In this document: positions 1 to 40,870 of the stretch, piece by piece
Position numbering within the stretch: position 1 is the first letter of the stretch
Layout of the letters: the number at the start of each line of letters is the position of its first letter
UHGV virus genome: UHGV-2035542
Reading direction: 5' to 3' (one strand)
DNA: 40,870 bases
DNA from: a virus
Translations under genes and position numbers: made by a program
The notes under the pieces: model-generated
Told to the model about the DNA's origin: nothing
Databases searched by the model: none
What the model saw: the letters and a program-made list of their open reading frames with translations, nothing else

Positions 1-1254
1 ATGCTGGAACAAATGGGCATTGCCGCGAAGCAAGCCTCGTATAAATTAGCGCAACTCTCCAGCCGCGAAAAAAATCGTGTGCTGGAAAAAATCGCCGATG
101 AACTGGAAGCACAAAGCGAAAGCATCCTCAACGCTAACGCACAGGATGTTGCAGACGCGCGTGCCAATGGCCTTAGCGAAGCGATGCTTGACCGTCTGGC
201 ACTGACGCCCGCACGGCTGAAAGGCATTGCCGACGATGTGCGCCAGGTGTGCAATCTCGCCGATCCGGTGGGGCAGGTAATCGATGGCGGCGTACTGGAC
301 AGTGGCCTGCGTCTGGAGCGCCGTCGCGTGCCGCTGGGGGTGATTGGCGTGATTTATGAAGCGCGCCCGAACGTGACGGTAGATGTTGCTTCCCTGTGCC
401 TGAAAACCGGTAACGCGGTGATCCTGCGCGGCGGCAAAGAAACCTGTCGCACTAACGCTGCAACGGTAGCGGTGATTCAGGACGCCCTGAAATCCTGCGG
501 CTTACCGGCGGGTGCCGTGCAGGCAATTGATAATCCTGACCGTGCGCTGGTCAGTGAAATGCTGCGTATGGATAAATACATCGACATGCTGATCCCGCGC
601 GGTGGGGCTGGTTTGCATAAACTGTGCCGCGAGCAGTCGACAATTCCGGTGATCACAGGCGGTATAGGCGTATGCCATATTTACGTTGATGAAAGCGCAG
701 AGATCGCTGAAGCCCTGAAAGTAATTGTCAACGCGAAAACTCAGCGTCCGAGCACGTGTAATACGGTAGAAACGTTGCTGGTGAATAAAAACATCGCCGA
801 TAGCTTCCTGCCCGCATTAAGCAAGCAAATGGCGGAAAGCAGCGTGACATTACACGCAGATGTAGCTGCGCTGGCGCAGTTGCAGGCAGGCCCCGCGAAG
901 GTGGTGGCTGTTAAAGCCGAAGAGTATGACGATGAGTTTCTGTCATTAGATTTGAACGTTAAAATCGTCAGCGATCTTGACGATGCCATCGCCCATATTC
1001 GTGAACACGGCACACAACACTCCGATGCGATCCTGACCCGCGATATGCGCAACGCCCAGCGTTTTGTTAACGAAGTGGATTCGTCCGCTGTTTACGTTAA
1101 CGCCTCTACGCGTTTTACCGATGGCGGCCAGTTTGGTCTGGGAGCGGAAGTGGCGGTAAGCACACAAAAACTTCACGCGCGTGGCCCGATGGGGCTGGAA
1201 GCACTGACCACTTACAAGTGGATCGGCATTGGTGATTACACCATTCGTGCGTAA
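1..1254 (+). CDS. proA: gamma-glutamyl phosphate reductase, full length (417 aa)
   Basis: 417-aa ORF whose translation ([30 protein letters not shown]...) reads as enterobacterial ProA from memory; GC-rich chromosomal-type sequence. Confidence 0.95.
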
Positions 1255-1368
1255 ATAAAACCGGGTGATGCAAAAGTAGCCATTTGATTCACAAGGCCAT
1301 TGACGCATCGCCCGGTTAGTTTTAACCTTGTCCACCGTGATTCACGTTCGTGAACATGTCCTTTCAGG

Positions 1369-1444
1369 GCCGATATAGCTCAGTTGGTAGAGCAGCGCAT
1401 TCGTAATGCGAAGGTCGTAGGTTCGACTCCTATTATCGGCACCA
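1369..1444 (+). tRNA. thrW: tRNA-Thr (anticodon CGU), thrW-type, 76 nt with encoded CCA
   Basis: Cloverleaf readable by eye: acceptor GCCGATA/TATCGGC, anticodon loop TTCGTAA (anticodon CGT), T-loop TTCGACT, 3' ACCA. Confidence 0.9.
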
Positions 1445-1458
1445 TTTAAATCAATAAG

Positions 1459-2619
1459 TTACCTAGCATTTAAGTAAACCACGTTCTCCTCTTGTGCCGT
1501 ATTTGTGCCATTGCGACTTATAATCGCATCGATTTTGCTCGCGTGCTCGGTGAGATGCCCGGCTGAAAGGTGGGCGTATCTTTGAACCATTTCGAGAGTT
1601 TCCCATCCTCCCATCTCTTTAAGCGCAAGAAGAGAGACACCGGACTGAACCAGCCAGCTTGCCCAGGTATGCCTCAGGTCATGGAAGCGGAAGTTGCTAA
1701 TGCCTGCCCGCTTTAACGCTCCCTTCCATGCCTTGTTGCTGTCGGTTCTCATCTTCCTTACCGCTGCTGTTTTTGTTCCGTCGCTTCGGTAGGCAGGTTT
1801 GGTGTGGACAAATACCCATCTCTTATGGAGCCCCTGCTGTTTTCTTAATATCTGGCATGCGGTTTCGTTAAGAGGAACTCCGATCGCATTGCCAGCTTTT
1901 GTTTCATCAGGGTGCATCCATGCCATTTTCTTATCCAGATCGACCTGTGACCACTCAAGGTCTGTAACGTTGGAACGGCGAAGGCCTGTCGTGATTGCAA
2001 ACATGACCACAGGGAAGAAATGAGGAGCAATTTCTGCAAACAGGCGCTTCGATTCCTCCTCTGTAAGCCATCTGATTCTTCCATTCTTAACGCGTGGTGT
2101 TGATATTTTGGGCGCCCTGTCAAGCCATCCCCATTCAACAGCCATATTGAGAATAGCGCGAAGTATTGCCAGATGCCGCGTCTTCGTTCCTTTGCTTGCC
2201 AGCTTTGGTTTATACTCCGGCACTGGCTTGCCAAGCCGCAAACACCTGTCCCGGCTCATTTCCCAGTTCAGGCGATGGCGGCGGTTTTCCATCCCGTCTA
2301 CCGCCTCCATTATTTTTTCTGTTGTTATGTCTGAGAGAATGGTTTCTCTGAAGTGCAACATCCAGAACGATATAATGCTCTTGTCATCATCAATGGACTT
2401 CTTATCCGATTTCTCACGCAGCCACCGTATGCAGGCTTCCTTGAATAGCTTTTTCGGTGATTCCCCGAGATTTTTTACTCTCCACGCTTCTGCTTTCAGA
2501 CGATCGTGAAGTTCTTGCGCTTGCCTTTTGTCCGATGTTTCAAGAGAACGTCTAACTCTTGATCCATCTGGCGCGACGAAATCGCAGTGCCACGTGCCAC
2601 CGCGTAGTTTGATTGACAT
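1459..2619 (-). CDS. int: tyrosine-type site-specific integrase (P22-like, 386 aa)
   Basis: 386-aa ORF adjacent to the tRNA; C-terminal catalytic region with R...HDLRHT...Y-type motifs (FHDLRHTWAS, VQRYAHL). Confidence 0.9.
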   Translation of the reverse strand: MSIKLRGGTWHCDFVAPDGSRVRRSLETSDKRQAQELHDRLKAEAWRVKNLGESPKKLFKEACIRWLREKSDKKSIDDDKSIISFWMLHFRETILSDITTEKIMEAVDGMENRRHRLNWEMSRDRCLRLGKPVPEYKPKLASKGTKTRHLAILRAILNMAVEWGWLDRAPKISTPRVKNGRIRWLTEEESKRLFAEIAPHFFPVVMFAITTGLRRSNVTDLEWSQVDLDKKMAWMHPDETKAGNAIGVPLNETACQILRKQQGLHKRWVFVHTKPAYRSDGTKTAAVRKMRTDSNKAWKGALKRAGISNFRFHDLRHTWASWLVQSGVSLLALKEMGGWETLEMVQRYAHLSAGHLTEHASKIDAIISRNGTNTAQEENVVYLNAR

Positions 2620-2843
2620 GCTTTAACCTCCTGCACATCAACCGCATTCACCGCGCTATTGTGTCTCACAGACTTAAGCGCCGCAATGCAGTCTGACTTG
2701 CAAATGCGATATGGGCTTTTAGGTTTATCTGGATTTATCTTTGCGGCTTGAAGTCGTCCACTTCGTATCCACTGCGTGATAGTGCCTTTGTCTACCTTCA
2801 GATACGACGCAGCCTCTTCACGAGTGAAGATTTCTTCTTCCAC
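2496..2843 (-). CDS. xis: excisionase (probable GTG start; the track ORF extends to 2915)
   Basis: Directly upstream of int and overlapping its 5' end; HTH-like segment (REEAASYLKVDKGTITQWIRSGRL); GGAGA 7 nt before an in-frame GTG. Confidence 0.55.
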   Translation of the reverse strand: MEEEIFTREEAASYLKVDKGTITQWIRSGRLQAAKINPDKPKSPYRICKSDCIAALKSVRHNSAVNAVDVQEVKACQSNYAVARGTAISSRQMDQELDVLLKHRTKGKRKNFTIV

Positions 2844-2932
2844 CTGGAATCTCCATTTATTGGATTGACATGATTGCTGTAGGTCTGGATATCTTGAGAA
2901 GCTGGCAGGCCTCATCGAGTGTGAGACTGTGG

Positions 2933-3277
2933 TTAGTCCTTGCGTAGCTTGCTGATTCTTCTGTAAGTCTCTGGTGCTTTGTTTCCGTGTATCTTCATTT
3001 CAGACTTCAACAGAGCAACGAGAGAATCCCATTCGTTGAGGATGCCTTTGAATGCCGGAACGCGCTTTGCAACCTTGTCGAATGAATCTCTGATTTCTGG
3101 AATCTGCTCAACAAGTGCAACGCATCGCCGGAAGTCTGCTGCGTCATGGGGAGCGCCGAAGTGATGACCATAGATATTCTTTTTCAGTCCACATGCGATT
3201 GAGGCAAGAGTTGCGCTACTGATGCCAACATCGCCAGTCGATTGCCATTTCAAAACCTTCATAGCCAAATCTGACAT
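2933..3277 (-). CDS. hypothetical phage protein (start trimmed to second Met)
   Basis: ORF with GGAGA RBS before MSDLAMKV; the first Met of the track ORF lies inside a terminator hairpin. Confidence 0.45.
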   Translation of the reverse strand: MSDLAMKVLKWQSTGDVGISSATLASIACGLKKNIYGHHFGAPHDAADFRRCVALVEQIPEIRDSFDKVAKRVPAFKGILNEWDSLVALLKSEMKIHGNKAPETYRRISKLRKD

Positions 3278-3291
3278 TTCTTGTCTCCAAT

Positions 3292-3312
3292 AAAAAACCG
3301 CCATCAGGCGGC
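3292..3312 (-). terminator. intrinsic terminator (minus strand)
   Basis: On the minus strand: GCCGCC-TGAT-GGCGG hairpin followed by TTTTTT. Confidence 0.5.
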
Positions 3313-3377
3313 TTGGTGTTCTTTCAGTTCTTCAATTCGAATATTGGTTACATTGTTTTCATATATGAATAAATAAA

Positions 3378-3557
3378 TTAGCTTTTTTCGTTGCCTTCGC
3401 GTTCTTTATTAATTTTAACAAACTCGTTTTTACCACGCTCTCCAAATGCGTCTTTAGATTCGTTGTATCCGCAATCGCAGCACACATAATCACCAGACCA
3501 TCCACGCATTGTTTTTTCTTTTGCAATATTTCCAGAACCGCATTTTGGACAAGACAT
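3378..3557 (-). CDS. small zinc-ribbon protein (CxxC...CxxC)
   Basis: MSCPKCGSG...CCDCGYNE; GGAGG RBS 7 nt upstream of the internal ATG. Confidence 0.45.
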   Translation of the reverse strand: MSCPKCGSGNIAKEKTMRGWSGDYVCCDCGYNESKDAFGERGKNEFVKINKEREGNEKS

Positions 3558-3653
3558 ATCACTACCTCCAAAGCATGAGTGAGATGACAACGTAACATTG
3601 ATTGGAGATTAACAATAGATTGCTGATGTAAAAGATATGCATAAGCTTCGCTT

Positions 3654-4307
3654 TCAAAGTGGAGGTTCTGGTAGCGGCATCCAGTGTGACGGTTTCCACG
3701 ACGCACCAGGAATTATCCACCCATCATTAGCGTCAGGATGACCCGGGATGTAAGTCGCCCATTTCATTCGCCAGTCACCTTTCCTGTCAAACTCCACGGC
3801 AACAAGAACGGCTGTTTTGGTATCCGGCATTCGCTCACTACAGCTTATCCAACCATCCGGAGTTGCCGGAGAGTTGCCTGGTTCTTTAATGTGCAAGCGA
3901 GGCTCACCATCTTTTGGCTCAGGCCACTGGCGCTCCATGTTAATCTTCAATTTATCTTCCATAGCAACGGTAATTTCAGCATCGCTGATGCCAGCACGGC
4001 GCTGTGCATCCCACAACAGAAACTGCATATCAGCCCACTCGCTAAGATCGTCTGGTTCGGCTGCGGCTTCCAGTGCCTCTTTTGAGAGATGTTTCAGCGG
4101 ACCAATGGGGCCAACGCAGCCAAATGTGGAGTCAGACCATTTGGCATGCTCGTGGCGAATCTGTTCGCGTTCCAGCGATGCCAGTGCAATTTTTAATGCG
4201 GTAAGCATGTTGTTTTGATCTTCATCGAGTCCGAACGGTATTTCATCCCGTGCTGACTCAATGCTGGTAATCGTGTTCTGTAACCATTCTTTGGTAATAG
4301 TGGTCAT
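3654..4307 (-). CDS. MazG-like dATP/dGTP pyrophosphohydrolase domain fused to a DUF551-like C-terminus
   Basis: N-terminal acidic helical motifs (LEREQIRHEHAKW, EWADMQFLLWDAQRR); C-terminal W-rich tail ending WMPLPEPPL. Confidence 0.6.
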   Translation of the reverse strand: MTTITKEWLQNTITSIESARDEIPFGLDEDQNNMLTALKIALASLEREQIRHEHAKWSDSTFGCVGPIGPLKHLSKEALEAAAEPDDLSEWADMQFLLWDAQRRAGISDAEITVAMEDKLKINMERQWPEPKDGEPRLHIKEPGNSPATPDGWISCSERMPDTKTAVLVAVEFDRKGDWRMKWATYIPGHPDANDGWIIPGASWKPSHWMPLPEPPL

Positions 4308-4309
4308 AG

Positions 4310-4501
4310 CTATTTCACCTTAATCTCAACATTTCTCAGCTTTAGCTCTACTGGCAGGTCTGACTTTCCTGTTAATGCTAATGCGAGATTTTCAGGAGTA
4401 ATGAGAGCAGTTATTGTTTTCCCCCTTGCCAGACGAATAATCATTCGTATCTCGCGATCGTCACATGCTCCCGGTCGAACAATTGATATTTGTCCGATCA
4501 T
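4310..4501 (-). CDS. hypothetical small protein
   Basis: ATG immediately after the stop of the upstream gene (TGAGATG), same strand. Confidence 0.4.
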   Translation of the reverse strand: MIGQISIVRPGACDDREIRMIIRLARGKTITALITPENLALALTGKSDLPVELKLRNVEIKVK

Positions 4502-4502
4502 C

Positions 4503-5198
4503 TCACTCTCCTTTGATGCGAATGCCTGCGGCGCGTGGCACATTAACTTCCACGATGCGCACTGTTGGTTTGTACATCTCAATCGCTGTCAACCAGTCAG
4601 CTCCTGTCATGCGCTTTTCCGCATCGCCATTAGTCCACTGAACCGGTACACCAATAGCCTTCATCGCGATTTCTATTTCCCCGGCAATGGCGCTTTTTCC
4701 GCAACCAGTAAAACCAGAAACAACGACAAGAACTTCACCTTTGGCTGGTTTTATTTCCCGTGCTTCCAGTTCTGCAATGCGCTTACTTCCATCCGAGATA
4801 ACACCTTCGTAATACTCACGCTGCTCGTTGAGTTTTGATTTTGCTGCTTCAAGCTCAACGCGCAGCTTCCCAACCGTAAGCGCAATATCCTCGTTCTCCT
4901 TGTCGCGGCGTTTGATGTATTGCTGGTTTCTTTCCCGTTCATCCAGTAGTGCCAGCGCAACATTTGGATTAAAAGCAGCAATAAATTCAGCGTTTGCATA
5001 AGCCTGAACATCTGTTTCAACCAGGCAGTTAACATGACATTCCGCAATCACACCACCGGGTTCTCCTTTCCATTTTTGGCAAACAAAAACTCCTGTTAAA
5101 TTGCCGTGCTGGTTAACAGATGTATGCCCTACGATGTAGCTTCCTTTAGTTGCTTTCTCTGCCTTTTCACGCAGTGCCTGATAATTAATTTCGCTCAC
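4503..5198 (-). CDS. Ead/Ea22-like early-region protein
   Basis: 231-aa ORF with a central coiled-coil-like segment, in the early-left accessory region; family assignment from memory. Confidence 0.55.
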   Translation of the reverse strand: MSEINYQALREKAEKATKGSYIVGHTSVNQHGNLTGVFVCQKWKGEPGGVIAECHVNCLVETDVQAYANAEFIAAFNPNVALALLDERERNQQYIKRRDKENEDIALTVGKLRVELEAAKSKLNEQREYYEGVISDGSKRIAELEAREIKPAKGEVLVVVSGFTGCGKSAIAGEIEIAMKAIGVPVQWTNGDAEKRMTGADWLTAIEMYKPTVRIVEVNVPRAAGIRIKGE

Positions 5199-5416
5199 TT
5201 CGAACCTCTCTGTTTACTGATAAGCTCCAGATCCTCCTGGCAACTTGCACAAGTCCGACAACCCTGAACTGCCAGGCGTCTTCGTTCATCTATCGGATCG
5301 CCACACTCACAACAATGAGTTGCGGATACAGTCTGGTAGTTCAGGCGACGCATTTTTATTGCTGTATTGCGCTGTAATTCTTCAATTTCTGATGCTGAAT
5401 CAATGATATCTGCCAT
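5195..5416 (-). CDS. TraR/DksA-family C4 zinc-finger protein
   Basis: 73 aa with CCECGDPIDERRR...CRTCASCQ (C4 finger typical of phage TraR-like proteins). Confidence 0.7.
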   Translation of the reverse strand: MADIIDSASEIEELQRNTAIKMRRLNYQTVSATHCCECGDPIDERRRLAVQGCRTCASCQEDLELISKQRGSK

Positions 5417-5514
5417 CTTTCATTAATCCCTGAATTGTTGGTTAATACGCTTGAGGGTGAATGCGAATAATAAAAAAGGAGCCTGTAGCTCCCTGATGAT
5501 TTTGCTTTTCATGT

Positions 5515-5730
5515 TCACCGTTCCTTAAAGACGCCGTTTAACATACCGATTGCCAGACTTAAGTGAGTCGGTGTGAATCCCATCAGCGTTACCGTTTCGC
5601 GGTGCTTCTTCAGTACGCTACGGCAAATGTCATCGACGTTTTTATCCGGAAACTGCTGTCTGGCTTTTTTGATTTCAGAATTAGCCTGACGGGCAATACT
5701 GCGAAGGGCGTTTTCTTGCTGAGGTGTCAT
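5515..5730 (-). CDS. hypothetical protein (internal Met start assumed)
   Basis: ORF in the early-left operon; start uncertain. Confidence 0.35.
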   Translation of the reverse strand: MTPQQENALRSIARQANSEIKKARQQFPDKNVDDICRSVLKKHRETVTLMGFTPTHLSLAIGMLNGVFKER

Positions 5731-5806
5731 TGAACAAGTCCCATGTCGGCAAGCATAAGCACACAGAATATGAAGCCCGCTGCCAGAAAAATGCATTCAG
5801 TGGTTG

Positions 5807-5998
5807 TCATACCTGGTCTCTCTCATCTGCTTCTGCTTTCGCCACCATCATTTCCAGCTTTTGTGAAAGGGATGCGGCTAACGTATGAAATTCTTCGTCT
5901 GTTTCTACTGGTATTGGCACAAACCTGACTCCAATTTGAGCAAGGCTATGTGCAATCTCAATGCTCGTTCTTAACTCAACAGGAGATGCTTTGTGCAT
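5807..5998 (-). CDS. small early-left protein (lambda orf63-like by position)
   Basis: 63-aa ORF upstream of exo on the same strand. Confidence 0.45.
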   Translation of the reverse strand: MHKASPVELRTSIEIAHSLAQIGVRFVPIPVETDEEFHTLAASLSQKLEMMVAKAEADERDQV

Positions 5999-6159
5999 AC
6001 AGCCCCTCGTTTATTATTTATCTCCTCAGCCAGCCGCTGGGCTTTCAGCGGATTTCGGATAACAGAAAGGCCGGGAAATACCCAGCCTCGCTTTGTAACG
6101 GAGTAGACGAAAGTGATCGCGCCTACCCGGATATTATCGTGAGGATGCTTCATCGCCAT
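5971..6159 (-). CDS. small early-left protein (lambda orf60a-like by position)
   Basis: 62-aa ORF immediately downstream of exo on the same strand. Confidence 0.45.
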
Positions 6160-6830
6160 TGCTCCCCAAATACAAAACCAATTTCAGCCAGTGCCTCGTC
6201 CATTTTTTCGATGAACTCCGGCACCATCTCGTCAAAACTCGCCATGTACTTTTCATCCCGCTCAACCACGACATAATGCAGGCCTTCACGCTTCATACGC
6301 GGGTCATAGTTGGCAAAGTACCAGGCATCTTTTCGCGTCACCCACATGCTGTACTGCACCTGGGCCATGTAAGCCGATTTTATGGCCTCGAAACCACCGA
6401 GCCGGAACTTCATGAAATCGCGGGAGGTAAACGGGCATTTCAGTTCAAGGCCGTTGCCGTCACTGCATAAACCATCGGGAGAGCAGGCGGTGCGCATACT
6501 TTCGTCGCGATAGATGATCGGGGATTCAGTAACATTCACGCCGGAAGTGAATTCAAACAGGGTTCTGGCGTCGTTCTCGTACTGTTTTCCCCAGGCCAGC
6601 GCCTTGGCATTAACTTCCGGAGCCACACCGGTGCAAACCTCGGCAAGCAGGGTGTGGAAGTAGGACATTTTCATATCAGGCCATTTCTTTCCGGATCGGG
6701 GTTTTGCTATTACGTTATGAACTTCTGAAGCTGTGATGACGCCGAGCCGTAATTTGTGCCACGCATCATCCCCCTGTTCGACAGCTCTCACATCGATCCC
6801 GGTACGCTGCAGGATAATGTCCGGTGTCAT
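6150..6830 (-). CDS. exo: lambda-type exonuclease (Red alpha), 226 aa
   Basis: Translation [40 protein letters not shown]... matches lambda Exo from memory; 4-nt overlap with bet. Confidence 0.95.
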
Positions 6831-7612
6831 GCAGCCACCTTCTGCTCAGAGGCTTTCTGTTTCAGGAATCCAAGAGCTTTCACTGCTTCGGCCTGTGTCA
6901 GTTCTGACGATGCGCGAATGTCGCGGCGAAATATCTGGGAACAGAGCGGCAATAAGTCGTCATCCCATGTTTTGTCCAGGGCAATCAGCAGAGTGTTAAT
7001 CTCCTGCATGGTTTCATCGTTAACCGGAGTAATGTCGCGTTCCGGCTGACATTCTGCGGTGTATGCGGTATTTTCGACAATGCGCTCGGCTTCATCCTTG
7101 TCATAGATACCAGCAAATCCGAAGGCCAGACGGGCACACTGAATCATGGCTTTATGCCGTAACATCCGTTTGGGATGCGACTGCCACGGGCCGGTGATTT
7201 CTCTGCCTTCGCGGGTTTTGAATGGTTCGCGGCGGCATTCATCCATCCACTCGGTAACGCAGATCGGATGATTACGGTCTTTGCGGTAAATCCGGCATGT
7301 ACAGGATTCATTGTCCTGCTCAAAGTCCATGCCATCAAACTGCTGGTTTTCATTGATGATGCGGGACCAGCCATCAACGCCCACCACCGGAACGATGCCG
7401 TTCTGCTTATCAGGGAAGGCGTAAATTTCTTTCGTCCACGGATTAAGGCCGTACTGGTTGGCGACGATCAGCAATGCGATGAACTGCGCATCGCTGGCAT
7501 CACCTTTAAATGCCGTCTGGCGAAGAGTGGTGATCAGTTCCTGTGGGTCGACAGAATCCATGCCGACACGTTCAGCTAGCTTCCCAGCCAGCGTTGCGAG
7601 TGCTGTACTCAT
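6827..7612 (-). CDS. bet: lambda-type Bet (Red beta) single-strand annealing protein, 261 aa
   Basis: Translation [44 protein letters not shown]... matches lambda Bet from memory. Confidence 0.95.
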
Positions 7613-7617
7613 CCGTT

Positions 7618-7914
7618 TTATACCTCTGAATCAATATCAACCTGGTGGTGAGCAATGGTTTCAACCATGTACCGGATGTGTTCTGCCATGCGCTCCTGAA
7701 ACTCAACATCGTCATCAAACGCACGGGTAATGGCTTTTTTGCTGGCCCCGTGGCGTTGCAAATGATCGATGCATAGCGATTCAAACAGGTGCTGGGGCAG
7801 GCCTTTTTCCATGTCTTCTGCCAGTTCTGCCTCTTTCTCTTCACGGGCGATCTGCTGGTAGTGACGCGCCCAGCTCTGAGCCTCAAGACGATCCTGAATG
7901 TAATAAGCGCTCAT
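7618..7914 (-). CDS. gam: Gam (RecBCD inhibitor), short 98-aa form
   Basis: [31 protein letters not shown]... matches lambda Gam; AGGAG RBS upstream; the upstream frame is closed by an in-frame stop shortly before this ATG, so no long form. Confidence 0.9.
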
Positions 7915-7990
7915 GGCTGAACTCCTGAAAATGGCTGTGAAAATAGCGCCCGCGAAATGCCAGGCTGATTAGGAAAACAGGAAAGGGGGG

Positions 7991-8401
7991 TTAGTGATTC
8001 AGGCCGTTACCGCGTCCGTCGAGAAAAACTTCCACGAGCAAATCACGGGTATAAGTGCGCTCGATGCCGCGATGCAGATAAAGCCGTCCGCGTAAATTAG
8101 CTGATGCAGTCCAGGTACCATCTTTGTGTTTGACCAGCATTCCTGGCATGACCGCGCCGCGATTAACGGTCTGCGTTCCGTAATGTTGATGAACCATAAA
8201 AACTCCTGCCCGTAAGCTGGGCTGCTGAACATATAGAGACTTCTGCGCGTATTCAGGCGGTGGATGGCCGCCGGTTGTCATAACTAAGCCGCCTCGTTGA
8301 AGCGACTGAGGTATAAAGTGTTGTGTTGATTTCAGCTGGTCACACCGACGTTCACGCGTCCGCTTCACCCCTCGCACTCCCCGGAGCCTGCTGAAATTCA
8401 A
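7991..8401 (-). CDS. hypothetical protein in the slot lambda uses for kil/cIII/N; start uncertain (alternative ATG at 8281)
   Basis: 136-aa ORF with an Arg-rich N-terminal stretch (RLRGVRGVKRTRERR); no family recognised. Confidence 0.3.
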   Translation of the reverse strand: MNFSRLRGVRGVKRTRERRCDQLKSTQHFIPQSLQRGGLVMTTGGHPPPEYAQKSLYVQQPSLRAGVFMVHQHYGTQTVNRGAVMPGMLVKHKDGTWTASANLRGRLYLHRGIERTYTRDLLVEVFLDGRGNGLNH

Positions 8402-8466
8402 GCTGCGGATCTAAGCGGTCATCGCAACGGTGAATCAGGTGGTTGCCGTATCGTTGTGTTGTTGCG

Positions 8467-8520
8467 ATATGGTGATAATAGCTATTGCTATTGGTGATAT
8501 CAATACTTATTGCTATTGGC
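8467..8520. promoter_or_regulatory. putative leftward operator/promoter region (oL/pL equivalent)
   Basis: Two tandem ~25-bp repeats (TGGTGATA...ATTGCTATTGG) plus the palindrome AATAGCTATT; the same ATTGCTATT(G) motif recurs between cI and cro. Confidence 0.4.
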
Positions 8521-8644
8521 TGATGTGTTTTGATATTAAATGTTTGATAGCAAAAAGAATTAATTTTGTGACTTGCATCGCATAGCGATAACTGAAGCAG
8601 TAGTGTGGTGGTTTTTTGAGCGGTGTGTGATGAGGGGAGGGGAC

Positions 8645-8671
8645 AAAAGAAAACCCGGCACGGTGGCCGGG
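8645..8671 (-). terminator. intrinsic terminator closing the cI/kinase-like/DUF3037-like operon
   Basis: Minus strand: CCCGGC-CACCGT-GCCGGG hairpin followed by TTTTCTTTT, just downstream of the 8698 stop. Confidence 0.6.
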
Positions 8672-8697
8672 TTATTAATTAAATTAGTCAGTTTTTT

Positions 8698-9504
8698 CTA
8701 CTGTAACATAGAGGCAGCATTCAGCATCTTTTCGTAATATGAACGCATGTCTTCTTTGCTATATGCGTTGATAAGATTATCAGCGTGTTTTTCCAGTAGA
8801 TTTAGCTGCTGTTTTGCTGACTTTTCTTGTGCTGTCGTTTCAGCGGCAAAAATTACAAATGAATCAATATTTGAATTGTATAATTCGTAGGCTTTAGTAA
8901 TTGTTAAAACACTTATCGCAGCTTCACCCATTTGTTTTTTTATATTTTCAGAACGAAAATCTAATGTTTCTGTAAGATGGTATTTGCCATTTTTTAACAA
9001 AAAATCTGCAACTAACCCTTCTTCATTACTAATTGGATAATTAGCTACGATTTTATGTTGGGAAAGATCTTCAAAATACTTACTGAAAATTCCATGTTGT
9101 ATAAAGGTGGATTTTAATTCAGAAAAAACCTTTTTTTTCAACTGCTTATGTGGTTGTTTTTGTGGGTTTACTAACCGATTCATTAGATCAGTAACTTTAG
9201 CTTCGTAATCTTCGTTGGCTTGAAGAGTGAACATGCCAAATGACGATAACGATAATGCTCCCTTAAAAAGACAAGGAAGAAGTTCAGCATTGTTGATTTT
9301 TTGTGACAAATCAAAAAGCGAGGTTGAAAGATCCTCTAAGTAATCTAAGGTAAGATCTTTGTCAATCGCTTTAAGTTTTGAAACTGAATTGAGCATACGT
9401 ACGTCTATGTCAGAGTCATGGTAAACGATCAAACCAACGTTAATCGTTTCACCTTTCTCTAAGTTCGGTGTAACTCTGATTAAGCTGTATTTGAAAGTTT
9501 TCAA
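8698..9504 (-). CDS. DUF3037-like protein (268 aa), TTG start coupled to the upstream gene
   Basis: TTGA start/stop overlap with the kinase-like gene; GGAG about 10 nt upstream; N-terminus KYSLIRVTPNLEKGETINVGLIV resembles DUF3037-type proteins (from memory); visibly AT-rich. Confidence 0.6.
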   Translation of the reverse strand: MKTFKYSLIRVTPNLEKGETINVGLIVYHDSDIDVRMLNSVSKLKAIDKDLTLDYLEDLSTSLFDLSQKINNAELLPCLFKGALSLSSFGMFTLQANEDYEAKVTDLMNRLVNPQKQPHKQLKKKVFSELKSTFIQHGIFSKYFEDLSQHKIVANYPISNEEGLVADFLLKNGKYHLTETLDFRSENIKKQMGEAAISVLTITKAYELYNSNIDSFVIFAAETTAQEKSAKQQLNLLEKHADNLINAYSKEDMRSYYEKMLNAASMLQ

Positions 9505-10349
9505 GATGTTATCTCCAGTCTTATGGCATTTAGCCTATCGATTCGCTCCTCGCTATCCCACCACTTCAAAAAATACTCCTTATGCATTGGTGGCATCCAT
9601 GCTTCAGGCATAGAGTTAAGTATATCAGATATAGTCTCAACTCCAATTTTTTCAATTTTGTCAAGGACAGATAATGCGCACTTTCTCAGATCATCAGTGT
9701 CGCCAATGAATTGTTTAGCAATCGTCCAGTTTGTTGTTGTACTGGAGTCTGTTGGTAGTATATGAGGGGTATTTCGTGGCCAGCCTATAACAAAAGAGTT
9801 TAGACTAAAATCGAATGTTTTAACTATAACATTGCCTCGGGTGTTTTCCATGTATAAGTAGTTGTTGAGGTGTCTGTCAATGTTATATACAAACTGATCA
9901 AATGCATAAATTGCCCAGAGTTGCTTCTTTAAGGATTCAGAAGCATTTGAGAGCAAATTTATCCATTGAGGACTATTGAGACCAGATTTCCAGGCTGAAA
10001 ACTCTATGCGAGAGCCAAAAACATACTCCCCATTAGCAATACACTTGAGAATTTTGCACACAGGTGTAGCGATGCCGCATTTTTCAGCTAAATTTGTGCA
10101 AAACCATTCCGCTGCCGGTACTTGAGTTGGGTTTTGTACAGGAAAAGGTGGGGTGGAACGCATGCTTTTAACTGCATATTCCATTTCATCAGTGGCAATA
10201 GCGAAACCAGAAAGGTGTGCAGTGCCTAAGCTTGAAGGTGTATATTCATGAAATTCTAATTCAAACAAACTTCCTTGCTCTGGTTTCACTTCATCAGTGT
10301 TTGGCTCTTGTTCTTTCGTCATCAACTTTTTTCCCCAAATCGAAGACAT
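9501..10349 (-). CDS. protein-kinase-like fold protein (HipA/PI3-4-kinase-like catalytic signature), 282 aa
   Basis: AAGAGG RBS; YAVK (K61), catalytic-loop-like NIDRHLNN (D158-R159-H160...N163) and DFS (D180) about 20 residues downstream; 46 nt after the cI stop on the same strand. Confidence 0.65.
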   Translation of the reverse strand: MSSIWGKKLMTKEQEPNTDEVKPEQGSLFELEFHEYTPSSLGTAHLSGFAIATDEMEYAVKSMRSTPPFPVQNPTQVPAAEWFCTNLAEKCGIATPVCKILKCIANGEYVFGSRIEFSAWKSGLNSPQWINLLSNASESLKKQLWAIYAFDQFVYNIDRHLNNYLYMENTRGNVIVKTFDFSLNSFVIGWPRNTPHILPTDSSTTTNWTIAKQFIGDTDDLRKCALSVLDKIEKIGVETISDILNSMPEAWMPPMHKEYFLKWWDSEERIDRLNAIRLEITS

Positions 10350-10395
10350 GCGGACCTCTTAAATTTGAACAACATCATAATGATTAGCTAATCCG

Positions 10396-11124
10396 CTACC
10401 CATGCTTCCTATACGTCTGCGGCATGCTCCCAATAACCTTACCGAAGATGAACACCCGGTTCATCTCGTCTTTCTCGATCGGGTCCCACGGTGAGTAGCT
10501 CTTGTTATCAGAGATAACCAGCAGCTTATCCTTCATCATTTGCAGACGCTTTACATGGGCTGTGTCGTCGTACAGAAACGCATAGATACCATCACCGTCG
10601 AAAGATTTAACCGTGATATCAACGAACAGCAGATCACCTGGTTCGATCGTTCCTGACATGCTGTCACCACGCACGTTAATGATGCGGATATTTTCCGCCT
10701 TCCTGCCATCGAACATGTGACGAGCATCGTCAAACGAGTACTCAACCGAGCGTAGAACTTCTACAAACTCACGGTTGATTACACCCGGCCCGGCACTGAC
10801 TTCTATATCAAGAACGTCAATTTTGAAGTATTTGGAATGGCTGACAGCAGGCTTCCCTGATTGTTGACCGTCATTTCTCATCGGGCCTATGCCTGATGAG
10901 AGCCATTCTGTTCGAACACCCAATGCATTAGCTATTTCAACAATTTTTGTTGAGCCGCGCGCGTTGCCGCTTGTCAGTCTCCAGATTGTGGGTTGAGCTA
11001 CGCCAGACGCCTTTGCAAGAGCGCCTTGAGACATTCCAGATTGTTCCATCGCTAGGTTTAAGCGATCAGCAAGAGTTTCTTTTTTCATAAGTTTTAATTT
11101 ATACGCTTGCGTATTGATGGTCAA
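10396..11124 (-). CDS. cI: CI-like repressor (XRE-type HTH + S24 LexA-like peptidase domain); alternative start at 11088 (MKKETLADRL)
   Basis: HTH (MSQGALAKASGVAQPTIWRL) and S24 motifs (VRGDSMSGTIEPGDLL ... VKRL); divergent from cro. Confidence 0.85.
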   Translation of the reverse strand: MTINTQAYKLKLMKKETLADRLNLAMEQSGMSQGALAKASGVAQPTIWRLTSGNARGSTKIVEIANALGVRTEWLSSGIGPMRNDGQQSGKPAVSHSKYFKIDVLDIEVSAGPGVINREFVEVLRSVEYSFDDARHMFDGRKAENIRIINVRGDSMSGTIEPGDLLFVDITVKSFDGDGIYAFLYDDTAHVKRLQMMKDKLLVISDNKSYSPWDPIEKDEMNRVFIFGKVIGSMPQTYRKHG

Positions 11125-11192
11125 AACACGTTTTGCTATTGCTTGGGTTAATACGCATTGCTATTATTCATTCATTGCAATACCAATAGGAA
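11125..11192. promoter_or_regulatory. putative oR/pR-pRM region between cI and cro
   Basis: Repeated ATTGCTATT(G/A) motifs and inverted CCAATAGG; palindrome ATACGCTTGCGTAT at 11101..11114. Confidence 0.45.
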
Positions 11193-11198
11193 TTGATA

Positions 11199-11426
11199 AT
11201 GACAAATCAAACCATTCAACTCGCAATCAGTATTACAGGTAGTCAAAAACGACTGGCAGATCTATGCGGTGTAGCCCAACCCACAGTTTGGCGTTGGCTA
11301 CACGGTGGCGGAATTGATGCCCGCTATGTAATGAAAATTGTCTCAGCCACTGGTGGAAAGATTAAACCAGCAGATATTCGTCCCGACCTCGCACCATTGT
11401 TTAACGCGAGTAATTCTGCCGCCTAA
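11199..11426 (+). CDS. cro: Cro-like (YdaS-family) HTH regulator
   Basis: 75-aa HTH protein (LADLCGVAQPTVWRWL) divergent from cI; AGGA RBS. Confidence 0.7.
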   Translation: MTNQTIQLAISITGSQKRLADLCGVAQPTVWRWLHGGGIDARYVMKIVSATGGKIKPADIRPDLAPLFNASNSAA

Positions 11427-11450
11427 ACTGCGGCGTTAACTGATAAGGCA

Positions 11451-11996
11451 ATGACTATGCAACCACTTACATACCAACAGACTAGCGGATTTAGCCCGAC
11501 TGCGGTGATAAATCGTTCTCAAACAAAACAGGCGCCAGGCCACGAAAAAATCCGTGATGCCGTTCGCGCCTGGTCGGCTGCAGATAATCAGGATGTTGTT
11601 GCCGCACTCATTGTGAATGAGTATCGGGAGCAGGGCGGCGGCACCATCGATTTCCCTGATGATGTCAGTCGTGCACGCCAGAAGCTGTTCCGCTTCCTCG
11701 ATAACAAATTCGATTCTGAAAAATACCGAAATAACGTGCGTGAACTGACCCCGGCAATTCTGGCGGTACTACCGCTGGAATATCGCGGCCACCTGGTTGA
11801 GCAGGATAGCTACATGGCTCGGCTGGCTGAAATGGAAAAGGAACTCAGTGAGGCAAAACAGGCTGTCATTCTCAACGCACCACGCCACCAGAAACTGAAG
11901 GAGATGAGTGAAGGCATTGTGTCGATGTTTCGTGTGGACCCGGATCTGGCTGGTCCACTGATGGCGATGGTCACCACCATGCTGGGGGCAATATGA
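11451..11996 (+). CDS. YdaT-family protein (CII-like position)
   Basis: Motifs NEYREQGGG and LTPAILAVLP recalled from Rac-prophage YdaT; follows cro. Confidence 0.6.
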   Translation: MTMQPLTYQQTSGFSPTAVINRSQTKQAPGHEKIRDAVRAWSAADNQDVVAALIVNEYREQGGGTIDFPDDVSRARQKLFRFLDNKFDSEKYRNNVRELTPAILAVLPLEYRGHLVEQDSYMARLAEMEKELSEAKQAVILNAPRHQKLKEMSEGIVSMFRVDPDLAGPLMAMVTTMLGAI

Positions 11997-12082
11997 CAGG
12001 TTCGGAAATGGCGAAAGCCGGTCTGCGCGAACAGAACCGACTTTCAGGTGCAAATCGTAACACACTCATTGCGGGAGGAATT

Positions 12083-13012
12083 ATGGCAAACACTGCTGAG
12101 ATATTCAATTTTCCAGTGCCGGATGCGGCACAAAAGGAGCCGCGCGTGGCAGATCTCGATGATGGTTATACGCGCATTGCAAATGAGTTGCTGGAAGCTG
12201 TGATGCTGGCCGGATTAACACAGCACCAGCTTCTGGTCTTCCTGGCTGTCATGCGCAAAACATATGGCTTTAATAAAAAACTGGATTGGGTGAGCAACGA
12301 GCAACTTTCCGAGTTGACCGGGATATTGCCGCACAAGTGTTCTGCTGCAAAAAGTGTTCTGGTAAAGCGTGGGATTTTTATTCAGAGCGGGCGGAATATC
12401 GGCATTAATAATGTGGTCAGTGAATGGTCAACATTACCCGAATCAGGTAAGAAAAATAAAGTTTACCTGAAAGAGGTAAATTTACCTGAATCAGGTAAGA
12501 AAAGTTTACCCAAATCAGGTAAAGGCACTTACCCGAATCAGGTAAACACAAAAGACAAACTAACAAAAGACAATATAAAACCTTTTTCGTCCGAGAATTC
12601 TGGCGAATCCTCTGACCAGCCAGAAAACGACTTTCCTGTGGAGAAACGGGATGCTGCAATTCAGAGCGGCAGCAAGTGGGGGACAGCAGAAGACCTGACC
12701 GCCGCAGAGTGGATGTTTGACATGGTGAAGACCATCGCGCCCTCAGCCAGAAAACCGAATTTTGCAGGGTGGGCTAACGATATCCGCCTGATGCGTGAAC
12801 GTGACGGACGTAACCACCGCGACATGTGCGTGCTGTTCCGCTGGGCATGCCAGGACAACTTCTGGTCAGGTAACGTGCTGAGTCCGGCCAAACTCCGCGA
12901 CAAGTGGACCCAACTCGAAATCAACCGTAACAAGCAACAGGCTGGCGTGACAGCCGGAAAATCAAAACTCGACCTGACAAACACTGACTGGATTTACGGG
13001 GTGGATTTATGA
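12083..13012 (+). CDS. O: replication initiator O (lambda-type), ATG at 12083 with GGGAGG RBS
   Basis: ADLDDGYTRIANELLEAV...LAVMRKTYGFNKK and KSGKKSLP...NQVNTKD match lambda O; contains the ori iterons. Confidence 0.85.
   Translation: MANTAEIFNFPVPDAAQKEPRVADLDDGYTRIANELLEAVMLAGLTQHQLLVFLAVMRKTYGFNKKLDWVSNEQLSELTGILPHKCSAAKSVLVKRGIFIQSGRNIGINNVVSEWSTLPESGKKNKVYLKEVNLPESGKKSLPKSGKGTYPNQVNTKDKLTKDNIKPFSSENSGESSDQPENDFPVEKRDAAIQSGSKWGTAEDLTAAEWMFDMVKTIAPSARKPNFAGWANDIRLMRERDGRNHRDMCVLFRWACQDNFWSGNVLSPAKLRDKWTQLEINRNKQQAGVTAGKSKLDLTNTDWIYGVDL
12434..12545. repeat. origin of replication iterons (four good copies plus one degenerate of TTACCYGAATCAGGTAA), followed by an AT-rich stretch
   Basis: Direct repeats at 12434, 12463 (degenerate), 12482, 12506 and 12529 inside O; AT-rich 12546..12590. 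Confidence 0.75.
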
Positions 13013-13710
13013 AAAACATCGCCGCACAGATGGTTAACTTTGACCGTGAGCAGATGCGCCGGATCGCCAACAACATGCCGGAACAGTACGACGAAAAGCC
13101 GCAGGTACAGCAGGTAGCGCAGATCATCAACGGTGTGTTCAGCCAGTTACTGGCAACTTTCCCGGCGAGCCTGGCTAACCGTGACCAGAATGAACTGAAC
13201 GAAATCCGCCGCCAGTGGGTTCTGGCTTTCCGGGAAAACGGGATCACCACAATGGAACAGGTTAACGCAGGAATGCGCGTAGCCCGTCGGCAGAATCGAC
13301 CATTCCTGCCATCACCCGGGCAGTTTGTCGCCTGGTGCCGGGAAGAAGCATCCGTTAACGCCGGGCTGCCAAACGCCAGCGAGCTGGTTGATATGGTTTA
13401 CGAGTATTGCCGGAAGCGTGGCCTTTATCCGGATGCAGAGTCTTATCCATGGAAATCAAACGCGCATTACTGGTTGGTTACCAACCTGTATCAGAACATG
13501 CGGGCCAATGCGCTGACTGATGCGGAATTACGGCGCAAGGCTGCCGATGAACTGACTTGTATGACCGCGCGAATTAATCGTGGTGAGGCGATACCTGAAC
13601 CAGTAAAACAACTTCCTGTCATGGGCGGTAGACCACTTAACCGGGCTCAGGCTCTGGCGAAGATCGCAGAAATCAAAGCTAAGTTCGGACTGAAAGGAGC
13701 CAGTGTATGA
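13009..13710 (+). CDS. P: replication protein P (lambda-type helicase loader), 233 aa
   Basis: MKNIAAQMVNFDREQMRRIANNMPEQYDEKPQVQQVAQIINGVF... matches lambda P from memory. Confidence 0.95.
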   Translation: MKNIAAQMVNFDREQMRRIANNMPEQYDEKPQVQQVAQIINGVFSQLLATFPASLANRDQNELNEIRRQWVLAFRENGITTMEQVNAGMRVARRQNRPFLPSPGQFVAWCREEASVNAGLPNASELVDMVYEYCRKRGLYPDAESYPWKSNAHYWLVTNLYQNMRANALTDAELRRKAADELTCMTARINRGEAIPEPVKQLPVMGGRPLNRAQALAKIAEIKAKFGLKGASV

Positions 13711-14000
13711 CAGGCAAAGAGGCAATTCTTCACTACCTGAAAACGCACCGGACTTTCTGCGCGCCGGATGTAGCTGCGGCAACAGGCGTGACTGTAACCA
13801 GCATCAATCAGGCAGCAGCCAAAATGGCACGGGCAGGAATCCTGGTCGTTGATCGCAAGGTCTGGCGAACGGTGTATTACCGGTTCGCTACCAGGGAGGA
13901 GCGGGAAGGAAAGGTGAGCACGAACCTGATTTTCAAGGAGTGTCGCCAGAGTGCCGTGATGAAACGGGTATTGATGTTTTGGGGGAGGGTAGGGGTATAA
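13707..14000 (+). CDS. ren: Ren-like protein
   Basis: MTGKEAILHYLKTHRTFCAPDVAAATGVTVTSINQAAAKMARAG... matches lambda Ren from memory. Confidence 0.85.
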   Translation: MTGKEAILHYLKTHRTFCAPDVAAATGVTVTSINQAAAKMARAGILVVDRKVWRTVYYRFATREEREGKVSTNLIFKECRQSAVMKRVLMFWGRVGV

Positions 14001-14288
14001 GCGAAACGTTATGAGTGTGTGGGTATTCGTGCCATTGCGATGTGGTAGAGAGTGCTGAGGGCGTCATGGTTGTGTTGCGAAAACTACGTTGCACTTGAGC
14101 AGGATCTTGCAGAATTTGAGCGCGAGTTCCGTGTTGCTGATGCGACTATACCCTCGATGTAGAGGAACTTAATTAGCTGATTGTAATTCAATATGCCTAC
14201 TAAGACCGGTTGGGTATGAACTAGTAAAGGCTGCAAAATCCTATAGAGTGTTAACGCAACCAAAAACGTTAAGCACGGAGAAAAAAAT

Positions 14289-15041
14289 ATGGATCCTAAA
14301 TTACTGTATGCCACGTTTAAACGAAATGACGCACCAGCTTGGCGCTGCCCGAACTGTATGAATGAAACACTGGAGATTGTCGCTGATAGTTTTGTAGAAA
14401 CTGATTCAAGCGCAACAACTCAGTTTAGAGATGAAGTATGGTTTGATGAGGAAATGTCGGGAGGAGTATTCAGTTGCGTGCTGCGCTGTACCCGCCAAGC
14501 CTGCCAGGAGAAGGTTGCTTTGTCTGGGCAGGTTGTTGCTGTAGAATGCTTCAATGACGAAATGACGGAGCGTTGGTATGTTTCTGGTTTCCGTCCTAAG
14601 TATTTCTATCCACCACTTCCTCTATTCCTGTTTCCTGAAAAGTGCCCTGAAGATATAGCTGATCTCTTGGCGGAAGTATCAGCTCTGATCCCCTCGCACC
14701 CAGCTTCAGCGGTGAACACCATGAGAACCATACTGGAGATGATGCTTGATAGTCTTGATGTACCAAGAGAGAAAACAGTTAAAGGCAAGATAATACGTCT
14801 TTCTACGCATGAAAGAATCACAAATTATTCAGATAAACTGGGACCAAATAAAGATGCATTCATGGCGTTAAAGTGGTTGGGGAATCACGGCAGTCATGGA
14901 GGGATTAAAGTCACAAGGTCCTCTATTAATGATGCCTGCATTCTCATTGGTCATTTGATTGACTTCTTATTCTTAGAAAGCCCGGATGTAACTATTCATA
15001 TTGAACGGATAAACAACGTGTATGCACCCAAAAAGGAGTAA
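14289..15041 (+). CDS. zinc-ribbon protein with a HEPN/DUF4145-like C-terminal region (degenerate motif)
   Basis: CPNC...CVLRC cysteine pairs; C-terminal KWLGNHGSHGG (N199-x3-H203-G) then a hydrophobic helix; GGAG RBS; AT-rich with its own upstream intergenic region. Confidence 0.55.
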   Translation: MDPKLLYATFKRNDAPAWRCPNCMNETLEIVADSFVETDSSATTQFRDEVWFDEEMSGGVFSCVLRCTRQACQEKVALSGQVVAVECFNDEMTERWYVSGFRPKYFYPPLPLFLFPEKCPEDIADLLAEVSALIPSHPASAVNTMRTILEMMLDSLDVPREKTVKGKIIRLSTHERITNYSDKLGPNKDAFMALKWLGNHGSHGGIKVTRSSINDACILIGHLIDFLFLESPDVTIHIERINNVYAPKKE

Positions 15042-15297
15042 AACGTAACGCCATGTCGAAGCGGAATATTGCCGCTAAAACACAAGAAGAGCGCGAGAAG
15101 GTTAACGTTGACCTTGCTGTCTCCTGAGTTACCTACAAAGAGCACCTTAATATACCGGTTATTGCCGAAGCGGTGATGCGTGAGCAGCCTGAGCATTTGC
15201 GGGACTATTTTTTGGAGCGGCCACGACATTACCGCGAGCAGAGCATCGCGCTGCCCAAGGCATCCGCTCCTCGACATCTTAAGCAGGAAGGTGAAAA

Positions 15298-15780
15298 ATG
15301 ATAAGTGCAGAAGGACTGCAGCGGTTACTTAATTTATCGGAGCCTCCATCTGATGAACTGATTGATGTTTATCTTCAATTCTGCATGATTTTTCCTAGGG
15401 TCGAGCAAAGTTTTTTTGGTGGCTTTGCTAAGGGGGAAGACAGTTTAAATTATGCGCGAACGTTACTTGACGCCGGGATAAAGGTGCCCAACGAACTTTT
15501 TCACGATTTTAAGCAGAGATACATTTTGAATGGGGATGCGCAGGAAAGACTTGACGCCCTCTGTGTCGGTCGAGAGAGAGATAGGCGGGGAATAGTTAAT
15601 GGACTTCAAAATGACGCAGCAACAGATCTAAACACCATGTCTACAGTATTAAAGATAGTTATAAGGATAAGAAATAACCTTTTCCACGGAAATAAAGACG
15701 CTTATCTTTTTGTTGATTCTCAAGAGCAAGCGCAACTATTGAGGTGGTGCGTGAGATTTCTCCAAGGATTATTAAATTAA
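15298..15780 (+). CDS. HEPN-like protein (R-x4-H motif)
   Basis: C-terminal RIRNNLFHG (R125...H130, codons 15670..15687) followed by a terminal helix; AGGAAGG RBS. Confidence 0.55.
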   Translation: MISAEGLQRLLNLSEPPSDELIDVYLQFCMIFPRVEQSFFGGFAKGEDSLNYARTLLDAGIKVPNELFHDFKQRYILNGDAQERLDALCVGRERDRRGIVNGLQNDAATDLNTMSTVLKIVIRIRNNLFHGNKDAYLFVDSQEQAQLLRWCVRFLQGLLN

Positions 15781-15969
15781 TCTACCTTTGATTTTCCATA
15801 ATCAACCAGCAATAATAATGTCACCGGAGCCTGAACAACATCGGTGACTTCTGCGCTAAACGGGGACGTTTATGCGCACATACAATCCAAACTCTCTTCT
15901 CCCTTCACAGATGCAGAGATGCACCTGCGATTTTTTGCATCCAGCGTTTGACCTCTGCGGAGGTGAAGC

Positions 15970-16425
15970 GTGAACCTCCCACAAGACGGCATCAAATTGC
16001 ATCGTGGTAACTTCACCGCTATCGGCCAGCAGATCCAGCCTTATCTGGAGGAAGGCAAATGCTTTCGCATGGTGCTTAAACCGTGGCGTGAGAAACGCAG
16101 TCTTTCCCAGAATGCACTCAGCCACATGTGGTACAGCGAAATCAGTGAATACCTCATCAGCAGGGGTAAAACGTTCGCCACTCCAGCTTGGGTAAAAGAT
16201 GCTCTCAAACACACATATCTCGGTTATGAAACCAAAGACCTGGTTGATGTCGTAACCGGTGAGATCACCACTATCCAGTCGTTACGCCATACCTCCGATC
16301 TTGATACCGGAGAGATGTATATCTTCCTGTGTAAGGTTGAAGCCTGGGCGGTGAATATTGGCTGCCACCTGACTATTCCGCAGAGCTGCGAGTTCCAGCT
16401 GCTCCGCGACAAGCAGGAGGCGTAA
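15970..16425 (+). CDS. ninB: NinB-family recombination protein (GTG start)
   Basis: [12 protein letters not shown] motif like lambda NinB; GGAGG RBS 8 nt before GTG. Confidence 0.75.
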
Positions 16426-16595
16426 TGGCTACACCGCTTATTCGTGTCATGAACGGACACATCTACAGAGTATCAAATCGTCGTAAGCGTAAGCCTGAGC
16501 TGAAGCCATCCGAAATACCAACACTGCTCGGATATACCGCTAGCCTGGTTGATAAAAAATGGTTGCGACTGGCAGCAAGGAGGAATCATGGCTGA
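16425..16595 (+). CDS. ninE: NinE-like small protein (56 aa, not in the ORF track)
   Basis: TAATG overlap with ninB; translation [56 protein letters not shown]. Confidence 0.65.
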   Translation: MATPLIRVMNGHIYRVSNRRKRKPELKPSEIPTLLGYTASLVDKKWLRLAARRNHG

Positions 16596-16878
16596 TTTGA
16601 GAAAAGCAGCGCGTGGTCGGGAATGCCAGGTAAGAATCCCAGGCGTATGTAATGGCAACCCTGAAACGTCTGTACTGGCACATATCCGGCTGACTGGATT
16701 GTGCGGCACCGGTACGAAACCGCCAGACCTGATTGCCACCATTGCATGTTCTGCCTGCCACGACGAAATCGACCGCCGCACGCATTTTGTTGACGCTGGA
16801 TATGCAAAAGAATGCGCGCTGGAAGGTATGGCGAGAACGCAGGTTATCTGGCTGAAAGAGGGGGTAATTAAGGCGTGA
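16588..16878 (+). CDS. DUF1364 (YbcO-like) zinc-binding nin-region protein
   Basis: [35 protein letters not shown]...CSACHDEID; family assignment from memory. Confidence 0.7.
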
Positions 16879-17237
16879 ATACTTACCACATCACACTACC
16901 CTGGCCGCCGAGCAATAACCGCTACTACCGCCATAATCGAGGGCGCACGCACATCAGCGCAGAAGGGCAGGCATACCGCGATAACGTCGCCCGAATCATT
17001 AAAGGCTCAATGCTGGATATCGGTCTGGCTATGCCTGTGAAAATCCGCATTGAGTGCCACATGCCGGATCGCCGTCGCCGTGACCTGGATAATCTGCAAA
17101 AGGCCGCTTTTGACGCACTCACCAAAGCGGGTTTCTGGCTGGATGATGCTCAGGTCGTTGATTACCGCGTTGTGAAGATGCCCGTTACCAAAGGTGGAAA
17201 GCTGGAGCTGACCATCACTGAACTGGGAGATGAATGA
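16875..17237 (+). CDS. rusA: RusA Holliday-junction resolvase
   Basis: [26 protein letters not shown]...[25 protein letters not shown] matches RusA from memory. Confidence 0.9.
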
Positions 17238-17374
17238 TGTTTGAGTCTTATATGGCAGAACGTCTTCGCCACCGCTGGATGCGCCTGCGCTTATATCGTT
17301 TCCCCGGTTCTGTTTTGACCGATTACCGAATACTGAAGAATTACGCCAAAACACTGACAGGAGCAGGAGTATGA
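17234..17374 (+). CDS. ylcG: YlcG-like small protein (46 aa, not in the ORF track)
   Basis: ATGA overlap with the rusA stop; translation [46 protein letters not shown]. Confidence 0.55.
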
Positions 17375-17459
17375 AGTCAGAGATAACAATCAACTAATAC
17401 TGTTTTGTTGATTTTTGCTTGTAATTGGCGTTCTGGTCTGAGTTTTGTGGAGTAAGTTG

Positions 17460-17837
17460 ATGCGTGATATTCAGATGGTTCTTGAGCGTTGGGGAGCGTG
17501 GGCGGCTAATAATCATGAAGATGTGACCTGGTCGTCCATTGCCGCCGGTTTTAAGGGATTAATTCCTTCAAAAGTAAAATCTCGCCCACAATGTTGTGAC
17601 GATGACGCGATGATCATTTGCGGGTGCATGGCCCGTCTGAAAAAGAACAACAGCGATTTGCATGATTTATTGGTGGACTATTATGTCGGCGGCATGACTT
17701 TTATGGCGCTTGCACGTAAGCATGGGCGATCTGATTGTTGGGTTGGCAGGATGCTCCAGAAAGCTGAGGGCGTAGTGGAGGGTATGCTGATGGTGTTGGA
17801 TCTCCGATTGGAGATGGATGCTGATTGTTCGAAATAA
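17460..17837 (+). CDS. Q: late-gene antiterminator Q (phage-21/DLP12 type)
   Basis: Position after the nin genes and before a promoter-plus-terminator unit; GGAG RBS; Cys-rich zinc-binding-like segment ([14 protein letters not shown]). Confidence 0.75.
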
Positions 17838-17849
17838 TTAAAGGAAAAG

Positions 17850-17878
17850 TTGCTGTCTGATTGTCATTAGTCTAACAT
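17850..17878 (+). promoter_or_regulatory. candidate late promoter pR' (TTGCTG-N17-TAACAT)
   Basis: Sigma70-like hexamers with 17-bp spacing immediately downstream of Q. Confidence 0.3.
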
Positions 17879-17937
17879 TTTAAATGTTGGAATCGCAACG
17901 TAGTTATTATCATATAACAGCTTGTTTCCTGATTTAG

Positions 17938-17963
17938 CCAGCCTCTCCAAAGGCTGGTTTTTT
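17938..17963 (+). terminator. intrinsic terminator, tR' equivalent
   Basis: CCAGCC-TCTCCAAA-GGCTGG hairpin followed by TTTTTT, about 100 nt after Q. Confidence 0.55.
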
Positions 17964-17991
17964 CTAATAAGTATTATTTCGAGTAGGGATT

Positions 17992-18516
17992 TTATTGTTT
18001 AACCCATAATAATTCATTGACATTGAATCCCAACTTTTGAGCGGTTCGCACATAGTCTGCTTTTACTTTATCTGGAATAGTTGGGGTCCTTGCCAGAATC
18101 CATAGGTATTCTCTGTTCGGACCACTGACAAGAGCATACTTATACTCATCATCCAGTTTGATTACATTATAGCCACCATAGAAGGGGCCAAAAAACGAAA
18201 CCTTCAACGCTGCAGTTTTAGTATCTCCAGTAAAGTATGCTTTACCTTCGCTCTCGCTCCATTTATTTTTCGTTGGATCGTATCCACGGTTAAGTACACG
18301 AATCCCTCCGTCGTTCCGTTTTCCATAAGTAGCGCTGACCTGTTCCAGACCACGTTCGAACCGGTTCTCGAGGCGAGCTATTTCATACCATTTTCCGAGG
18401 TAGCGGTTGGCGTCAAAATTTGTAATCGGCTGCACACCTTTAGGTGGTGTCGGGGCCTTACATGCTATAAGAGTGAAAGAGAGTGCAATGCCAGTCAACA
18501 CAGGCCATAACTTCAT
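17992..18516 (-). CDS. bacterial lipocalin (Blc-like) outer-membrane lipoprotein
   Basis: Lipoprotein signal with LIAC lipobox; NFDANRYLGKWYEIARLENRFERG...FFGPFYGGYNVI matches Blc from memory. Confidence 0.85.
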   Translation of the reverse strand: MKLWPVLTGIALSFTLIACKAPTPPKGVQPITNFDANRYLGKWYEIARLENRFERGLEQVSATYGKRNDGGIRVLNRGYDPTKNKWSESEGKAYFTGDTKTAALKVSFFGPFYGGYNVIKLDDEYKYALVSGPNREYLWILARTPTIPDKVKADYVRTAQKLGFNVNELLWVKQ

Positions 18517-18708
18517 AATAAATCCTGTACTTTTGATAGTTGAGAGTAAGTATGAAAGATAGATGATTACGACCGATCACTTAAAGAACTTTCATACTAT
18601 ATTAGGAATAGTCCATAACAGAAAAATTGTCAGTGATGACGCCAGAAAGGCAATTTATTCCGTGCATTACACAGTTTATGTGTTAATGAATTAGTCAAGG
18701 GGGAGAAT

Positions 18709-19668
18709 ATGATAAAAAAACCTGTGATTGGAATCAGCGGTTGTTTGACCGGTTCTGCTGTTCGTTTTGATGGTGGTCACAAAAGAGCTGACTTTTTAAT
18801 GGACAAATTAGTGGAATGGGTAACATTCAGACCAGTATGTCCAGAAATGGCTATAGGGCTGCCAGTTCCGCGTCCTGCTCTACGTCTTGTGCGCTCGACG
18901 CAAGGAAATATACGGATGTGTTTTAGCCACGACCAGAATGAGGATGTGACAGAGAGAATGACAGAGTTTAGTCGTTCTTATATGAACAAATTAAAGGATG
19001 TATCGGGGTTTGTGGTTTGTGCTAAATCTCCCAGCTGTGGCATGGAGCGCGTGCGTGTCTATGATGAAAATGGTAATCGAGGTCGTAAAGATGGAGTGGG
19101 ACTATTTACGAGCACTTTGATGGAAAAGTTTTCCTGGCTACCGGTTGAAGAGGATGGGCGATTACATGATCCAGTGCTTCGTGAGAATTTTGTTGAAAGA
19201 GTTTTTGCTTTGCATGAGCTCAATCATCTTTACAAGGAGAAATTATCAAGAAGAGAGTTATTAGCTTTTCATAGTCGTTATAAGCTTCAGTTATTGGCGC
19301 ATAGTCAGGCAGGCTATAAAGATATGGGACCATTTGTGGCTGCAATACACGAGTGGGCGGACCTTGAATCATACTTTGAGGTGTATCGTGATAAGCTGAT
19401 GGCGATTCTCAGAAAACCTGCATCACGTAAAAATCACACGAATGTGCTGATGCATATACAGGGGTATTTTAGTAACTACTTAAGTACACGCCAGCGTAAA
19501 GAGTTGAGCGAGGTTATACTTAACTATCGTTCTGGCACATTACCTCTTCTTGCGCCGTTGACTCTGCTGAAGCATTATCTGGGTGAGTATCCTAATGATT
19601 ACTTGCTTACACAGAATTACTTCGATCCCTATCCGGACGAACTGGCTCTAAGACTGATGGTAAATTAA
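18709..19668 (+). CDS. DUF523 (TudS-like thiouracil desulfidase fold)/DUF1722 fusion protein
   Basis: Conserved Cys pattern GISGCLTG, CPEMAIGLPVPRP, SPSCG consistent with a [4Fe-4S] DUF523 domain; C-terminal helical DUF1722-like region. Confidence 0.65.
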   Translation: MIKKPVIGISGCLTGSAVRFDGGHKRADFLMDKLVEWVTFRPVCPEMAIGLPVPRPALRLVRSTQGNIRMCFSHDQNEDVTERMTEFSRSYMNKLKDVSGFVVCAKSPSCGMERVRVYDENGNRGRKDGVGLFTSTLMEKFSWLPVEEDGRLHDPVLRENFVERVFALHELNHLYKEKLSRRELLAFHSRYKLQLLAHSQAGYKDMGPFVAAIHEWADLESYFEVYRDKLMAILRKPASRKNHTNVLMHIQGYFSNYLSTRQRKELSEVILNYRSGTLPLLAPLTLLKHYLGEYPNDYLLTQNYFDPYPDELALRLMVN

Positions 19669-20008
19669 TTGTATGCGATATCATCCAAAAGGATGAGTTC
19701 CTGCATGCAGGATATTTACAATCGTAAAAACTACACTATGATACCCAGAGTGTCAGTTTGTATAAAAACTCTGTTTACGCTGAAGAAACCATTGAGATGC
19801 AACTTAAAGTTGGTAAACATGCCAGTCAAAATATAATATTATGATTCCACGCAGCTATATATAATATAACAGATTGGTTTAATAATTTGTCTTTGTGAGT
19901 TAAATACATAATTTTATACTTGTGATGCAATGAGATTTTCCTTATTGTTGAACTGGCGAATATTGATTTTCCACCTATACTTACCTGGTGTAACCTCAAT
20001 GATATCAG

Positions 20009-20764
20009 GTGGATAATATGCCATACATATGTTCTATCATTTTGGTGTTGAACTCGTTTGATGCCCGAATTGGTAAAGAAGATATTTTGTTTAAAAAAGG
20101 AAGTGCTGTTCTCATTGATTACAATTTAAAAGATTTTTTTTCATCAAATATAGATCATGTAATGATCGTAGATGTTGAAGAGAAAACAGTTAATGATTTC
20201 TTTAAAAGCAACACACTCTCACCTTTTTCTGTAAGAAGGTTTTATCCGGCATACTTGATGGTGGAATGTGAAGATTTTTCATTGTTAAAGAACTTGATTG
20301 CATGCTTGAATTGTGATGGCAGAACTGTGGATTTTGTTAGAAATCAAATATCACTTGCATGTCTTGCTATCTTATCTTCAGAGAAAATAGTGCAAAGTTT
20401 TTTATTTGGATGTCTTAATAGTTTAGGAAGTAAAGTTAAGGCTATTATTCACACGGATATATCTGCAGCATGGAGACTTTGTGATATATCTTCAAGACTG
20501 TATCTGAGTGAAAGTCTGTTAAAAAGAAAATTAAAGCACGAAGGCTTATCATTTAGTAAGTTAATTCTTGAAGAGCGAATGGTGATGGCGGAAAGGTTAT
20601 TAAGCTACAATTTATATTCTGTTGGAAAAGTTGCTGAGATATGCGGTTATGAAAATACGTCATATTTTGTAAGTGTTTTCAGAAGATATTTTGGTGTTCC
20701 TCCCCATCAATATTCATCAAGATTTTTTTTAGAAAAAGACATGATGTCACGTGATACGTTTTAA
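20009..20764 (+). CDS. AraC-family transcriptional regulator
   Basis: C-terminal double-HTH typical of AraC/XylS (LLKRKLKHEGLSFSKLILEERMVMAERLL...VAEICGYENTSYFVSVFRRYFGVPP); very AT-rich. Confidence 0.75.
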   Translation: MDNMPYICSIILVLNSFDARIGKEDILFKKGSAVLIDYNLKDFFSSNIDHVMIVDVEEKTVNDFFKSNTLSPFSVRRFYPAYLMVECEDFSLLKNLIACLNCDGRTVDFVRNQISLACLAILSSEKIVQSFLFGCLNSLGSKVKAIIHTDISAAWRLCDISSRLYLSESLLKRKLKHEGLSFSKLILEERMVMAERLLSYNLYSVGKVAEICGYENTSYFVSVFRRYFGVPPHQYSSRFFLEKDMMSRDTF

Positions 20765-20810
20765 TGATTTTGTAATTTTCGTATTTGATAATTGTATGAT
20801 GCTTTCAGCT

Positions 20811-20842
20811 ACGCCAGAATAATCGCTGGCGTTTTTCTTTTT
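20811..20842 (+). terminator. intrinsic terminator after the AraC-like gene
   Basis: ACGCCAG-loop-CTGGCGT hairpin followed by TTTTTCTTTTT. Confidence 0.5.
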
Positions 20843-20937
20843 GAATAGATGTTCAAGCCTTACGCTAATGTAACTTCTATACCTTTCCTCTTCGTTCCGA
20901 ACCGTGTACACCATCCGTTATTTGCGGAGGTGAGGCT

Positions 20938-21153
20938 ATGAAATCCATGGATAAGTTAACAACGGGCATTGCCTACGGCACCTCCGCAGGCAGTGCTGGC
21001 TACTGGTTTTTACAGCTGCTCGATAAAGTCACGCCCTCACAGTGGGCAGCAATAGGTGTGCTGGGTAGCTTGGTATTTGGCCTGCTGACGTACCTGACAA
21101 ACCTTTATTTCAAGATTAAAGAAGATAAGCGCAAGGCTGCGAGAGGTGAATAA
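20938..21153 (+). CDS. S: class II holin (S21-type pinholin) with dual-start motif MKSM
   Basis: [24 protein letters not shown]...[24 protein letters not shown]; two TMDs; the dual Met start is typical of holin/antiholin pairs. Confidence 0.85.
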
Positions 21154-21650
21154 TGCCTCCATCATTACGAAAAGCTGTTGCTGCTGCTATTGGTGGCGGG
21201 GCTATTGCTATAGCATCTGTGTTAATCACTGGCCCAAGTGGTAACGATGGTCTGGAAGGTGTGAGACATAATCCTTACAAAGACATAGTTGGTGTATGGA
21301 CTGTATGTTACGGACACACCGGAAAAGACATTATGCTCGGTAAAACGTATACCGAAGCAGAATGCAAAGCCCTCCTGAATAAAGACCTTGCCACTGTCGC
21401 CAGACAAATTAACCCGTACATCAAAGTCGATATACCGGAAACAACGCGCGGCGCTCTTTACTCGTTCGTCTACAACGTGGGTGCTGGCAATTTCAGAACA
21501 TCGACGCTTCTTCGCAAAATAAACCAGAGTGATATCAAAGGCGCATGTGATCAGCTACGGCGCTGGACATACGCTGGCGGTAAGCAATGGAAAGGTCTCA
21601 TGACTCGTCGTGAGATTGAGCGTGAAATCTGTTTGTGGGGTCAGCAATGA
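21153..21650 (+). CDS. R: SAR endolysin (lysozyme with N-terminal signal-anchor-release domain)
   Basis: Gly/Ala-rich N-terminal hydrophobic SAR segment ([18 protein letters not shown]) followed by a lysozyme-like catalytic region; overlaps the holin stop. Confidence 0.85.
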
Positions 21651-22105
21651 ACAGAGTAACCGCGATTATCTCCGCTCTGGTTATCTGCATCATCGTCTGC
21701 CTGTCATGGGCTGTTAATCATTACCGTGATAACGCAATCGCCTACAAAGAGCAGCGCGATAACAAGGCCAGTGAACTGGAGAAGGCGAACGCCACCATCG
21801 CTGACATGCGGAAGCGTCAACGTGATGTAGCAGAACTCGACGCAAGATACACAAAGGAGCTTGCTGATGCTAACGCGACTATCGAAAGTCTCCGTGCTGA
21901 TGTTTCTGCTGGGCGTAAGCGCCTGCAAGTCGCCGCCACCTGTGCAAAGTCAACGACCGGAGCCAGCGGCATGGGCGATGGAGAAAGCCCAGGACTTACA
22001 GCAGATGCTGAACTCAATTATTACCGTCTCCGAAGTGGAATCGACAGGATAACCGCGCAGGTTAACTACCTGCAGGAGTACATCAGGACGCAATGTCTGA
22101 AATAA
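21647..22105 (+). CDS. Rz: Rz i-spanin
   Basis: N-terminal TMD then coiled coil; ATGA overlap with the endolysin stop. Confidence 0.8.
21861..22052 (+). CDS. Rz1: Rz1 o-spanin lipoprotein embedded in Rz in the +1 frame
   Basis: Signal peptide with lipobox (LLGVSAC) followed by a Pro-rich mature peptide, entirely inside Rz. Confidence 0.65.
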
Positions 22106-22137
22106 TTTTTTTGCAAATCACAAAGTCCATTTAATGA

Positions 22138-22160
22138 GCCTCGCGATGCGGGGCTTTTTT
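22138..22160 (+). terminator. intrinsic terminator after the lysis cassette (first of two)
   Basis: GCCTCGC-GAT-GCGGGGC hairpin followed by TTTTTT. Confidence 0.5.
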
Positions 22161-22167
22161 GCAATAA

Positions 22168-22194
22168 ATGCGTACCGCAACGCATGTTTTTTTT
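22168..22194 (+). terminator. intrinsic terminator (second of tandem pair)
   Basis: ATGCGT-ACCGCA-ACGCAT hairpin followed by T8. Confidence 0.55.
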
Positions 22195-22309
22195 ACACCG
22201 AACCTGCCCCTTTGGAATGGGCCTTTGAGGATACCAGTTAGTGCTGGCGAGCCTCGGTGGGCTGGTTTCCTGTGCGGCAAAGGTTCATTTCAAATGGTAG
22301 GTAAACGTT

Positions 22310-22831
22310 ATGAATATCGTGCCACTTAATTACAAAGGTGAAATTGTCAGTTTCAACACTGATGGTTGGATCAACGTCACAGGTGTTGCTGAGAGATTTG
22401 GGAAACGCATTGATAACTGGATGCGTTTGGCAGAAACGCTTGAATACGTTCGTGCTTTAGACGAAGCGTTGACCGGGAAAGAATCTCAAATTTTACATCC
22501 CTCACAATCGAGGTATGTAAAAACCAGCAAGGCACGAAAGGACAGGGGTGGTGGTACGTGGCTACATCCAAAACTTTCAGTTGCATTTGCCCGTTGGTGT
22601 GATGCTCGTTTTGCTGTGTGGTGCGACCTGCACATTGATAGTCTGCTTCGCGGTGAACTGACTGAGCAGCAGAAATATGAGCAAGCATGTCGCATTCGCG
22701 ATGACCGGAAATCAAAAGCCAGCAATGGGGCAAGAGAGATGGCTCGCTGGCGATGGGATAAGCCGGTTATTGAAGCAAATGTTGAGTACTGGCGCGAGCA
22801 ACTGCAGTTGACTCTCGATATCGCGTGCTGA
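22310..22831 (+). CDS. KilA-N domain protein
   Basis: WLHPKLSVAFARWCD-type KilA-N/APSES signature. Confidence 0.65.
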   Translation: MNIVPLNYKGEIVSFNTDGWINVTGVAERFGKRIDNWMRLAETLEYVRALDEALTGKESQILHPSQSRYVKTSKARKDRGGGTWLHPKLSVAFARWCDARFAVWCDLHIDSLLRGELTEQQKYEQACRIRDDRKSKASNGAREMARWRWDKPVIEANVEYWREQLQLTLDIAC

Positions 22832-22993
22832 TGGCAAACGCAAAACTGCGTTATCGAAAAAATCAAAGCATTACTAGAACTGAGCAACGGCTATCCATTA
22901 CAAAGCCCATCTACGGGTGGGCTTGATAATGGCTTATACCCTGCACGGGATAACTTAACTGATATCCCTTTTAACGGATAAACGGAGCCAACA

Positions 22994-23236
22994 ATGGCAG
23001 AGATTATTCCCATGACTGAAGAACAGAAATTCCAGTTAGAGATTTACAAACTGGTCATGAACCAGAACGCAGCTGCAGAGGAAGCATTTCAGTTCATTGG
23101 CACTGACGAACTGAAGCTTGAGCTATTCAAAATTCACTTCCAGTCAGGCGGCGCTAATTCAGATATCACGACCCGCACTATCGAAGCGGTGCGTAAATCG
23201 AAGGAAGCGTTAGACCTGTTCACTACCGGAGCGTAA
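22994..23236 (+). CDS. hypothetical small protein
   Basis: 80-aa ORF upstream of the terminase genes. Confidence 0.4.
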   Translation: MAEIIPMTEEQKFQLEIYKLVMNQNAAAEEAFQFIGTDELKLELFKIHFQSGGANSDITTRTIEAVRKSKEALDLFTTGA

Positions 23237-23315
23237 ACATGGCAACTCAAGGTTTCGACAACCCATCCAAATTCCGCGATGAATGGGATAAGCAAGCAGA
23301 AGGGAAATAATCAAT

Positions 23316-23741
23316 ATGGCGACTGAGAAAAAGAAAGGTGGTCGCCCCTCTGATTATATGCCGGAGGTGGCTAATGACATTTGCGCATTGCTTTCCTCCG
23401 GTGAGAGTCTGCGCAAAGTTTGCGAACGCCCAGGAATGCCGAGCAAAACATCAGTTTTTCGCTGGCTGGCTGAACATCAGGAGTTTCGTGACCAGTACGC
23501 GAAGGCAACAGAGACTCGGGCCGACTCTATTTTCGAAGAGATATTCGAAATTGCTGACGACGTAATCCCTGATGCCGCCGAGGTGGCAAAGGCAAGACTT
23601 CGCGTTGATACCCGCAAATGGGCGCTGGCCAGAATGAATCCCCGTAAGTATGGCGACAAGGTAACTAATGAGCTTGTCGGCAAAGACGGAGGCGCAATCC
23701 AGATTGAAACATCACCGATGAGCACTCTGTTCGGAAAATGA
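23316..23741 (+). CDS. terminase small subunit (Sf6-like)
   Basis: MATEKKKGGRPSDYMPEVANDICALLSSGESLRKVCERPGMP...; overlaps the terminase large subunit start. Confidence 0.8.
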   Translation: MATEKKKGGRPSDYMPEVANDICALLSSGESLRKVCERPGMPSKTSVFRWLAEHQEFRDQYAKATETRADSIFEEIFEIADDVIPDAAEVAKARLRVDTRKWALARMNPRKYGDKVTNELVGKDGGAIQIETSPMSTLFGK

Positions 23742-25153
23742 CCTCGATTAATCCTATCTTTGAACCGTTCATTGAGGCGCATCGCTACAAAGTCGCCAAA
23801 GGCGGTCGAGGTAGCGGCAAATCATGGGCAATTGCGAGGCTGCTTGTTGAAGCGGCGCGTCGGCAGCCAGTGCGTATTCTCTGCGCTCGCGAACTGCAAA
23901 ACAGTATCAGCGATTCGGTAATCCGGCTGCTTGAAGACACCATAGAGCGTGAAGGGTATACGGCTGAGTTTGAAATTCAGCGTTCCATGATTCGTCATCT
24001 CGGAACGAATGCTGAGTTCATGTTCTACGGCATCAAAAACAACCCGACGAAGATTAAATCGCTCGAAGGCATTGATATCTGCTGGGTGGAAGAAGCGGAA
24101 GCGGTAACAAAGGAATCGTGGGATATCCTGATGCCAACCATCCGCAAGCCGTTTTCCGAAATATGGGTGAGCTTTAACCCGAAGAACATACTCGACGATA
24201 CCTATCAGCGATTCGTTGTAAATCCTCCCGATGATATTTGCCTGCTGACGGTGAACTACACCGACAACCCGCACTTTCCTGAAGTTCTCCGTCTGGAGAT
24301 GGAAGAGTGCAAACGCAGAAACCCGACACTGTATCGTCACATCTGGCTTGGTGAGCCAGTAAGCGCAAGTGATATGGCAATCATCAAACGTGAATGGCTT
24401 GAAGCCGCAACCGATGCGCACAAGAAACTCGGATGGAAAGCGAAAGGCGCTGTTGTCTCTGCGCATGACCCATCAGACACAGGGCCAGATGCTAAAGGTT
24501 ACGCATCGCGTCACGGTTCGGTAGTTAAGCGCATTGCCGAAGGCCTGCTGATGGACATCAACGAGGGCGCTGACTGGGCTACTTCTCTGGCGATTGAAGA
24601 CGGCGCTGACCACTACTTGTGGGATGGTGATGGTGTTGGTGCAGGTCTACGCAGACAGACAACGGAAGCGTTCTCCGGTAAGAAAATCACCGCCACGATG
24701 TTCAAGGGCAGCGAATCGCCATTCGATGAGGATGCGCCTTATCAGGCCGGAGCATGGGCTGATGAAGTCGTGCAGGGCGACAACGTTCGCACTATTGGCG
24801 ATGTATTCCGCAATAAGCGAGCGCAATTCTATTACGCGCTGGCTGACAGGCTGTATCTGACATATCGGGCGGTTGTTCACGGTGAGTATGCAGACCCCGA
24901 CGACATGCTGAGTTTCGACAAAGAAGCAATAGGCGAGAAGATGCTGGAGAAGCTGTTTGCAGAACTTACGCAGATTCAGCGCAAATTCAATAACAACGGG
25001 AAGCTGGAGCTTATGACTAAGGTAGAAATGAAGCAAAAGCTCGGGATCCCATCTCCTAACCTGGCTGATGCGTTGATGATGTGTATGCATTGCCCGGAGT
25101 CGGCTGCGCAACCCGACTATTCCAGTTACTCAATTCCTTGTGGTGTAGGTTGA
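23738..25153 (+). CDS. terminase large subunit
   Basis: Walker A (KVAKGGRGSGKSWA), ATPase plus nuclease domain layout; 471 aa. Confidence 0.9.
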   Translation: MTSINPIFEPFIEAHRYKVAKGGRGSGKSWAIARLLVEAARRQPVRILCARELQNSISDSVIRLLEDTIEREGYTAEFEIQRSMIRHLGTNAEFMFYGIKNNPTKIKSLEGIDICWVEEAEAVTKESWDILMPTIRKPFSEIWVSFNPKNILDDTYQRFVVNPPDDICLLTVNYTDNPHFPEVLRLEMEECKRRNPTLYRHIWLGEPVSASDMAIIKREWLEAATDAHKKLGWKAKGAVVSAHDPSDTGPDAKGYASRHGSVVKRIAEGLLMDINEGADWATSLAIEDGADHYLWDGDGVGAGLRRQTTEAFSGKKITATMFKGSESPFDEDAPYQAGAWADEVVQGDNVRTIGDVFRNKRAQFYYALADRLYLTYRAVVHGEYADPDDMLSFDKEAIGEKMLEKLFAELTQIQRKFNNNGKLELMTKVEMKQKLGIPSPNLADALMMCMHCPESAAQPDYSSYSIPCGVG

Positions 25154-25154
25154 T

Positions 25155-27353
25155 ATGGCAGAAAAAAAGATGACTGACTGGCATCGCAAGGTGCTGTGCA
25201 ACTTTGATAATGCCTGGTCAGCAACGCAGGATATGCGTGAGCAGATTATTGAGGCTCAACGTTTCGTCAGGGTGTCCGGCGCACAGTGGGAAGGCAGCAC
25301 AAACGCTGGTTACTCATTTGATGAAGGCAGGTTTGAGCATTATCCGCGTTTTGAACTGAATAAGATTGCCCGTGAATGTGATCGCATCATTGGCGAGTAT
25401 CGACAGAATCGCATCAGCGTTAAATTCAGACCGAAGGACGATAAGGCATCGGAAGCGTTAGCCGAAAAGATGAACGGAAAATTCCGCGCTGACTATCAGG
25501 AAACATCCGGTGGCGAAGCGTGTGATAACGCATTTGATGATGCCGTAACGGGTGGATTTGGTTGTTTCCGCATGTGTGCCGATTACGAAGATGAAATGGA
25601 TCCTAGTAATGAGCAGAGGCGCATCAGCCTTCTTCCTGTTTACGACCCGGCGACATGCGTCTTCTTCGATCAGGACAGCAAGCAATATGACCGCTCTGAT
25701 GCTATGTGGGCTATGGAAATGTTCTCCATGACGCCTAAAGCGTTCGAGGCTGAATACCCTGATTCCATTGCGGCAAGCCTTTCTCGGGATGACACTGGTA
25801 CTCAGTATGACTGGTCAACGCCCGATGCCATCTATGTTGGACGCTACTACGAAGTTCGCATAGAGAAGGTGAAGCTCACGGCGTGGCGCAACCCTGTTAG
25901 CGGAGAAACGGCAATCTATGATGAAGAGCAAATCAAAGATATTGTCGACGAGCTGACCGATGGTGCATTCGAACTGATTGGCGAGCGAACGGTGAAGAAG
26001 CGCCGCGTTTATTGCGGTCTTCTGTCTGGCGCTGAATGGCTGGAAGAACCGAAGCGTATTCCGGGCGAACATATTCCTCTCATCCCGGTATATGGGCGTC
26101 GCTCATTTGTTGATAATCAGGAGCGAATAGAAGGCCACGCAGCAAAAGCGATGGATGCACAGCGTCTTGAGAACCTGATGGTTTCTATGATTGCAGATAA
26201 CGCTACTCAGGCTGGCGGTGATGGCATTCCTATCGTGGATGTTGATTTCATTCCCGGCCCATTAATGAATCACTGGGCAGAGAGGAATAAGAAAAGACCT
26301 GCAGTTCTTCCCATGACCAGCAAGAAGGACAAAAACGGAACGGTCATTTCAGAGGCTCAGGTTGCTGGCTGGACACCTCCGACACAAATGCCTCCTGCTC
26401 TTGCCGGGCTATTGCAGTACACCGGAACGGCTATTCAGCAAATTACAGGTGCGTCGCAGCTTGAGAACATGCCGAGCAACGTCGCTACCGATACCGTTGA
26501 TAGCATCTTTAACCGGATGGACACGCAGTCCTATATCTACATGGACAACATGGCTAAATCCATGCGTCGCGCTGGCGTTGTGTGGCTTTCTATGGCGCGT
26601 GAGGTCTATGGCAGTGATACGCCGATGCGTATCGTTAATGAGGACGGCAGCGATGACGTGGCGCTGATGACTGGTGAAGTGGTTGACCGTCAGACAGGGC
26701 AGGTTATCGCGCTTAATGACCTTTCGCAGGGTAACTATGAAGTGACTGTCGATGTTGGCCAGTCGTTCGCTACTCGCCGTGATGCAACGGTTAAGTCGTT
26801 ACTTTCCATGCTGGCACTTATCCCACCAGGAACTCCGAAGCACGACCTTGTATCGTCGATGATTCTCGACAATATGGACGGCGAAGGGATGGACGACCTG
26901 AAAGAATACAACCGCAATCAGTTGCTTCTGTCTGGCGTTATCAAGCCGAGAACGCCTGAAGAGCAGCAGATGGTTGAACAGGCGAAACAACAACAGGCCA
27001 GTCAGCCAGATCCGGCTATGGTTGCAGCGCAAGGTCAGCTTCTTGCTGGTCAGGCTGAATTGCAGAAAGCGCAGAACGAACAGGCAGCCATTCAGGTTAA
27101 AGCATTCCAGGCACAAACTGATGCTCAGGTTGCAGCGGCAAATGTTGTGAAAATACTCGCATCTGCCGATAGCCAGCAGAAATCTGATATCCGCGAGGCT
27201 CTGAAACTGCTCGGACAGTTCCAGCAACAGCAAGGAGACAATGCCCGTGCTGATGCAGAGCTTGTCCTGAAAAGTCAGGCACAGGGCCATGCGCAGCGCA
27301 TGGACATCAGCAGCATCCTGCAAAAATCAACCCGGCAACAACCACAGCAGTAA
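25155..27353 (+). CDS. portal protein (P22-like, with Gln/Ala-rich C-terminal helical barrel)
   Basis: 732 aa; C-terminal Q/A-rich coiled region as in P22-family portals. Confidence 0.9.
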   Translation: MAEKKMTDWHRKVLCNFDNAWSATQDMREQIIEAQRFVRVSGAQWEGSTNAGYSFDEGRFEHYPRFELNKIARECDRIIGEYRQNRISVKFRPKDDKASEALAEKMNGKFRADYQETSGGEACDNAFDDAVTGGFGCFRMCADYEDEMDPSNEQRRISLLPVYDPATCVFFDQDSKQYDRSDAMWAMEMFSMTPKAFEAEYPDSIAASLSRDDTGTQYDWSTPDAIYVGRYYEVRIEKVKLTAWRNPVSGETAIYDEEQIKDIVDELTDGAFELIGERTVKKRRVYCGLLSGAEWLEEPKRIPGEHIPLIPVYGRRSFVDNQERIEGHAAKAMDAQRLENLMVSMIADNATQAGGDGIPIVDVDFIPGPLMNHWAERNKKRPAVLPMTSKKDKNGTVISEAQVAGWTPPTQMPPALAGLLQYTGTAIQQITGASQLENMPSNVATDTVDSIFNRMDTQSYIYMDNMAKSMRRAGVVWLSMAREVYGSDTPMRIVNEDGSDDVALMTGEVVDRQTGQVIALNDLSQGNYEVTVDVGQSFATRRDATVKSLLSMLALIPPGTPKHDLVSSMILDNMDGEGMDDLKEYNRNQLLLSGVIKPRTPEEQQMVEQAKQQQASQPDPAMVAAQGQLLAGQAELQKAQNEQAAIQVKAFQAQTDAQVAAANVVKILASADSQQKSDIREALKLLGQFQQQQGDNARADAELVLKSQAQGHAQRMDISSILQKSTRQQPQQ

Positions 27354-27443
27354 TTAACCCATAACGTGCAATGGCTGTCTTTATGAGGCCTGGCACCCTA
27401 TTGCCTTCCGATGGGCTGAACATCGAGTAAACAGGGGTAACAA

Positions 27444-28337
27444 ATGGACCAGATGGCAGAAAACACACCAGAAGTTGAAATCGAAACCGACGCGTCAGAG
27501 CAGATTCCTGATGATGTCGAACTGGCTGAAGAAGTCGAAACAGAAGATGGCAGTGAGTCCTCTGGCAATGATGCAGAGGAAGCTACTGAAACTGATGACG
27601 ACGAATCAGAACAGGAATTCTACTTTGGTGACGAAAAGCTGGATTCGCCAACCAGCGAAGATAGCGCAGAGCATGGACTGGTAAAACACCTGCGCAAGAC
27701 GATTAAAGAGAAAGATCGCGAGCTGAAAGAGCTGATGCGTCAGTCTCAGAAACCCGTCGAGCAGCAGCCGGTAATCACTCAACCACCGCGAATGCCAAAA
27801 CTGGATGATGAGGACATCGGTTTCGATGAAGAAATCTATCAGCAACGCATGGCTAAGTGGGCAGAGGATAACGGAAAGTACCAGCAACAGGAGATGGCTC
27901 GCAAGCAGAAGGAGCAGGAGCTTCAGGCTGCTTATCAAGAGCGATTATCCAAATATCAGCAACGTGTTAAGGCTCTCAAGGTTCCTGGCTATCAGGAAGC
28001 AGAACAGGCCGTACTCGAGGAAATCCCCATCGAGACACAAAACGCGATCCTGTTTGAGTCAGAGAAGCCGGAAATCGTTGTTCTGGCGCTTGGTCGCAAC
28101 GCTGAACTGCGCAAGCAACTGGCAGAAGCTACCAACCCCGTAGCAATTGGTCGTCTGCTGGAACGTATCGAATCGAAGGCCAGAATCATGCCAAAAGCAA
28201 AAACCACGGCAGCCACAACCCCGACAGTTAAGGGGAGCAACGGCGCAGTAATCAATAACCTCGACAAACTGAAAGCCAAGGCGCTGGAAACTGGTGACTG
28301 GACGCCGTATTTCGCCGCTAAAAAGGCAAAAAAATAA
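27444..28337 (+). CDS. scaffolding protein
   Basis: Acidic N-terminus, coiled-coil core and basic C-terminus between portal and coat. Confidence 0.8.
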   Translation: MDQMAENTPEVEIETDASEQIPDDVELAEEVETEDGSESSGNDAEEATETDDDESEQEFYFGDEKLDSPTSEDSAEHGLVKHLRKTIKEKDRELKELMRQSQKPVEQQPVITQPPRMPKLDDEDIGFDEEIYQQRMAKWAEDNGKYQQQEMARKQKEQELQAAYQERLSKYQQRVKALKVPGYQEAEQAVLEEIPIETQNAILFESEKPEIVVLALGRNAELRKQLAEATNPVAIGRLLERIESKARIMPKAKTTAATTPTVKGSNGAVINNLDKLKAKALETGDWTPYFAAKKAKK

Positions 28338-28355
28338 CCTATCGGAGCATTAAGC

Positions 28356-29609
28356 ATGGCTAACCAATTAGCAAAAGACCTTGAAATCATGTTCGAAAAC
28401 TACGTTGAAGGCTTTGAGGCCGCCTGCGTAGTTTCCCGTAACGCTAAAAAATTCCGTCCCGGTGATACAGCAATGCAGCGAGCAGGTGATGTTCTGTATC
28501 GTCCGCAGCATTACCACATGAATATTGAGGAAGGCCTCGACCTCAGCAGCAAAACGCCAACAGCACTGGTTCAGCGCCTTGTTCCTTCTGTGTTCAAGGA
28601 GCCGAAAAACATTCTGTACACTCTGGATGCGCGTGAAATGCGTGACCCGGAACATAAAACTGAAGCTGGTCGCGCCGCAGGTATGCGCCTTGCTGCACAG
28701 ATTGACTCTGACCTAATTTCCATGGTTACGCAGCGTGCTACTAACGTGATCACAATGTCTGACTCAACCACTGGTTCACAGGGCCGTGATTTGTGGAACT
28801 GTGCGGCAGGTATTGATGCCACTATGACGGCGATTGGTGTACCGCAGGGTATCAACCGCCGCTCTTTCTGGAACCCCTTCAACTACAAAGACCTTGCTGG
28901 CGAGCTTGGTCACCGTGCCTATGCTCAGGGCGCAACCTTGACAGCATACGAAAAAGCGCAGATCCCTCCGGTTGCGTCCTTCGATAGCTACAAGACCGAT
29001 ATTTCTGGTCGTGTTCCGAAGGGTACAGCAACTTCCCTGACGCTGGCGGCTGAACCTGCGCACAAGGTTGAAGCGAAAGATGCCAACGATATGCCAGTGG
29101 ATAACCGACAGGGGACCATTACGGTATCTGCATCTGGTTTGCAGGTTGGCGATGCGTTTACCATTGCAGGGGTGAATTCCGTACACCAGATCACCAAAGA
29201 TACCACCGGGCAGCTGCAGGTATTCCGCGTTCTGGCAGTAAGCGGAACGACAGTAACTATCTCCCCGAAAATTCTGCCGCCTGACAACGCGGATGTCGCC
29301 AGCCGACCATATGCAAACGTTGATGCTAACGCGGCAAATGGTGCAGCAATTACCATTCTCAACAAAAATGCCGCACCGGCTAACCTGTTCTGGGCTGATG
29401 GTTCTGTTGAGCTGATGTACGGCAAACTGGCGTTCCCTACTGGTCAGGGGCCACAGGTAATGACAGCAACCACCGAGCAGGGCGCTACGCTGATCATGTC
29501 TTACGCCTTCGACCACATCAAAGGTGTAACCACTGCGCGTTTCACCACCCTGTACGGTTGCTCTGTACTTGTTCCTGAATATACGGGCATCGTTATTGCC
29601 GGGCAGTAA
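28356..29609 (+). CDS. major coat protein (P22/Sf6-like)
   Basis: 417-aa ORF in coat position followed by a strong terminator. Confidence 0.85.
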   Translation: MANQLAKDLEIMFENYVEGFEAACVVSRNAKKFRPGDTAMQRAGDVLYRPQHYHMNIEEGLDLSSKTPTALVQRLVPSVFKEPKNILYTLDAREMRDPEHKTEAGRAAGMRLAAQIDSDLISMVTQRATNVITMSDSTTGSQGRDLWNCAAGIDATMTAIGVPQGINRRSFWNPFNYKDLAGELGHRAYAQGATLTAYEKAQIPPVASFDSYKTDISGRVPKGTATSLTLAAEPAHKVEAKDANDMPVDNRQGTITVSASGLQVGDAFTIAGVNSVHQITKDTTGQLQVFRVLAVSGTTVTISPKILPPDNADVASRPYANVDANAANGAAITILNKNAAPANLFWADGSVELMYGKLAFPTGQGPQVMTATTEQGATLIMSYAFDHIKGVTTARFTTLYGCSVLVPEYTGIVIAGQ

Positions 29610-29616
29610 TTTTGGT

Positions 29617-29640
29617 GGGGCTTCGGCCCCATTTTTATTT
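29617..29640 (+). terminator. intrinsic terminator after the coat gene
   Basis: GGGGC-TTCG-GCCCC hairpin followed by a T-tract. Confidence 0.65.
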
Positions 29641-29650
29641 GGAGAAGACA

Positions 29651-29839
29651 ATGGCACGAACAATGCTCTATAAGCCTGGCAACATGATCACCTGTGGTCA
29701 GTTTGCTGTCGATTACATCATTGTTGATGACGAAGAAGTTAAATCTCACCTGAAAAAAGGCTGGGTAAAAACTCCTGAAGAAACCGCAACGAAGCATAAA
29801 GTGGCTAAGGCGGAAGAAGATGGCGAAAACGAAGGGTGA
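29651..29839 (+). CDS. hypothetical small head-region protein
   Basis: GGAG RBS before MARTMLYKPG; overlaps the next gene start. Confidence 0.4.
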   Translation: MARTMLYKPGNMITCGQFAVDYIIVDDEEVKSHLKKGWVKTPEETATKHKVAKAEEDGENEG

Positions 29840-30281
29840 TCTCGTTCTTAAGGCTTTACGAAAAGCCGGGCTGTATTCCAATGCCACGTTGACAGATGCC
29901 GACCCTCAGGCAATAGAAGATGCCATTAATGACCTCGAAGACATGATGGCAGCATGGCAGGCGAAAGGTATCGAGCTTGGATATCAGTTTGCTGATACAG
30001 AAAACGGCATCATGCCGTTACCTGACGATGATTCAGGTATCCCTGCATGGGCAAATGATGGCGTCGCTTTGAAACTCGCTGTGCAAGTGTGCATGGATAA
30101 CGTCATTCAGCCGTCAGATGCTCTCCTTACCGCTGCTGACAGCGCATATCAGACAATCTGCATCGCTTTAACCAAAATACCACCACTTGAGCGGCGAAAT
30201 GACATGCCTCGCGGTAGTGGTAACAAAAGCGCGTTTACGTGGAATCGGTTTTACATCGAGAAAGATGATCCGAGTACGTGA
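29820..30281 (+). CDS. gp4-like head completion/tail adaptor protein
   Basis: Position and size as in the P22 4-10-26 neck gene series. Confidence 0.65.
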   Translation: MAKTKGDLVLKALRKAGLYSNATLTDADPQAIEDAINDLEDMMAAWQAKGIELGYQFADTENGIMPLPDDDSGIPAWANDGVALKLAVQVCMDNVIQPSDALLTAADSAYQTICIALTKIPPLERRNDMPRGSGNKSAFTWNRFYIEKDDPST

Positions 30282-30290
30282 GGTGAATAA

Positions 30291-31709
30291 ATGCCGATTC
30301 AGCAACTTCCGCTTATGAAAGGTGTCGGCAAAGACTTTCGAAACGCCGACTATATCGACTATCTGCCAGTGAATATGCTGGCTACACCCAAAGAAATCCT
30401 CAACAGCAGCGGATATCTTCGCTCATTCCCGGGCATTGCCAAACGTTCTGATGTGAACGGTGTATCTCGAGGCGTCGAGTACAACATGGCGCAGAATGCT
30501 GTCTATCGTGTGTGTGGCGGCAAGCTCTACAAAGGCGAAAGCGAGGTCGGTGATGTTGCCGGAAGTGGTCGCGTATCAATGGCGCATGGTCGAACATCTC
30601 AGGCGGTAGGCGTTAATGGTCAACTGATCGAGTATCGCTATGATGGCACGGTTAAAACAGTCTCAAACTGGCCTACAGACAGCGGATTCACTCAGTATGA
30701 GTTAGGTTCGGTTCGCGACATTACGCGTTTACGTGGGCGTTATGCGTGGTCAAAAGACGGCACTGATTCATGGTTTATCACTGACCTTGAAGACGAATCG
30801 CATCCTGACCGTTACAGCGCACAATATCGTGCCGAGTCTCAGCCGGACGGCATCATCGGTATCGGGACATGGCGAGACTTCATCGTCTGCTTTGGTTCAT
30901 CGACTATTGAATATTTCTCCCTGACTGGCGCAACCACCGTTGGTGCTGCTTTGTATGTCGCACAGCCATCACTGATGGTGCAAAAAGGCATTGCCGGAAC
31001 TTACTGTAAAACGCCGTTTGCTGATTCTTATGCGTTTATCAGCAATCCGGCAACAGGTGCTCCGTCTGTATACATCATCGGCTCCGGTCAGGTGTCACCA
31101 ATCGCCAGCGCGAGCATTGAGAAAATCCTCCGCTCCTACACTGCTGATGAACTGGCTGATGGTGTGATGGAATCGCTGCGGTTTGATGCTCATGAGTTGC
31201 TGATTATCCACCTTCCTCGCCATGTTCTTGTTTACGACGCATCTTCAAGCGCCAATGGTCCGCAATGGTGTGTGTTGAAAACAGGCCTGTATGACGATGT
31301 GTACCGCGCTATCGACTTCATTTACGAAGGCAATCAGATAACGTGCGGCGATAAGCTGGAGTCCGTGACCGGGAAATTGCAATTCGACATCAGCAGCCAG
31401 TACGACAAGCAACAGGAACACCTGCTGTTTACTCCACTGTTCAAAGCGGATAACGCCAGAGTGTTCGACCTTGAGGTTGAATCGTCAACTGGCGTTGCGC
31501 AGTATGCTGACCGCCTTTTTCTCTCTGCAACCACTGACGGCATCAATTACGGGCGTGAGCAGATGATTGAGCAGAATGAACCGTTCGTTTACGACAAACG
31601 CGTTTTGTGGAAGCGAGTAGGGCGCATCAGGAAAAATGTCGGCTTCAAATTGCGCGTTATCACGAAGTCACCTGTCACTCTGTCTGGCTGCCAGATAAGG
31701 ATTGAGTAA
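30291..31709 (+). CDS. gp10-like head completion protein
   Basis: 472-aa ORF following the gp4-like gene. Confidence 0.7.
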
Positions 31710-32410
31710 TGGCGGATTCGAATCTCAATACACCTGTTATTGTTCAGGCGACGCGGCTCGATACATCAATCCTTCCACGCAATATCTTCTCGCAGTCATA
31801 TCTGCTTTACGTTATCGCACAGGGTACTGATGTTGGTAACGTGGCGAACAAGGCCAACGAGGCCGGACAGGGCGCTTATGACGCACAAGTCAGGAACGAT
31901 GAGCAGGATGTGATTCTGGTCGATCACGAAGAAAGAATTCGTCAGCTCCGCATTGAAGTAGATGACCATGAAATCCGTATTGCTGCGAATACTGCGGCAA
32001 TTGCAGAGCTGGATGTCAGACTAACCACGGCTGAAGGAGAAATAGTCACTTTACAGGCTGACGTCAGCGCTCTTGATGGCCGGGTTACGACTGCTGAGAG
32101 CAACATTTCTGCATTACAGGACGACTATGTATCGAAAACAGCCACTGCAACACAATCGCTGGCATCTCCCCTCAATGTAACAACATCCTATTCGGTCGGC
32201 GGCACCAAGGTTATTGGTGCTCGTCAGACAGGGTGGACAGCAGCCACAGGTACGCCACTTCTTGGCTCATTCAACGCTAACCAGTCATACACTGTCGGCA
32301 CTACGTACACACAATCCGAAGTCGCATCTCTCGCTACAGGTTTGCAGCAGGCGCGGCAGCGTATTCTGGCGCTTGAAACGGCACTTAGATTACATGGGCT
32401 GATTGACTGA
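31709..32410 (+). CDS. tail needle protein (gp26-like)
   Basis: 233 aa with heptad-repeat coiled coil ([50 protein letters not shown]). Confidence 0.75.
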
Positions 32411-32865
32411 TGATTACATTCAAACCAACGCGAAACATTGACCTGATCGAAGCAGTCGGAAATCACCCTGACATTATCGCCGGGAGCAACAACGGTGATG
32501 GATACGACTACAAACCTGATTGCCGTTACTTTGAGGTGAACGTGCACGGGCAGTTCGGCGGAATTGTTTACTATCAGGAGATTCAGCCTTTGACCTTTGA
32601 TTGCCACGCCATGTACCTGCCAGAGATTCGCGGATTCAGCAAGGAAATCGGGCTGGCGTTCTGGCGATACATTCTGACTAACACCACCGTTCAGTGCGTC
32701 ACATCGTTCGCTGCACGCAAATTCCGCCACGGGCAGATGTACTGCGCAATGATTGGCCTTAAGCGTGTAGGAACCATCAAGAAATACTTCAAAGGCGTGG
32801 ATGACGTGACGTTTTACAGCGCCACACGCGAAGAACTAATCGACTTCCTGAATCACGGGAGATAG
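32410..32865 (+). CDS. gp14-like head/ejection-associated protein (putative)
   Basis: Position between the needle and ejection-protein genes. Confidence 0.45.
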   Translation: MITFKPTRNIDLIEAVGNHPDIIAGSNNGDGYDYKPDCRYFEVNVHGQFGGIVYYQEIQPLTFDCHAMYLPEIRGFSKEIGLAFWRYILTNTTVQCVTSFAARKFRHGQMYCAMIGLKRVGTIKKYFKGVDDVTFYSATREELIDFLNHGR

Positions 32866-32867
32866 CC

Positions 32868-33560
32868 ATGTTATATGCATTTAAGCTGGGCAGAAAACTG
32901 CGCGGTGAGGAACCTTATTGCCCTGAAAAAGGCGGGAAAGGTGGCAGTTCTGATAAAAGCGCAAAATATGCAGCAGAAGCTCAGAAGTATGCCGCAGACC
33001 TGCAAAATCAGCAGTGGCAGACGATCATGAAAAACCTTGCTCCGTTCACGCCTCTTGCGGAGCAGTATGTTAACCAGCTTCAGAATCTTTCCAGTTTAGA
33101 AGGTCAGGGGAAGGCACTTAATCAGTATTACAATTCTCAGCAGTATAAAGACCTTGCAGGTCAGGCGCGTTACCAGAGTCTTGCTGCTGCGGAGGCGACT
33201 GGTGGACTTGGTTCGACAGCCACAAGCAATCAACTGGCTACGATCGCGCCGACACTCGGTCAGTCTTGGTTATCAAACCAGATGAGCAATTACAACAATC
33301 TGGCAAACGTTGGGCTTGGTGCGCTGCAAGGTCAGGCAAACGCCGGGCAGACGTACGCCAACAACATGAGCAGCATTGCACAGCAAAGCGCAGCTCTTGC
33401 CGCTGCTAATGCCAACAAACCATCAAGTCTTCAGACAGCAATTAGTGGCGGAACGTCTGGTGCGATTGCCGGTGCAGGTCTTGCCAGCCTTTTGGGAACA
33501 TCAACACCTTGGGGCGCTGGCATTGGTGCTGGTATCGGATTGCTTGGCTCGTTGTTTTAA
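32868..33560 (+). CDS. ejection (DNA transfer) protein, gp7-like
   Basis: Low-complexity Q/N/A/G-rich protein with a hydrophobic C-terminus. Confidence 0.65.
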   Translation: MLYAFKLGRKLRGEEPYCPEKGGKGGSSDKSAKYAAEAQKYAADLQNQQWQTIMKNLAPFTPLAEQYVNQLQNLSSLEGQGKALNQYYNSQQYKDLAGQARYQSLAAAEATGGLGSTATSNQLATIAPTLGQSWLSNQMSNYNNLANVGLGALQGQANAGQTYANNMSSIAQQSAALAAANANKPSSLQTAISGGTSGAIAGAGLASLLGTSTPWGAGIGAGIGLLGSLF

Positions 33561-33569
33561 GGGGTAATC

Positions 33570-34865
33570 ATGGCTACTTGGCAAGGAACAAATGGCGGAT
33601 TGTTGGCTGGTATCGGTGGTGTCAACTCAAACGCTCCGAACGTAAATGACATCGGCAATACGCTTCAGCTTATCAGGCAGAACAATGATATTGAGCGTTC
33701 AGGCGCTAACAATGTTGGGCTGACTGCTTTGCAAGGCCTTTCAGGTATTGCGGGGGTGTTTCAGCAGGAAAAGCAGGCTCAGCGGCAGAAAGAATTTCAG
33801 CAGGCATACGCTAATGCTTATGCGTCTGGTGATCGCGGTGCTTTGCGTCAGTTAGCTACTGAATATCCAGACCAGATTGAATCCGTTCGTAAAGGCATGG
33901 GGTTCATTGATGAAGACCAGCGCAATTCTATCGGCACCTTAGCGGCTGGCGCCCGCCTTGCATCATCGTCTCCAGAAGCAATGCAATCATGGCTGCAAAA
34001 CAACGCCAAGGAACTGACTCGCGTCGGTGTTGACCCTAACAGCGTTGCTCAGATGTATCAGCAGAATCCTTCAGGATTTGGTGAGTTTGTTGATCACCTT
34101 GGGATGGCTGCGCTTGGTCCGATTGACTACTTCAATGTTCAGGACAAGATGGCTGGTCGTGAGATTGACCGAGGCAGGCTGGCAGAGACAATCCGCAGCA
34201 ATCAGGCAGGAGAAGCACTAACAGCTCGAGGTCAGGACATCCAGATACGTGGACAGAACATCAGCGCACAGAATGCTGCTCTTTCCCGAGAAATACAAAG
34301 AGCAGAATTACAAGAAAAGGCTCTGGACAGACAGATAGCCAGAGAAAGCAATCAGTTAAAGCTTGAAGAGCTAAAACAGAAACAGGCAGATGTTCGGCAA
34401 AAGGCTGACATAGCCCGCGCTGACAGGCAGGCCGCCGCTCAGGGTGCAGTTGATACGTTCAGCACCGCGCTTGATTCTCTCAACGAGATAGAGCAAAGCC
34501 CCGGCCTTTCAAAAGCAGTAGGAATTCGCTCAGCGTTTCCGACAGTTCCTGGCTCTGATGCGGCTAACTTTGAAGCAAGGCTCGACACCTTTAAAGCTCA
34601 AACATTCCTTCCTATGGTGCAGTCCCTGAAGGGTATGGGCGCTCTTTCAGATGCTGAGGGTAAAAAATTATCCGATGCGGTTGGTGCCCTAAGCCCCAAA
34701 ATGAGTGAAAAGGCTTTTCGTGACTCTATCGGAAAGATTAGAAATCAGCTTGAAAGCAAGTTGAGCACTGTTAAAAAACAGTTTGATTATCAGGATCCAG
34801 TACAGAATACGCCAGGACAACAATCTCCTGCTGGCAGTAACTTTTCTTCACTATGGGGTGATTAA
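33570..34865 (+). CDS. ejection (DNA transfer) protein, gp20-like
   Basis: 431-aa Q/A-rich protein in the ejection-gene series. Confidence 0.65.
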   Translation: MATWQGTNGGLLAGIGGVNSNAPNVNDIGNTLQLIRQNNDIERSGANNVGLTALQGLSGIAGVFQQEKQAQRQKEFQQAYANAYASGDRGALRQLATEYPDQIESVRKGMGFIDEDQRNSIGTLAAGARLASSSPEAMQSWLQNNAKELTRVGVDPNSVAQMYQQNPSGFGEFVDHLGMAALGPIDYFNVQDKMAGREIDRGRLAETIRSNQAGEALTARGQDIQIRGQNISAQNAALSREIQRAELQEKALDRQIARESNQLKLEELKQKQADVRQKADIARADRQAAAQGAVDTFSTALDSLNEIEQSPGLSKAVGIRSAFPTVPGSDAANFEARLDTFKAQTFLPMVQSLKGMGALSDAEGKKLSDAVGALSPKMSEKAFRDSIGKIRNQLESKLSTVKKQFDYQDPVQNTPGQQSPAGSNFSSLWGD

Positions 34866-36862
34866 TGGCTAAAGCATGGAAAGATGTTATCGCCTCTCCA
34901 CAGTATCAGGCGTTAGCACCAGAACAAAAAGCGCAGGCTCAGGAGCAATACTTCAATGAAGTCGTGGCCCCGAAAGCCGGAGAAAATGCAGAGCAGGCTA
35001 AGCAAGCTTTCTATGCTGCCTATCCATTGCCATCTGTGCATCCAGTGGAGACACAACAACCAGTAGCACAGCAACAACCACAGCAAAGTGGATTTATGTC
35101 TGATCTTGGTGAAGCCGTGAAAGAAACTGGTCGCGGACTGGTGCAGGCTGGCGTGAACGTGGCAAACATACCTGCATCAGTTGCCGATGCTGTAACAAGC
35201 GCGGCGGCTTGGGCTGGCGGTAAACTCGGCATTGGCGATGGTACATATCAACCAGCACCACGAGTAACAACGCAGGGATTAGAGCAGGACTTTGGCCTTC
35301 AGCAAGGTGCGCTGACTCCACAAACGACAGAGGGAAGGGTATTTGCTGAAGCATTGCCTTACCTCACTCCTGCTGGCGTTGAGAGAGCGGCGGTACAGGC
35401 ACCAACACTTGCTGGTCGAATTGCTCATGGGGCAACTCGCCTTCTAGCAGAAAACGCAGTTGGATCACTTGCTGCAAATAGTGCGAAAGATGATGCGGAA
35501 GCACTCGCTACCGATTTAGGTGTTGGAGTTCTGGCAGGCGGCGCTATTAACGCTGCTGGACGTGGATTAGGTGCTGCTTATCGTGGCGTTCGTGGTGCTA
35601 TTGCGCCAGAAGCGCAGCAGGCTATCAGATTTGCAGAGCGTGAAGGAGTGCCTCTGCACACCACAGACCTGTTACAACCTACTTCCCGCGTCGGAAAAAT
35701 GGCGCAGACTACAGCAGAAAATATCCCTCTGGCTGGAACAAGCGGAATGAGAGCAACGCAACAGGAAGCGAGAAGCCAGTTGGTGCAGAGATTTGCTGAT
35801 AAATTCGGGGAGTATGATCCAGCGGTTGTTATTGACAGCCTTAAAGCGAAAACATCAGGAATTCGTCGTGCCGCCGGTAATCGACTGGAGCAGGTTCAGA
35901 ATGCTATGGCTGGAGTAAACATTCAGCCTGCGCGAGCAATTCAGCAGATTGATACAGAAATATCTAACCTGCAGAAGCTTGGTAAGGTGGCTGATAACGA
36001 GACAATTTCAAAACTTCAGTCATATCGTGATGAGCTTGTTCGCAATGCTGGCCCTGATGGTCCGGTAAATCTGGATTTGAAGCAATTAAGCGACCTGCGC
36101 AGTCAGTTCAGAATGGACGTGAAGGGTGAGCGACCAGTGTTACCAAACCGTTCCGATGCTGCCATTCAGCGCGTTTACAAGGCGATGACCGACGATATCA
36201 ATGGTGCCATTGGTCAGAATCTTGGCAACGATACTCTCCGTAAATATCAGCAGGCCAATGCCGTCTACGCTGACGAAGCGGCGAAACTAAAGAATACCAG
36301 GCTGAAGAATGTTCTCATGAAAGGCGACCTGACGCCGGAAGTTGTCAACAACATGCTATTCAGCAAGAACAAATCGGAAATTAAGACGCTGTATAACTCA
36401 GTTGGTCGTGTTGGCAGGGTGCAAATGCGCAATGGCATCATTGGAAAGGCGATGGAGAAATCTGGCGGATCCCCTGACCAGTTCCTTCGGCAGCTTAACA
36501 TCCTGCAAAACCAGACTGGCATCACATTTAAGGGGCAGGACGCTGCTTATCTGAAAGGATTGAAAAATTACCTTCAGTCCACTCAGCAGGCAGCAAAAGC
36601 GGCAGTAACAACACCAACAGGGCAGCAAACCATCCCGTTCATTATCGGGTATGGGACGGCAATGAACCCGGCGACAACTGGCGCAGCAGTAAGCTACGGA
36701 CTTCTTACTCGCGCCTATGAGAGCGAACCATTCAGAAATGCAATGCTCCGAATGGCAAACACCCCACGCGGATCAACAGCGTTTGAGAAAGCCATGCAGC
36801 AGGCGCAAAAGGCCATTAACGCCCTGACTCAGGGTGCCAAGTCTGATGCGTTGTCAGAATAG
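34865..36862 (+). CDS. ejection (DNA transfer) protein, gp16-like
   Basis: 665-aa A/G/Q-rich protein, last of the ejection-gene series. Confidence 0.65.
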   Translation: MAKAWKDVIASPQYQALAPEQKAQAQEQYFNEVVAPKAGENAEQAKQAFYAAYPLPSVHPVETQQPVAQQQPQQSGFMSDLGEAVKETGRGLVQAGVNVANIPASVADAVTSAAAWAGGKLGIGDGTYQPAPRVTTQGLEQDFGLQQGALTPQTTEGRVFAEALPYLTPAGVERAAVQAPTLAGRIAHGATRLLAENAVGSLAANSAKDDAEALATDLGVGVLAGGAINAAGRGLGAAYRGVRGAIAPEAQQAIRFAEREGVPLHTTDLLQPTSRVGKMAQTTAENIPLAGTSGMRATQQEARSQLVQRFADKFGEYDPAVVIDSLKAKTSGIRRAAGNRLEQVQNAMAGVNIQPARAIQQIDTEISNLQKLGKVADNETISKLQSYRDELVRNAGPDGPVNLDLKQLSDLRSQFRMDVKGERPVLPNRSDAAIQRVYKAMTDDINGAIGQNLGNDTLRKYQQANAVYADEAAKLKNTRLKNVLMKGDLTPEVVNNMLFSKNKSEIKTLYNSVGRVGRVQMRNGIIGKAMEKSGGSPDQFLRQLNILQNQTGITFKGQDAAYLKGLKNYLQSTQQAAKAAVTTPTGQQTIPFIIGYGTAMNPATTGAAVSYGLLTRAYESEPFRNAMLRMANTPRGSTAFEKAMQQAQKAINALTQGAKSDALSE

Positions 36863-36951
36863 CTTCGCAAACACCAGGAACGTGCAAAAACCAAATATGT
36901 AGAACGCAATATTCAGCATATCTCTTTGCATAAATCCTCCGTAACTGATGG

Positions 36952-37212
36952 TTAGCTGCTGTCTTTTTTATATAGCTCTTTGAGCGTATCAAAGACAATT
37001 TTCTTAACCATATCAGATTGTTGTTCTGCCATACGCTCTGCATCGTCAATGTAAACTGATGCAGAGCTTTGTTTAGCCAATGATTCTTCAATCGCTGCAA
37101 TTATCTCTGAGTTCAGCGACCTGTTATTCATCTTCGCACGCTGCTTAATTTTCGCGTGGAGTTCATGCGGAAGTCTCAAGTGAAACTGCGCCTCGTCGTA
37201 TTTGCTGTACAT
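36952..37212 (-). CDS. mnt: Mnt-like ribbon-helix-helix repressor
   Basis: FHLRLPHELHAKIKQRAKMNNRSLNSEIIAAIEESL (RHH) and C-terminal VKKIVFDTLKELYKK resemble P22 Mnt from memory. Confidence 0.7.
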   Translation of the reverse strand: MYSKYDEAQFHLRLPHELHAKIKQRAKMNNRSLNSEIIAAIEESLAKQSSASVYIDDAERMAEQQSDMVKKIVFDTLKELYKKDSS

Positions 37213-37333
37213 CCTTGATGCCTCACCAGTTGGGTGGAATGGCATCGTAACCTACTGGATAAATACTCAATAGTACCATTTCGGTATGCAATCACATCAT
37301 GGTTGCATCATATCATTCGTCTGGAGCAATGAA

Positions 37334-40870: not shown

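Follow-up and report, generated by a model that had tools for sequence, protein, structure and literature searches.

A predicted HipAD-type kinase/DUF3037 defense cassette in the repressor operon of an Escherichia coli prophage

We analyzed a 40,870-nt stretch of viral DNA (UHGV virus genome UHGV-2035542), hereafter called the window. The setting is an E. coli prophage, and a gene pair encoding a HipA-family kinase and a DUF3037 protein lies just 3' of the repressor gene, inside the immunity region. By analogy with tested systems, we consider it likely that this pair is a HipAD-type prophage toxin-antitoxin defense cassette in the repressor operon, in which the kinase is the toxin and the DUF3037 protein is the antitoxin, and that it aborts infection by superinfecting phages. 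Which protein is the toxin and which the antitoxin, the anti-phage phenotype, its trigger, and the substrate of the kinase are what we infer here. Pairs of a HipA-like kinase and a DUF3037 protein were recognized as anti-phage only in 2025-2026. This kind of system has already been described, and the window holds a very divergent second lineage in the same slot.

The operon lies on the minus strand. Its first gene encodes a cI-type repressor (10396..11124) that matches the Pfam families Peptidase_S24 (1.5e-18) and HTH_3 (1.5e-6). The true start of cI is probably ATG 11088, not TTG 11124; the RefSeq cI is a 693-nt gene. A consensus scan found a PRM-like site, TTGACC-17-TAAATT (11096..11124, minus strand), just 5' of ATG 11088, and we infer that it is the promoter for cI and, via read-through, for the cassette. 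An OR-like operator cluster (11117..11165) and an OL-like cluster beyond the terminator (8469..8517, repeat D1) have in common a 49-nt direct repeat that is 71% identical. The scan also placed a promoter-like site within the OL-like region (8503..8475, minus strand).

The cI stop codon (10398..10396) is followed by a 46-nt spacer (10350..10395) and then by ORF A (9501..10349, 282 aa), which starts at ATG 10349..10347. The spacer holds the ORF A ribosome-binding site, AAGAGG at 10360..10355 with a 5-nt distance to the start codon, and the scan detected no terminator or promoter-like site in it. ORF B (8698..9504, 268 aa) begins with a TTG (9504..9502) that overlaps the TGA stop codon of ORF A (9503..9501) and has a GGAG 8 nt on its 5' side. 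The operon ends at an intrinsic terminator (8652..8673, minus strand) made of an 8-bp stem with six GC pairs and a T-run; in the scan, the stem-loop (8673..8652) is followed by TTCTTTTG. Because no signals are detectable between the genes, cI, the kinase, and its partner are probably cotranscribed. A search of the whole window against Rfam found the tRNA at the attachment site and no other structured RNA. An initial annotation, made from the sequence alone, had described these ORFs, their ribosome-binding sites, the TTGA overlap, the 46-nt gap, and the kinase motifs, and all of them are present in the sequence. Its terminator was also found, at 8673..8652 in our scan versus 8645..8671. The pair does lie, as had been claimed, between OL and cI, in the orientation of cI and with a terminator after the second gene. 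Lambda carries rexAB at the corresponding position.

ORF A is, by alignment and model, a HipA-family kinase of the Ser/Thr type with intact catalytic residues and predicted activity, and it is the predicted toxin. It passes the Pfam HipA_2 model (PF20613) marginally (28.2 bits; cutoff, 27), and it stays below the cutoff of HipA_C (24.4 versus 30.5). Most ORF A homologues have precomputed matches to PF20613 and PF07804. The sequence contains the motifs YAVK (K61), NIDRHLNN (D158, R159, H160, and N163), and FDFS (D180). The predicted catalytic codons are at 10169..10167 (K61), 9878..9876 (D158), 9872..9870 (H160), 9863..9861 (N163), and 9812..9810 (D180), all on the minus strand, and the D158-N163 stretch of the loop spans 9878..9861. 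K61, D158, R159, H160, N163, and D180 do not vary among 34 homologues, some with identities as low as 31%. The ORF A residues also pair one-to-one with the HipT loop N-E-D-M-H-L-K-N and with its Y-D-L motif. An AF2 model of ORF A (pLDDT 84.4, pTM 0.83), in which residues 1-26 are disordered, matched CtkA (1e-7), HipT (1.6e-6), and HipA (1.6e-6) in a Foldseek search of the PDB. These three were the best matches, with E values between 1e-7 and 1e-5, and PI4KII and CotH came next. Thus, Pfam HipA_2, the AF2 model, Foldseek, and the alignments bear out the earlier proposal of a HipA/PI3-4-kinase-type fold with a D-x-H-x-x-N loop. Pfam found no HipA N-terminal domain in ORF A. When solved structures were searched by sequence, the kinase gave only sub-threshold HipT matches and the partner gave noise. 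Among phage protein families, ORF A finds a match with E = 1e-66 and ORF B one with E = 5e-73. These strong matches and the dozens of conserved homologues place both ORFs far beyond chance. The RefSeq kinase starts at M10 (273 aa). However, we favor the M1 start, because the homologues have a conserved N terminus (MSxxWG) and the ribosome-binding site is strong.

ORF B passes the Pfam DUF3037 model, so the suspected DUF3037-like partner proved to be one. The match covers only half of the model at 38 bits, compared with 85 bits for HipD. The protein is composed of the DUF3037 domain (residues 1-112), a disordered linker (116-123), and a C-terminal domain (125-268) in which a restriction-endonuclease-like, PD-(D/E)xK fold was found. 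In the C-terminal domain, D/E167, E179, and D182 are conserved, and position 181 is occupied by I, L, or V instead of K. H150 and H176 are invariant and K171 is nearly so; they could substitute for the missing (D/E)xK lysine. Across all partner-family members, no Pfam family covers the C-terminal domain, and no nuclease Pfam family was detected in any of 29 members. DUF1829 was undetected by HMMER in both the partner family and the HipD family. With clustering at 50% identity, no fewer than 210 clusters have the full two-domain layout of the partner. The partner is predicted to be an antitoxin or sensor. The initial annotation had proposed a sensor or regulator, but the literature points to DUF3037 as an antitoxin rather than only that.

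The pair is bounded as an exchangeable cassette of about 1.72 kb (8680..10395, minus strand), delimited by the cI stop codon on one side and by the terminator on the other. Homology of the flanks to PhiR30_1, 4A7, PhiR5_1, and PhiR47_2 ends at 8671-8679 and returns at 10396-10397. The terminator at 8652..8673 is also the downstream boundary of the cassette, since phages that carry different cargo are homologous only as far as 8671..8679. GC content is 30-41% in the cassette and over 8600..10400, versus 50-54% in the flanks. This agrees with the AT-richness noted earlier, and the low GC indicates that the cassette is acquired cargo. The cI of the window is 96-99% identical to the cI of PhiR30_1, PhiR68_2, 4A7, and others. 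Related phages with similar flanks have other two-gene cassettes in the slot, among them GevT/GevA. Phage PhiR5_1 carries HipA/HipD (DS-6) there, and PhiR30_1, with the same cI, carries two uncharacterized genes. Because phages with the same cI hold unrelated cassettes, that immunity system can do without the cargo. At the DNA level, deposited phages matched the cassette only at its terminator end, over about 70 nt, and tblastn found no kinase relatives in deposited phage genomes.

Across related loci, the pairing is conserved. A full-length kinase gene lies directly 5' of the partner gene in 69 of 71 loci (gap, -13 to +15 nt). Of these 71 loci, 58 have a repressor gene ahead of the pair. The pair also travels as a unit beyond the repressor slot, for example, to a non-prophage chromosomal site beside recBD. 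Two proteins were considered as kinase-partner fusions, which would argue for direct interaction, and were rejected. P0306 (541 aa) and P0022 (326 aa) both have the look of frameshift artifacts, with a middle or tail that appears out of frame, and P0022 has Cys in place of D158.

The closest described system is HipAD, and the facts about it used here come from the PhiR5_1 GenBank annotation and the DefensePredictor paper. HipAD of phage PhiR5_1 is also said to be the subject of 2025 work by Brenes and Laub. Both systems are two-gene operons with overlapping genes, in which the first gene encodes a short HipA-like kinase and the second a protein of about 270 aa whose N-terminal domain is DUF3037. 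They also occupy the same slot; the lambdoid PhiR5_1 has the order cI-HipA-HipD-Kil-Gam-Bet-Exo. DS-6/HipAD of Escherichia phage PhiR5_1 consists of a HipA toxin (a HipA-like kinase) and a HipD antitoxin (DUF3037) (DeWeirdt, Mahoney & Laub 2026). It lowers plaquing of phage Bas1 by about 3.9 log, and the kinase-dead D139A mutant loses defense. In an hhalign comparison, the family profile of the window kinase matched DS-6A with 96.4% probability (E = 1e-9, 112 columns), D158 aligned to DS-6A D139, and the catalytic-loop residues were common to both. The DUF3037 domains of the partner and HipD matched with 95.9% probability over 134 columns.

However, pairwise BLASTP gave values near noise (E = 0.009 with HipA and 0.004 with HipD) over short motifs only. 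The C-terminal domains of the partner and HipD have no detectable sequence relationship (hhalign probability, 0.5%). Full-length homology between the partner and HipD, including both DUF3037 and the C-terminal DUF1829-like domain of HipD, was not found, and the match list of the HipD family has zero entries in common with that of the partner family. A "DUF1828 domain-containing" viral protein that aligned over 263 columns hints that the C-terminal folds may be shared. The window pair is only a remote relative of HipAD, with homology that is seen at the profile level alone and is confined to the kinase and DUF3037 domains. The accessions of the window proteins were not found in the text of the DefensePredictor supplement. 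The two lineages conserve all catalytic residues and have C-terminal partner domains without a detectable sequence relationship. Comparing them could separate the essentials (the kinase core and the DUF3037 domain) from the part that confers specificity (the C-terminal domain).

Other known systems share single features with the pair. The PADLOC candidate PDC-M66 has the same domain pairing, and the partner matches PDC-M66B (2.6e-8) over residues 1-190 only. However, the kinase matches PDC-M66A weakly (1.6e-3 over 41 residues) and matches PDC-M03A better (7.6e-7). DS-6A and DS-6B score 6e-15 and 4e-16 with PDC-M66. The PADLOC preprint does not mention PDC-M66 or PDC-M03. The same pairing occurs next to Retron-Sda1, in an operon that likewise has an HTH gene first and then HipA and DUF3037 genes; kinase deletion abolished defense there, and deletion of the DUF3037 gene was toxic. 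HipBA and HipBST have the same kinase fold, with D-x-H-x-x-N and a downstream Asp, as reflected in the structural matches to HipA, HipT, and CtkA. The window kinase is short and, like HipT and CtkA, lacks the N-terminal subdomain of the 440-aa HipA. Unlike classical HipBA, the pair has no HipB-like gene, and the upstream gene encodes an S24 cI-type repressor. The likeness to RexAB and to Stk of 933W lies in cargo that is co-oriented with cI, sits between cI and OL, is closed by a terminator, and acts in the lysogen against other phages, an action that is predicted for the window pair. HK97 infection activates Stk of 933W. Stk works as a single eukaryote-like tyrosine kinase without a partner, and RexAB combines a sensor with a membrane protein. 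Among Pfam matches at E <= 1, neither ORF had a Rex or Pkinase family, and position alone is common to the pair and lambda RexAB, with no sequence or family relationship found.

We suggest the following mechanism. In the lysogen, transcripts of cI would read through the 46-nt spacer, and the short HipA-family kinase would be expressed. Its partner would be made by translational coupling at the overlapping TTGA, and the transcript would end at 8652..8673. The partner would hold the kinase in an inactive state, probably through direct binding. When another phage infects the cell, the kinase would be released or activated and would phosphorylate an essential host target. HipA and HipT suggest, by analogy, that this target could be an aminoacyl-tRNA synthetase or some other translation factor. 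Growth would stop, the infection would be aborted, and the lysogen population would be protected. The PD-(D/E)xK-like domain contains an invariant His/Glu/Asp cluster and might itself sense or cut incoming phage nucleic acid and so release the kinase, which would set the system functionally apart from HipAD. We regard this variant as unlikely. If true, it would place a HipA-type toxin under a switch that senses DNA, and the system would need a means to spare its own prophage during induction. Transcription from the repressor promoter ceases at prophage induction, and what this would mean for the kinase of a toxin-antitoxin pair driven from that promoter is a point against the defense reading.

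The toxin-antitoxin-like layout with overlapping genes would also suit an addiction module, in which post-segregational killing keeps the prophage or the cassette and there is no significant anti-phage role. The move of the pair as a unit between contexts, including the site beside recBD, is consistent with this, as is the toxicity of the DUF3037 gene deletion in the Sda1 system. Even so, the two systems of this architecture that have been tested both protect against phage and need the kinase to do so, and the pair comes directly after a repressor gene at 58 of the 71 loci and occupies a slot that also houses other named toxin/antitoxin (defense) cassettes. An integrated prophage hardly needs segregational stabilization, and we find addiction quite unlikely.

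We assign the same low probability to reversed or shared roles, in which the PD-(D/E)xK-like C-terminal domain of the partner would be an active nuclease effector or nucleic-acid sensor and the kinase, not the sole toxin, would regulate it by phosphorylation. Position 181 lacks the canonical lysine, and no nuclease Pfam family was detected among the 29 family members. Moreover, in the Sda1 system DUF3037 loss is toxic, not detoxifying, and kinase loss abolishes defense. Control of the phage's own life cycle seems very improbable; in that case the kinase would adjust the maintenance or induction of lysogeny by phosphorylating a phage or host factor and would not serve to exclude other phages. 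The place beside cI in the immunity operon (58 of 71 loci) and apparently lysogeny-linked expression would fit it. However, phages with 96-99% identical cI hold unrelated cassettes, the pair is also found away from any repressor gene, and the low GC of the cassette marks acquired cargo. The HipAD-type defense cassette is the reading that we prefer.

The family is large (at least 210 clusters with the two-domain layout of the partner), and its characteristic place is directly behind phage repressor genes. At present, the RefSeq kinase is a "hypothetical protein" and PHROGs lists both families as "unknown function," so annotation of the kinase and partner families in these resources could be improved. 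The sharply bounded cassette site is a practical hunting ground for more prophage defense genes, and the two uncharacterized PhiR30_1 genes are one example of where to look.

The window is a lambdoid prophage that looks intact and whose late genes are P22-like; its integration site is a tRNA gene beside proA. It carries an integrase, Kil, Cro, a cII-like gene, an O-like replication gene, large terminase, portal, coat, and tailspike. The initial annotation had proposed a kinase gene and a DUF3037-like partner gene behind cI, and both lie where it put them. ORF A, the kinase (9501..10349, minus strand, 282 aa), has an AAGAGG 5 nt before its ATG and lies 46 nt downstream of the cI stop codon. The minus-strand gene upstream of it encodes the repressor, with HTH and Peptidase_S24 domains (Pfam). 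ORF B, the partner (8698..9504, minus strand, 268 aa), has a TTG start that overlaps the TGA stop of ORF A in TTGA, with a GGAG 8 nt upstream. The two genes were described as AT-rich, and their GC content is indeed 30-41%, against 50-54% in the flanks. A sequence scan also found the proposed terminator, a stem-loop with a T-run, but placed it at 8673..8652 (minus strand) rather than at 8645..8671. Operator-like clusters at 8469..8517 and 11117..11165 are joined by a 49-nt repeat. This places the pair within the immunity region, flanked by OL on one side and the repressor gene on the other.

ORF A has a HipA/PI3-4-kinase-type fold, as first proposed from its motifs. We located YAVK (K61), NIDRHLNN (D158, R159, H160, and N163), and FDFS (D180). 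All six residues are invariant in an alignment of 34 homologues with identity down to 31%. Profile search and structure comparison, the checks suggested at the time, agree with this assignment. ORF A narrowly passes the Pfam HipA_2 cutoff (28.2 bits versus 27), and it belongs to phrog_3162, annotated in PHROG as "unknown function." In a weak profile alignment to Legionella HipT, D158, H160, and N163 fall on its catalytic loop NEDMHLKN, and D180 falls on its YDL motif. AlphaFold2 gives a confident model (pLDDT 84.4, pTM 0.83) in which residues 1-26 are disordered; compared with solved structures, this model most closely resembles CtkA, HipT, and HipA, and then type II PI4-kinases and CotH. Like HipT and CtkA, ORF A is a short kinase; unlike HipA (440 aa), it has no HipA N-terminal subdomain.

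Invariant residues in the PD-(D/E)xK-like C-terminal domain of ORF B include H150, H176, E179, and D182, and position 167 is conserved as D or E. The canonical (D/E)xK lysine is missing, with I, L, or V at position 181. Across 29 members of the partner family, this domain is covered by no Pfam family. The ORF B model aligns over 263 columns with BFVD entry A0A8S5NHZ2, a viral "DUF1828 domain-containing protein," and over its full length with two unnamed viral proteins in BFVD (E = 2.5e-11 and 2.6e-10). On these models, DUF3037 partners may be related in structure to two-domain proteins of the DUF1828/DUF1829 type.

An exhaustive search with the partner profile matched 778 representative clusters at E ≤ 1e-3, 210 of them at E ≤ 1e-30. 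Nearly all matches run end to end, over about 270 aa, so the two-domain layout is widespread. We examined 71 related loci (9 from genomes and 62 from viral contigs; partner identity 28% to 100%). This set is rich in near-identical loci, and its counts give a range of contexts, not independent events: a full-length HipA_2-type kinase lies directly upstream of the partner on the same strand in 69 of the 71 (gap -13 to +15 nt), and in 58 a repressor gene is found no more than 500 nt upstream on that strand (45 S24 cI-type, 13 short HTH CI-type). The pairing is broken in two loci, both on IMG/VR contigs: L071 has only a truncated kinase ORF, with about 49 residues aligned, and L065 has a partner gene with no detectable kinase upstream. 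These loci may represent decay of the pair or antitoxins left as orphans. Away from the repressor slot, the pair adjoins recBD in a Gallaecimonas chromosome and follows the replication genes in a Vibrio prophage. This near-constant pairing in varied contexts marks the pair as a self-contained unit. Two database proteins resembling kinase-DUF3037 fusions, P0306 and P0022, were set aside as apparent frameshifts in the gene calls; in P0022, the catalytic Asp is also replaced by Cys (NIDCH), a sign that it may be a pseudogene.

Between the cI stop codon and the terminator, cargo is exchanged at a site with sharp boundaries. When we aligned the window with four phages carrying other cargo, flank homology ended at 8671..8679, in the terminator, and restarted at 10396..10397, at the cI stop codon. 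These breaks define a cassette of about 1.72 kb, and the sequence to either side of it is conserved. Four related phages (L007-L010) share both flanks at 83-99% identity and have four different two-gene cassettes. PhiR30_1, whose cI is 99% identical to that of the window, instead has a pair of hypothetical genes encoding 310 and 141 aa (978-2332 of locus L008), which may be another candidate defence or toxin-antitoxin cassette. The slot holds a 353-aa hypothetical protein and an ASCH-domain protein in phage 4A7 (cI 96.6% identical), GevT/GevA, annotated as toxin and antitoxin, in PhiR47_2, and HipA/HipD in PhiR5_1. About 70 nt around the terminator recur at 80-95% identity in about 950 of 5,426 complete E. 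coli genomes. Only 24 of these genomes have the whole cassette at ≥99% identity, always on the chromosome and always adjoining a repressor gene. Among 50,697 deposited phage genomes, we found neither the cassette at the DNA level nor a detectable kinase relative at the protein level.

A HipA-like kinase paired with a DUF3037 protein constitutes the PADLOC candidate system PDC-M66, and the architecture now has published defence systems, in line with the defence role first proposed for the window pair, which would hold by analogy. The pair beside Retron-Sda1 is a standalone defence system: deleting the kinase abolishes defence, and deleting the DUF3037 gene is toxic. Its effect against phage Bas51 was about 0.9 log10. 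DS-6, since renamed HipAD, reduces phage Bas1 by about 3.9 logs (supplement row), and its kinase D139A mutant gives no defence. AlphaFold3 predicted a DS-6A/DS-6B complex that also binds DNA. Using sequences from the supplement of the DS-6 paper, we found DS-6A to be 100% identical to the product of a PhiR5_1 gene annotated "HipA toxin," followed by "HipD antitoxin." The PhiR5_1 order is cI-HipA-HipD-Kil-Gam-Bet-Exo, the same slot as in the window. Since both the kind of system and even the slot are published, the window pair is not categorically new.

The two pairs are alike in architecture and position, but their proteins are very distant. BLASTP aligned only the catalytic loop of ORF A with HipA (E = 0.009) and only the first 22 residues of ORF B with HipD (E = 0.004). 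Profiles matched the kinase to DS-6A (96.4% probability, 112 columns, D158 on D139) and the partner to the HipD family over the DUF3037 domain and linker (95.9%). Aligned alone, the C-terminal domains of the partners give 0.5% probability and so no detectable homology in sequence. The DS-6 authors described the DS-6B C-terminal region as DUF1829-like (HHpred, 78%); HMMER detected DUF1829 in neither partner family. The A0A8S5NHZ2 alignment hints that the two partner types may have one overall fold. PADLOC models score 6e-15 and 4e-16 on DS-6A and DS-6B, match ORF B at 2.6e-8 (residues 1-190), and barely detect the window kinase (1.6e-3). By these sequence comparisons, the window pair is a deep lineage relative to HipAD.

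To the kinase fold, catalytic residues, pairing, and slot documented here, analogy with the two experimentally tested pairs built in this way adds predicted toxin and antitoxin roles and a predicted defence phenotype. We consider the following scenario probable. In the lysogen, the cI transcript would continue into the cassette, because the 46-nt gap has no detected terminator or promoter-like site. ORF A and ORF B would be translationally coupled via their overlapping stop and start, and the partner would hold the kinase inactive. A superinfecting phage would release the kinase, which would phosphorylate an essential host factor, halt growth, and abort the infection. If the antitoxin is unstable, shut-off of the repressor promoter at induction should leave the kinase free to act against lytic growth of its own prophage.

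A plain addiction module would have the same toxin-antitoxin layout, but we think it unlikely given the relatives' defence phenotypes and the hotspot context. It is equally improbable that the partner is a nuclease effector or nucleic-acid sensor regulated by the kinase; the ORF B fold and invariant residues would suit such a role, but the canonical lysine is missing and loss of the DUF3037 gene is toxic in the Sda1 system. Regulation of the prophage's own lysogeny is very unlikely, since phages with the same cI bear unrelated cargo.

Elsewhere in the window, about 8 nt separate the end of a PRM-like promoter (TTGACC-17-TAAATT) from ATG 11088, the cI start in RefSeq (window 11088-11124). This position would fit a cI mRNA without a leader, as in lambda, and suggests that the 242-aa cI ORF with a TTG start is too long. 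Between the OL/PL-like region and kil (8198-8468), we found no N-like antiterminator ORF and no Rfam match; these roughly 270 nt are non-coding, except for an in-frame upstream extension of kil (7991..8401). Antitermination may work in a different way, e.g., through an RNA element. Two further ORFs occupy positions typical of prophage cargo genes: a reverse-oriented 174-aa ORF in the late-regulatory region (17992-18516, minus strand), and one downstream of the tailspike (39746-40870, plus strand) that runs off the window end.

Follow-up and report, generated by a model that had tools for sequence, protein, structure and literature searches.

The stretch of DNA analysed here (the window; 40,870 nucleotides, virus genome UHGV-2035542) is a P22-like E. 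coli prophage that encodes a P22 coat protein as well as the head-binding domain of a tailspike, and its integration site is the tRNA-Thr(CGT) gene thrW; the tRNA-Thr at 1369..1441 was the only match when the whole window was searched against Rfam at gathering thresholds, and the region from Q to the holin gene returned nothing. The gene beside the integration site encodes an aldehyde-dehydrogenase-family protein and we take it to be proA. Between the late antiterminator gene and the first lysis gene the window carries a lipocalin gene, blc, together with two further genes and several candidate regulatory elements:

17460..17837, plus strand: late antiterminator Q, QuuD/phage-21 type (PF06530, E 2.5e-51), 125 amino acids according to the RefSeq annotation
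17820..20926, strand not applicable: exchangeable cargo segment delimited by blastn against phage ev243, comprising the PR'-like region, terminator, blc, rudS, AraC-like gene and second terminator
17850..17878, plus strand: candidate late promoter PR', TTGCTG-N17-TAACAT, proposed from its position only
17936..17963, plus strand: intrinsic terminator, tR'-like, with a 9-bp stem (17936..17959) containing 5 GC pairs and a T6 run (17958..17963)
17992..18516, minus strand: blc-type lipocalin lipoprotein gene, ATG start, 174 amino acids, product identical to WP_000780581.1, PHROG phrog_2809
18549..18554, minus strand: putative -10 of the blc promoter, CATACT and then TA, aligning in register with TGCACTACACTTA, which is conserved in chromosomal merR-blc intergenic regions
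18591..18603, minus strand: conserved box AATATAGTATGAA of putative function, shared with chromosomal merR-blc intergenic regions (CAATATACTACGAAT)
18709..19668, plus strand: gene for a RudS-type tRNA 4-thiouridine desulfidase (TudS/DUF523 fused to DUF1722; Pfam PF04463 and PF08349), divergent to blc
20018..20764, plus strand: gene for an AraC-family regulator, YdeO/GadX-like (Pfam HTH_18/HTH_AraC), ~31% G+C
20811..20842, plus strand: second intrinsic terminator, 7-bp stem and T-run, between the AraC-like gene and the holin gene
20938..21153, plus strand: class II holin (EssD/S21 type), first lysis gene (Pfam PF04971, E 2e-35)

A preliminary description, made by reading the sequence without database searches, had proposed a lipoprotein of the Blc type encoded on the minus strand at 17992..18516. 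The open reading frame was recovered at exactly these coordinates, and both motifs that had been cited in favour of the assignment, YLGKWYEIARLENRFERG and FFGPFYGGYNVI, are present in its translation. The assignment itself held when the product was compared with NCBIfam, Pfam and crystal structures. Residues 1-174 align to positions 1-174 of the 176-position NCBIfam profile NF007786 ('outer membrane lipoprotein Blc') with 316.1 bits, above the curated cut-off of 267 bits, and Pfam PF08212 (Lipocalin_2) matches with E 7e-44. Comparison with the E. coli Blc crystal structures 3MBT, 1QWD and 2ACO gave E ~1e-68. The alignments to 3MBT and 1QWD extend without gaps over 155-159 residues and place GKWYEIAR of the phage protein opposite GTWYEIAR. 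The conserved G-x-W motif that marks the eight-stranded lipocalin beta-barrel is thus present in phage Blc, and this fold is predicted for it. The phage protein is ~60% identical to E. coli chromosomal Blc, with which it shares family, length, a lipoprotein signal and the lipocalin motifs.

The lipobox LIAC that had been reported corresponds to residues 16-19, which makes Cys19 the predicted site of lipidation. In the translation the signal peptide MKLWPVLTGIALSFTLIA is followed by C19 and K20, and by the sequence rule for such signals phage Blc would be a substrate of the type II (lipoprotein) pathway. The residue at position +2 is Lys and not Asp, which predicts sorting to the outer membrane. 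We also considered that the gene could be an artefact of assembly or recombination, or a captured fragment of a chromosomal blc. This can be dismissed, as the gene is full length, its product diverges from E. coli Blc to the extent given above, and it recurs in more than 1,000 genomes and in 12 isolated phages.

With Q upstream and the holin gene downstream, blc occupies the slot between Q and the lysis genes and is antisense to late transcription, as had been claimed. Q is annotated as 'antiterminator Q family protein' in NZ_CP083585. The related phage ev243 has the same Q and the same holin and carries a porin gene on the minus strand as its cargo. When the two were compared by blastn, only 17000-17819 and 20927-21916 of the window aligned, the left break falling inside the 3' end of Q. 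Homology is therefore lost after 17819 and regained from 20927, so that the exchangeable piece is the entire 3.1-kb segment, PR'-like promoter and terminator unit included. This segment is 89-99% identical across lambda-like, DLP12-like and Qin-like backbones. The proposal that blc is cargo in this slot, and that a comparison of related prophages would be informative, was well founded: siblings that share this Q and holin have a minus-strand porin gene of the OmpC/NmpC type, which alternates with the blc cassette. As viable, isolated siblings carry the porin instead, blc is a dispensable insertion between conserved phage genes.

The porin cargo (NmpC/OmpD/Lc type, found in DLP12-like and PA-2-like phages) resembles blc in its slot, its strand and an outer-membrane destination, which for Blc is a prediction. 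It differs in being a beta-barrel porin unrelated to a lipocalin lipoprotein, and in consisting of a single gene rather than a cassette of three. A second comparison is offered by bor/iss of phage lambda, which like blc encodes a small lipoprotein (predicted, in the case of Blc, to reach the outer membrane), is a moron close to the lysis genes and is oriented opposite to late transcription. The folds of the two proteins are unrelated, and bor/iss lies downstream of Rz, adjoining it in sibling elements, whereas blc lies upstream of S. Lambda bor/iss is expressed in lysogens and is known to confer serum resistance.

A hairpin followed by T6 had been described directly after Q, and folding confirmed it. 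The nine-pair structure has a free energy of -15.6 kcal/mol (z -4.1) that was equalled by 0 of 200 shuffled sequences; it lies 28 nt from the 3' end of blc and is kept in all blc-type alleles. The promoter TTGCTG-N17-TAACAT that had been paired with it fared less well. The sequence is present at 17850..17878, but it is a weak candidate, matching consensus at 7 of 12 positions and missing from a promoter-scan list with a threshold of 9/12. Its -10 element is also not conserved, reading TAATGT in the Lambda_ev087 allele, whose cassette is ~90% identical. Given its position, assignment as PR' is plausible. The second terminator is less stable (-12.1 kcal/mol, z -2.2), and a terminator scan combined with folding found none for blc itself.

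We then asked how widespread the gene is and what had been published about it. Among 5,426 complete E. coli genomes, 1,135 carry blc, mostly at an identity of at least 95% and in up to three copies per genome, and in 1,042 of these 1,135 at least 80% of its length is present. A 3.8-kb query spanning Q to the holin gene is covered to at least 80% in 979 of the 5,426. The cassette is also found in 12 isolated lambdoid phages, whose annotation names the gene 'Lipocalin Blc'. Of the 19 lambda-like phages of Mathieu et al. (2020), more than half have blc, which the authors list among the morons (PMC6969025). In lambda-like coliphages of the infant gut (1H12, Lambda_ev087, 2E9 and others), blc has 97% protein identity to the window gene, lies on the same strand and takes part in the same order, Q-blc-rudS-AraC-holin; the phages of Mathieu et al. 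have a lambda-like virion backbone, in contrast to the P22-like prophage at thrW described here. Phage-borne blc, having been published as a moron and annotated in phages, is thus already known as a cargo gene. That report gives no origin, partner gene or expression data for blc (PMC6969025), PHROGs families exist for blc, rudS and the AraC-like gene under the label 'unknown function', and the literature that we searched yielded no phenotype of blc-bearing lysogens. What we add is the lineage of this paralogue, its probable joint capture with RudS, and published evidence at the protein level.

The closest relatives of phage Blc are not found in E. coli. Proteins from Enterobacter, Leclercia, Cedecea, Buttiauxella, Huaxiibacter, Raoultella, Kosakonia and Serratia rubidaea are 74-82% identical to it. 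In a neighbour-joining tree phage Blc falls inside a clade whose genes are linked to merR and rudS, apart from the canonical, sugE-linked Blc of E. coli, Citrobacter and Salmonella. The gene neighbourhoods follow the same division: canonical E. coli blc adjoins sugE and ampC, and in Citrobacter freundii it is followed by an SMR/sugE gene, whereas the lineage of the phage gene adjoins merR and rudS. Buttiauxella izardii encodes one Blc of each lineage. The ~60% identity, the separate clade and the merR/rudS neighbours of its relatives lead us to reject phage blc as an orthologue of the canonical ampC/sugE-linked gene. It is not a copy of E. coli blc but a member of a second Blc lineage, and it provides lysogens with an additional paralogue.

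The association of this lineage with RudS is close. In all ten of the genome loci L010-L019 (Blc 74-81% identical to the phage protein), as well as in S. rubidaea and the metagenome loci L004-L006, a divergent rudS lies 1.3-2.4 kb from blc, and its product is 70-74% identical to RudS of the window. The genes in between are an mlrA-like merR regulator, a gene for a HiuH-like transthyretin, or both. RudS is absent from the 7-kb flanks of the Kosakonia and Pantoea loci and of two Symbiopectobacterium loci (Blc 71-78%). Among 65 loci with a Blc of at most 64% identity, RudS occurs nearby in one (L044), and that copy is 40% identical.

Chromosomal loci of this kind in Enterobacter, Leclercia, Buttiauxella, Raoultella, Huaxiibacter and S. 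rubidaea share with the phage the divergent arrangement and a homologous promoter region proximal to blc. Unlike them, the phage copy (~43% G+C) is devoid of the regulator and of the transthyretin-like gene, and its blc and rudS stand back to back, 192 nt apart. Searches of 18517..18708 by tblastn and short-word blastn for remnants of a merR or transthyretin-like gene gave matches at the level of chance, the best of them on the wrong strand; no deletion scar was seen in this 192-nt intergenic region, and no merR-like gene is present anywhere in the window. The phage therefore holds a derivative of an mlrA-like MerR/RudS locus and not the locus itself. The back-to-back arrangement without the regulator indicates that blc and rudS were probably captured as one unit, and joint capture from a merR-type chromosomal stress locus, of a kind missing from E. 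coli, appears the most likely origin on grounds of synteny. Synonymous sites of the phage genes are saturated relative to all sampled chromosomal homologues, so that the capture is old and the case for a joint event is a syntenic one.

The second gene of the cassette has been studied in a relative. RudS_vir of phage 1H12 (gp66), whose cassette is ~90% identical in DNA to that of the window, lowered tRNA 4-thiouridine (s4U) when overexpressed, to a smaller extent than the other RudS enzymes tested (Jamontas et al. 2024, PMC11417400). Phage RudS is 71-77% identical, about equally, to many RudS proteins of the Enterobacterales. These equally distant proteins include that of Citrobacter braakii, encoded in a locus that lacks blc, an observation that counts against joint capture.

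The 100 nt upstream of phage blc align with chromosomal merR-blc intergenic regions, the -10-like CATACTTA being in register with CTACACTTA. The candidate -10 at 18549..18554 lies 32 nt upstream of the ATG, matches consensus at only 4 of 6 positions and resembles a -10 of the sigma-S type; no recognisable -35 was found in the upstream region of blc. The canonical gene depends on RpoS and is switched on in stationary phase (PMC4512719). In the alignment of phage and chromosomal sequences the box at 18591..18603 has the consensus AATATAsTAyGAA, and when read on the plus strand it offers a -10-like TATATT directed towards rudS. In chromosomal loci a motif resembling an MlrA box, TGkACA-N12-TGTsTA, overlaps the rudS promoter. 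The window version is degenerate (TGCATT-N12-TGTTAA, 18663..18686) and Lambda_ev087 provides a better match; we treat the presence of this motif upstream of rudS as a hint only.

The preliminary description had supposed that the lipocalin is made in lysogens, and published proteomics data support this. WP_000780581.1, which is identical to the window protein, was quantified by TMT proteomics in mid-log E. coli CCUG 70745 in a 2026 study (one strain, one table; PMC13459554). After 15 min of meropenem its abundance had increased 2.0- and 3.0-fold, and Spy, PspC, MliC and other envelope-stress proteins rose alongside it (PMC13459554). The authors of that study named the protein simply 'Blc' (PMC13459554). 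Phage and chromosomal Blc have no tryptic peptide of at least six residues in common, GVQPITNFDANR and LGFNVNELLWVK being examples of those unique to WP_000780581.1. The signal in CCUG 70745 consequently belongs to the prophage protein. Expression from a repressed prophage is also consistent with the antisense orientation of the gene, its own conserved upstream region and the presence of the protein in both untreated and meropenem-treated cultures, the state of the prophage in CCUG 70745 not being recorded.

The gene bears the mark of purifying selection. Its two main phage alleles, represented by the window and Lambda_ev087, differ by 19 synonymous and 5 non-synonymous changes, so that 18% of synonymous sites have changed at a dN/dS of 0.07; the corresponding value for rudS is 0.11. 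A frameshift disrupts the AraC-like gene of strain PK8275, in which blc and rudS are both intact. The low dN/dS and the intactness of blc in 1,042 of the 1,135 genomes that carry it support the view that its function is maintained.

Our preferred reading, to which we assign a probability of about 70%, is that blc is a functional lysogenic-conversion (moron) gene whose product is an outer-membrane lipocalin that is expressed in the lysogen and acts like Blc. Transcription would start from a promoter region that was imported with the gene and would oppose that of the late operon. Transcripts from PR' would be stopped short of blc by the tR'-like terminator in the lysogen; after induction, polymerase modified by Q would be expected to read through this terminator and proceed antisense over the gene. 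The product would be lipidated at Cys19, handed to the Lol pathway and delivered to the outer membrane, present in uninduced lysogens and increasing with envelope stress. By homology, the cavity of the beta-barrel may bind fatty acids or lysophospholipids and so help to maintain the stressed envelope. Campanacci et al. are reported to have described such binding by Blc in 2006. To our knowledge, no physiological role has been firmly established even for canonical Blc, which makes envelope maintenance by the phage protein an extrapolation. For the binding of these ligands, PMC4512719 cites Campanacci et al. 2004.

The linkage to rudS suggests a more specific version of this reading, nested within it, in which Blc and RudS form a light or photo-oxidative stress module that has lost its regulator. 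The module would derive from an MlrA/LitR-like photo-oxidative locus of other Enterobacterales, and would protect tRNA, from which RudS removes the photosensitive s4U, and outer-membrane lipids, of which Blc would handle oxidised or lyso forms, against UVA, blue light or oxidants. Lysogens would gain a protection that E. coli otherwise lacks. Besides the connection of this Blc lineage with the mlrA-like merR and RudS, the idea draws on Cedecea, where blc is divergent to the series merR-SnoaL-SDR-amine oxidase-DUF1365-CFA synthase-DUF2878, and on Citrobacter braakii, whose version of the same operon ends with RudS. RudS genes often share light-responsive operons with the genes for photolyase and LitR, RudS overexpression shortens the growth delay caused by UVA, and E. 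coli itself lacks RudS (PMC11417400), while in Vibrio cholerae the response to blue light is mediated by a MerR-like protein (PMC5241685). A lipocalin of Stenotrophomonas maltophilia, Smlt2367, is encoded last in a CFA-synthase operon controlled by sigmaE/ChrR and is up 165-fold in a chrR mutant (PMC11832516). As in the Cedecea arrangement, it belongs to an oxidative-stress operon with CFA-synthase-like genes; it is chromosomal, however, and under ECF sigma/anti-sigma rather than MerR-type control, and its likeness to phage blc is one of gene context. Light control of the enterobacterial mlrA-like locus is moreover extrapolated from Pseudomonas, Vibrio and Stenotrophomonas, the phage lacks the regulator, RudS_vir was the weaker desulfidase among the enzymes tested, and the sole expression datum ties phage Blc to envelope stress by a beta-lactam and not to light. 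We regard a photo-oxidative or membrane-lipid stress role of the blc/rudS pair as a reasonable but tentative proposal, and the light module as less likely than not. If it were true, it would represent lysogenic conversion for survival outside the host and would give bacterial lipocalins a physiological context.

Two further explanations depart from a role of Blc in the host envelope. The lipocalin could be a functionless passenger that hitch-hikes with RudS or the AraC-like gene as the Q-holin segment recombines en bloc. The three genes are indeed nearly always together (979 genomes for the 3.8-kb query against 1,042 for blc, each at a coverage of at least 80%), PHROGs assigns no function to the family, and we know of no striking phenotype of canonical blc mutants. 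A passenger would not be expected to show a dN/dS of 0.07 across alleles that have diverged at 18% of synonymous sites, to stay intact where its AraC-like neighbour is frameshifted, to conserve its upstream region, or to be detected as a regulated protein in CCUG 70745, and we consider this explanation very improbable. Alternatively, the lipocalin could serve the phage directly, through superinfection exclusion, receptor masking or tuning of lysis. The alternative cargo of the slot is an outer-membrane porin, and porins of the Lc/NmpC type alter the receptor landscape. E. coli Blc, however, is attached to the outer membrane from the periplasmic side and so is not surface exposed; the orientation of blc opposes late transcription; and PADLOC found no match for blc, nor for rudS or two nin-region open reading frames of no assigned function. 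Even though many lambdoid morons encode membrane proteins (PMC6969025), a direct service to the phage strikes us as very improbable, and the effect on phage adsorption that the preliminary description had raised as speculation found no support. Function as a conversion gene in the lysogen thus remains the reading that we favour.

This second, phage-borne Blc paralogue is present in about one in five complete E. coli genomes, a point that we did not find in the papers searched. As proteomics papers label the phage paralogue 'Blc', findings that have been attributed to the chromosomal gene may relate to the one on the prophage. The synteny of the paralogue with RudS and an MlrA-like regulator, likewise not found in the searched papers, offers a testable stress context, be it light, oxidative or envelope stress.

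The third gene of the cassette was compared with known regulators. Its product scores 130 bits against the NCBIfam YdeO profile, under the cut-off of 348. Identity with PatE is ruled out, as PatE is z0321 on OI-8. For PsrA (z1789), a 49-kb EDL933 prophage region with guessed coordinates contained no AraC-family gene and gave no tblastn match. The AT-rich AraC-like gene is probably of separate origin from blc and rudS.

The prophage is seated at tRNA-Thr(CGT) (1369..1444, within window positions 1..2619). The gene upstream of this tRNA encodes a member of the aldehyde dehydrogenase family and was taken to be proA; the integrase gene follows downstream. The location corresponds to the thrW site, which is used by P22-like phages. 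Features outside the lipocalin gene blc itself that are considered in this part are:

1459..2619, minus strand, tyrosine integrase, downstream of tRNA-Thr(CGT)
14289..15041, plus strand, DUF4145 protein, extra ORF of the nin region (phrog_1305, 'DNA binding protein')
15298..15780, plus strand, 160-aa protein of unknown function, extra ORF of the nin region (phrog_27260)
18709..19668, plus strand, RudS-type tRNA 4-thiouridine desulfidase, a TudS(DUF523)-DUF1722 fusion divergent from blc
20018..20764, plus strand, AraC-family regulator, ∼31% G+C
37286..39643, tailspike, preceding the acyltransferase gene
39746..40870, plus strand, Acyl_transf_3 family acyltransferase, directly 3′ of the tailspike and continuing past the window end

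The antiterminator gene Q is ∼92% identical at the DNA level to that of the porin-type sibling phage ev243 within the portion that both phages share, and between Q and the terminator the only stretch the two phages have in common is ATATAACAG (17912..17920, plus strand). ATATAACAG may form a portion of a Q-utilisation or pause site, and in that event the real late promoter may differ from TTGCTG-N17-TAACAT (17850..17878), the candidate put forward in the preliminary description.

The divergent partner of blc, rudS, encodes a protein without a chromosomal counterpart in E. coli, and RudS_vir, its counterpart from phage 1H12, was tested experimentally (PMC11417400). At three chromosomal or metagenomic loci (L004, L017 and L018) a promoter-like element, TTGGAC-N17-TAAGTT, is conserved 5′ of rudS and is overlapped by the box TGkACA-N12-TGTsTA. 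We take this box to resemble the E. coli MlrA box. The window version (18663..18686, plus strand) is degenerate, and that of Lambda_ev087, a phage with a related cassette, is less decayed (TGTACT-N12-TGTTAA). Phage rudS might be subject to cross-regulation by host MlrA.

Two promoter-like sites (19715..19742 and 19810..19837) were found for the region of the AraC-family gene. Its product is closest to YdeO, GadX and HilD, with all curated cut-offs missed. Membership of the Psr/PatE group, acid-resistance regulators encoded by prophages, is possible. Strain PK8275 has a frameshift in this gene.

Morganella phage IME1369_01 also carries a gene for a Blc-like lipoprotein (locus L097, 3465..3980; 54% identity), located on the late strand and flanked by lysis genes and terminase. 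This gene looks to have been acquired independently, so that temperate phages of enterobacteria have probably gained lipocalin genes on more than one occasion. A meropenem-induced 'Blc' has been reported for E. coli CCUG 70745, in the main-text table that lists the differentially expressed proteins (PMC13459554). This protein is the prophage paralogue WP_000780581.1 and not chromosomal Blc; results may be misattributed wherever a study assigns the name 'Blc' to prophage lipocalins.

The two extra nin-region ORFs, for which PADLOC returned no match, are possible further cargo. The acyltransferase is probably an O-antigen acetylase, in which case it would constitute a second lysogenic-conversion gene of the prophage.

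Follow-up and report, generated by a model that had tools for sequence, protein, structure and literature searches.

A P22-like prophage carries a gene for a probable RudS-type tRNA 4-thiouridine desulfidase in its Q-to-holin cargo slot

The DNA analysed here (40,870 nucleotides over its whole length, and referred to below as the window) is occupied by a P22-like prophage integrated at thrW. Genes for the P22 portal and coat proteins and for a tailspike were identified, together with proA, a tRNA-Thr gene and an integrase gene. Past the integrase gene there are genes for a CI-like repressor, for replication and of the nin region, and the right end of the window holds an O-antigen acyltransferase gene. 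The positions of the features that bear on this study are collected in Table 1.

Table 1. Features of the prophage and of its cargo cassette (positions in the window)
Feature	Position	Strand	Evidence
proA	1-1254		
tRNA-Thr(CGU)	1369-1444		
Integrase gene	1459-2619	-	
Late-gene antiterminator Q, 130 aa	17445..17837	+	PF06530 Phage_antitermQ, E 2.5e-51; 'antiterminator Q family protein' in near-identical E. coli locus L001
Exchangeable 3.1-kb cargo cassette, Q to holin gene	17820..20926	.	Breakpoints vs porin-carrying phages
Intrinsic-terminator-like hairpin, candidate tR′	17936..17959	+	9-bp stem, 5 G-C pairs, then TTTTTTCT
Blc-type outer-membrane lipocalin, 174 aa, divergent from rudS	17992..18516	-	Lipocalin_2 (Pfam), E 7e-44; NCBIfam PRK10477 Blc, 316 bits vs cutoff 267
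blc-rudS intergenic region, probable divergent promoter region (inferred)	18517..18708	.	Conservation, window vs 1H12
rudS: TudS-DUF1722 fusion, predicted [4Fe-4S] tRNA 4-thiouridine desulfidase, 319 aa	18709..19668	+	Pfam; 93% identity to RudS_vir; phrog_3275
TudS/DUF523 catalytic domain, aa 7-149, with C12, C44, E46, R55, S107, S109, C110	18727..19155	+	PF04463; TudS 6Z92 alignment; Foldseek
DUF1722 helical domain, aa 192-309; tRNA anticodon-arm binding per PMC11417400	19282..19635	+	PF08349; PRK10167; model
AraC/XylS-family regulator (YdeO/GadX/PatE-like), 32% GC	20009..20764	+	Pfam HTH_18, HTH_AraC
Second terminator-like hairpin, araC to holin gene	20811..20832	+	7-bp stem, 5 G-C pairs, then TTTTTCTTTTT; -11.3 kcal/mol, z -2.8
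Holin S (phage 21/DLP12 type), first lysis gene 3′ of cassette	20938..21153	+	PF04971, E 2.2e-35
Lysozyme gene	21153-21650		Pfam
ORF, counterpart in related loci annotated lysis protein / Rz-like spanin	21635-22105		

We noted that the genes between Q and the holin gene form a replaceable insert. This is most clearly seen by comparison with phages ev243 and mEp332, which have a porin gene in this slot: their homology to the window ends at position 17819 and resumes at 20927. The base composition of the cassette is also deviant, with a GC content of 30-46% compared with 47% for the whole window (rudS 43%, blc 44% and araC 32%). The first terminator-like hairpin, at −15.6 kcal/mol (z −4.2 relative to shuffled sequences), is kept in Escherichia phage 1H12, where the sole change lies in the loop. 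Q, rudS and the lysis genes (20938 onward) all point the same way. The protein encoded by the AraC-type gene has YdeO as its best NCBIfam match, below the cutoff, and is 53% identical to ECs_0287 of prophage Sp1 in strain Sakai. With a replaceable insert, deviant base composition and flanking terminator-like hairpins, rudS is a lambdoid moron in the Q-to-S cargo slot, a moron being a cargo gene that is not required for phage growth. A preliminary description of this DNA had placed the gene as prophage cargo in the sense orientation downstream of tR′. Its status as cargo is borne out by the virion and integration genes and by the two breakpoints, and the position relative to tR′ is a reasonable one, with Q and the terminator-like hairpin upstream and rudS co-oriented with them. 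A search of the cassette (ORFs and Pfam) for a MerR/LitR-type regulator or a photolyase, which are typical of the context of RudS genes and do not define it, found neither. An anti-phage defence system was considered and rejected, PADLOC giving no matches for RudS, Blc or the AraC-type protein.

The rudS ORF was confirmed, with an ATG start, a strong Shine-Dalgarno-like GGGGGAG 5 nt upstream of it, and a coding capacity of 319 aa, the stop codon being included in the coordinates. Pfam searches located a 2-thiouracil desulfurase (DUF523) domain at aa 7-149 (PF04463, E 3.6e-40, 137.7 bits, cutoff 34.7) and, in the same polypeptide, a DUF1722 domain at aa 192-309 (PF08349, E 1.8e-40, 138.3 bits, cutoff 22.5). 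The protein also gave a full-length match to phrog_3275 (E 1.7e-226), a family labelled 'unknown function' in PHROGs. The name assigned to the whole phage protein by PGAP is 'YbgA family protein'.

Fusions of a TudS domain to DUF1722 were named RudS by Jamontas et al. 2024 (PMC11417400). According to that study, RudS removes the sulfur of 4-thiouridine at position 8 (s4U8) of intact tRNA in vivo as well as in vitro; the catalytic core is the TudS domain with its [4Fe-4S] cluster, and DUF1722 binds the anticodon region. Overexpression in E. coli of every RudS tested lowered s4U in tRNA, by 4.7- to 26-fold, and overexpressing stand-alone TudS or E. coli YbgA left it unchanged. The Pseudomonas putida enzyme RudS_KT (PP_0741), which serves as the biochemically characterized reference, belongs to a light-regulated phrB-litR operon; its overexpression in E. 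coli shortened the UVA growth delay, and mutagenesis found Cys17/49/114, Glu51, Arg60 and Ser111/113 to be essential in it. MerR-family regulators were reported for the Salmonella and E. cloacae RudS genes. No RudS variant supported growth on 2-thiouracil, growth on 4-thiouracil was supported only poorly, and none of the enzymes gave a TudS-like rescue of a uracil auxotroph. The set included a viral enzyme, RudS_vir, which is gp66 of Escherichia phage 1H12 with ligands listed as Cys12/44/110. RudS_vir shared in the lowering of s4U and in the lack of auxotroph rescue; it was present at a relatively high protein level, yet desulfidated tRNA more weakly than the other RudS enzymes, and it had the shortest 4-thiouracil lag among those tested (PMC11417400).

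The window protein is a close orthologue of RudS_vir (H3V29_gp66, NC_049947). Both are 319 aa long and 296 of the 319 residues are identical (93%) in a gap-free alignment; Cys12/44/110 and the motifs are alike, and none of the 23 substitutions falls at a catalytic position. The two phages also have a common cassette order (Q, blc, rudS, AraC-type gene, holin), with the AraC neighbour being only 82% identical. The carriers differ, however, the window being a P22-like prophage at thrW and 1H12 a lambda-like siphovirus. A still closer copy (99% identity) is found in the deposited phage IdasGreatGrand, whose annotation gives it no name beyond hypothetical. The chromosomal RudS proteins of Enterobacterales, such as RudS_ST of Salmonella (STM1389/ORF319) and the 'YbgA family protein' entries of Citrobacter, Enterobacter and Klebsiella, have the same length and architecture as the phage protein, and the Cys positions given for RudS_ST (12/44/110; PMC11417400) are those of the window protein. 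The phage gene is AT-shifted relative to them, with a GC3 of 0.39 versus 0.59-0.68.

The predicted [4Fe-4S] ligands of the window protein are C12, C44 and C110, at the positions listed for RudS_vir and RudS_ST. The spacing of E46, S107, S109 and R55 from these cysteines is that of Glu51, Ser111, Ser113 and Arg60 in RudS_KT; the equivalence was drawn from motif spacing and not from a direct alignment. Both proteins are TudS-DUF1722 fusions and have C-x-E, S-x-S-C and an arginine 11 residues past the second Cys. In the C-terminal domain, S239 and R240 are putative equivalents of RudS_KT Ser243 and Arg244, a correspondence that rests on the motif and not on an alignment with RudS_KT. None of the seven catalytic-domain residues (C12, C44, E46, R55, S107, S109 and C110) varies among 20 enterobacterial homologues, and all are conserved in 80 of 80 IMG/VR copies, each of which is an intact 319-aa ORF. 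The preliminary description had called a DUF523-DUF1722 fusion with a [4Fe-4S]-type cysteine pattern, and had made the call depend on a DUF523 profile match and on conservation of the cysteines. Its three motifs are present exactly (GISGCLTG at aa 8-15, CPEMAIGLPVPRP at aa 44-56 and SPSCG at aa 107-111), both domains score well above the Pfam cutoffs, PF04463 being among them, and the three cysteines are invariant among the homologues, with cluster ligation predicted.

An alignment with TudS (6Z92) covered TudS C10, C43 and E45, corresponding to the Glu and to the first and second of the Cys ligands. Sequence alignment did not reach the third Cys or the Ser-x-Ser motif, since PDB searches, whether run with one sequence or with a profile, matched TudS over aa 6-68 only; these residues were instead placed by fold search and motif spacing. 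The AF2 model of the protein is of moderate quality only, with a mean pLDDT of 73 and a pTM of 0.73, and residues 14-28 and 282-319 fall below 50. In a Foldseek search of the PDB with this model, TudS structures were the sole matches at E ≤ 0.001, all to the N-terminal domain (E 3e-5, probability 1.00, target TM 0.70). The DUF1722 domain is all-helical in the model, and the same search found no solved structural relative for it.

Two simpler identities were tried and rejected. TudS itself (DUF523Vcz, PDB 6Z92/6ZW9) shares the fold of the window protein with ~25% identity over ~160 alignment columns, but is a single DUF523 domain of ~150-170 aa without DUF1722, unlike the 319-aa two-domain fusion. 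Its substrates are free 2- and 4-thiouracil and 4-thio-UMP, and it leaves tRNA s4U unchanged in vivo. The NCBIfam TudS-related model scored 18.5 on the window protein against a cutoff of 130. The second identity, a plain E. coli YbgA, concerns the C-terminal half. YbgA of K-12 (b0707) is homologous to aa 160-315 (NCBIfam PRK10167, E 1.4e-56), yet the equivalog score of 190.8 bits is below the cutoff of 237 and the same polypeptide also carries a catalytic domain. YbgA is ~169 aa long, consists of DUF1722 only, has no catalytic domain and does not affect s4U.

Comparison of rudS between the window and 1H12 gave a dN of 0.034 and a dS of 0.304, and the resulting dN/dS of 0.11 places the gene under purifying selection; it is therefore maintained and not decaying. 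The corresponding ratios were 0.065 for blc and 0.28 for araC.

The nearest proteins outside E. coli are chromosomal 319-aa orthologues with 67-77% identity (Citrobacter, Kluyvera, Klebsiella, Enterobacter, Leclercia and Pectobacterium). At 41 of 62 chromosomal loci from other Enterobacterales, rudS has a divergent blc-type lipocalin gene upstream of it, as it does in the phage. The two genes are directly adjacent in C. sedlakii, ~190 bp apart, and in Enterobacter hormaechei (locus L014) they are separated by a MerR/MlrA-type regulator gene and a 153-aa ORF. The phage Blc has 77-82% identity with the lipocalins linked to rudS in Enterobacter, Leclercia and C. sedlakii, and only 60% with Blc of E. 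coli K-12. These comparisons are most simply read as a joint capture of blc and rudS from the chromosome of an enterobacterium other than E. coli, minus the MerR-type regulator. In blastn searches against the 62 chromosomal rudS loci, identity of the cassette was 65-75% and confined to the blc and rudS coding regions, with no intergenic homology. No recent DNA-level donor could be named, given this level of identity and the saturation of synonymous sites in rudS relative to the chromosomal orthologues; either the capture is old or the donor has not been sampled. The chromosomal rudS loci lack the AraC-type gene, which also differs in composition and so was acquired separately.

We searched complete E. 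coli genomes for rudS and found it, at a coverage of at least 80%, in 1064 of 5426 (~20%), with 1184 of the 1186 matching places on chromosomes. In 979 of the complete genomes the full 3.8-kb Q-blc-rudS-araC-S stretch was present. In IMG/VR, 126 stretches encode rudS; 80 of these loci were fetched, and 71 of the 80 viral contigs have the same gene order. IS elements have inserted into or beside the cassette in some E. coli genomes, one of which has rudS split by IS1. Among deposited phages, a full-length rudS occurs in only 12 of 50,697 records, all of them E. coli lambdoid phages (the 1H12/Lambda_ev group and IdasGreatGrand), and the remaining phage matches cover the TudS domain only, at ~30% identity. 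Phages at large thus seldom carry the gene, which is routine in E. coli prophages, so that its earlier characterization as an unusual phage passenger is apt for the deposited phages and misses for the prophages of this species. E. coli has been said to lack RudS (PMC11417400 and a 2026 review), which is true of the K-12 and B laboratory strains and not of the whole species.

A scan for promoters returned 14 sigma-70-like sites where 10.7 were expected. Upstream of rudS the best match was 9/12, and the scan found no convincing promoter there, only weak matches such as that at 18540-18567. The pR′ promoter could not be located with confidence in the scan of the window; a short conserved ATATAACAG block common to the window and ev243 may mark it. 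Between rudS and araC no terminator-like site was found, the next one lying just before the holin gene. Transcription of rudS in lytic growth is to be expected, since the gene points the same way as the late operon and the terminator ahead of it is one through which Q-modified polymerase should pass. Over its first 124 nt, the blc-rudS intergenic region shows 96% identity between the window and 1H12, compared with 92% for the rudS coding sequence and 58% for the rudS-araC spacer. This degree of conservation hints at a retained regulatory region that could drive expression in the lysogen. Lysogen expression of rudS is nonetheless an assumption, as there is no convincing promoter and the chromosomal MerR-type regulator is missing.

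We consider it highly probable that the ORF encodes a RudS-type enzyme, an s4U8 tRNA desulfidase carried as a prophage moron that lowers host s4U. The domains, residues, fold, orthology, context, prevalence and purifying selection were observed for this gene and its relatives. Its activity is taken from the literature on the 93%-identical orthologue, and by this orthology the enzymatic mechanism can be proposed with fair confidence. The TudS domain would hold a [4Fe-4S] cluster on C12, C44 and C110, with a free fourth iron that takes the sulfur from 4-thiouridine. E46, S107, S109 and R55 would be the catalytic residues, the Glu and Ser side chains supplying the acid-base chemistry, and DUF1722 would dock the tRNA anticodon arm, so that s4U8 in intact tRNA is turned back to uridine. 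The link to s4U and tRNA metabolism drawn in the preliminary description was thus correct; its other proposed substrate, free thiouracil, is not the main one, since RudS acts mainly on tRNA s4U (PMC11417400). The preferred in vivo substrate of the phage enzyme may nevertheless be less tRNA-specific, given the weak tRNA desulfidation and the shortest 4-thiouracil lag of RudS_vir.

As to how the gene came to act in E. coli, rudS and the neighbouring lipocalin gene would have been captured from an enterobacterial chromosome, where a MerR-type regulator gene usually accompanies the pair; in the one chromosomal locus examined, a MerR-type gene lies between blc and rudS. The present seat of rudS, in E. 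coli lambdoid and P22-like prophages, is a swappable slot bounded by Q/tR′ and the lysis genes, where Q-modified polymerase can read the gene in lytic growth; in the lysogen it would probably be expressed from its own upstream region. The likely effect is a drop in s4U of host tRNA, with less near-UV (UVA) crosslinking of s4U8 to C13, less growth delay and a weaker stringent response. An E. coli host, having no chromosomal RudS, would in this way gain a function that Enterobacter, Citrobacter and Salmonella encode themselves. Timing of expression and benefit are what we infer here, and the role we favour is lysogenic conversion, in which lower s4U would lessen UVA crosslinking and shorten the growth delay; it fits the co-carried lipocalin and PatE-like regulator.

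The main rival is a role confined to lytic growth. RudS would then be made only from the Q-antiterminated late transcript, and s4U would be erased to sustain late translation under UV or sunlight, or tRNA stability and pools would be reshaped. The arrangement of the locus agrees with this, rudS lying in the sense orientation after Q and its terminator hairpin and ahead of the holin gene, with no terminator-like site before araC and no good independent promoter. Stx toxin genes occupy the same slot in Stx phages and are expressed from the Q-antiterminated late transcript, and UV prophage induction and s4U photodamage would share a trigger. As background to which no weight is given here, old reports describe a lowered capacity of the host for phage growth after near-UV irradiation, with an s4U-like action spectrum; our literature search gave nothing usable on a link of s4U or near-UV to phage growth. 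Against a lytic role, late expression would leave little time for turnover of the tRNA pool before lysis, and we know of no case in which RudS repairs tRNA that is already crosslinked. In addition, the late transcript runs antisense to blc, the conservation of the spacer between blc and rudS suggests that a chromosomal regulatory region was kept, and the other cassette genes (a lipocalin and a PatE-like regulator) are of a type that benefits a lysogen. A purely lytic role seems to us rather unlikely.

Two further readings are less likely than either lysogenic conversion or a late-infection role. The enzyme could be a TudS-like small-molecule enzyme that acts on free 4-thiouracil or 4-thio-UMP from tRNA turnover, in salvage or detoxification, with tRNA as a minor substrate. 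The catalytic domain is indeed a TudS domain, and RudS_vir combined the shortest 4-thiouracil lag with a tRNA activity below that expected from its protein level; but no RudS rescued the uracil auxotroph as TudS does or grew on 2-thiouracil, and RudS_vir, unlike stand-alone TudS, lowered tRNA s4U (PMC11417400). An enzyme of this kind would moreover have no need of DUF1722, which is intact and strongly conserved, and we regard the reading as improbable. More improbable still is that rudS is a hitchhiker with no selected function, common only because the Q-to-S module in which it sits is common. The slot does take unrelated cargo, such as the porin gene of ev243, mEp332 and DLP12-type phages, and some E. 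coli genomes have the IS insertions noted above, including the one that splits rudS. A neutral passenger would, however, not be expected to have a dN/dS of 0.11 at a dS of 0.30, to remain intact with all catalytic residues in 80 of 80 viral copies, or to be kept across virion types, from the lambda-like siphoviruses 1H12 and IdasGreatGrand to a P22-like prophage.

The RudS family, its activity and a near-identical phage orthologue are already published, and the molecular identity of the window protein adds nothing new to them. In the literature searched, no phenotype was reported for a phage rudS at its native expression, either in the phage or in the lysogen. The contribution that remains is modest and consists of the prevalence in E. 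coli, the co-capture with blc minus the MerR-type regulator, and the question of benefit. Tentatively, a phage-borne eraser of a tRNA mark may act as a lysogenic-conversion or late-infection factor in roughly a fifth of E. coli strains; free of the light-sensing MerR control of the chromosomal versions, it would alter how UVA and sunlight are tolerated, signalling in the stringent response and perhaps the stability of tRNA, and with the lipocalin and the PatE-like acid-resistance regulator it might form a cassette for survival outside the gut. If the gene is expressed, it would be a clear case of a phage-carried tRNA de-modification enzyme, and differences between strains in s4U, in UVA growth delay and in sensitivity to solar disinfection could follow prophage content.

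The rudS gene is carried by a P22-like prophage resembling Sf101, CUS-3 and 720R6 (window 1-2619 and 23738-40870), which is integrated at the tRNA-Thr(CGU) gene thrW, adjoining proA. This carrier differs from those of the viral RudS proteins cited in the RudS paper, all of which come from Siphoviridae (PMC11417400). The other prophage genes considered here are listed in the table.

Genes of the rudS-bearing prophage, with window coordinates
Gene or product	Coordinates	Strand	Remarks
Overlapping ORFs, 268 and 282 aa	8698-9504 and 9501-10349	- (both)	just past the CI-like repressor gene
DUF4145 protein	14289-15041	+	nin-region cargo; phrog_1305, labelled 'DNA binding protein'
160-aa protein	15298-15780	+	nin-region cargo; phrog_27260, labelled unknown function
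Blc lipocalin	17992-18516	-	phage-borne, second blc
AraC/XylS-family regulator	20009-20764	+	directly 3′ of rudS
KilA-N domain protein, 173 aa	22310-22831	+	directly 3′ of the lysis genes
Tailspike	37286-39643		P22 head-binding domain and S74 chaperone domain
O-antigen acyltransferase	39746-40870		right end, reaches the window end

In lambdoid phages, exclusion or defence genes are frequent in the slot past the CI-like repressor gene; the two overlapping ORFs found there matched PADLOC models only weakly, namely those of PDC-M66B at E 2.6e-8 and of PDC-M03A at E 7.6e-7, both of them candidate systems. The GC content around the two nin-region cargo genes is low (39-44%), and no Pfam family was matched by the 160-aa product. 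In phage IdasGreatGrand, the gene at the position of the KilA-N gene carries an anti-repressor annotation.

The AraC/XylS-family gene has a very low GC content (32%, with a GC3 of 0.26), and two promoter-like sites lie in the interval separating it from rudS (19715-19742 and 19810-19837). The top NCBIfam models for its product were YdeO, GadX and HilD, every score being under the model cutoff. The protein shares 53% identity with ECs_0287 of Sakai, the presumed orthologue of PatE, a prophage-encoded activator of acid-resistance genes. The gene is probably a separate regulatory moron, that is, cargo not needed for phage growth.

The cassette of blc, rudS and the AraC-type gene is subject to occasional cargo decay in E. 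coli: IS2, IS3, IS911 or IS200/IS605 insertions lie within it in several of the matching genomes, and in strain MINF_9A rudS is split by IS1 into a DUF523 piece and a YbgA-family piece that are annotated separately (hits H41-H48 and H51). In one E. coli database entry of 403 aa (P0002), a RudS-like sequence (query coverage 92%, identity 99%) is fused to a GGDEF domain, probably through chimeric gene calling or an error of assembly. Two short contigs bearing rudS (L056, JARKOR010000151.1; L061, JARKOR010000135.1) are binned in a 'Candidatus Nanosynbacter' MAG. They bear the E. coli prophage arrangement Q, blc, rudS, araC and holin with protein identities of 94-100%. Its presence in this bin almost certainly reflects contamination during binning, not a gene of Saccharibacteria.

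Citrobacter braakii ATCC 51113 has two full-length rudS paralogues on separate contigs (loci L004 and L005), each product being ∼76% identical to the phage protein. At L004, rudS has an AI-2E transporter gene on one side and a GGDEF-EAL gene on the other, and no blc was seen near it in the locus. The phage-borne Blc is only 60% identical to the Blc of E. coli K-12 but 77-82% identical to the divergent, rudS-linked lipocalins of Enterobacter, Leclercia and C. sedlakii. Therefore, with the phage lipocalin closer to the rudS-linked chromosomal proteins than to K-12 Blc, a lipocalin-(MerR)-RudS module seems to be conserved on Enterobacterales chromosomes.

Follow-up and report, generated by a model that had tools for sequence, protein, structure and literature searches.

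An AT-rich AraC-family regulator gene as moron cargo between antiterminator Q and the lysis genes of a lambdoid Escherichia coli prophage

Why does a prophage carry the gene of an AraC-type transcription factor directly ahead of its lysis genes, and on which promoters would such a protein act? This question was raised by an earlier note on the virus genome UHGV-2035542 (40,870 nucleotides; the whole analysed stretch is called the window here), which had described a horizontally acquired, AT-rich AraC-family gene as cargo of a prophage, placed right before its lysis genes. Both parts of that description are upheld by the follow-up analysis. The window begins with proA and the tRNA-Thr(CGT) gene thrW, after which an integrase gene, a cI-type repressor gene, replication genes, a DLP12-type Q, the cargo, the lysis genes and the virion genes follow; the latter are of the P22 type and include a tailspike with the P22 head-binding domain. 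The carrier is a lambdoid Escherichia coli prophage with P22-type virion genes, integrated at thrW. Its holin gene starts 173 nt past the stop codon of the regulator gene and is followed by a lysozyme gene and by Rz with embedded Rz1. A shifted start codon, a conserved predicted promoter of the gene's own, two co-travelling cargo genes and the existence of frameshifted copies had escaped the earlier note.

The only long open reading frame in a six-frame listing of the locus spans 20009..20764 on the plus strand and encodes 251 aa if read from a GTG, which is the protein length that had been given before. The reading frame itself stands, the start does not. In blastp, the alignments of the homologs all begin at residue 4 of the GTG-started protein, and the GTG at 20009 falls within the Shine-Dalgarno sequence that precedes the ATG at 20018 (Table 1). 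Thus, the coding sequence starts at this ATG and the GTG is a part of the ribosome-binding site; the RefSeq annotation likewise uses the ATG. The 248 aa of the window allele include five extra codons (C-terminal SRDTF), as the usual TGA stop is changed to TCA. Such a 248-aa reading frame is rare, being found in 1 of 79 relatives, and alleles differ in their C-terminal length (237, 241, 243, and 248 aa). With 31.9% G+C in the gene and a similarly low value in the 349-nt spacer upstream, compared to 47.2% in the whole window, both are as AT-rich as had been claimed, and the regulator gene is shown to be compositionally foreign to the phage.

Table 1. Coordinates of the regulator gene, its control signals and its neighbors in the window
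Feature	Position	Strand	Remarks
Late-gene antiterminator Q (DLP12 quuD type)	17445..17837	+	Pfam Phage_antitermQ, E 2.5e-51
Terminator-like hairpin with T-run	17936..17969	+	~100 nt after Q; position as lambda tR'
Blc-type outer-membrane lipocalin lipoprotein	17992..18516	-	lipobox LIAC; 44% G+C; Pfam Lipocalin_2
RudS-type tRNA 4-thiouridine desulfidase	18709..19668	+	TudS + DUF1722 fusion; 43% G+C; Pfam 2-thiour_desulf and DUF1722
AT-rich spacer	19669..20017	+	32.4% G+C; 65% identical between the two main alleles, 37 gap positions
Predicted regulator promoter	19953..19981	+	-35 cTGGCg (19953-58), 17-nt spacer, -10 TATACT (19976-81)
Shine-Dalgarno AGGTGG	20007..20012	+	5 nt before ATG 20018; invariant across four paralogs
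AraC regulator coding sequence	20018..20764	+	start ATG 20018; 248 aa in the window allele
T8 homopolymer, tract 1	20134..20141	+	codons 39-42; recurrent frameshift hotspot
N-terminal beta-rich domain and helical linker			~residues 1-135
Double helix-turn-helix DNA-binding domain	20423-20725	+	~residues 136-236
Second T8 tract	20723..20730	+	near the C-terminus; T7 in strain NCTC9080
TCA codon	20747..20749	+	TGA stop here in common alleles, giving 243 aa
Intrinsic terminator of the moron	20811..20842	+	ACGCCAG-AATAATCG-CTGGCGT, then TTTTTCTTTTT
P21-type holin (essD), first lysis gene	20938..21153	+	Pfam Phage_holin_2_1, E 2.2e-35

The assignment to the AraC/XylS family, which had been proposed from a C-terminal double helix-turn-helix, is confirmed by the presence of the C-terminal domain of ~100 aa with two such motifs and by two AraC-type Pfam models that clear their gathering scores, HTH_18 on residues 161-237 (E 1.2e-14, 54.8 bits, cutoff 33.6) and HTH_AraC within the same residues (E 2.2e-11, 44 bits, cutoff 26.6). 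In blastp comparisons, the regulator matches PatE (ECs_0287) with 53% identity over 235 colinear residues, PsrA (ECs_1087, with its 237-aa ORF as reference) with 39%, GadW with 34% as well as AppY and YdeO with 32% each, in all five cases over the full length (residues 1-235), i.e., with the colinearity and the size (~240-255 aa) of this subgroup. ECs_0287 of the Sakai prophage Sp1 was used for PatE (Z0321) and equated with it by position, being the sole AraC-type gene in Sp1. Further matches are partial, namely EnvY (29%, residues 46-238), GadX (41%) and YbcM (22%), the last two in the DNA-binding domain only. The top NCBIfam model, YdeO, covers positions 1-235 of 253 with a score of 130 bits, far under its cutoff (348). 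Equivalogy to YdeO, GadX or HilD was rejected on these curated scores (130/348, 86/500, and 87/354, respectively), and HilC likewise stays far under its curated cutoff in NCBIfam. Judged from these comparisons, the regulator is a member of the GadW/YdeO/AppY/PatE/PsrA subgroup and orthologous to no named regulator. The recognition helix of the first helix-turn-helix (LSESLLKRKLK) is identical to that of PatE and contains the subgroup motif SESL(L/I)K.KL; its lysine K169 aligns with K170 of AppY, and the exchange K170E abolishes DNA binding of AppY (PMC10057817). The second recognition helix is unlike that of PatE (NTSYFVSVFRRYFG vs. SVSYFTYVFRRYFG).

Relatives outside of this subgroup share less. 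With the subgroup profile, matches to ToxT begin at residue 24 and those to Rns/CsvR at residue 67 (E 1e-20 to 1e-30), and the best full-length structure matches in a Foldseek search are CsvR, Rns, and ToxT, with a TM score of only 0.4. In an AlphaFold model built on a 15-sequence alignment (mean pLDDT 65), the DNA-binding domain is modeled with a pLDDT of ~90 and superposes on the GadX domain 3MKL at 1.5-1.7 Å (TM 0.87-0.90). The N-terminal part is of low confidence, with a pLDDT below 50 for residues 67-133 and means of 31-49 for the 10-residue blocks of residues 61-130, so that the model is reliable in the DNA-binding domain only. Regarding the candidate relatives listed in the earlier note, the kinship to acid-resistance regulators of the AraC type holds well, with PatE, PsrA/PsrB, and AppY as the nearest characterized relatives. 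YbcM has to be dropped, the likeness to GadX is confined to the DNA-binding domain without full-length kinship, and Rns shares the fold, the linker and the DNA-binding domain, but the real neighbors are PatE, PsrA, GadW, AppY, and YdeO.

The upstream DNA had been regarded as AT-rich and non-coding, which is correct, but it is not a plain spacer, as its last ~65 nt form a promoter-like block conserved among paralogs. This became apparent from an alignment of the window with the 82% identical allele of phage 1H12, paralogs of 64% (P0013/L009) and 56% (P0014/L010) identity, PatE, and PsrA, in which a TTGGCA-like -35 element, 17 nt, TATACT and then ATATCAGGTGGATAATATG are shared and the rest is unrelated. 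The -10 element and the ATG are equally far apart in the window, in 1H12, in both paralogs and in PatE, and PsrA features TATAAT there. The -35 element is TTGGCA in the paralogs and cTGGCg in the window, where it is weak (3/6). The arrangement CTGGCG-17-TATACT recurs exactly in 70 of the 79 close relatives. The predicted promoter was not among the output of a generic promoter scan; transcription would start at about 19988. With a C before it (CTATACTTA) and TA after it, the -10 element forms a sigma-S-like CTATACT, and the -10 sequence preferred by sigma-S is reportedly CTATACTTAA. In a review, patE is described as more highly expressed in stationary phase, together with rpoS (PMC10877973).

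Within the cassette, conservation is lowest in the spacer that separates the RudS gene from the regulator gene, with a higher identity between the main alleles in the promoter-proximal block and in the first ~100 nt. Two small spacer ORFs, 19669-19836 (+) and 19826-19999 (-), were rejected as genes because of this low identity and the many gap positions. An Rfam scan of 17300-21300 (E up to 1) returned sub-threshold chance matches only, with no known sRNA in the spacer, and a repeat search of 17800-21000 returned short two-copy matches and no iterated operator-like sites. Downstream of the gene, the intrinsic terminator already noted before was recovered both by a terminator scan and by folding, which yields the same hairpin with a 7-bp stem (five G-C pairs), an 8-nt loop and a T-run. 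The scan of both strands of 17400-21200 gave just one further terminator-like site, the hairpin behind Q. Ahead of the latter, a candidate late promoter (TTGCTG-17-TAACAT at 17850-17878) was read by eye. The terminator is kept 3' of the 56% identical paralog, and its pattern is present in 58 of the 79 relatives.

The surroundings of this transcription unit characterize the site as a position for exchangeable genes. In blastn, the homology to DLP12 ends at 17819 and restarts at 20927, which are the edges of a slot of 17820-20926. DLP12 harbors the porin gene nmpC there, and ompD/nmpC likewise fills this place in many isolated phages that share this Q and holin; in the phages ev243 and mEp332, such a gene replaces the cargo of the window. 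Thus, the slot is a swappable cargo position, and it is also the place of stx in Shiga-toxin phages. The regulator gene deviates in composition (32% vs. 47% G+C), is present or absent among related phages and possesses its own terminator. Together with its predicted promoter, these features make it a classic moron. The other two cargo genes encode a lipocalin, which scores 316 bits against a cutoff of 267 with the NCBIfam model of the Blc subfamily, and an ortholog of RudS_vir of phage 1H12 (91.9% nucleotide identity to gp66), which has been tested experimentally (PMC11417400). PADLOC gave no defence-system match for the regulator, the lipocalin or RudS.

The regulator gene is present in 1034 of 5426 complete E. 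coli genomes (~19%), nearly always on the chromosome, with a nucleotide identity of at least 99% in 261, of 95-99% in 324 and of 80-90% in 432 genomes. The isolated phages carrying it comprise IdasGreatGrand (98%) and eleven records of infant-gut lambda-like phages including 1H12 (80-82%). The study of the latter names blc as a frequent moron of these phages without mention of the regulator (PMC6969025), and searches for the gene or its cassette found no description of the regulator among the papers covered.

Taken together, a moron-borne AraC regulator in the Q-holin slot, which is expressed from its own promoter and acts on host promoters, likely those of the acid fitness island, is the explanation we favor with moderate confidence. 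In a lysogen, the gene would be transcribed from the predicted promoter, for which the CTATACT element suggests a bias toward sigma-S or the stationary phase and the AT-rich surroundings suggest silencing by H-NS. The hairpin behind the gene would end this transcript ahead of the lysis genes. By means of its two helix-turn-helix motifs, the protein may bind AT-rich sites and switch on host promoters, most likely those of gadE and hdeAB, which are bound by PatE, PsrB, and AppY, and activation of these genes would raise the acid resistance of the lysogen. PatE, PsrA/PsrB, and AppY are prophage-borne AraC activators of host GAD/hdeA genes, with repression of the LEE in EHEC (PMC10877973; PMC10057817). 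PatE and PsrB bind the hdeA region from -132 to -45 and activate gadE, according to the review (PMC10877973), and AppY binds gadE P3 and gadY (PMC10057817; PMC13502914). PsrA/B are described to induce GadE and thereby to repress type III secretion (PMC10877973; PMC10057817; PMC13502914). The effect on host expression is thus far predicted from homology, and an identity of 53% does not guarantee PatE-like targets. After induction of the prophage, Q-modified polymerase would also read through the regulator gene within the late transcript, given that the gene is located on the late strand, behind Q/tR' and ahead of the holin gene.

An unlikely, yet the best surviving alternative holds that the gene is a passenger without current function. 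It draws on repeated frameshifts at the two T8 tracts, on the variable C-terminal length and on the lost stop codon of the window allele. Ten of 79 close relatives feature ORFs of only 34-52 aa, and all ten are altered in tract 1 (T7 in seven, T6 in two, T9 in one), spread over at least 4-5 haplotype backgrounds. Among complete genomes with identical flanks, an exact T8 was found in 190 and an exact T7 in 25, so that tract 1 carries a frameshift in ~12% of copies that are nearly identical apart from it. Sampled copies are labeled as frameshifted by PGAP, one of them at the second tract, and the cluster of truncated calls of 195 aa (P0011) counts 623 members, compared to 1131 in the intact cluster. 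A sizeable minority of natural copies is frameshifted, and the gene is therefore dispensable to its carriers; its loss is tolerated and perhaps favored in some hosts. Against a decayed passenger stand the ~88% of copies intact at tract 1 and the 99% identity of frameshifted to intact ones, which marks them as recent losses and not as old decay. Moreover, the paralogs have kept the predicted promoter, the Shine-Dalgarno sequence and the terminator, and compared to the 1H12 allele (82% identical; dS 0.36, dN 0.095), dN/dS amounts to 0.26 overall, to 0.33 in the N-terminal part and to 0.15 in the DNA-binding domain. This ratio indicates purifying selection on the regulator.

It is rather improbable that the gene serves the phage itself, i.e., that the Q-antiterminated late transcript formed after induction is the main source of the regulator, which would tune transcription of host or phage in the lytic phase, similar to the stx genes of this slot with their expression upon induction. 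The late-strand location just mentioned fits this explanation. Apart from tR' and the regulator's own terminator, no terminator lies between Q and holin. In addition, position and orientation of the gene are kept in four independent paralog lineages. Conversely, the gene has a conserved predicted promoter and a terminator of its own, the viable related phages with a porin gene in the slot imply that the regulator is not needed for growth, and PatE and AppY are encoded elsewhere in their prophages and function in lysogens or in cryptic prophages (PMC10057817).

A further explanation, which we consider quite improbable, confines the regulator to its neighborhood, where it would control the divergent promoter region of the lipocalin and RudS genes (18517-18708) within a three-gene module. 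AraC regulators often control neighboring genes, and the linkage is tight. In an IMG/VR set of 80 loci, the proteins of which are 82-100% identical to the regulator, the order Q, lipocalin (-), RudS (+), AraC (+), holin is found in every locus reaching far enough upstream; the lipocalin-RudS-AraC order occurs in 74-75 of the 80, and the remaining loci end short upstream. Likewise, at least 80% of the 3.3-kb cassette is present in 998 complete E. coli genomes, which nearly equals the 993 with at least 80% of the gene alone. However, the 64% and 56% identical paralogs stand alone between Q (of different Q families) and holin, and PsrA (39%) is located directly downstream of Q in Sp4, so that this kind of gene uses the slot between Q and the lysis genes without lipocalin or RudS. 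The G+C content of 32%, compared to 43-44% in the two upstream cargo genes, suggests a separate acquisition, and the spacer between RudS and regulator is poorly conserved. Since the paralogs stand alone, the composition differs and this spacer diverges, we conclude that the regulator gene is a moron in its own right, which became linked to the pair of lipocalin and RudS genes in a single lineage. Additionally, its characterized relatives all act on chromosomal regulons.

Very improbable, finally, is a lipid-responsive conversion module, in which the regulator would be switched ON and OFF by T8 slippage and, as a lipid sensor of the ToxT/Rns type, work with the Blc lipocalin; family-wide conservation of the T8 of tract 1 was rejected, as it is absent from the 1H12 allele, PatE, PsrA, and the 64% identical paralog, and the tract is read as a mutational hotspot with frequent recent loss rather than as a designed switch. 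If a slippage switch existed, cells of one lysogen population would differ in the state of a host regulon under prophage control (acid resistance or other), and with a lipid module the strict three-gene linkage would represent one module instead of three unrelated morons.

Returning to the preferred explanation of a moron that acts on host promoters, the regulator is a previously uncharacterized member of a well-known prophage and chromosomal AraC group in a well-known moron slot. If the proposed function applies, about one in five sequenced E. coli and several plaquing phages would carry an additional input to the GadE network, which affects survival in the stomach and, in LEE-bearing strains, type III secretion. 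The theme of PatE, PsrB, and AppY, which stems from EHEC and K-12, would thereby come to include commensal and extra-intestinal strains, and the slot between Q and holin, known above all for its Shiga toxin genes, would prove to be a repeated means of delivering regulators. Of practical value, natural T7 frameshift alleles represent near-isogenic nulls, and 1H12 and IdasGreatGrand can lysogenize laboratory strains.

Among known systems, PatE (Z0321 of EHEC EDL933, OI-8/CP-933H) is the closest characterized relative, as also reflected by its identical first recognition helix. Both genes are AT-rich and prophage-borne and share the -10 TATACT block and the Shine-Dalgarno sequence, and Sp1 is likewise located at thrW. 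Unlike the window regulator, PatE is encoded in the distal part of a prophage remnant, at its very end, and not in a Q-holin slot, and its N-terminal domain is much diverged. The measured targets of PatE comprise gadE, gadBC, hdeAB, and LEE genes, whereas those of the window regulator are suggested by homology. PsrA/PsrB (ECs_1087/Z1789 and Z2104), secretion regulators of EHEC, belong to the same subgroup. PsrA resembles the window regulator in its place on the late strand just after Q of a lambdoid prophage, Sp4, but there the next genes are tRNA genes and effector/pch loci instead of a holin gene, and PsrA is accompanied by neither lipocalin nor RudS. AppY, GadW, and YdeO of K-12 are of similar size and share the N-terminal M..CSVI motif and the lysine of the first helix-turn-helix; GadW and YdeO are chromosomal and AppY lies at the right end of DLP12. 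All three feed gadE and the acid fitness island (PMC10057817), although at 32-34% identity they are too distant for a transfer of targets to the window regulator. Rns, CsvR, and ToxT are the best matches of solved structure over linker and DNA-binding domain, for ToxT from residue 24, at 17-21% identity. With the lambdoid morons between Q and S (stx, nmpC/ompD, and blc), the regulator shares the slot, a promoter (here a predicted one) and terminator of its own, the deviant composition and the presence or absence among phages; its cargo is a transcription factor, whereas the classic morons of this slot encode a toxin or an envelope protein.

The gene directly upstream of the AraC-family regulator encodes a TudS-DUF1722 fusion and shares 91.9% DNA identity with gp66 of 1H12, an isolated phage that also carries an allele of the regulator. 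Under the name RudS_vir, gp66 was cloned and assayed as a tRNA 4-thiouridine desulfidase (PMC11417400). As the window gene is this close to the tested RudS_vir, complete E. coli genomes carry a phage-borne RudS at a frequency of about 18%, contrary to the absence of TudS/RudS homologues from E. coli stated in the same study (PMC11417400). The neighboring Blc-type lipocalin gene is oriented antisense to the late transcript, and read-through driven by the late-gene antiterminator Q would collide with its transcription.

Within the regulator gene itself, the first of two T8 homopolymer tracts is a recurrent frameshift site, being T7, T6 or T9 in approximately 12% of near-identical copies and on several haplotype backgrounds, and the second is T7 in NCTC9080. 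With regard to the related regulator PsrA of the Sakai prophage Sp4, the annotated start codon (195 aa) is internal to a longer ORF and probably makes the protein too short, because the ORF can be extended to 237 aa and then aligns with the family from the first residue (MVVVCSVI...).

Features of the window and the psrA locus of Sakai
Feature	Position	Strand	Remarks
Integration site	1-2619		tRNA-Thr(CGT) thrW, beside proA
HipA-like kinase (282 aa) and overlapping DUF3037 protein (268 aa)	8698-10349	-	adjoins cI-type repressor
DUF4145 protein	14289-15041	+	nin region
Blc-type lipocalin lipoprotein	17992-18516	-	lipobox LIAC; score above NCBIfam Blc cutoff
TudS-DUF1722 fusion	18709-19668	+	directly upstream of regulator
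T8 tract 1	20134-20141		inside regulator gene
T8 tract 2	20723-20730		inside regulator gene
Rz/Rz1 spanin pair	Rz 21635-22105, embedded Rz1 21861-22052	+	
KilA-N domain protein	22310-22831	+	immediately after spanin genes
Acyl_transf_3 membrane acyltransferase	39746-40870	+	continues past window end
psrA (ECs_1087, Sakai)	L003 23677-24390		

Elsewhere in the window, the AT-rich HipA-like/DUF3037 pair (34-38% G+C) gave weak PADLOC matches to the candidate systems PDC-M03A and PDC-M66B and may form a module for prophage exclusion or abortive infection. Likewise AT-rich (32-34% G+C), the acyltransferase gene lies immediately 3' of the P22-type tailspike gene (37286-39643) and looks like an O-antigen-modifying (seroconversion) moron. 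The genes for the DUF4145 and KilA-N proteins are possible further accessory genes. In the spanin pair, the embedded +1-frame ORF begins with a lipoprotein signal, as expected of an o-spanin.

The prophage shares its integration site, thrW, with Sakai Sp1/CP-933H, the prophage carrying the AraC regulator PatE, and the Sakai locus is 89% identical to the first 1.9 kb of the window.
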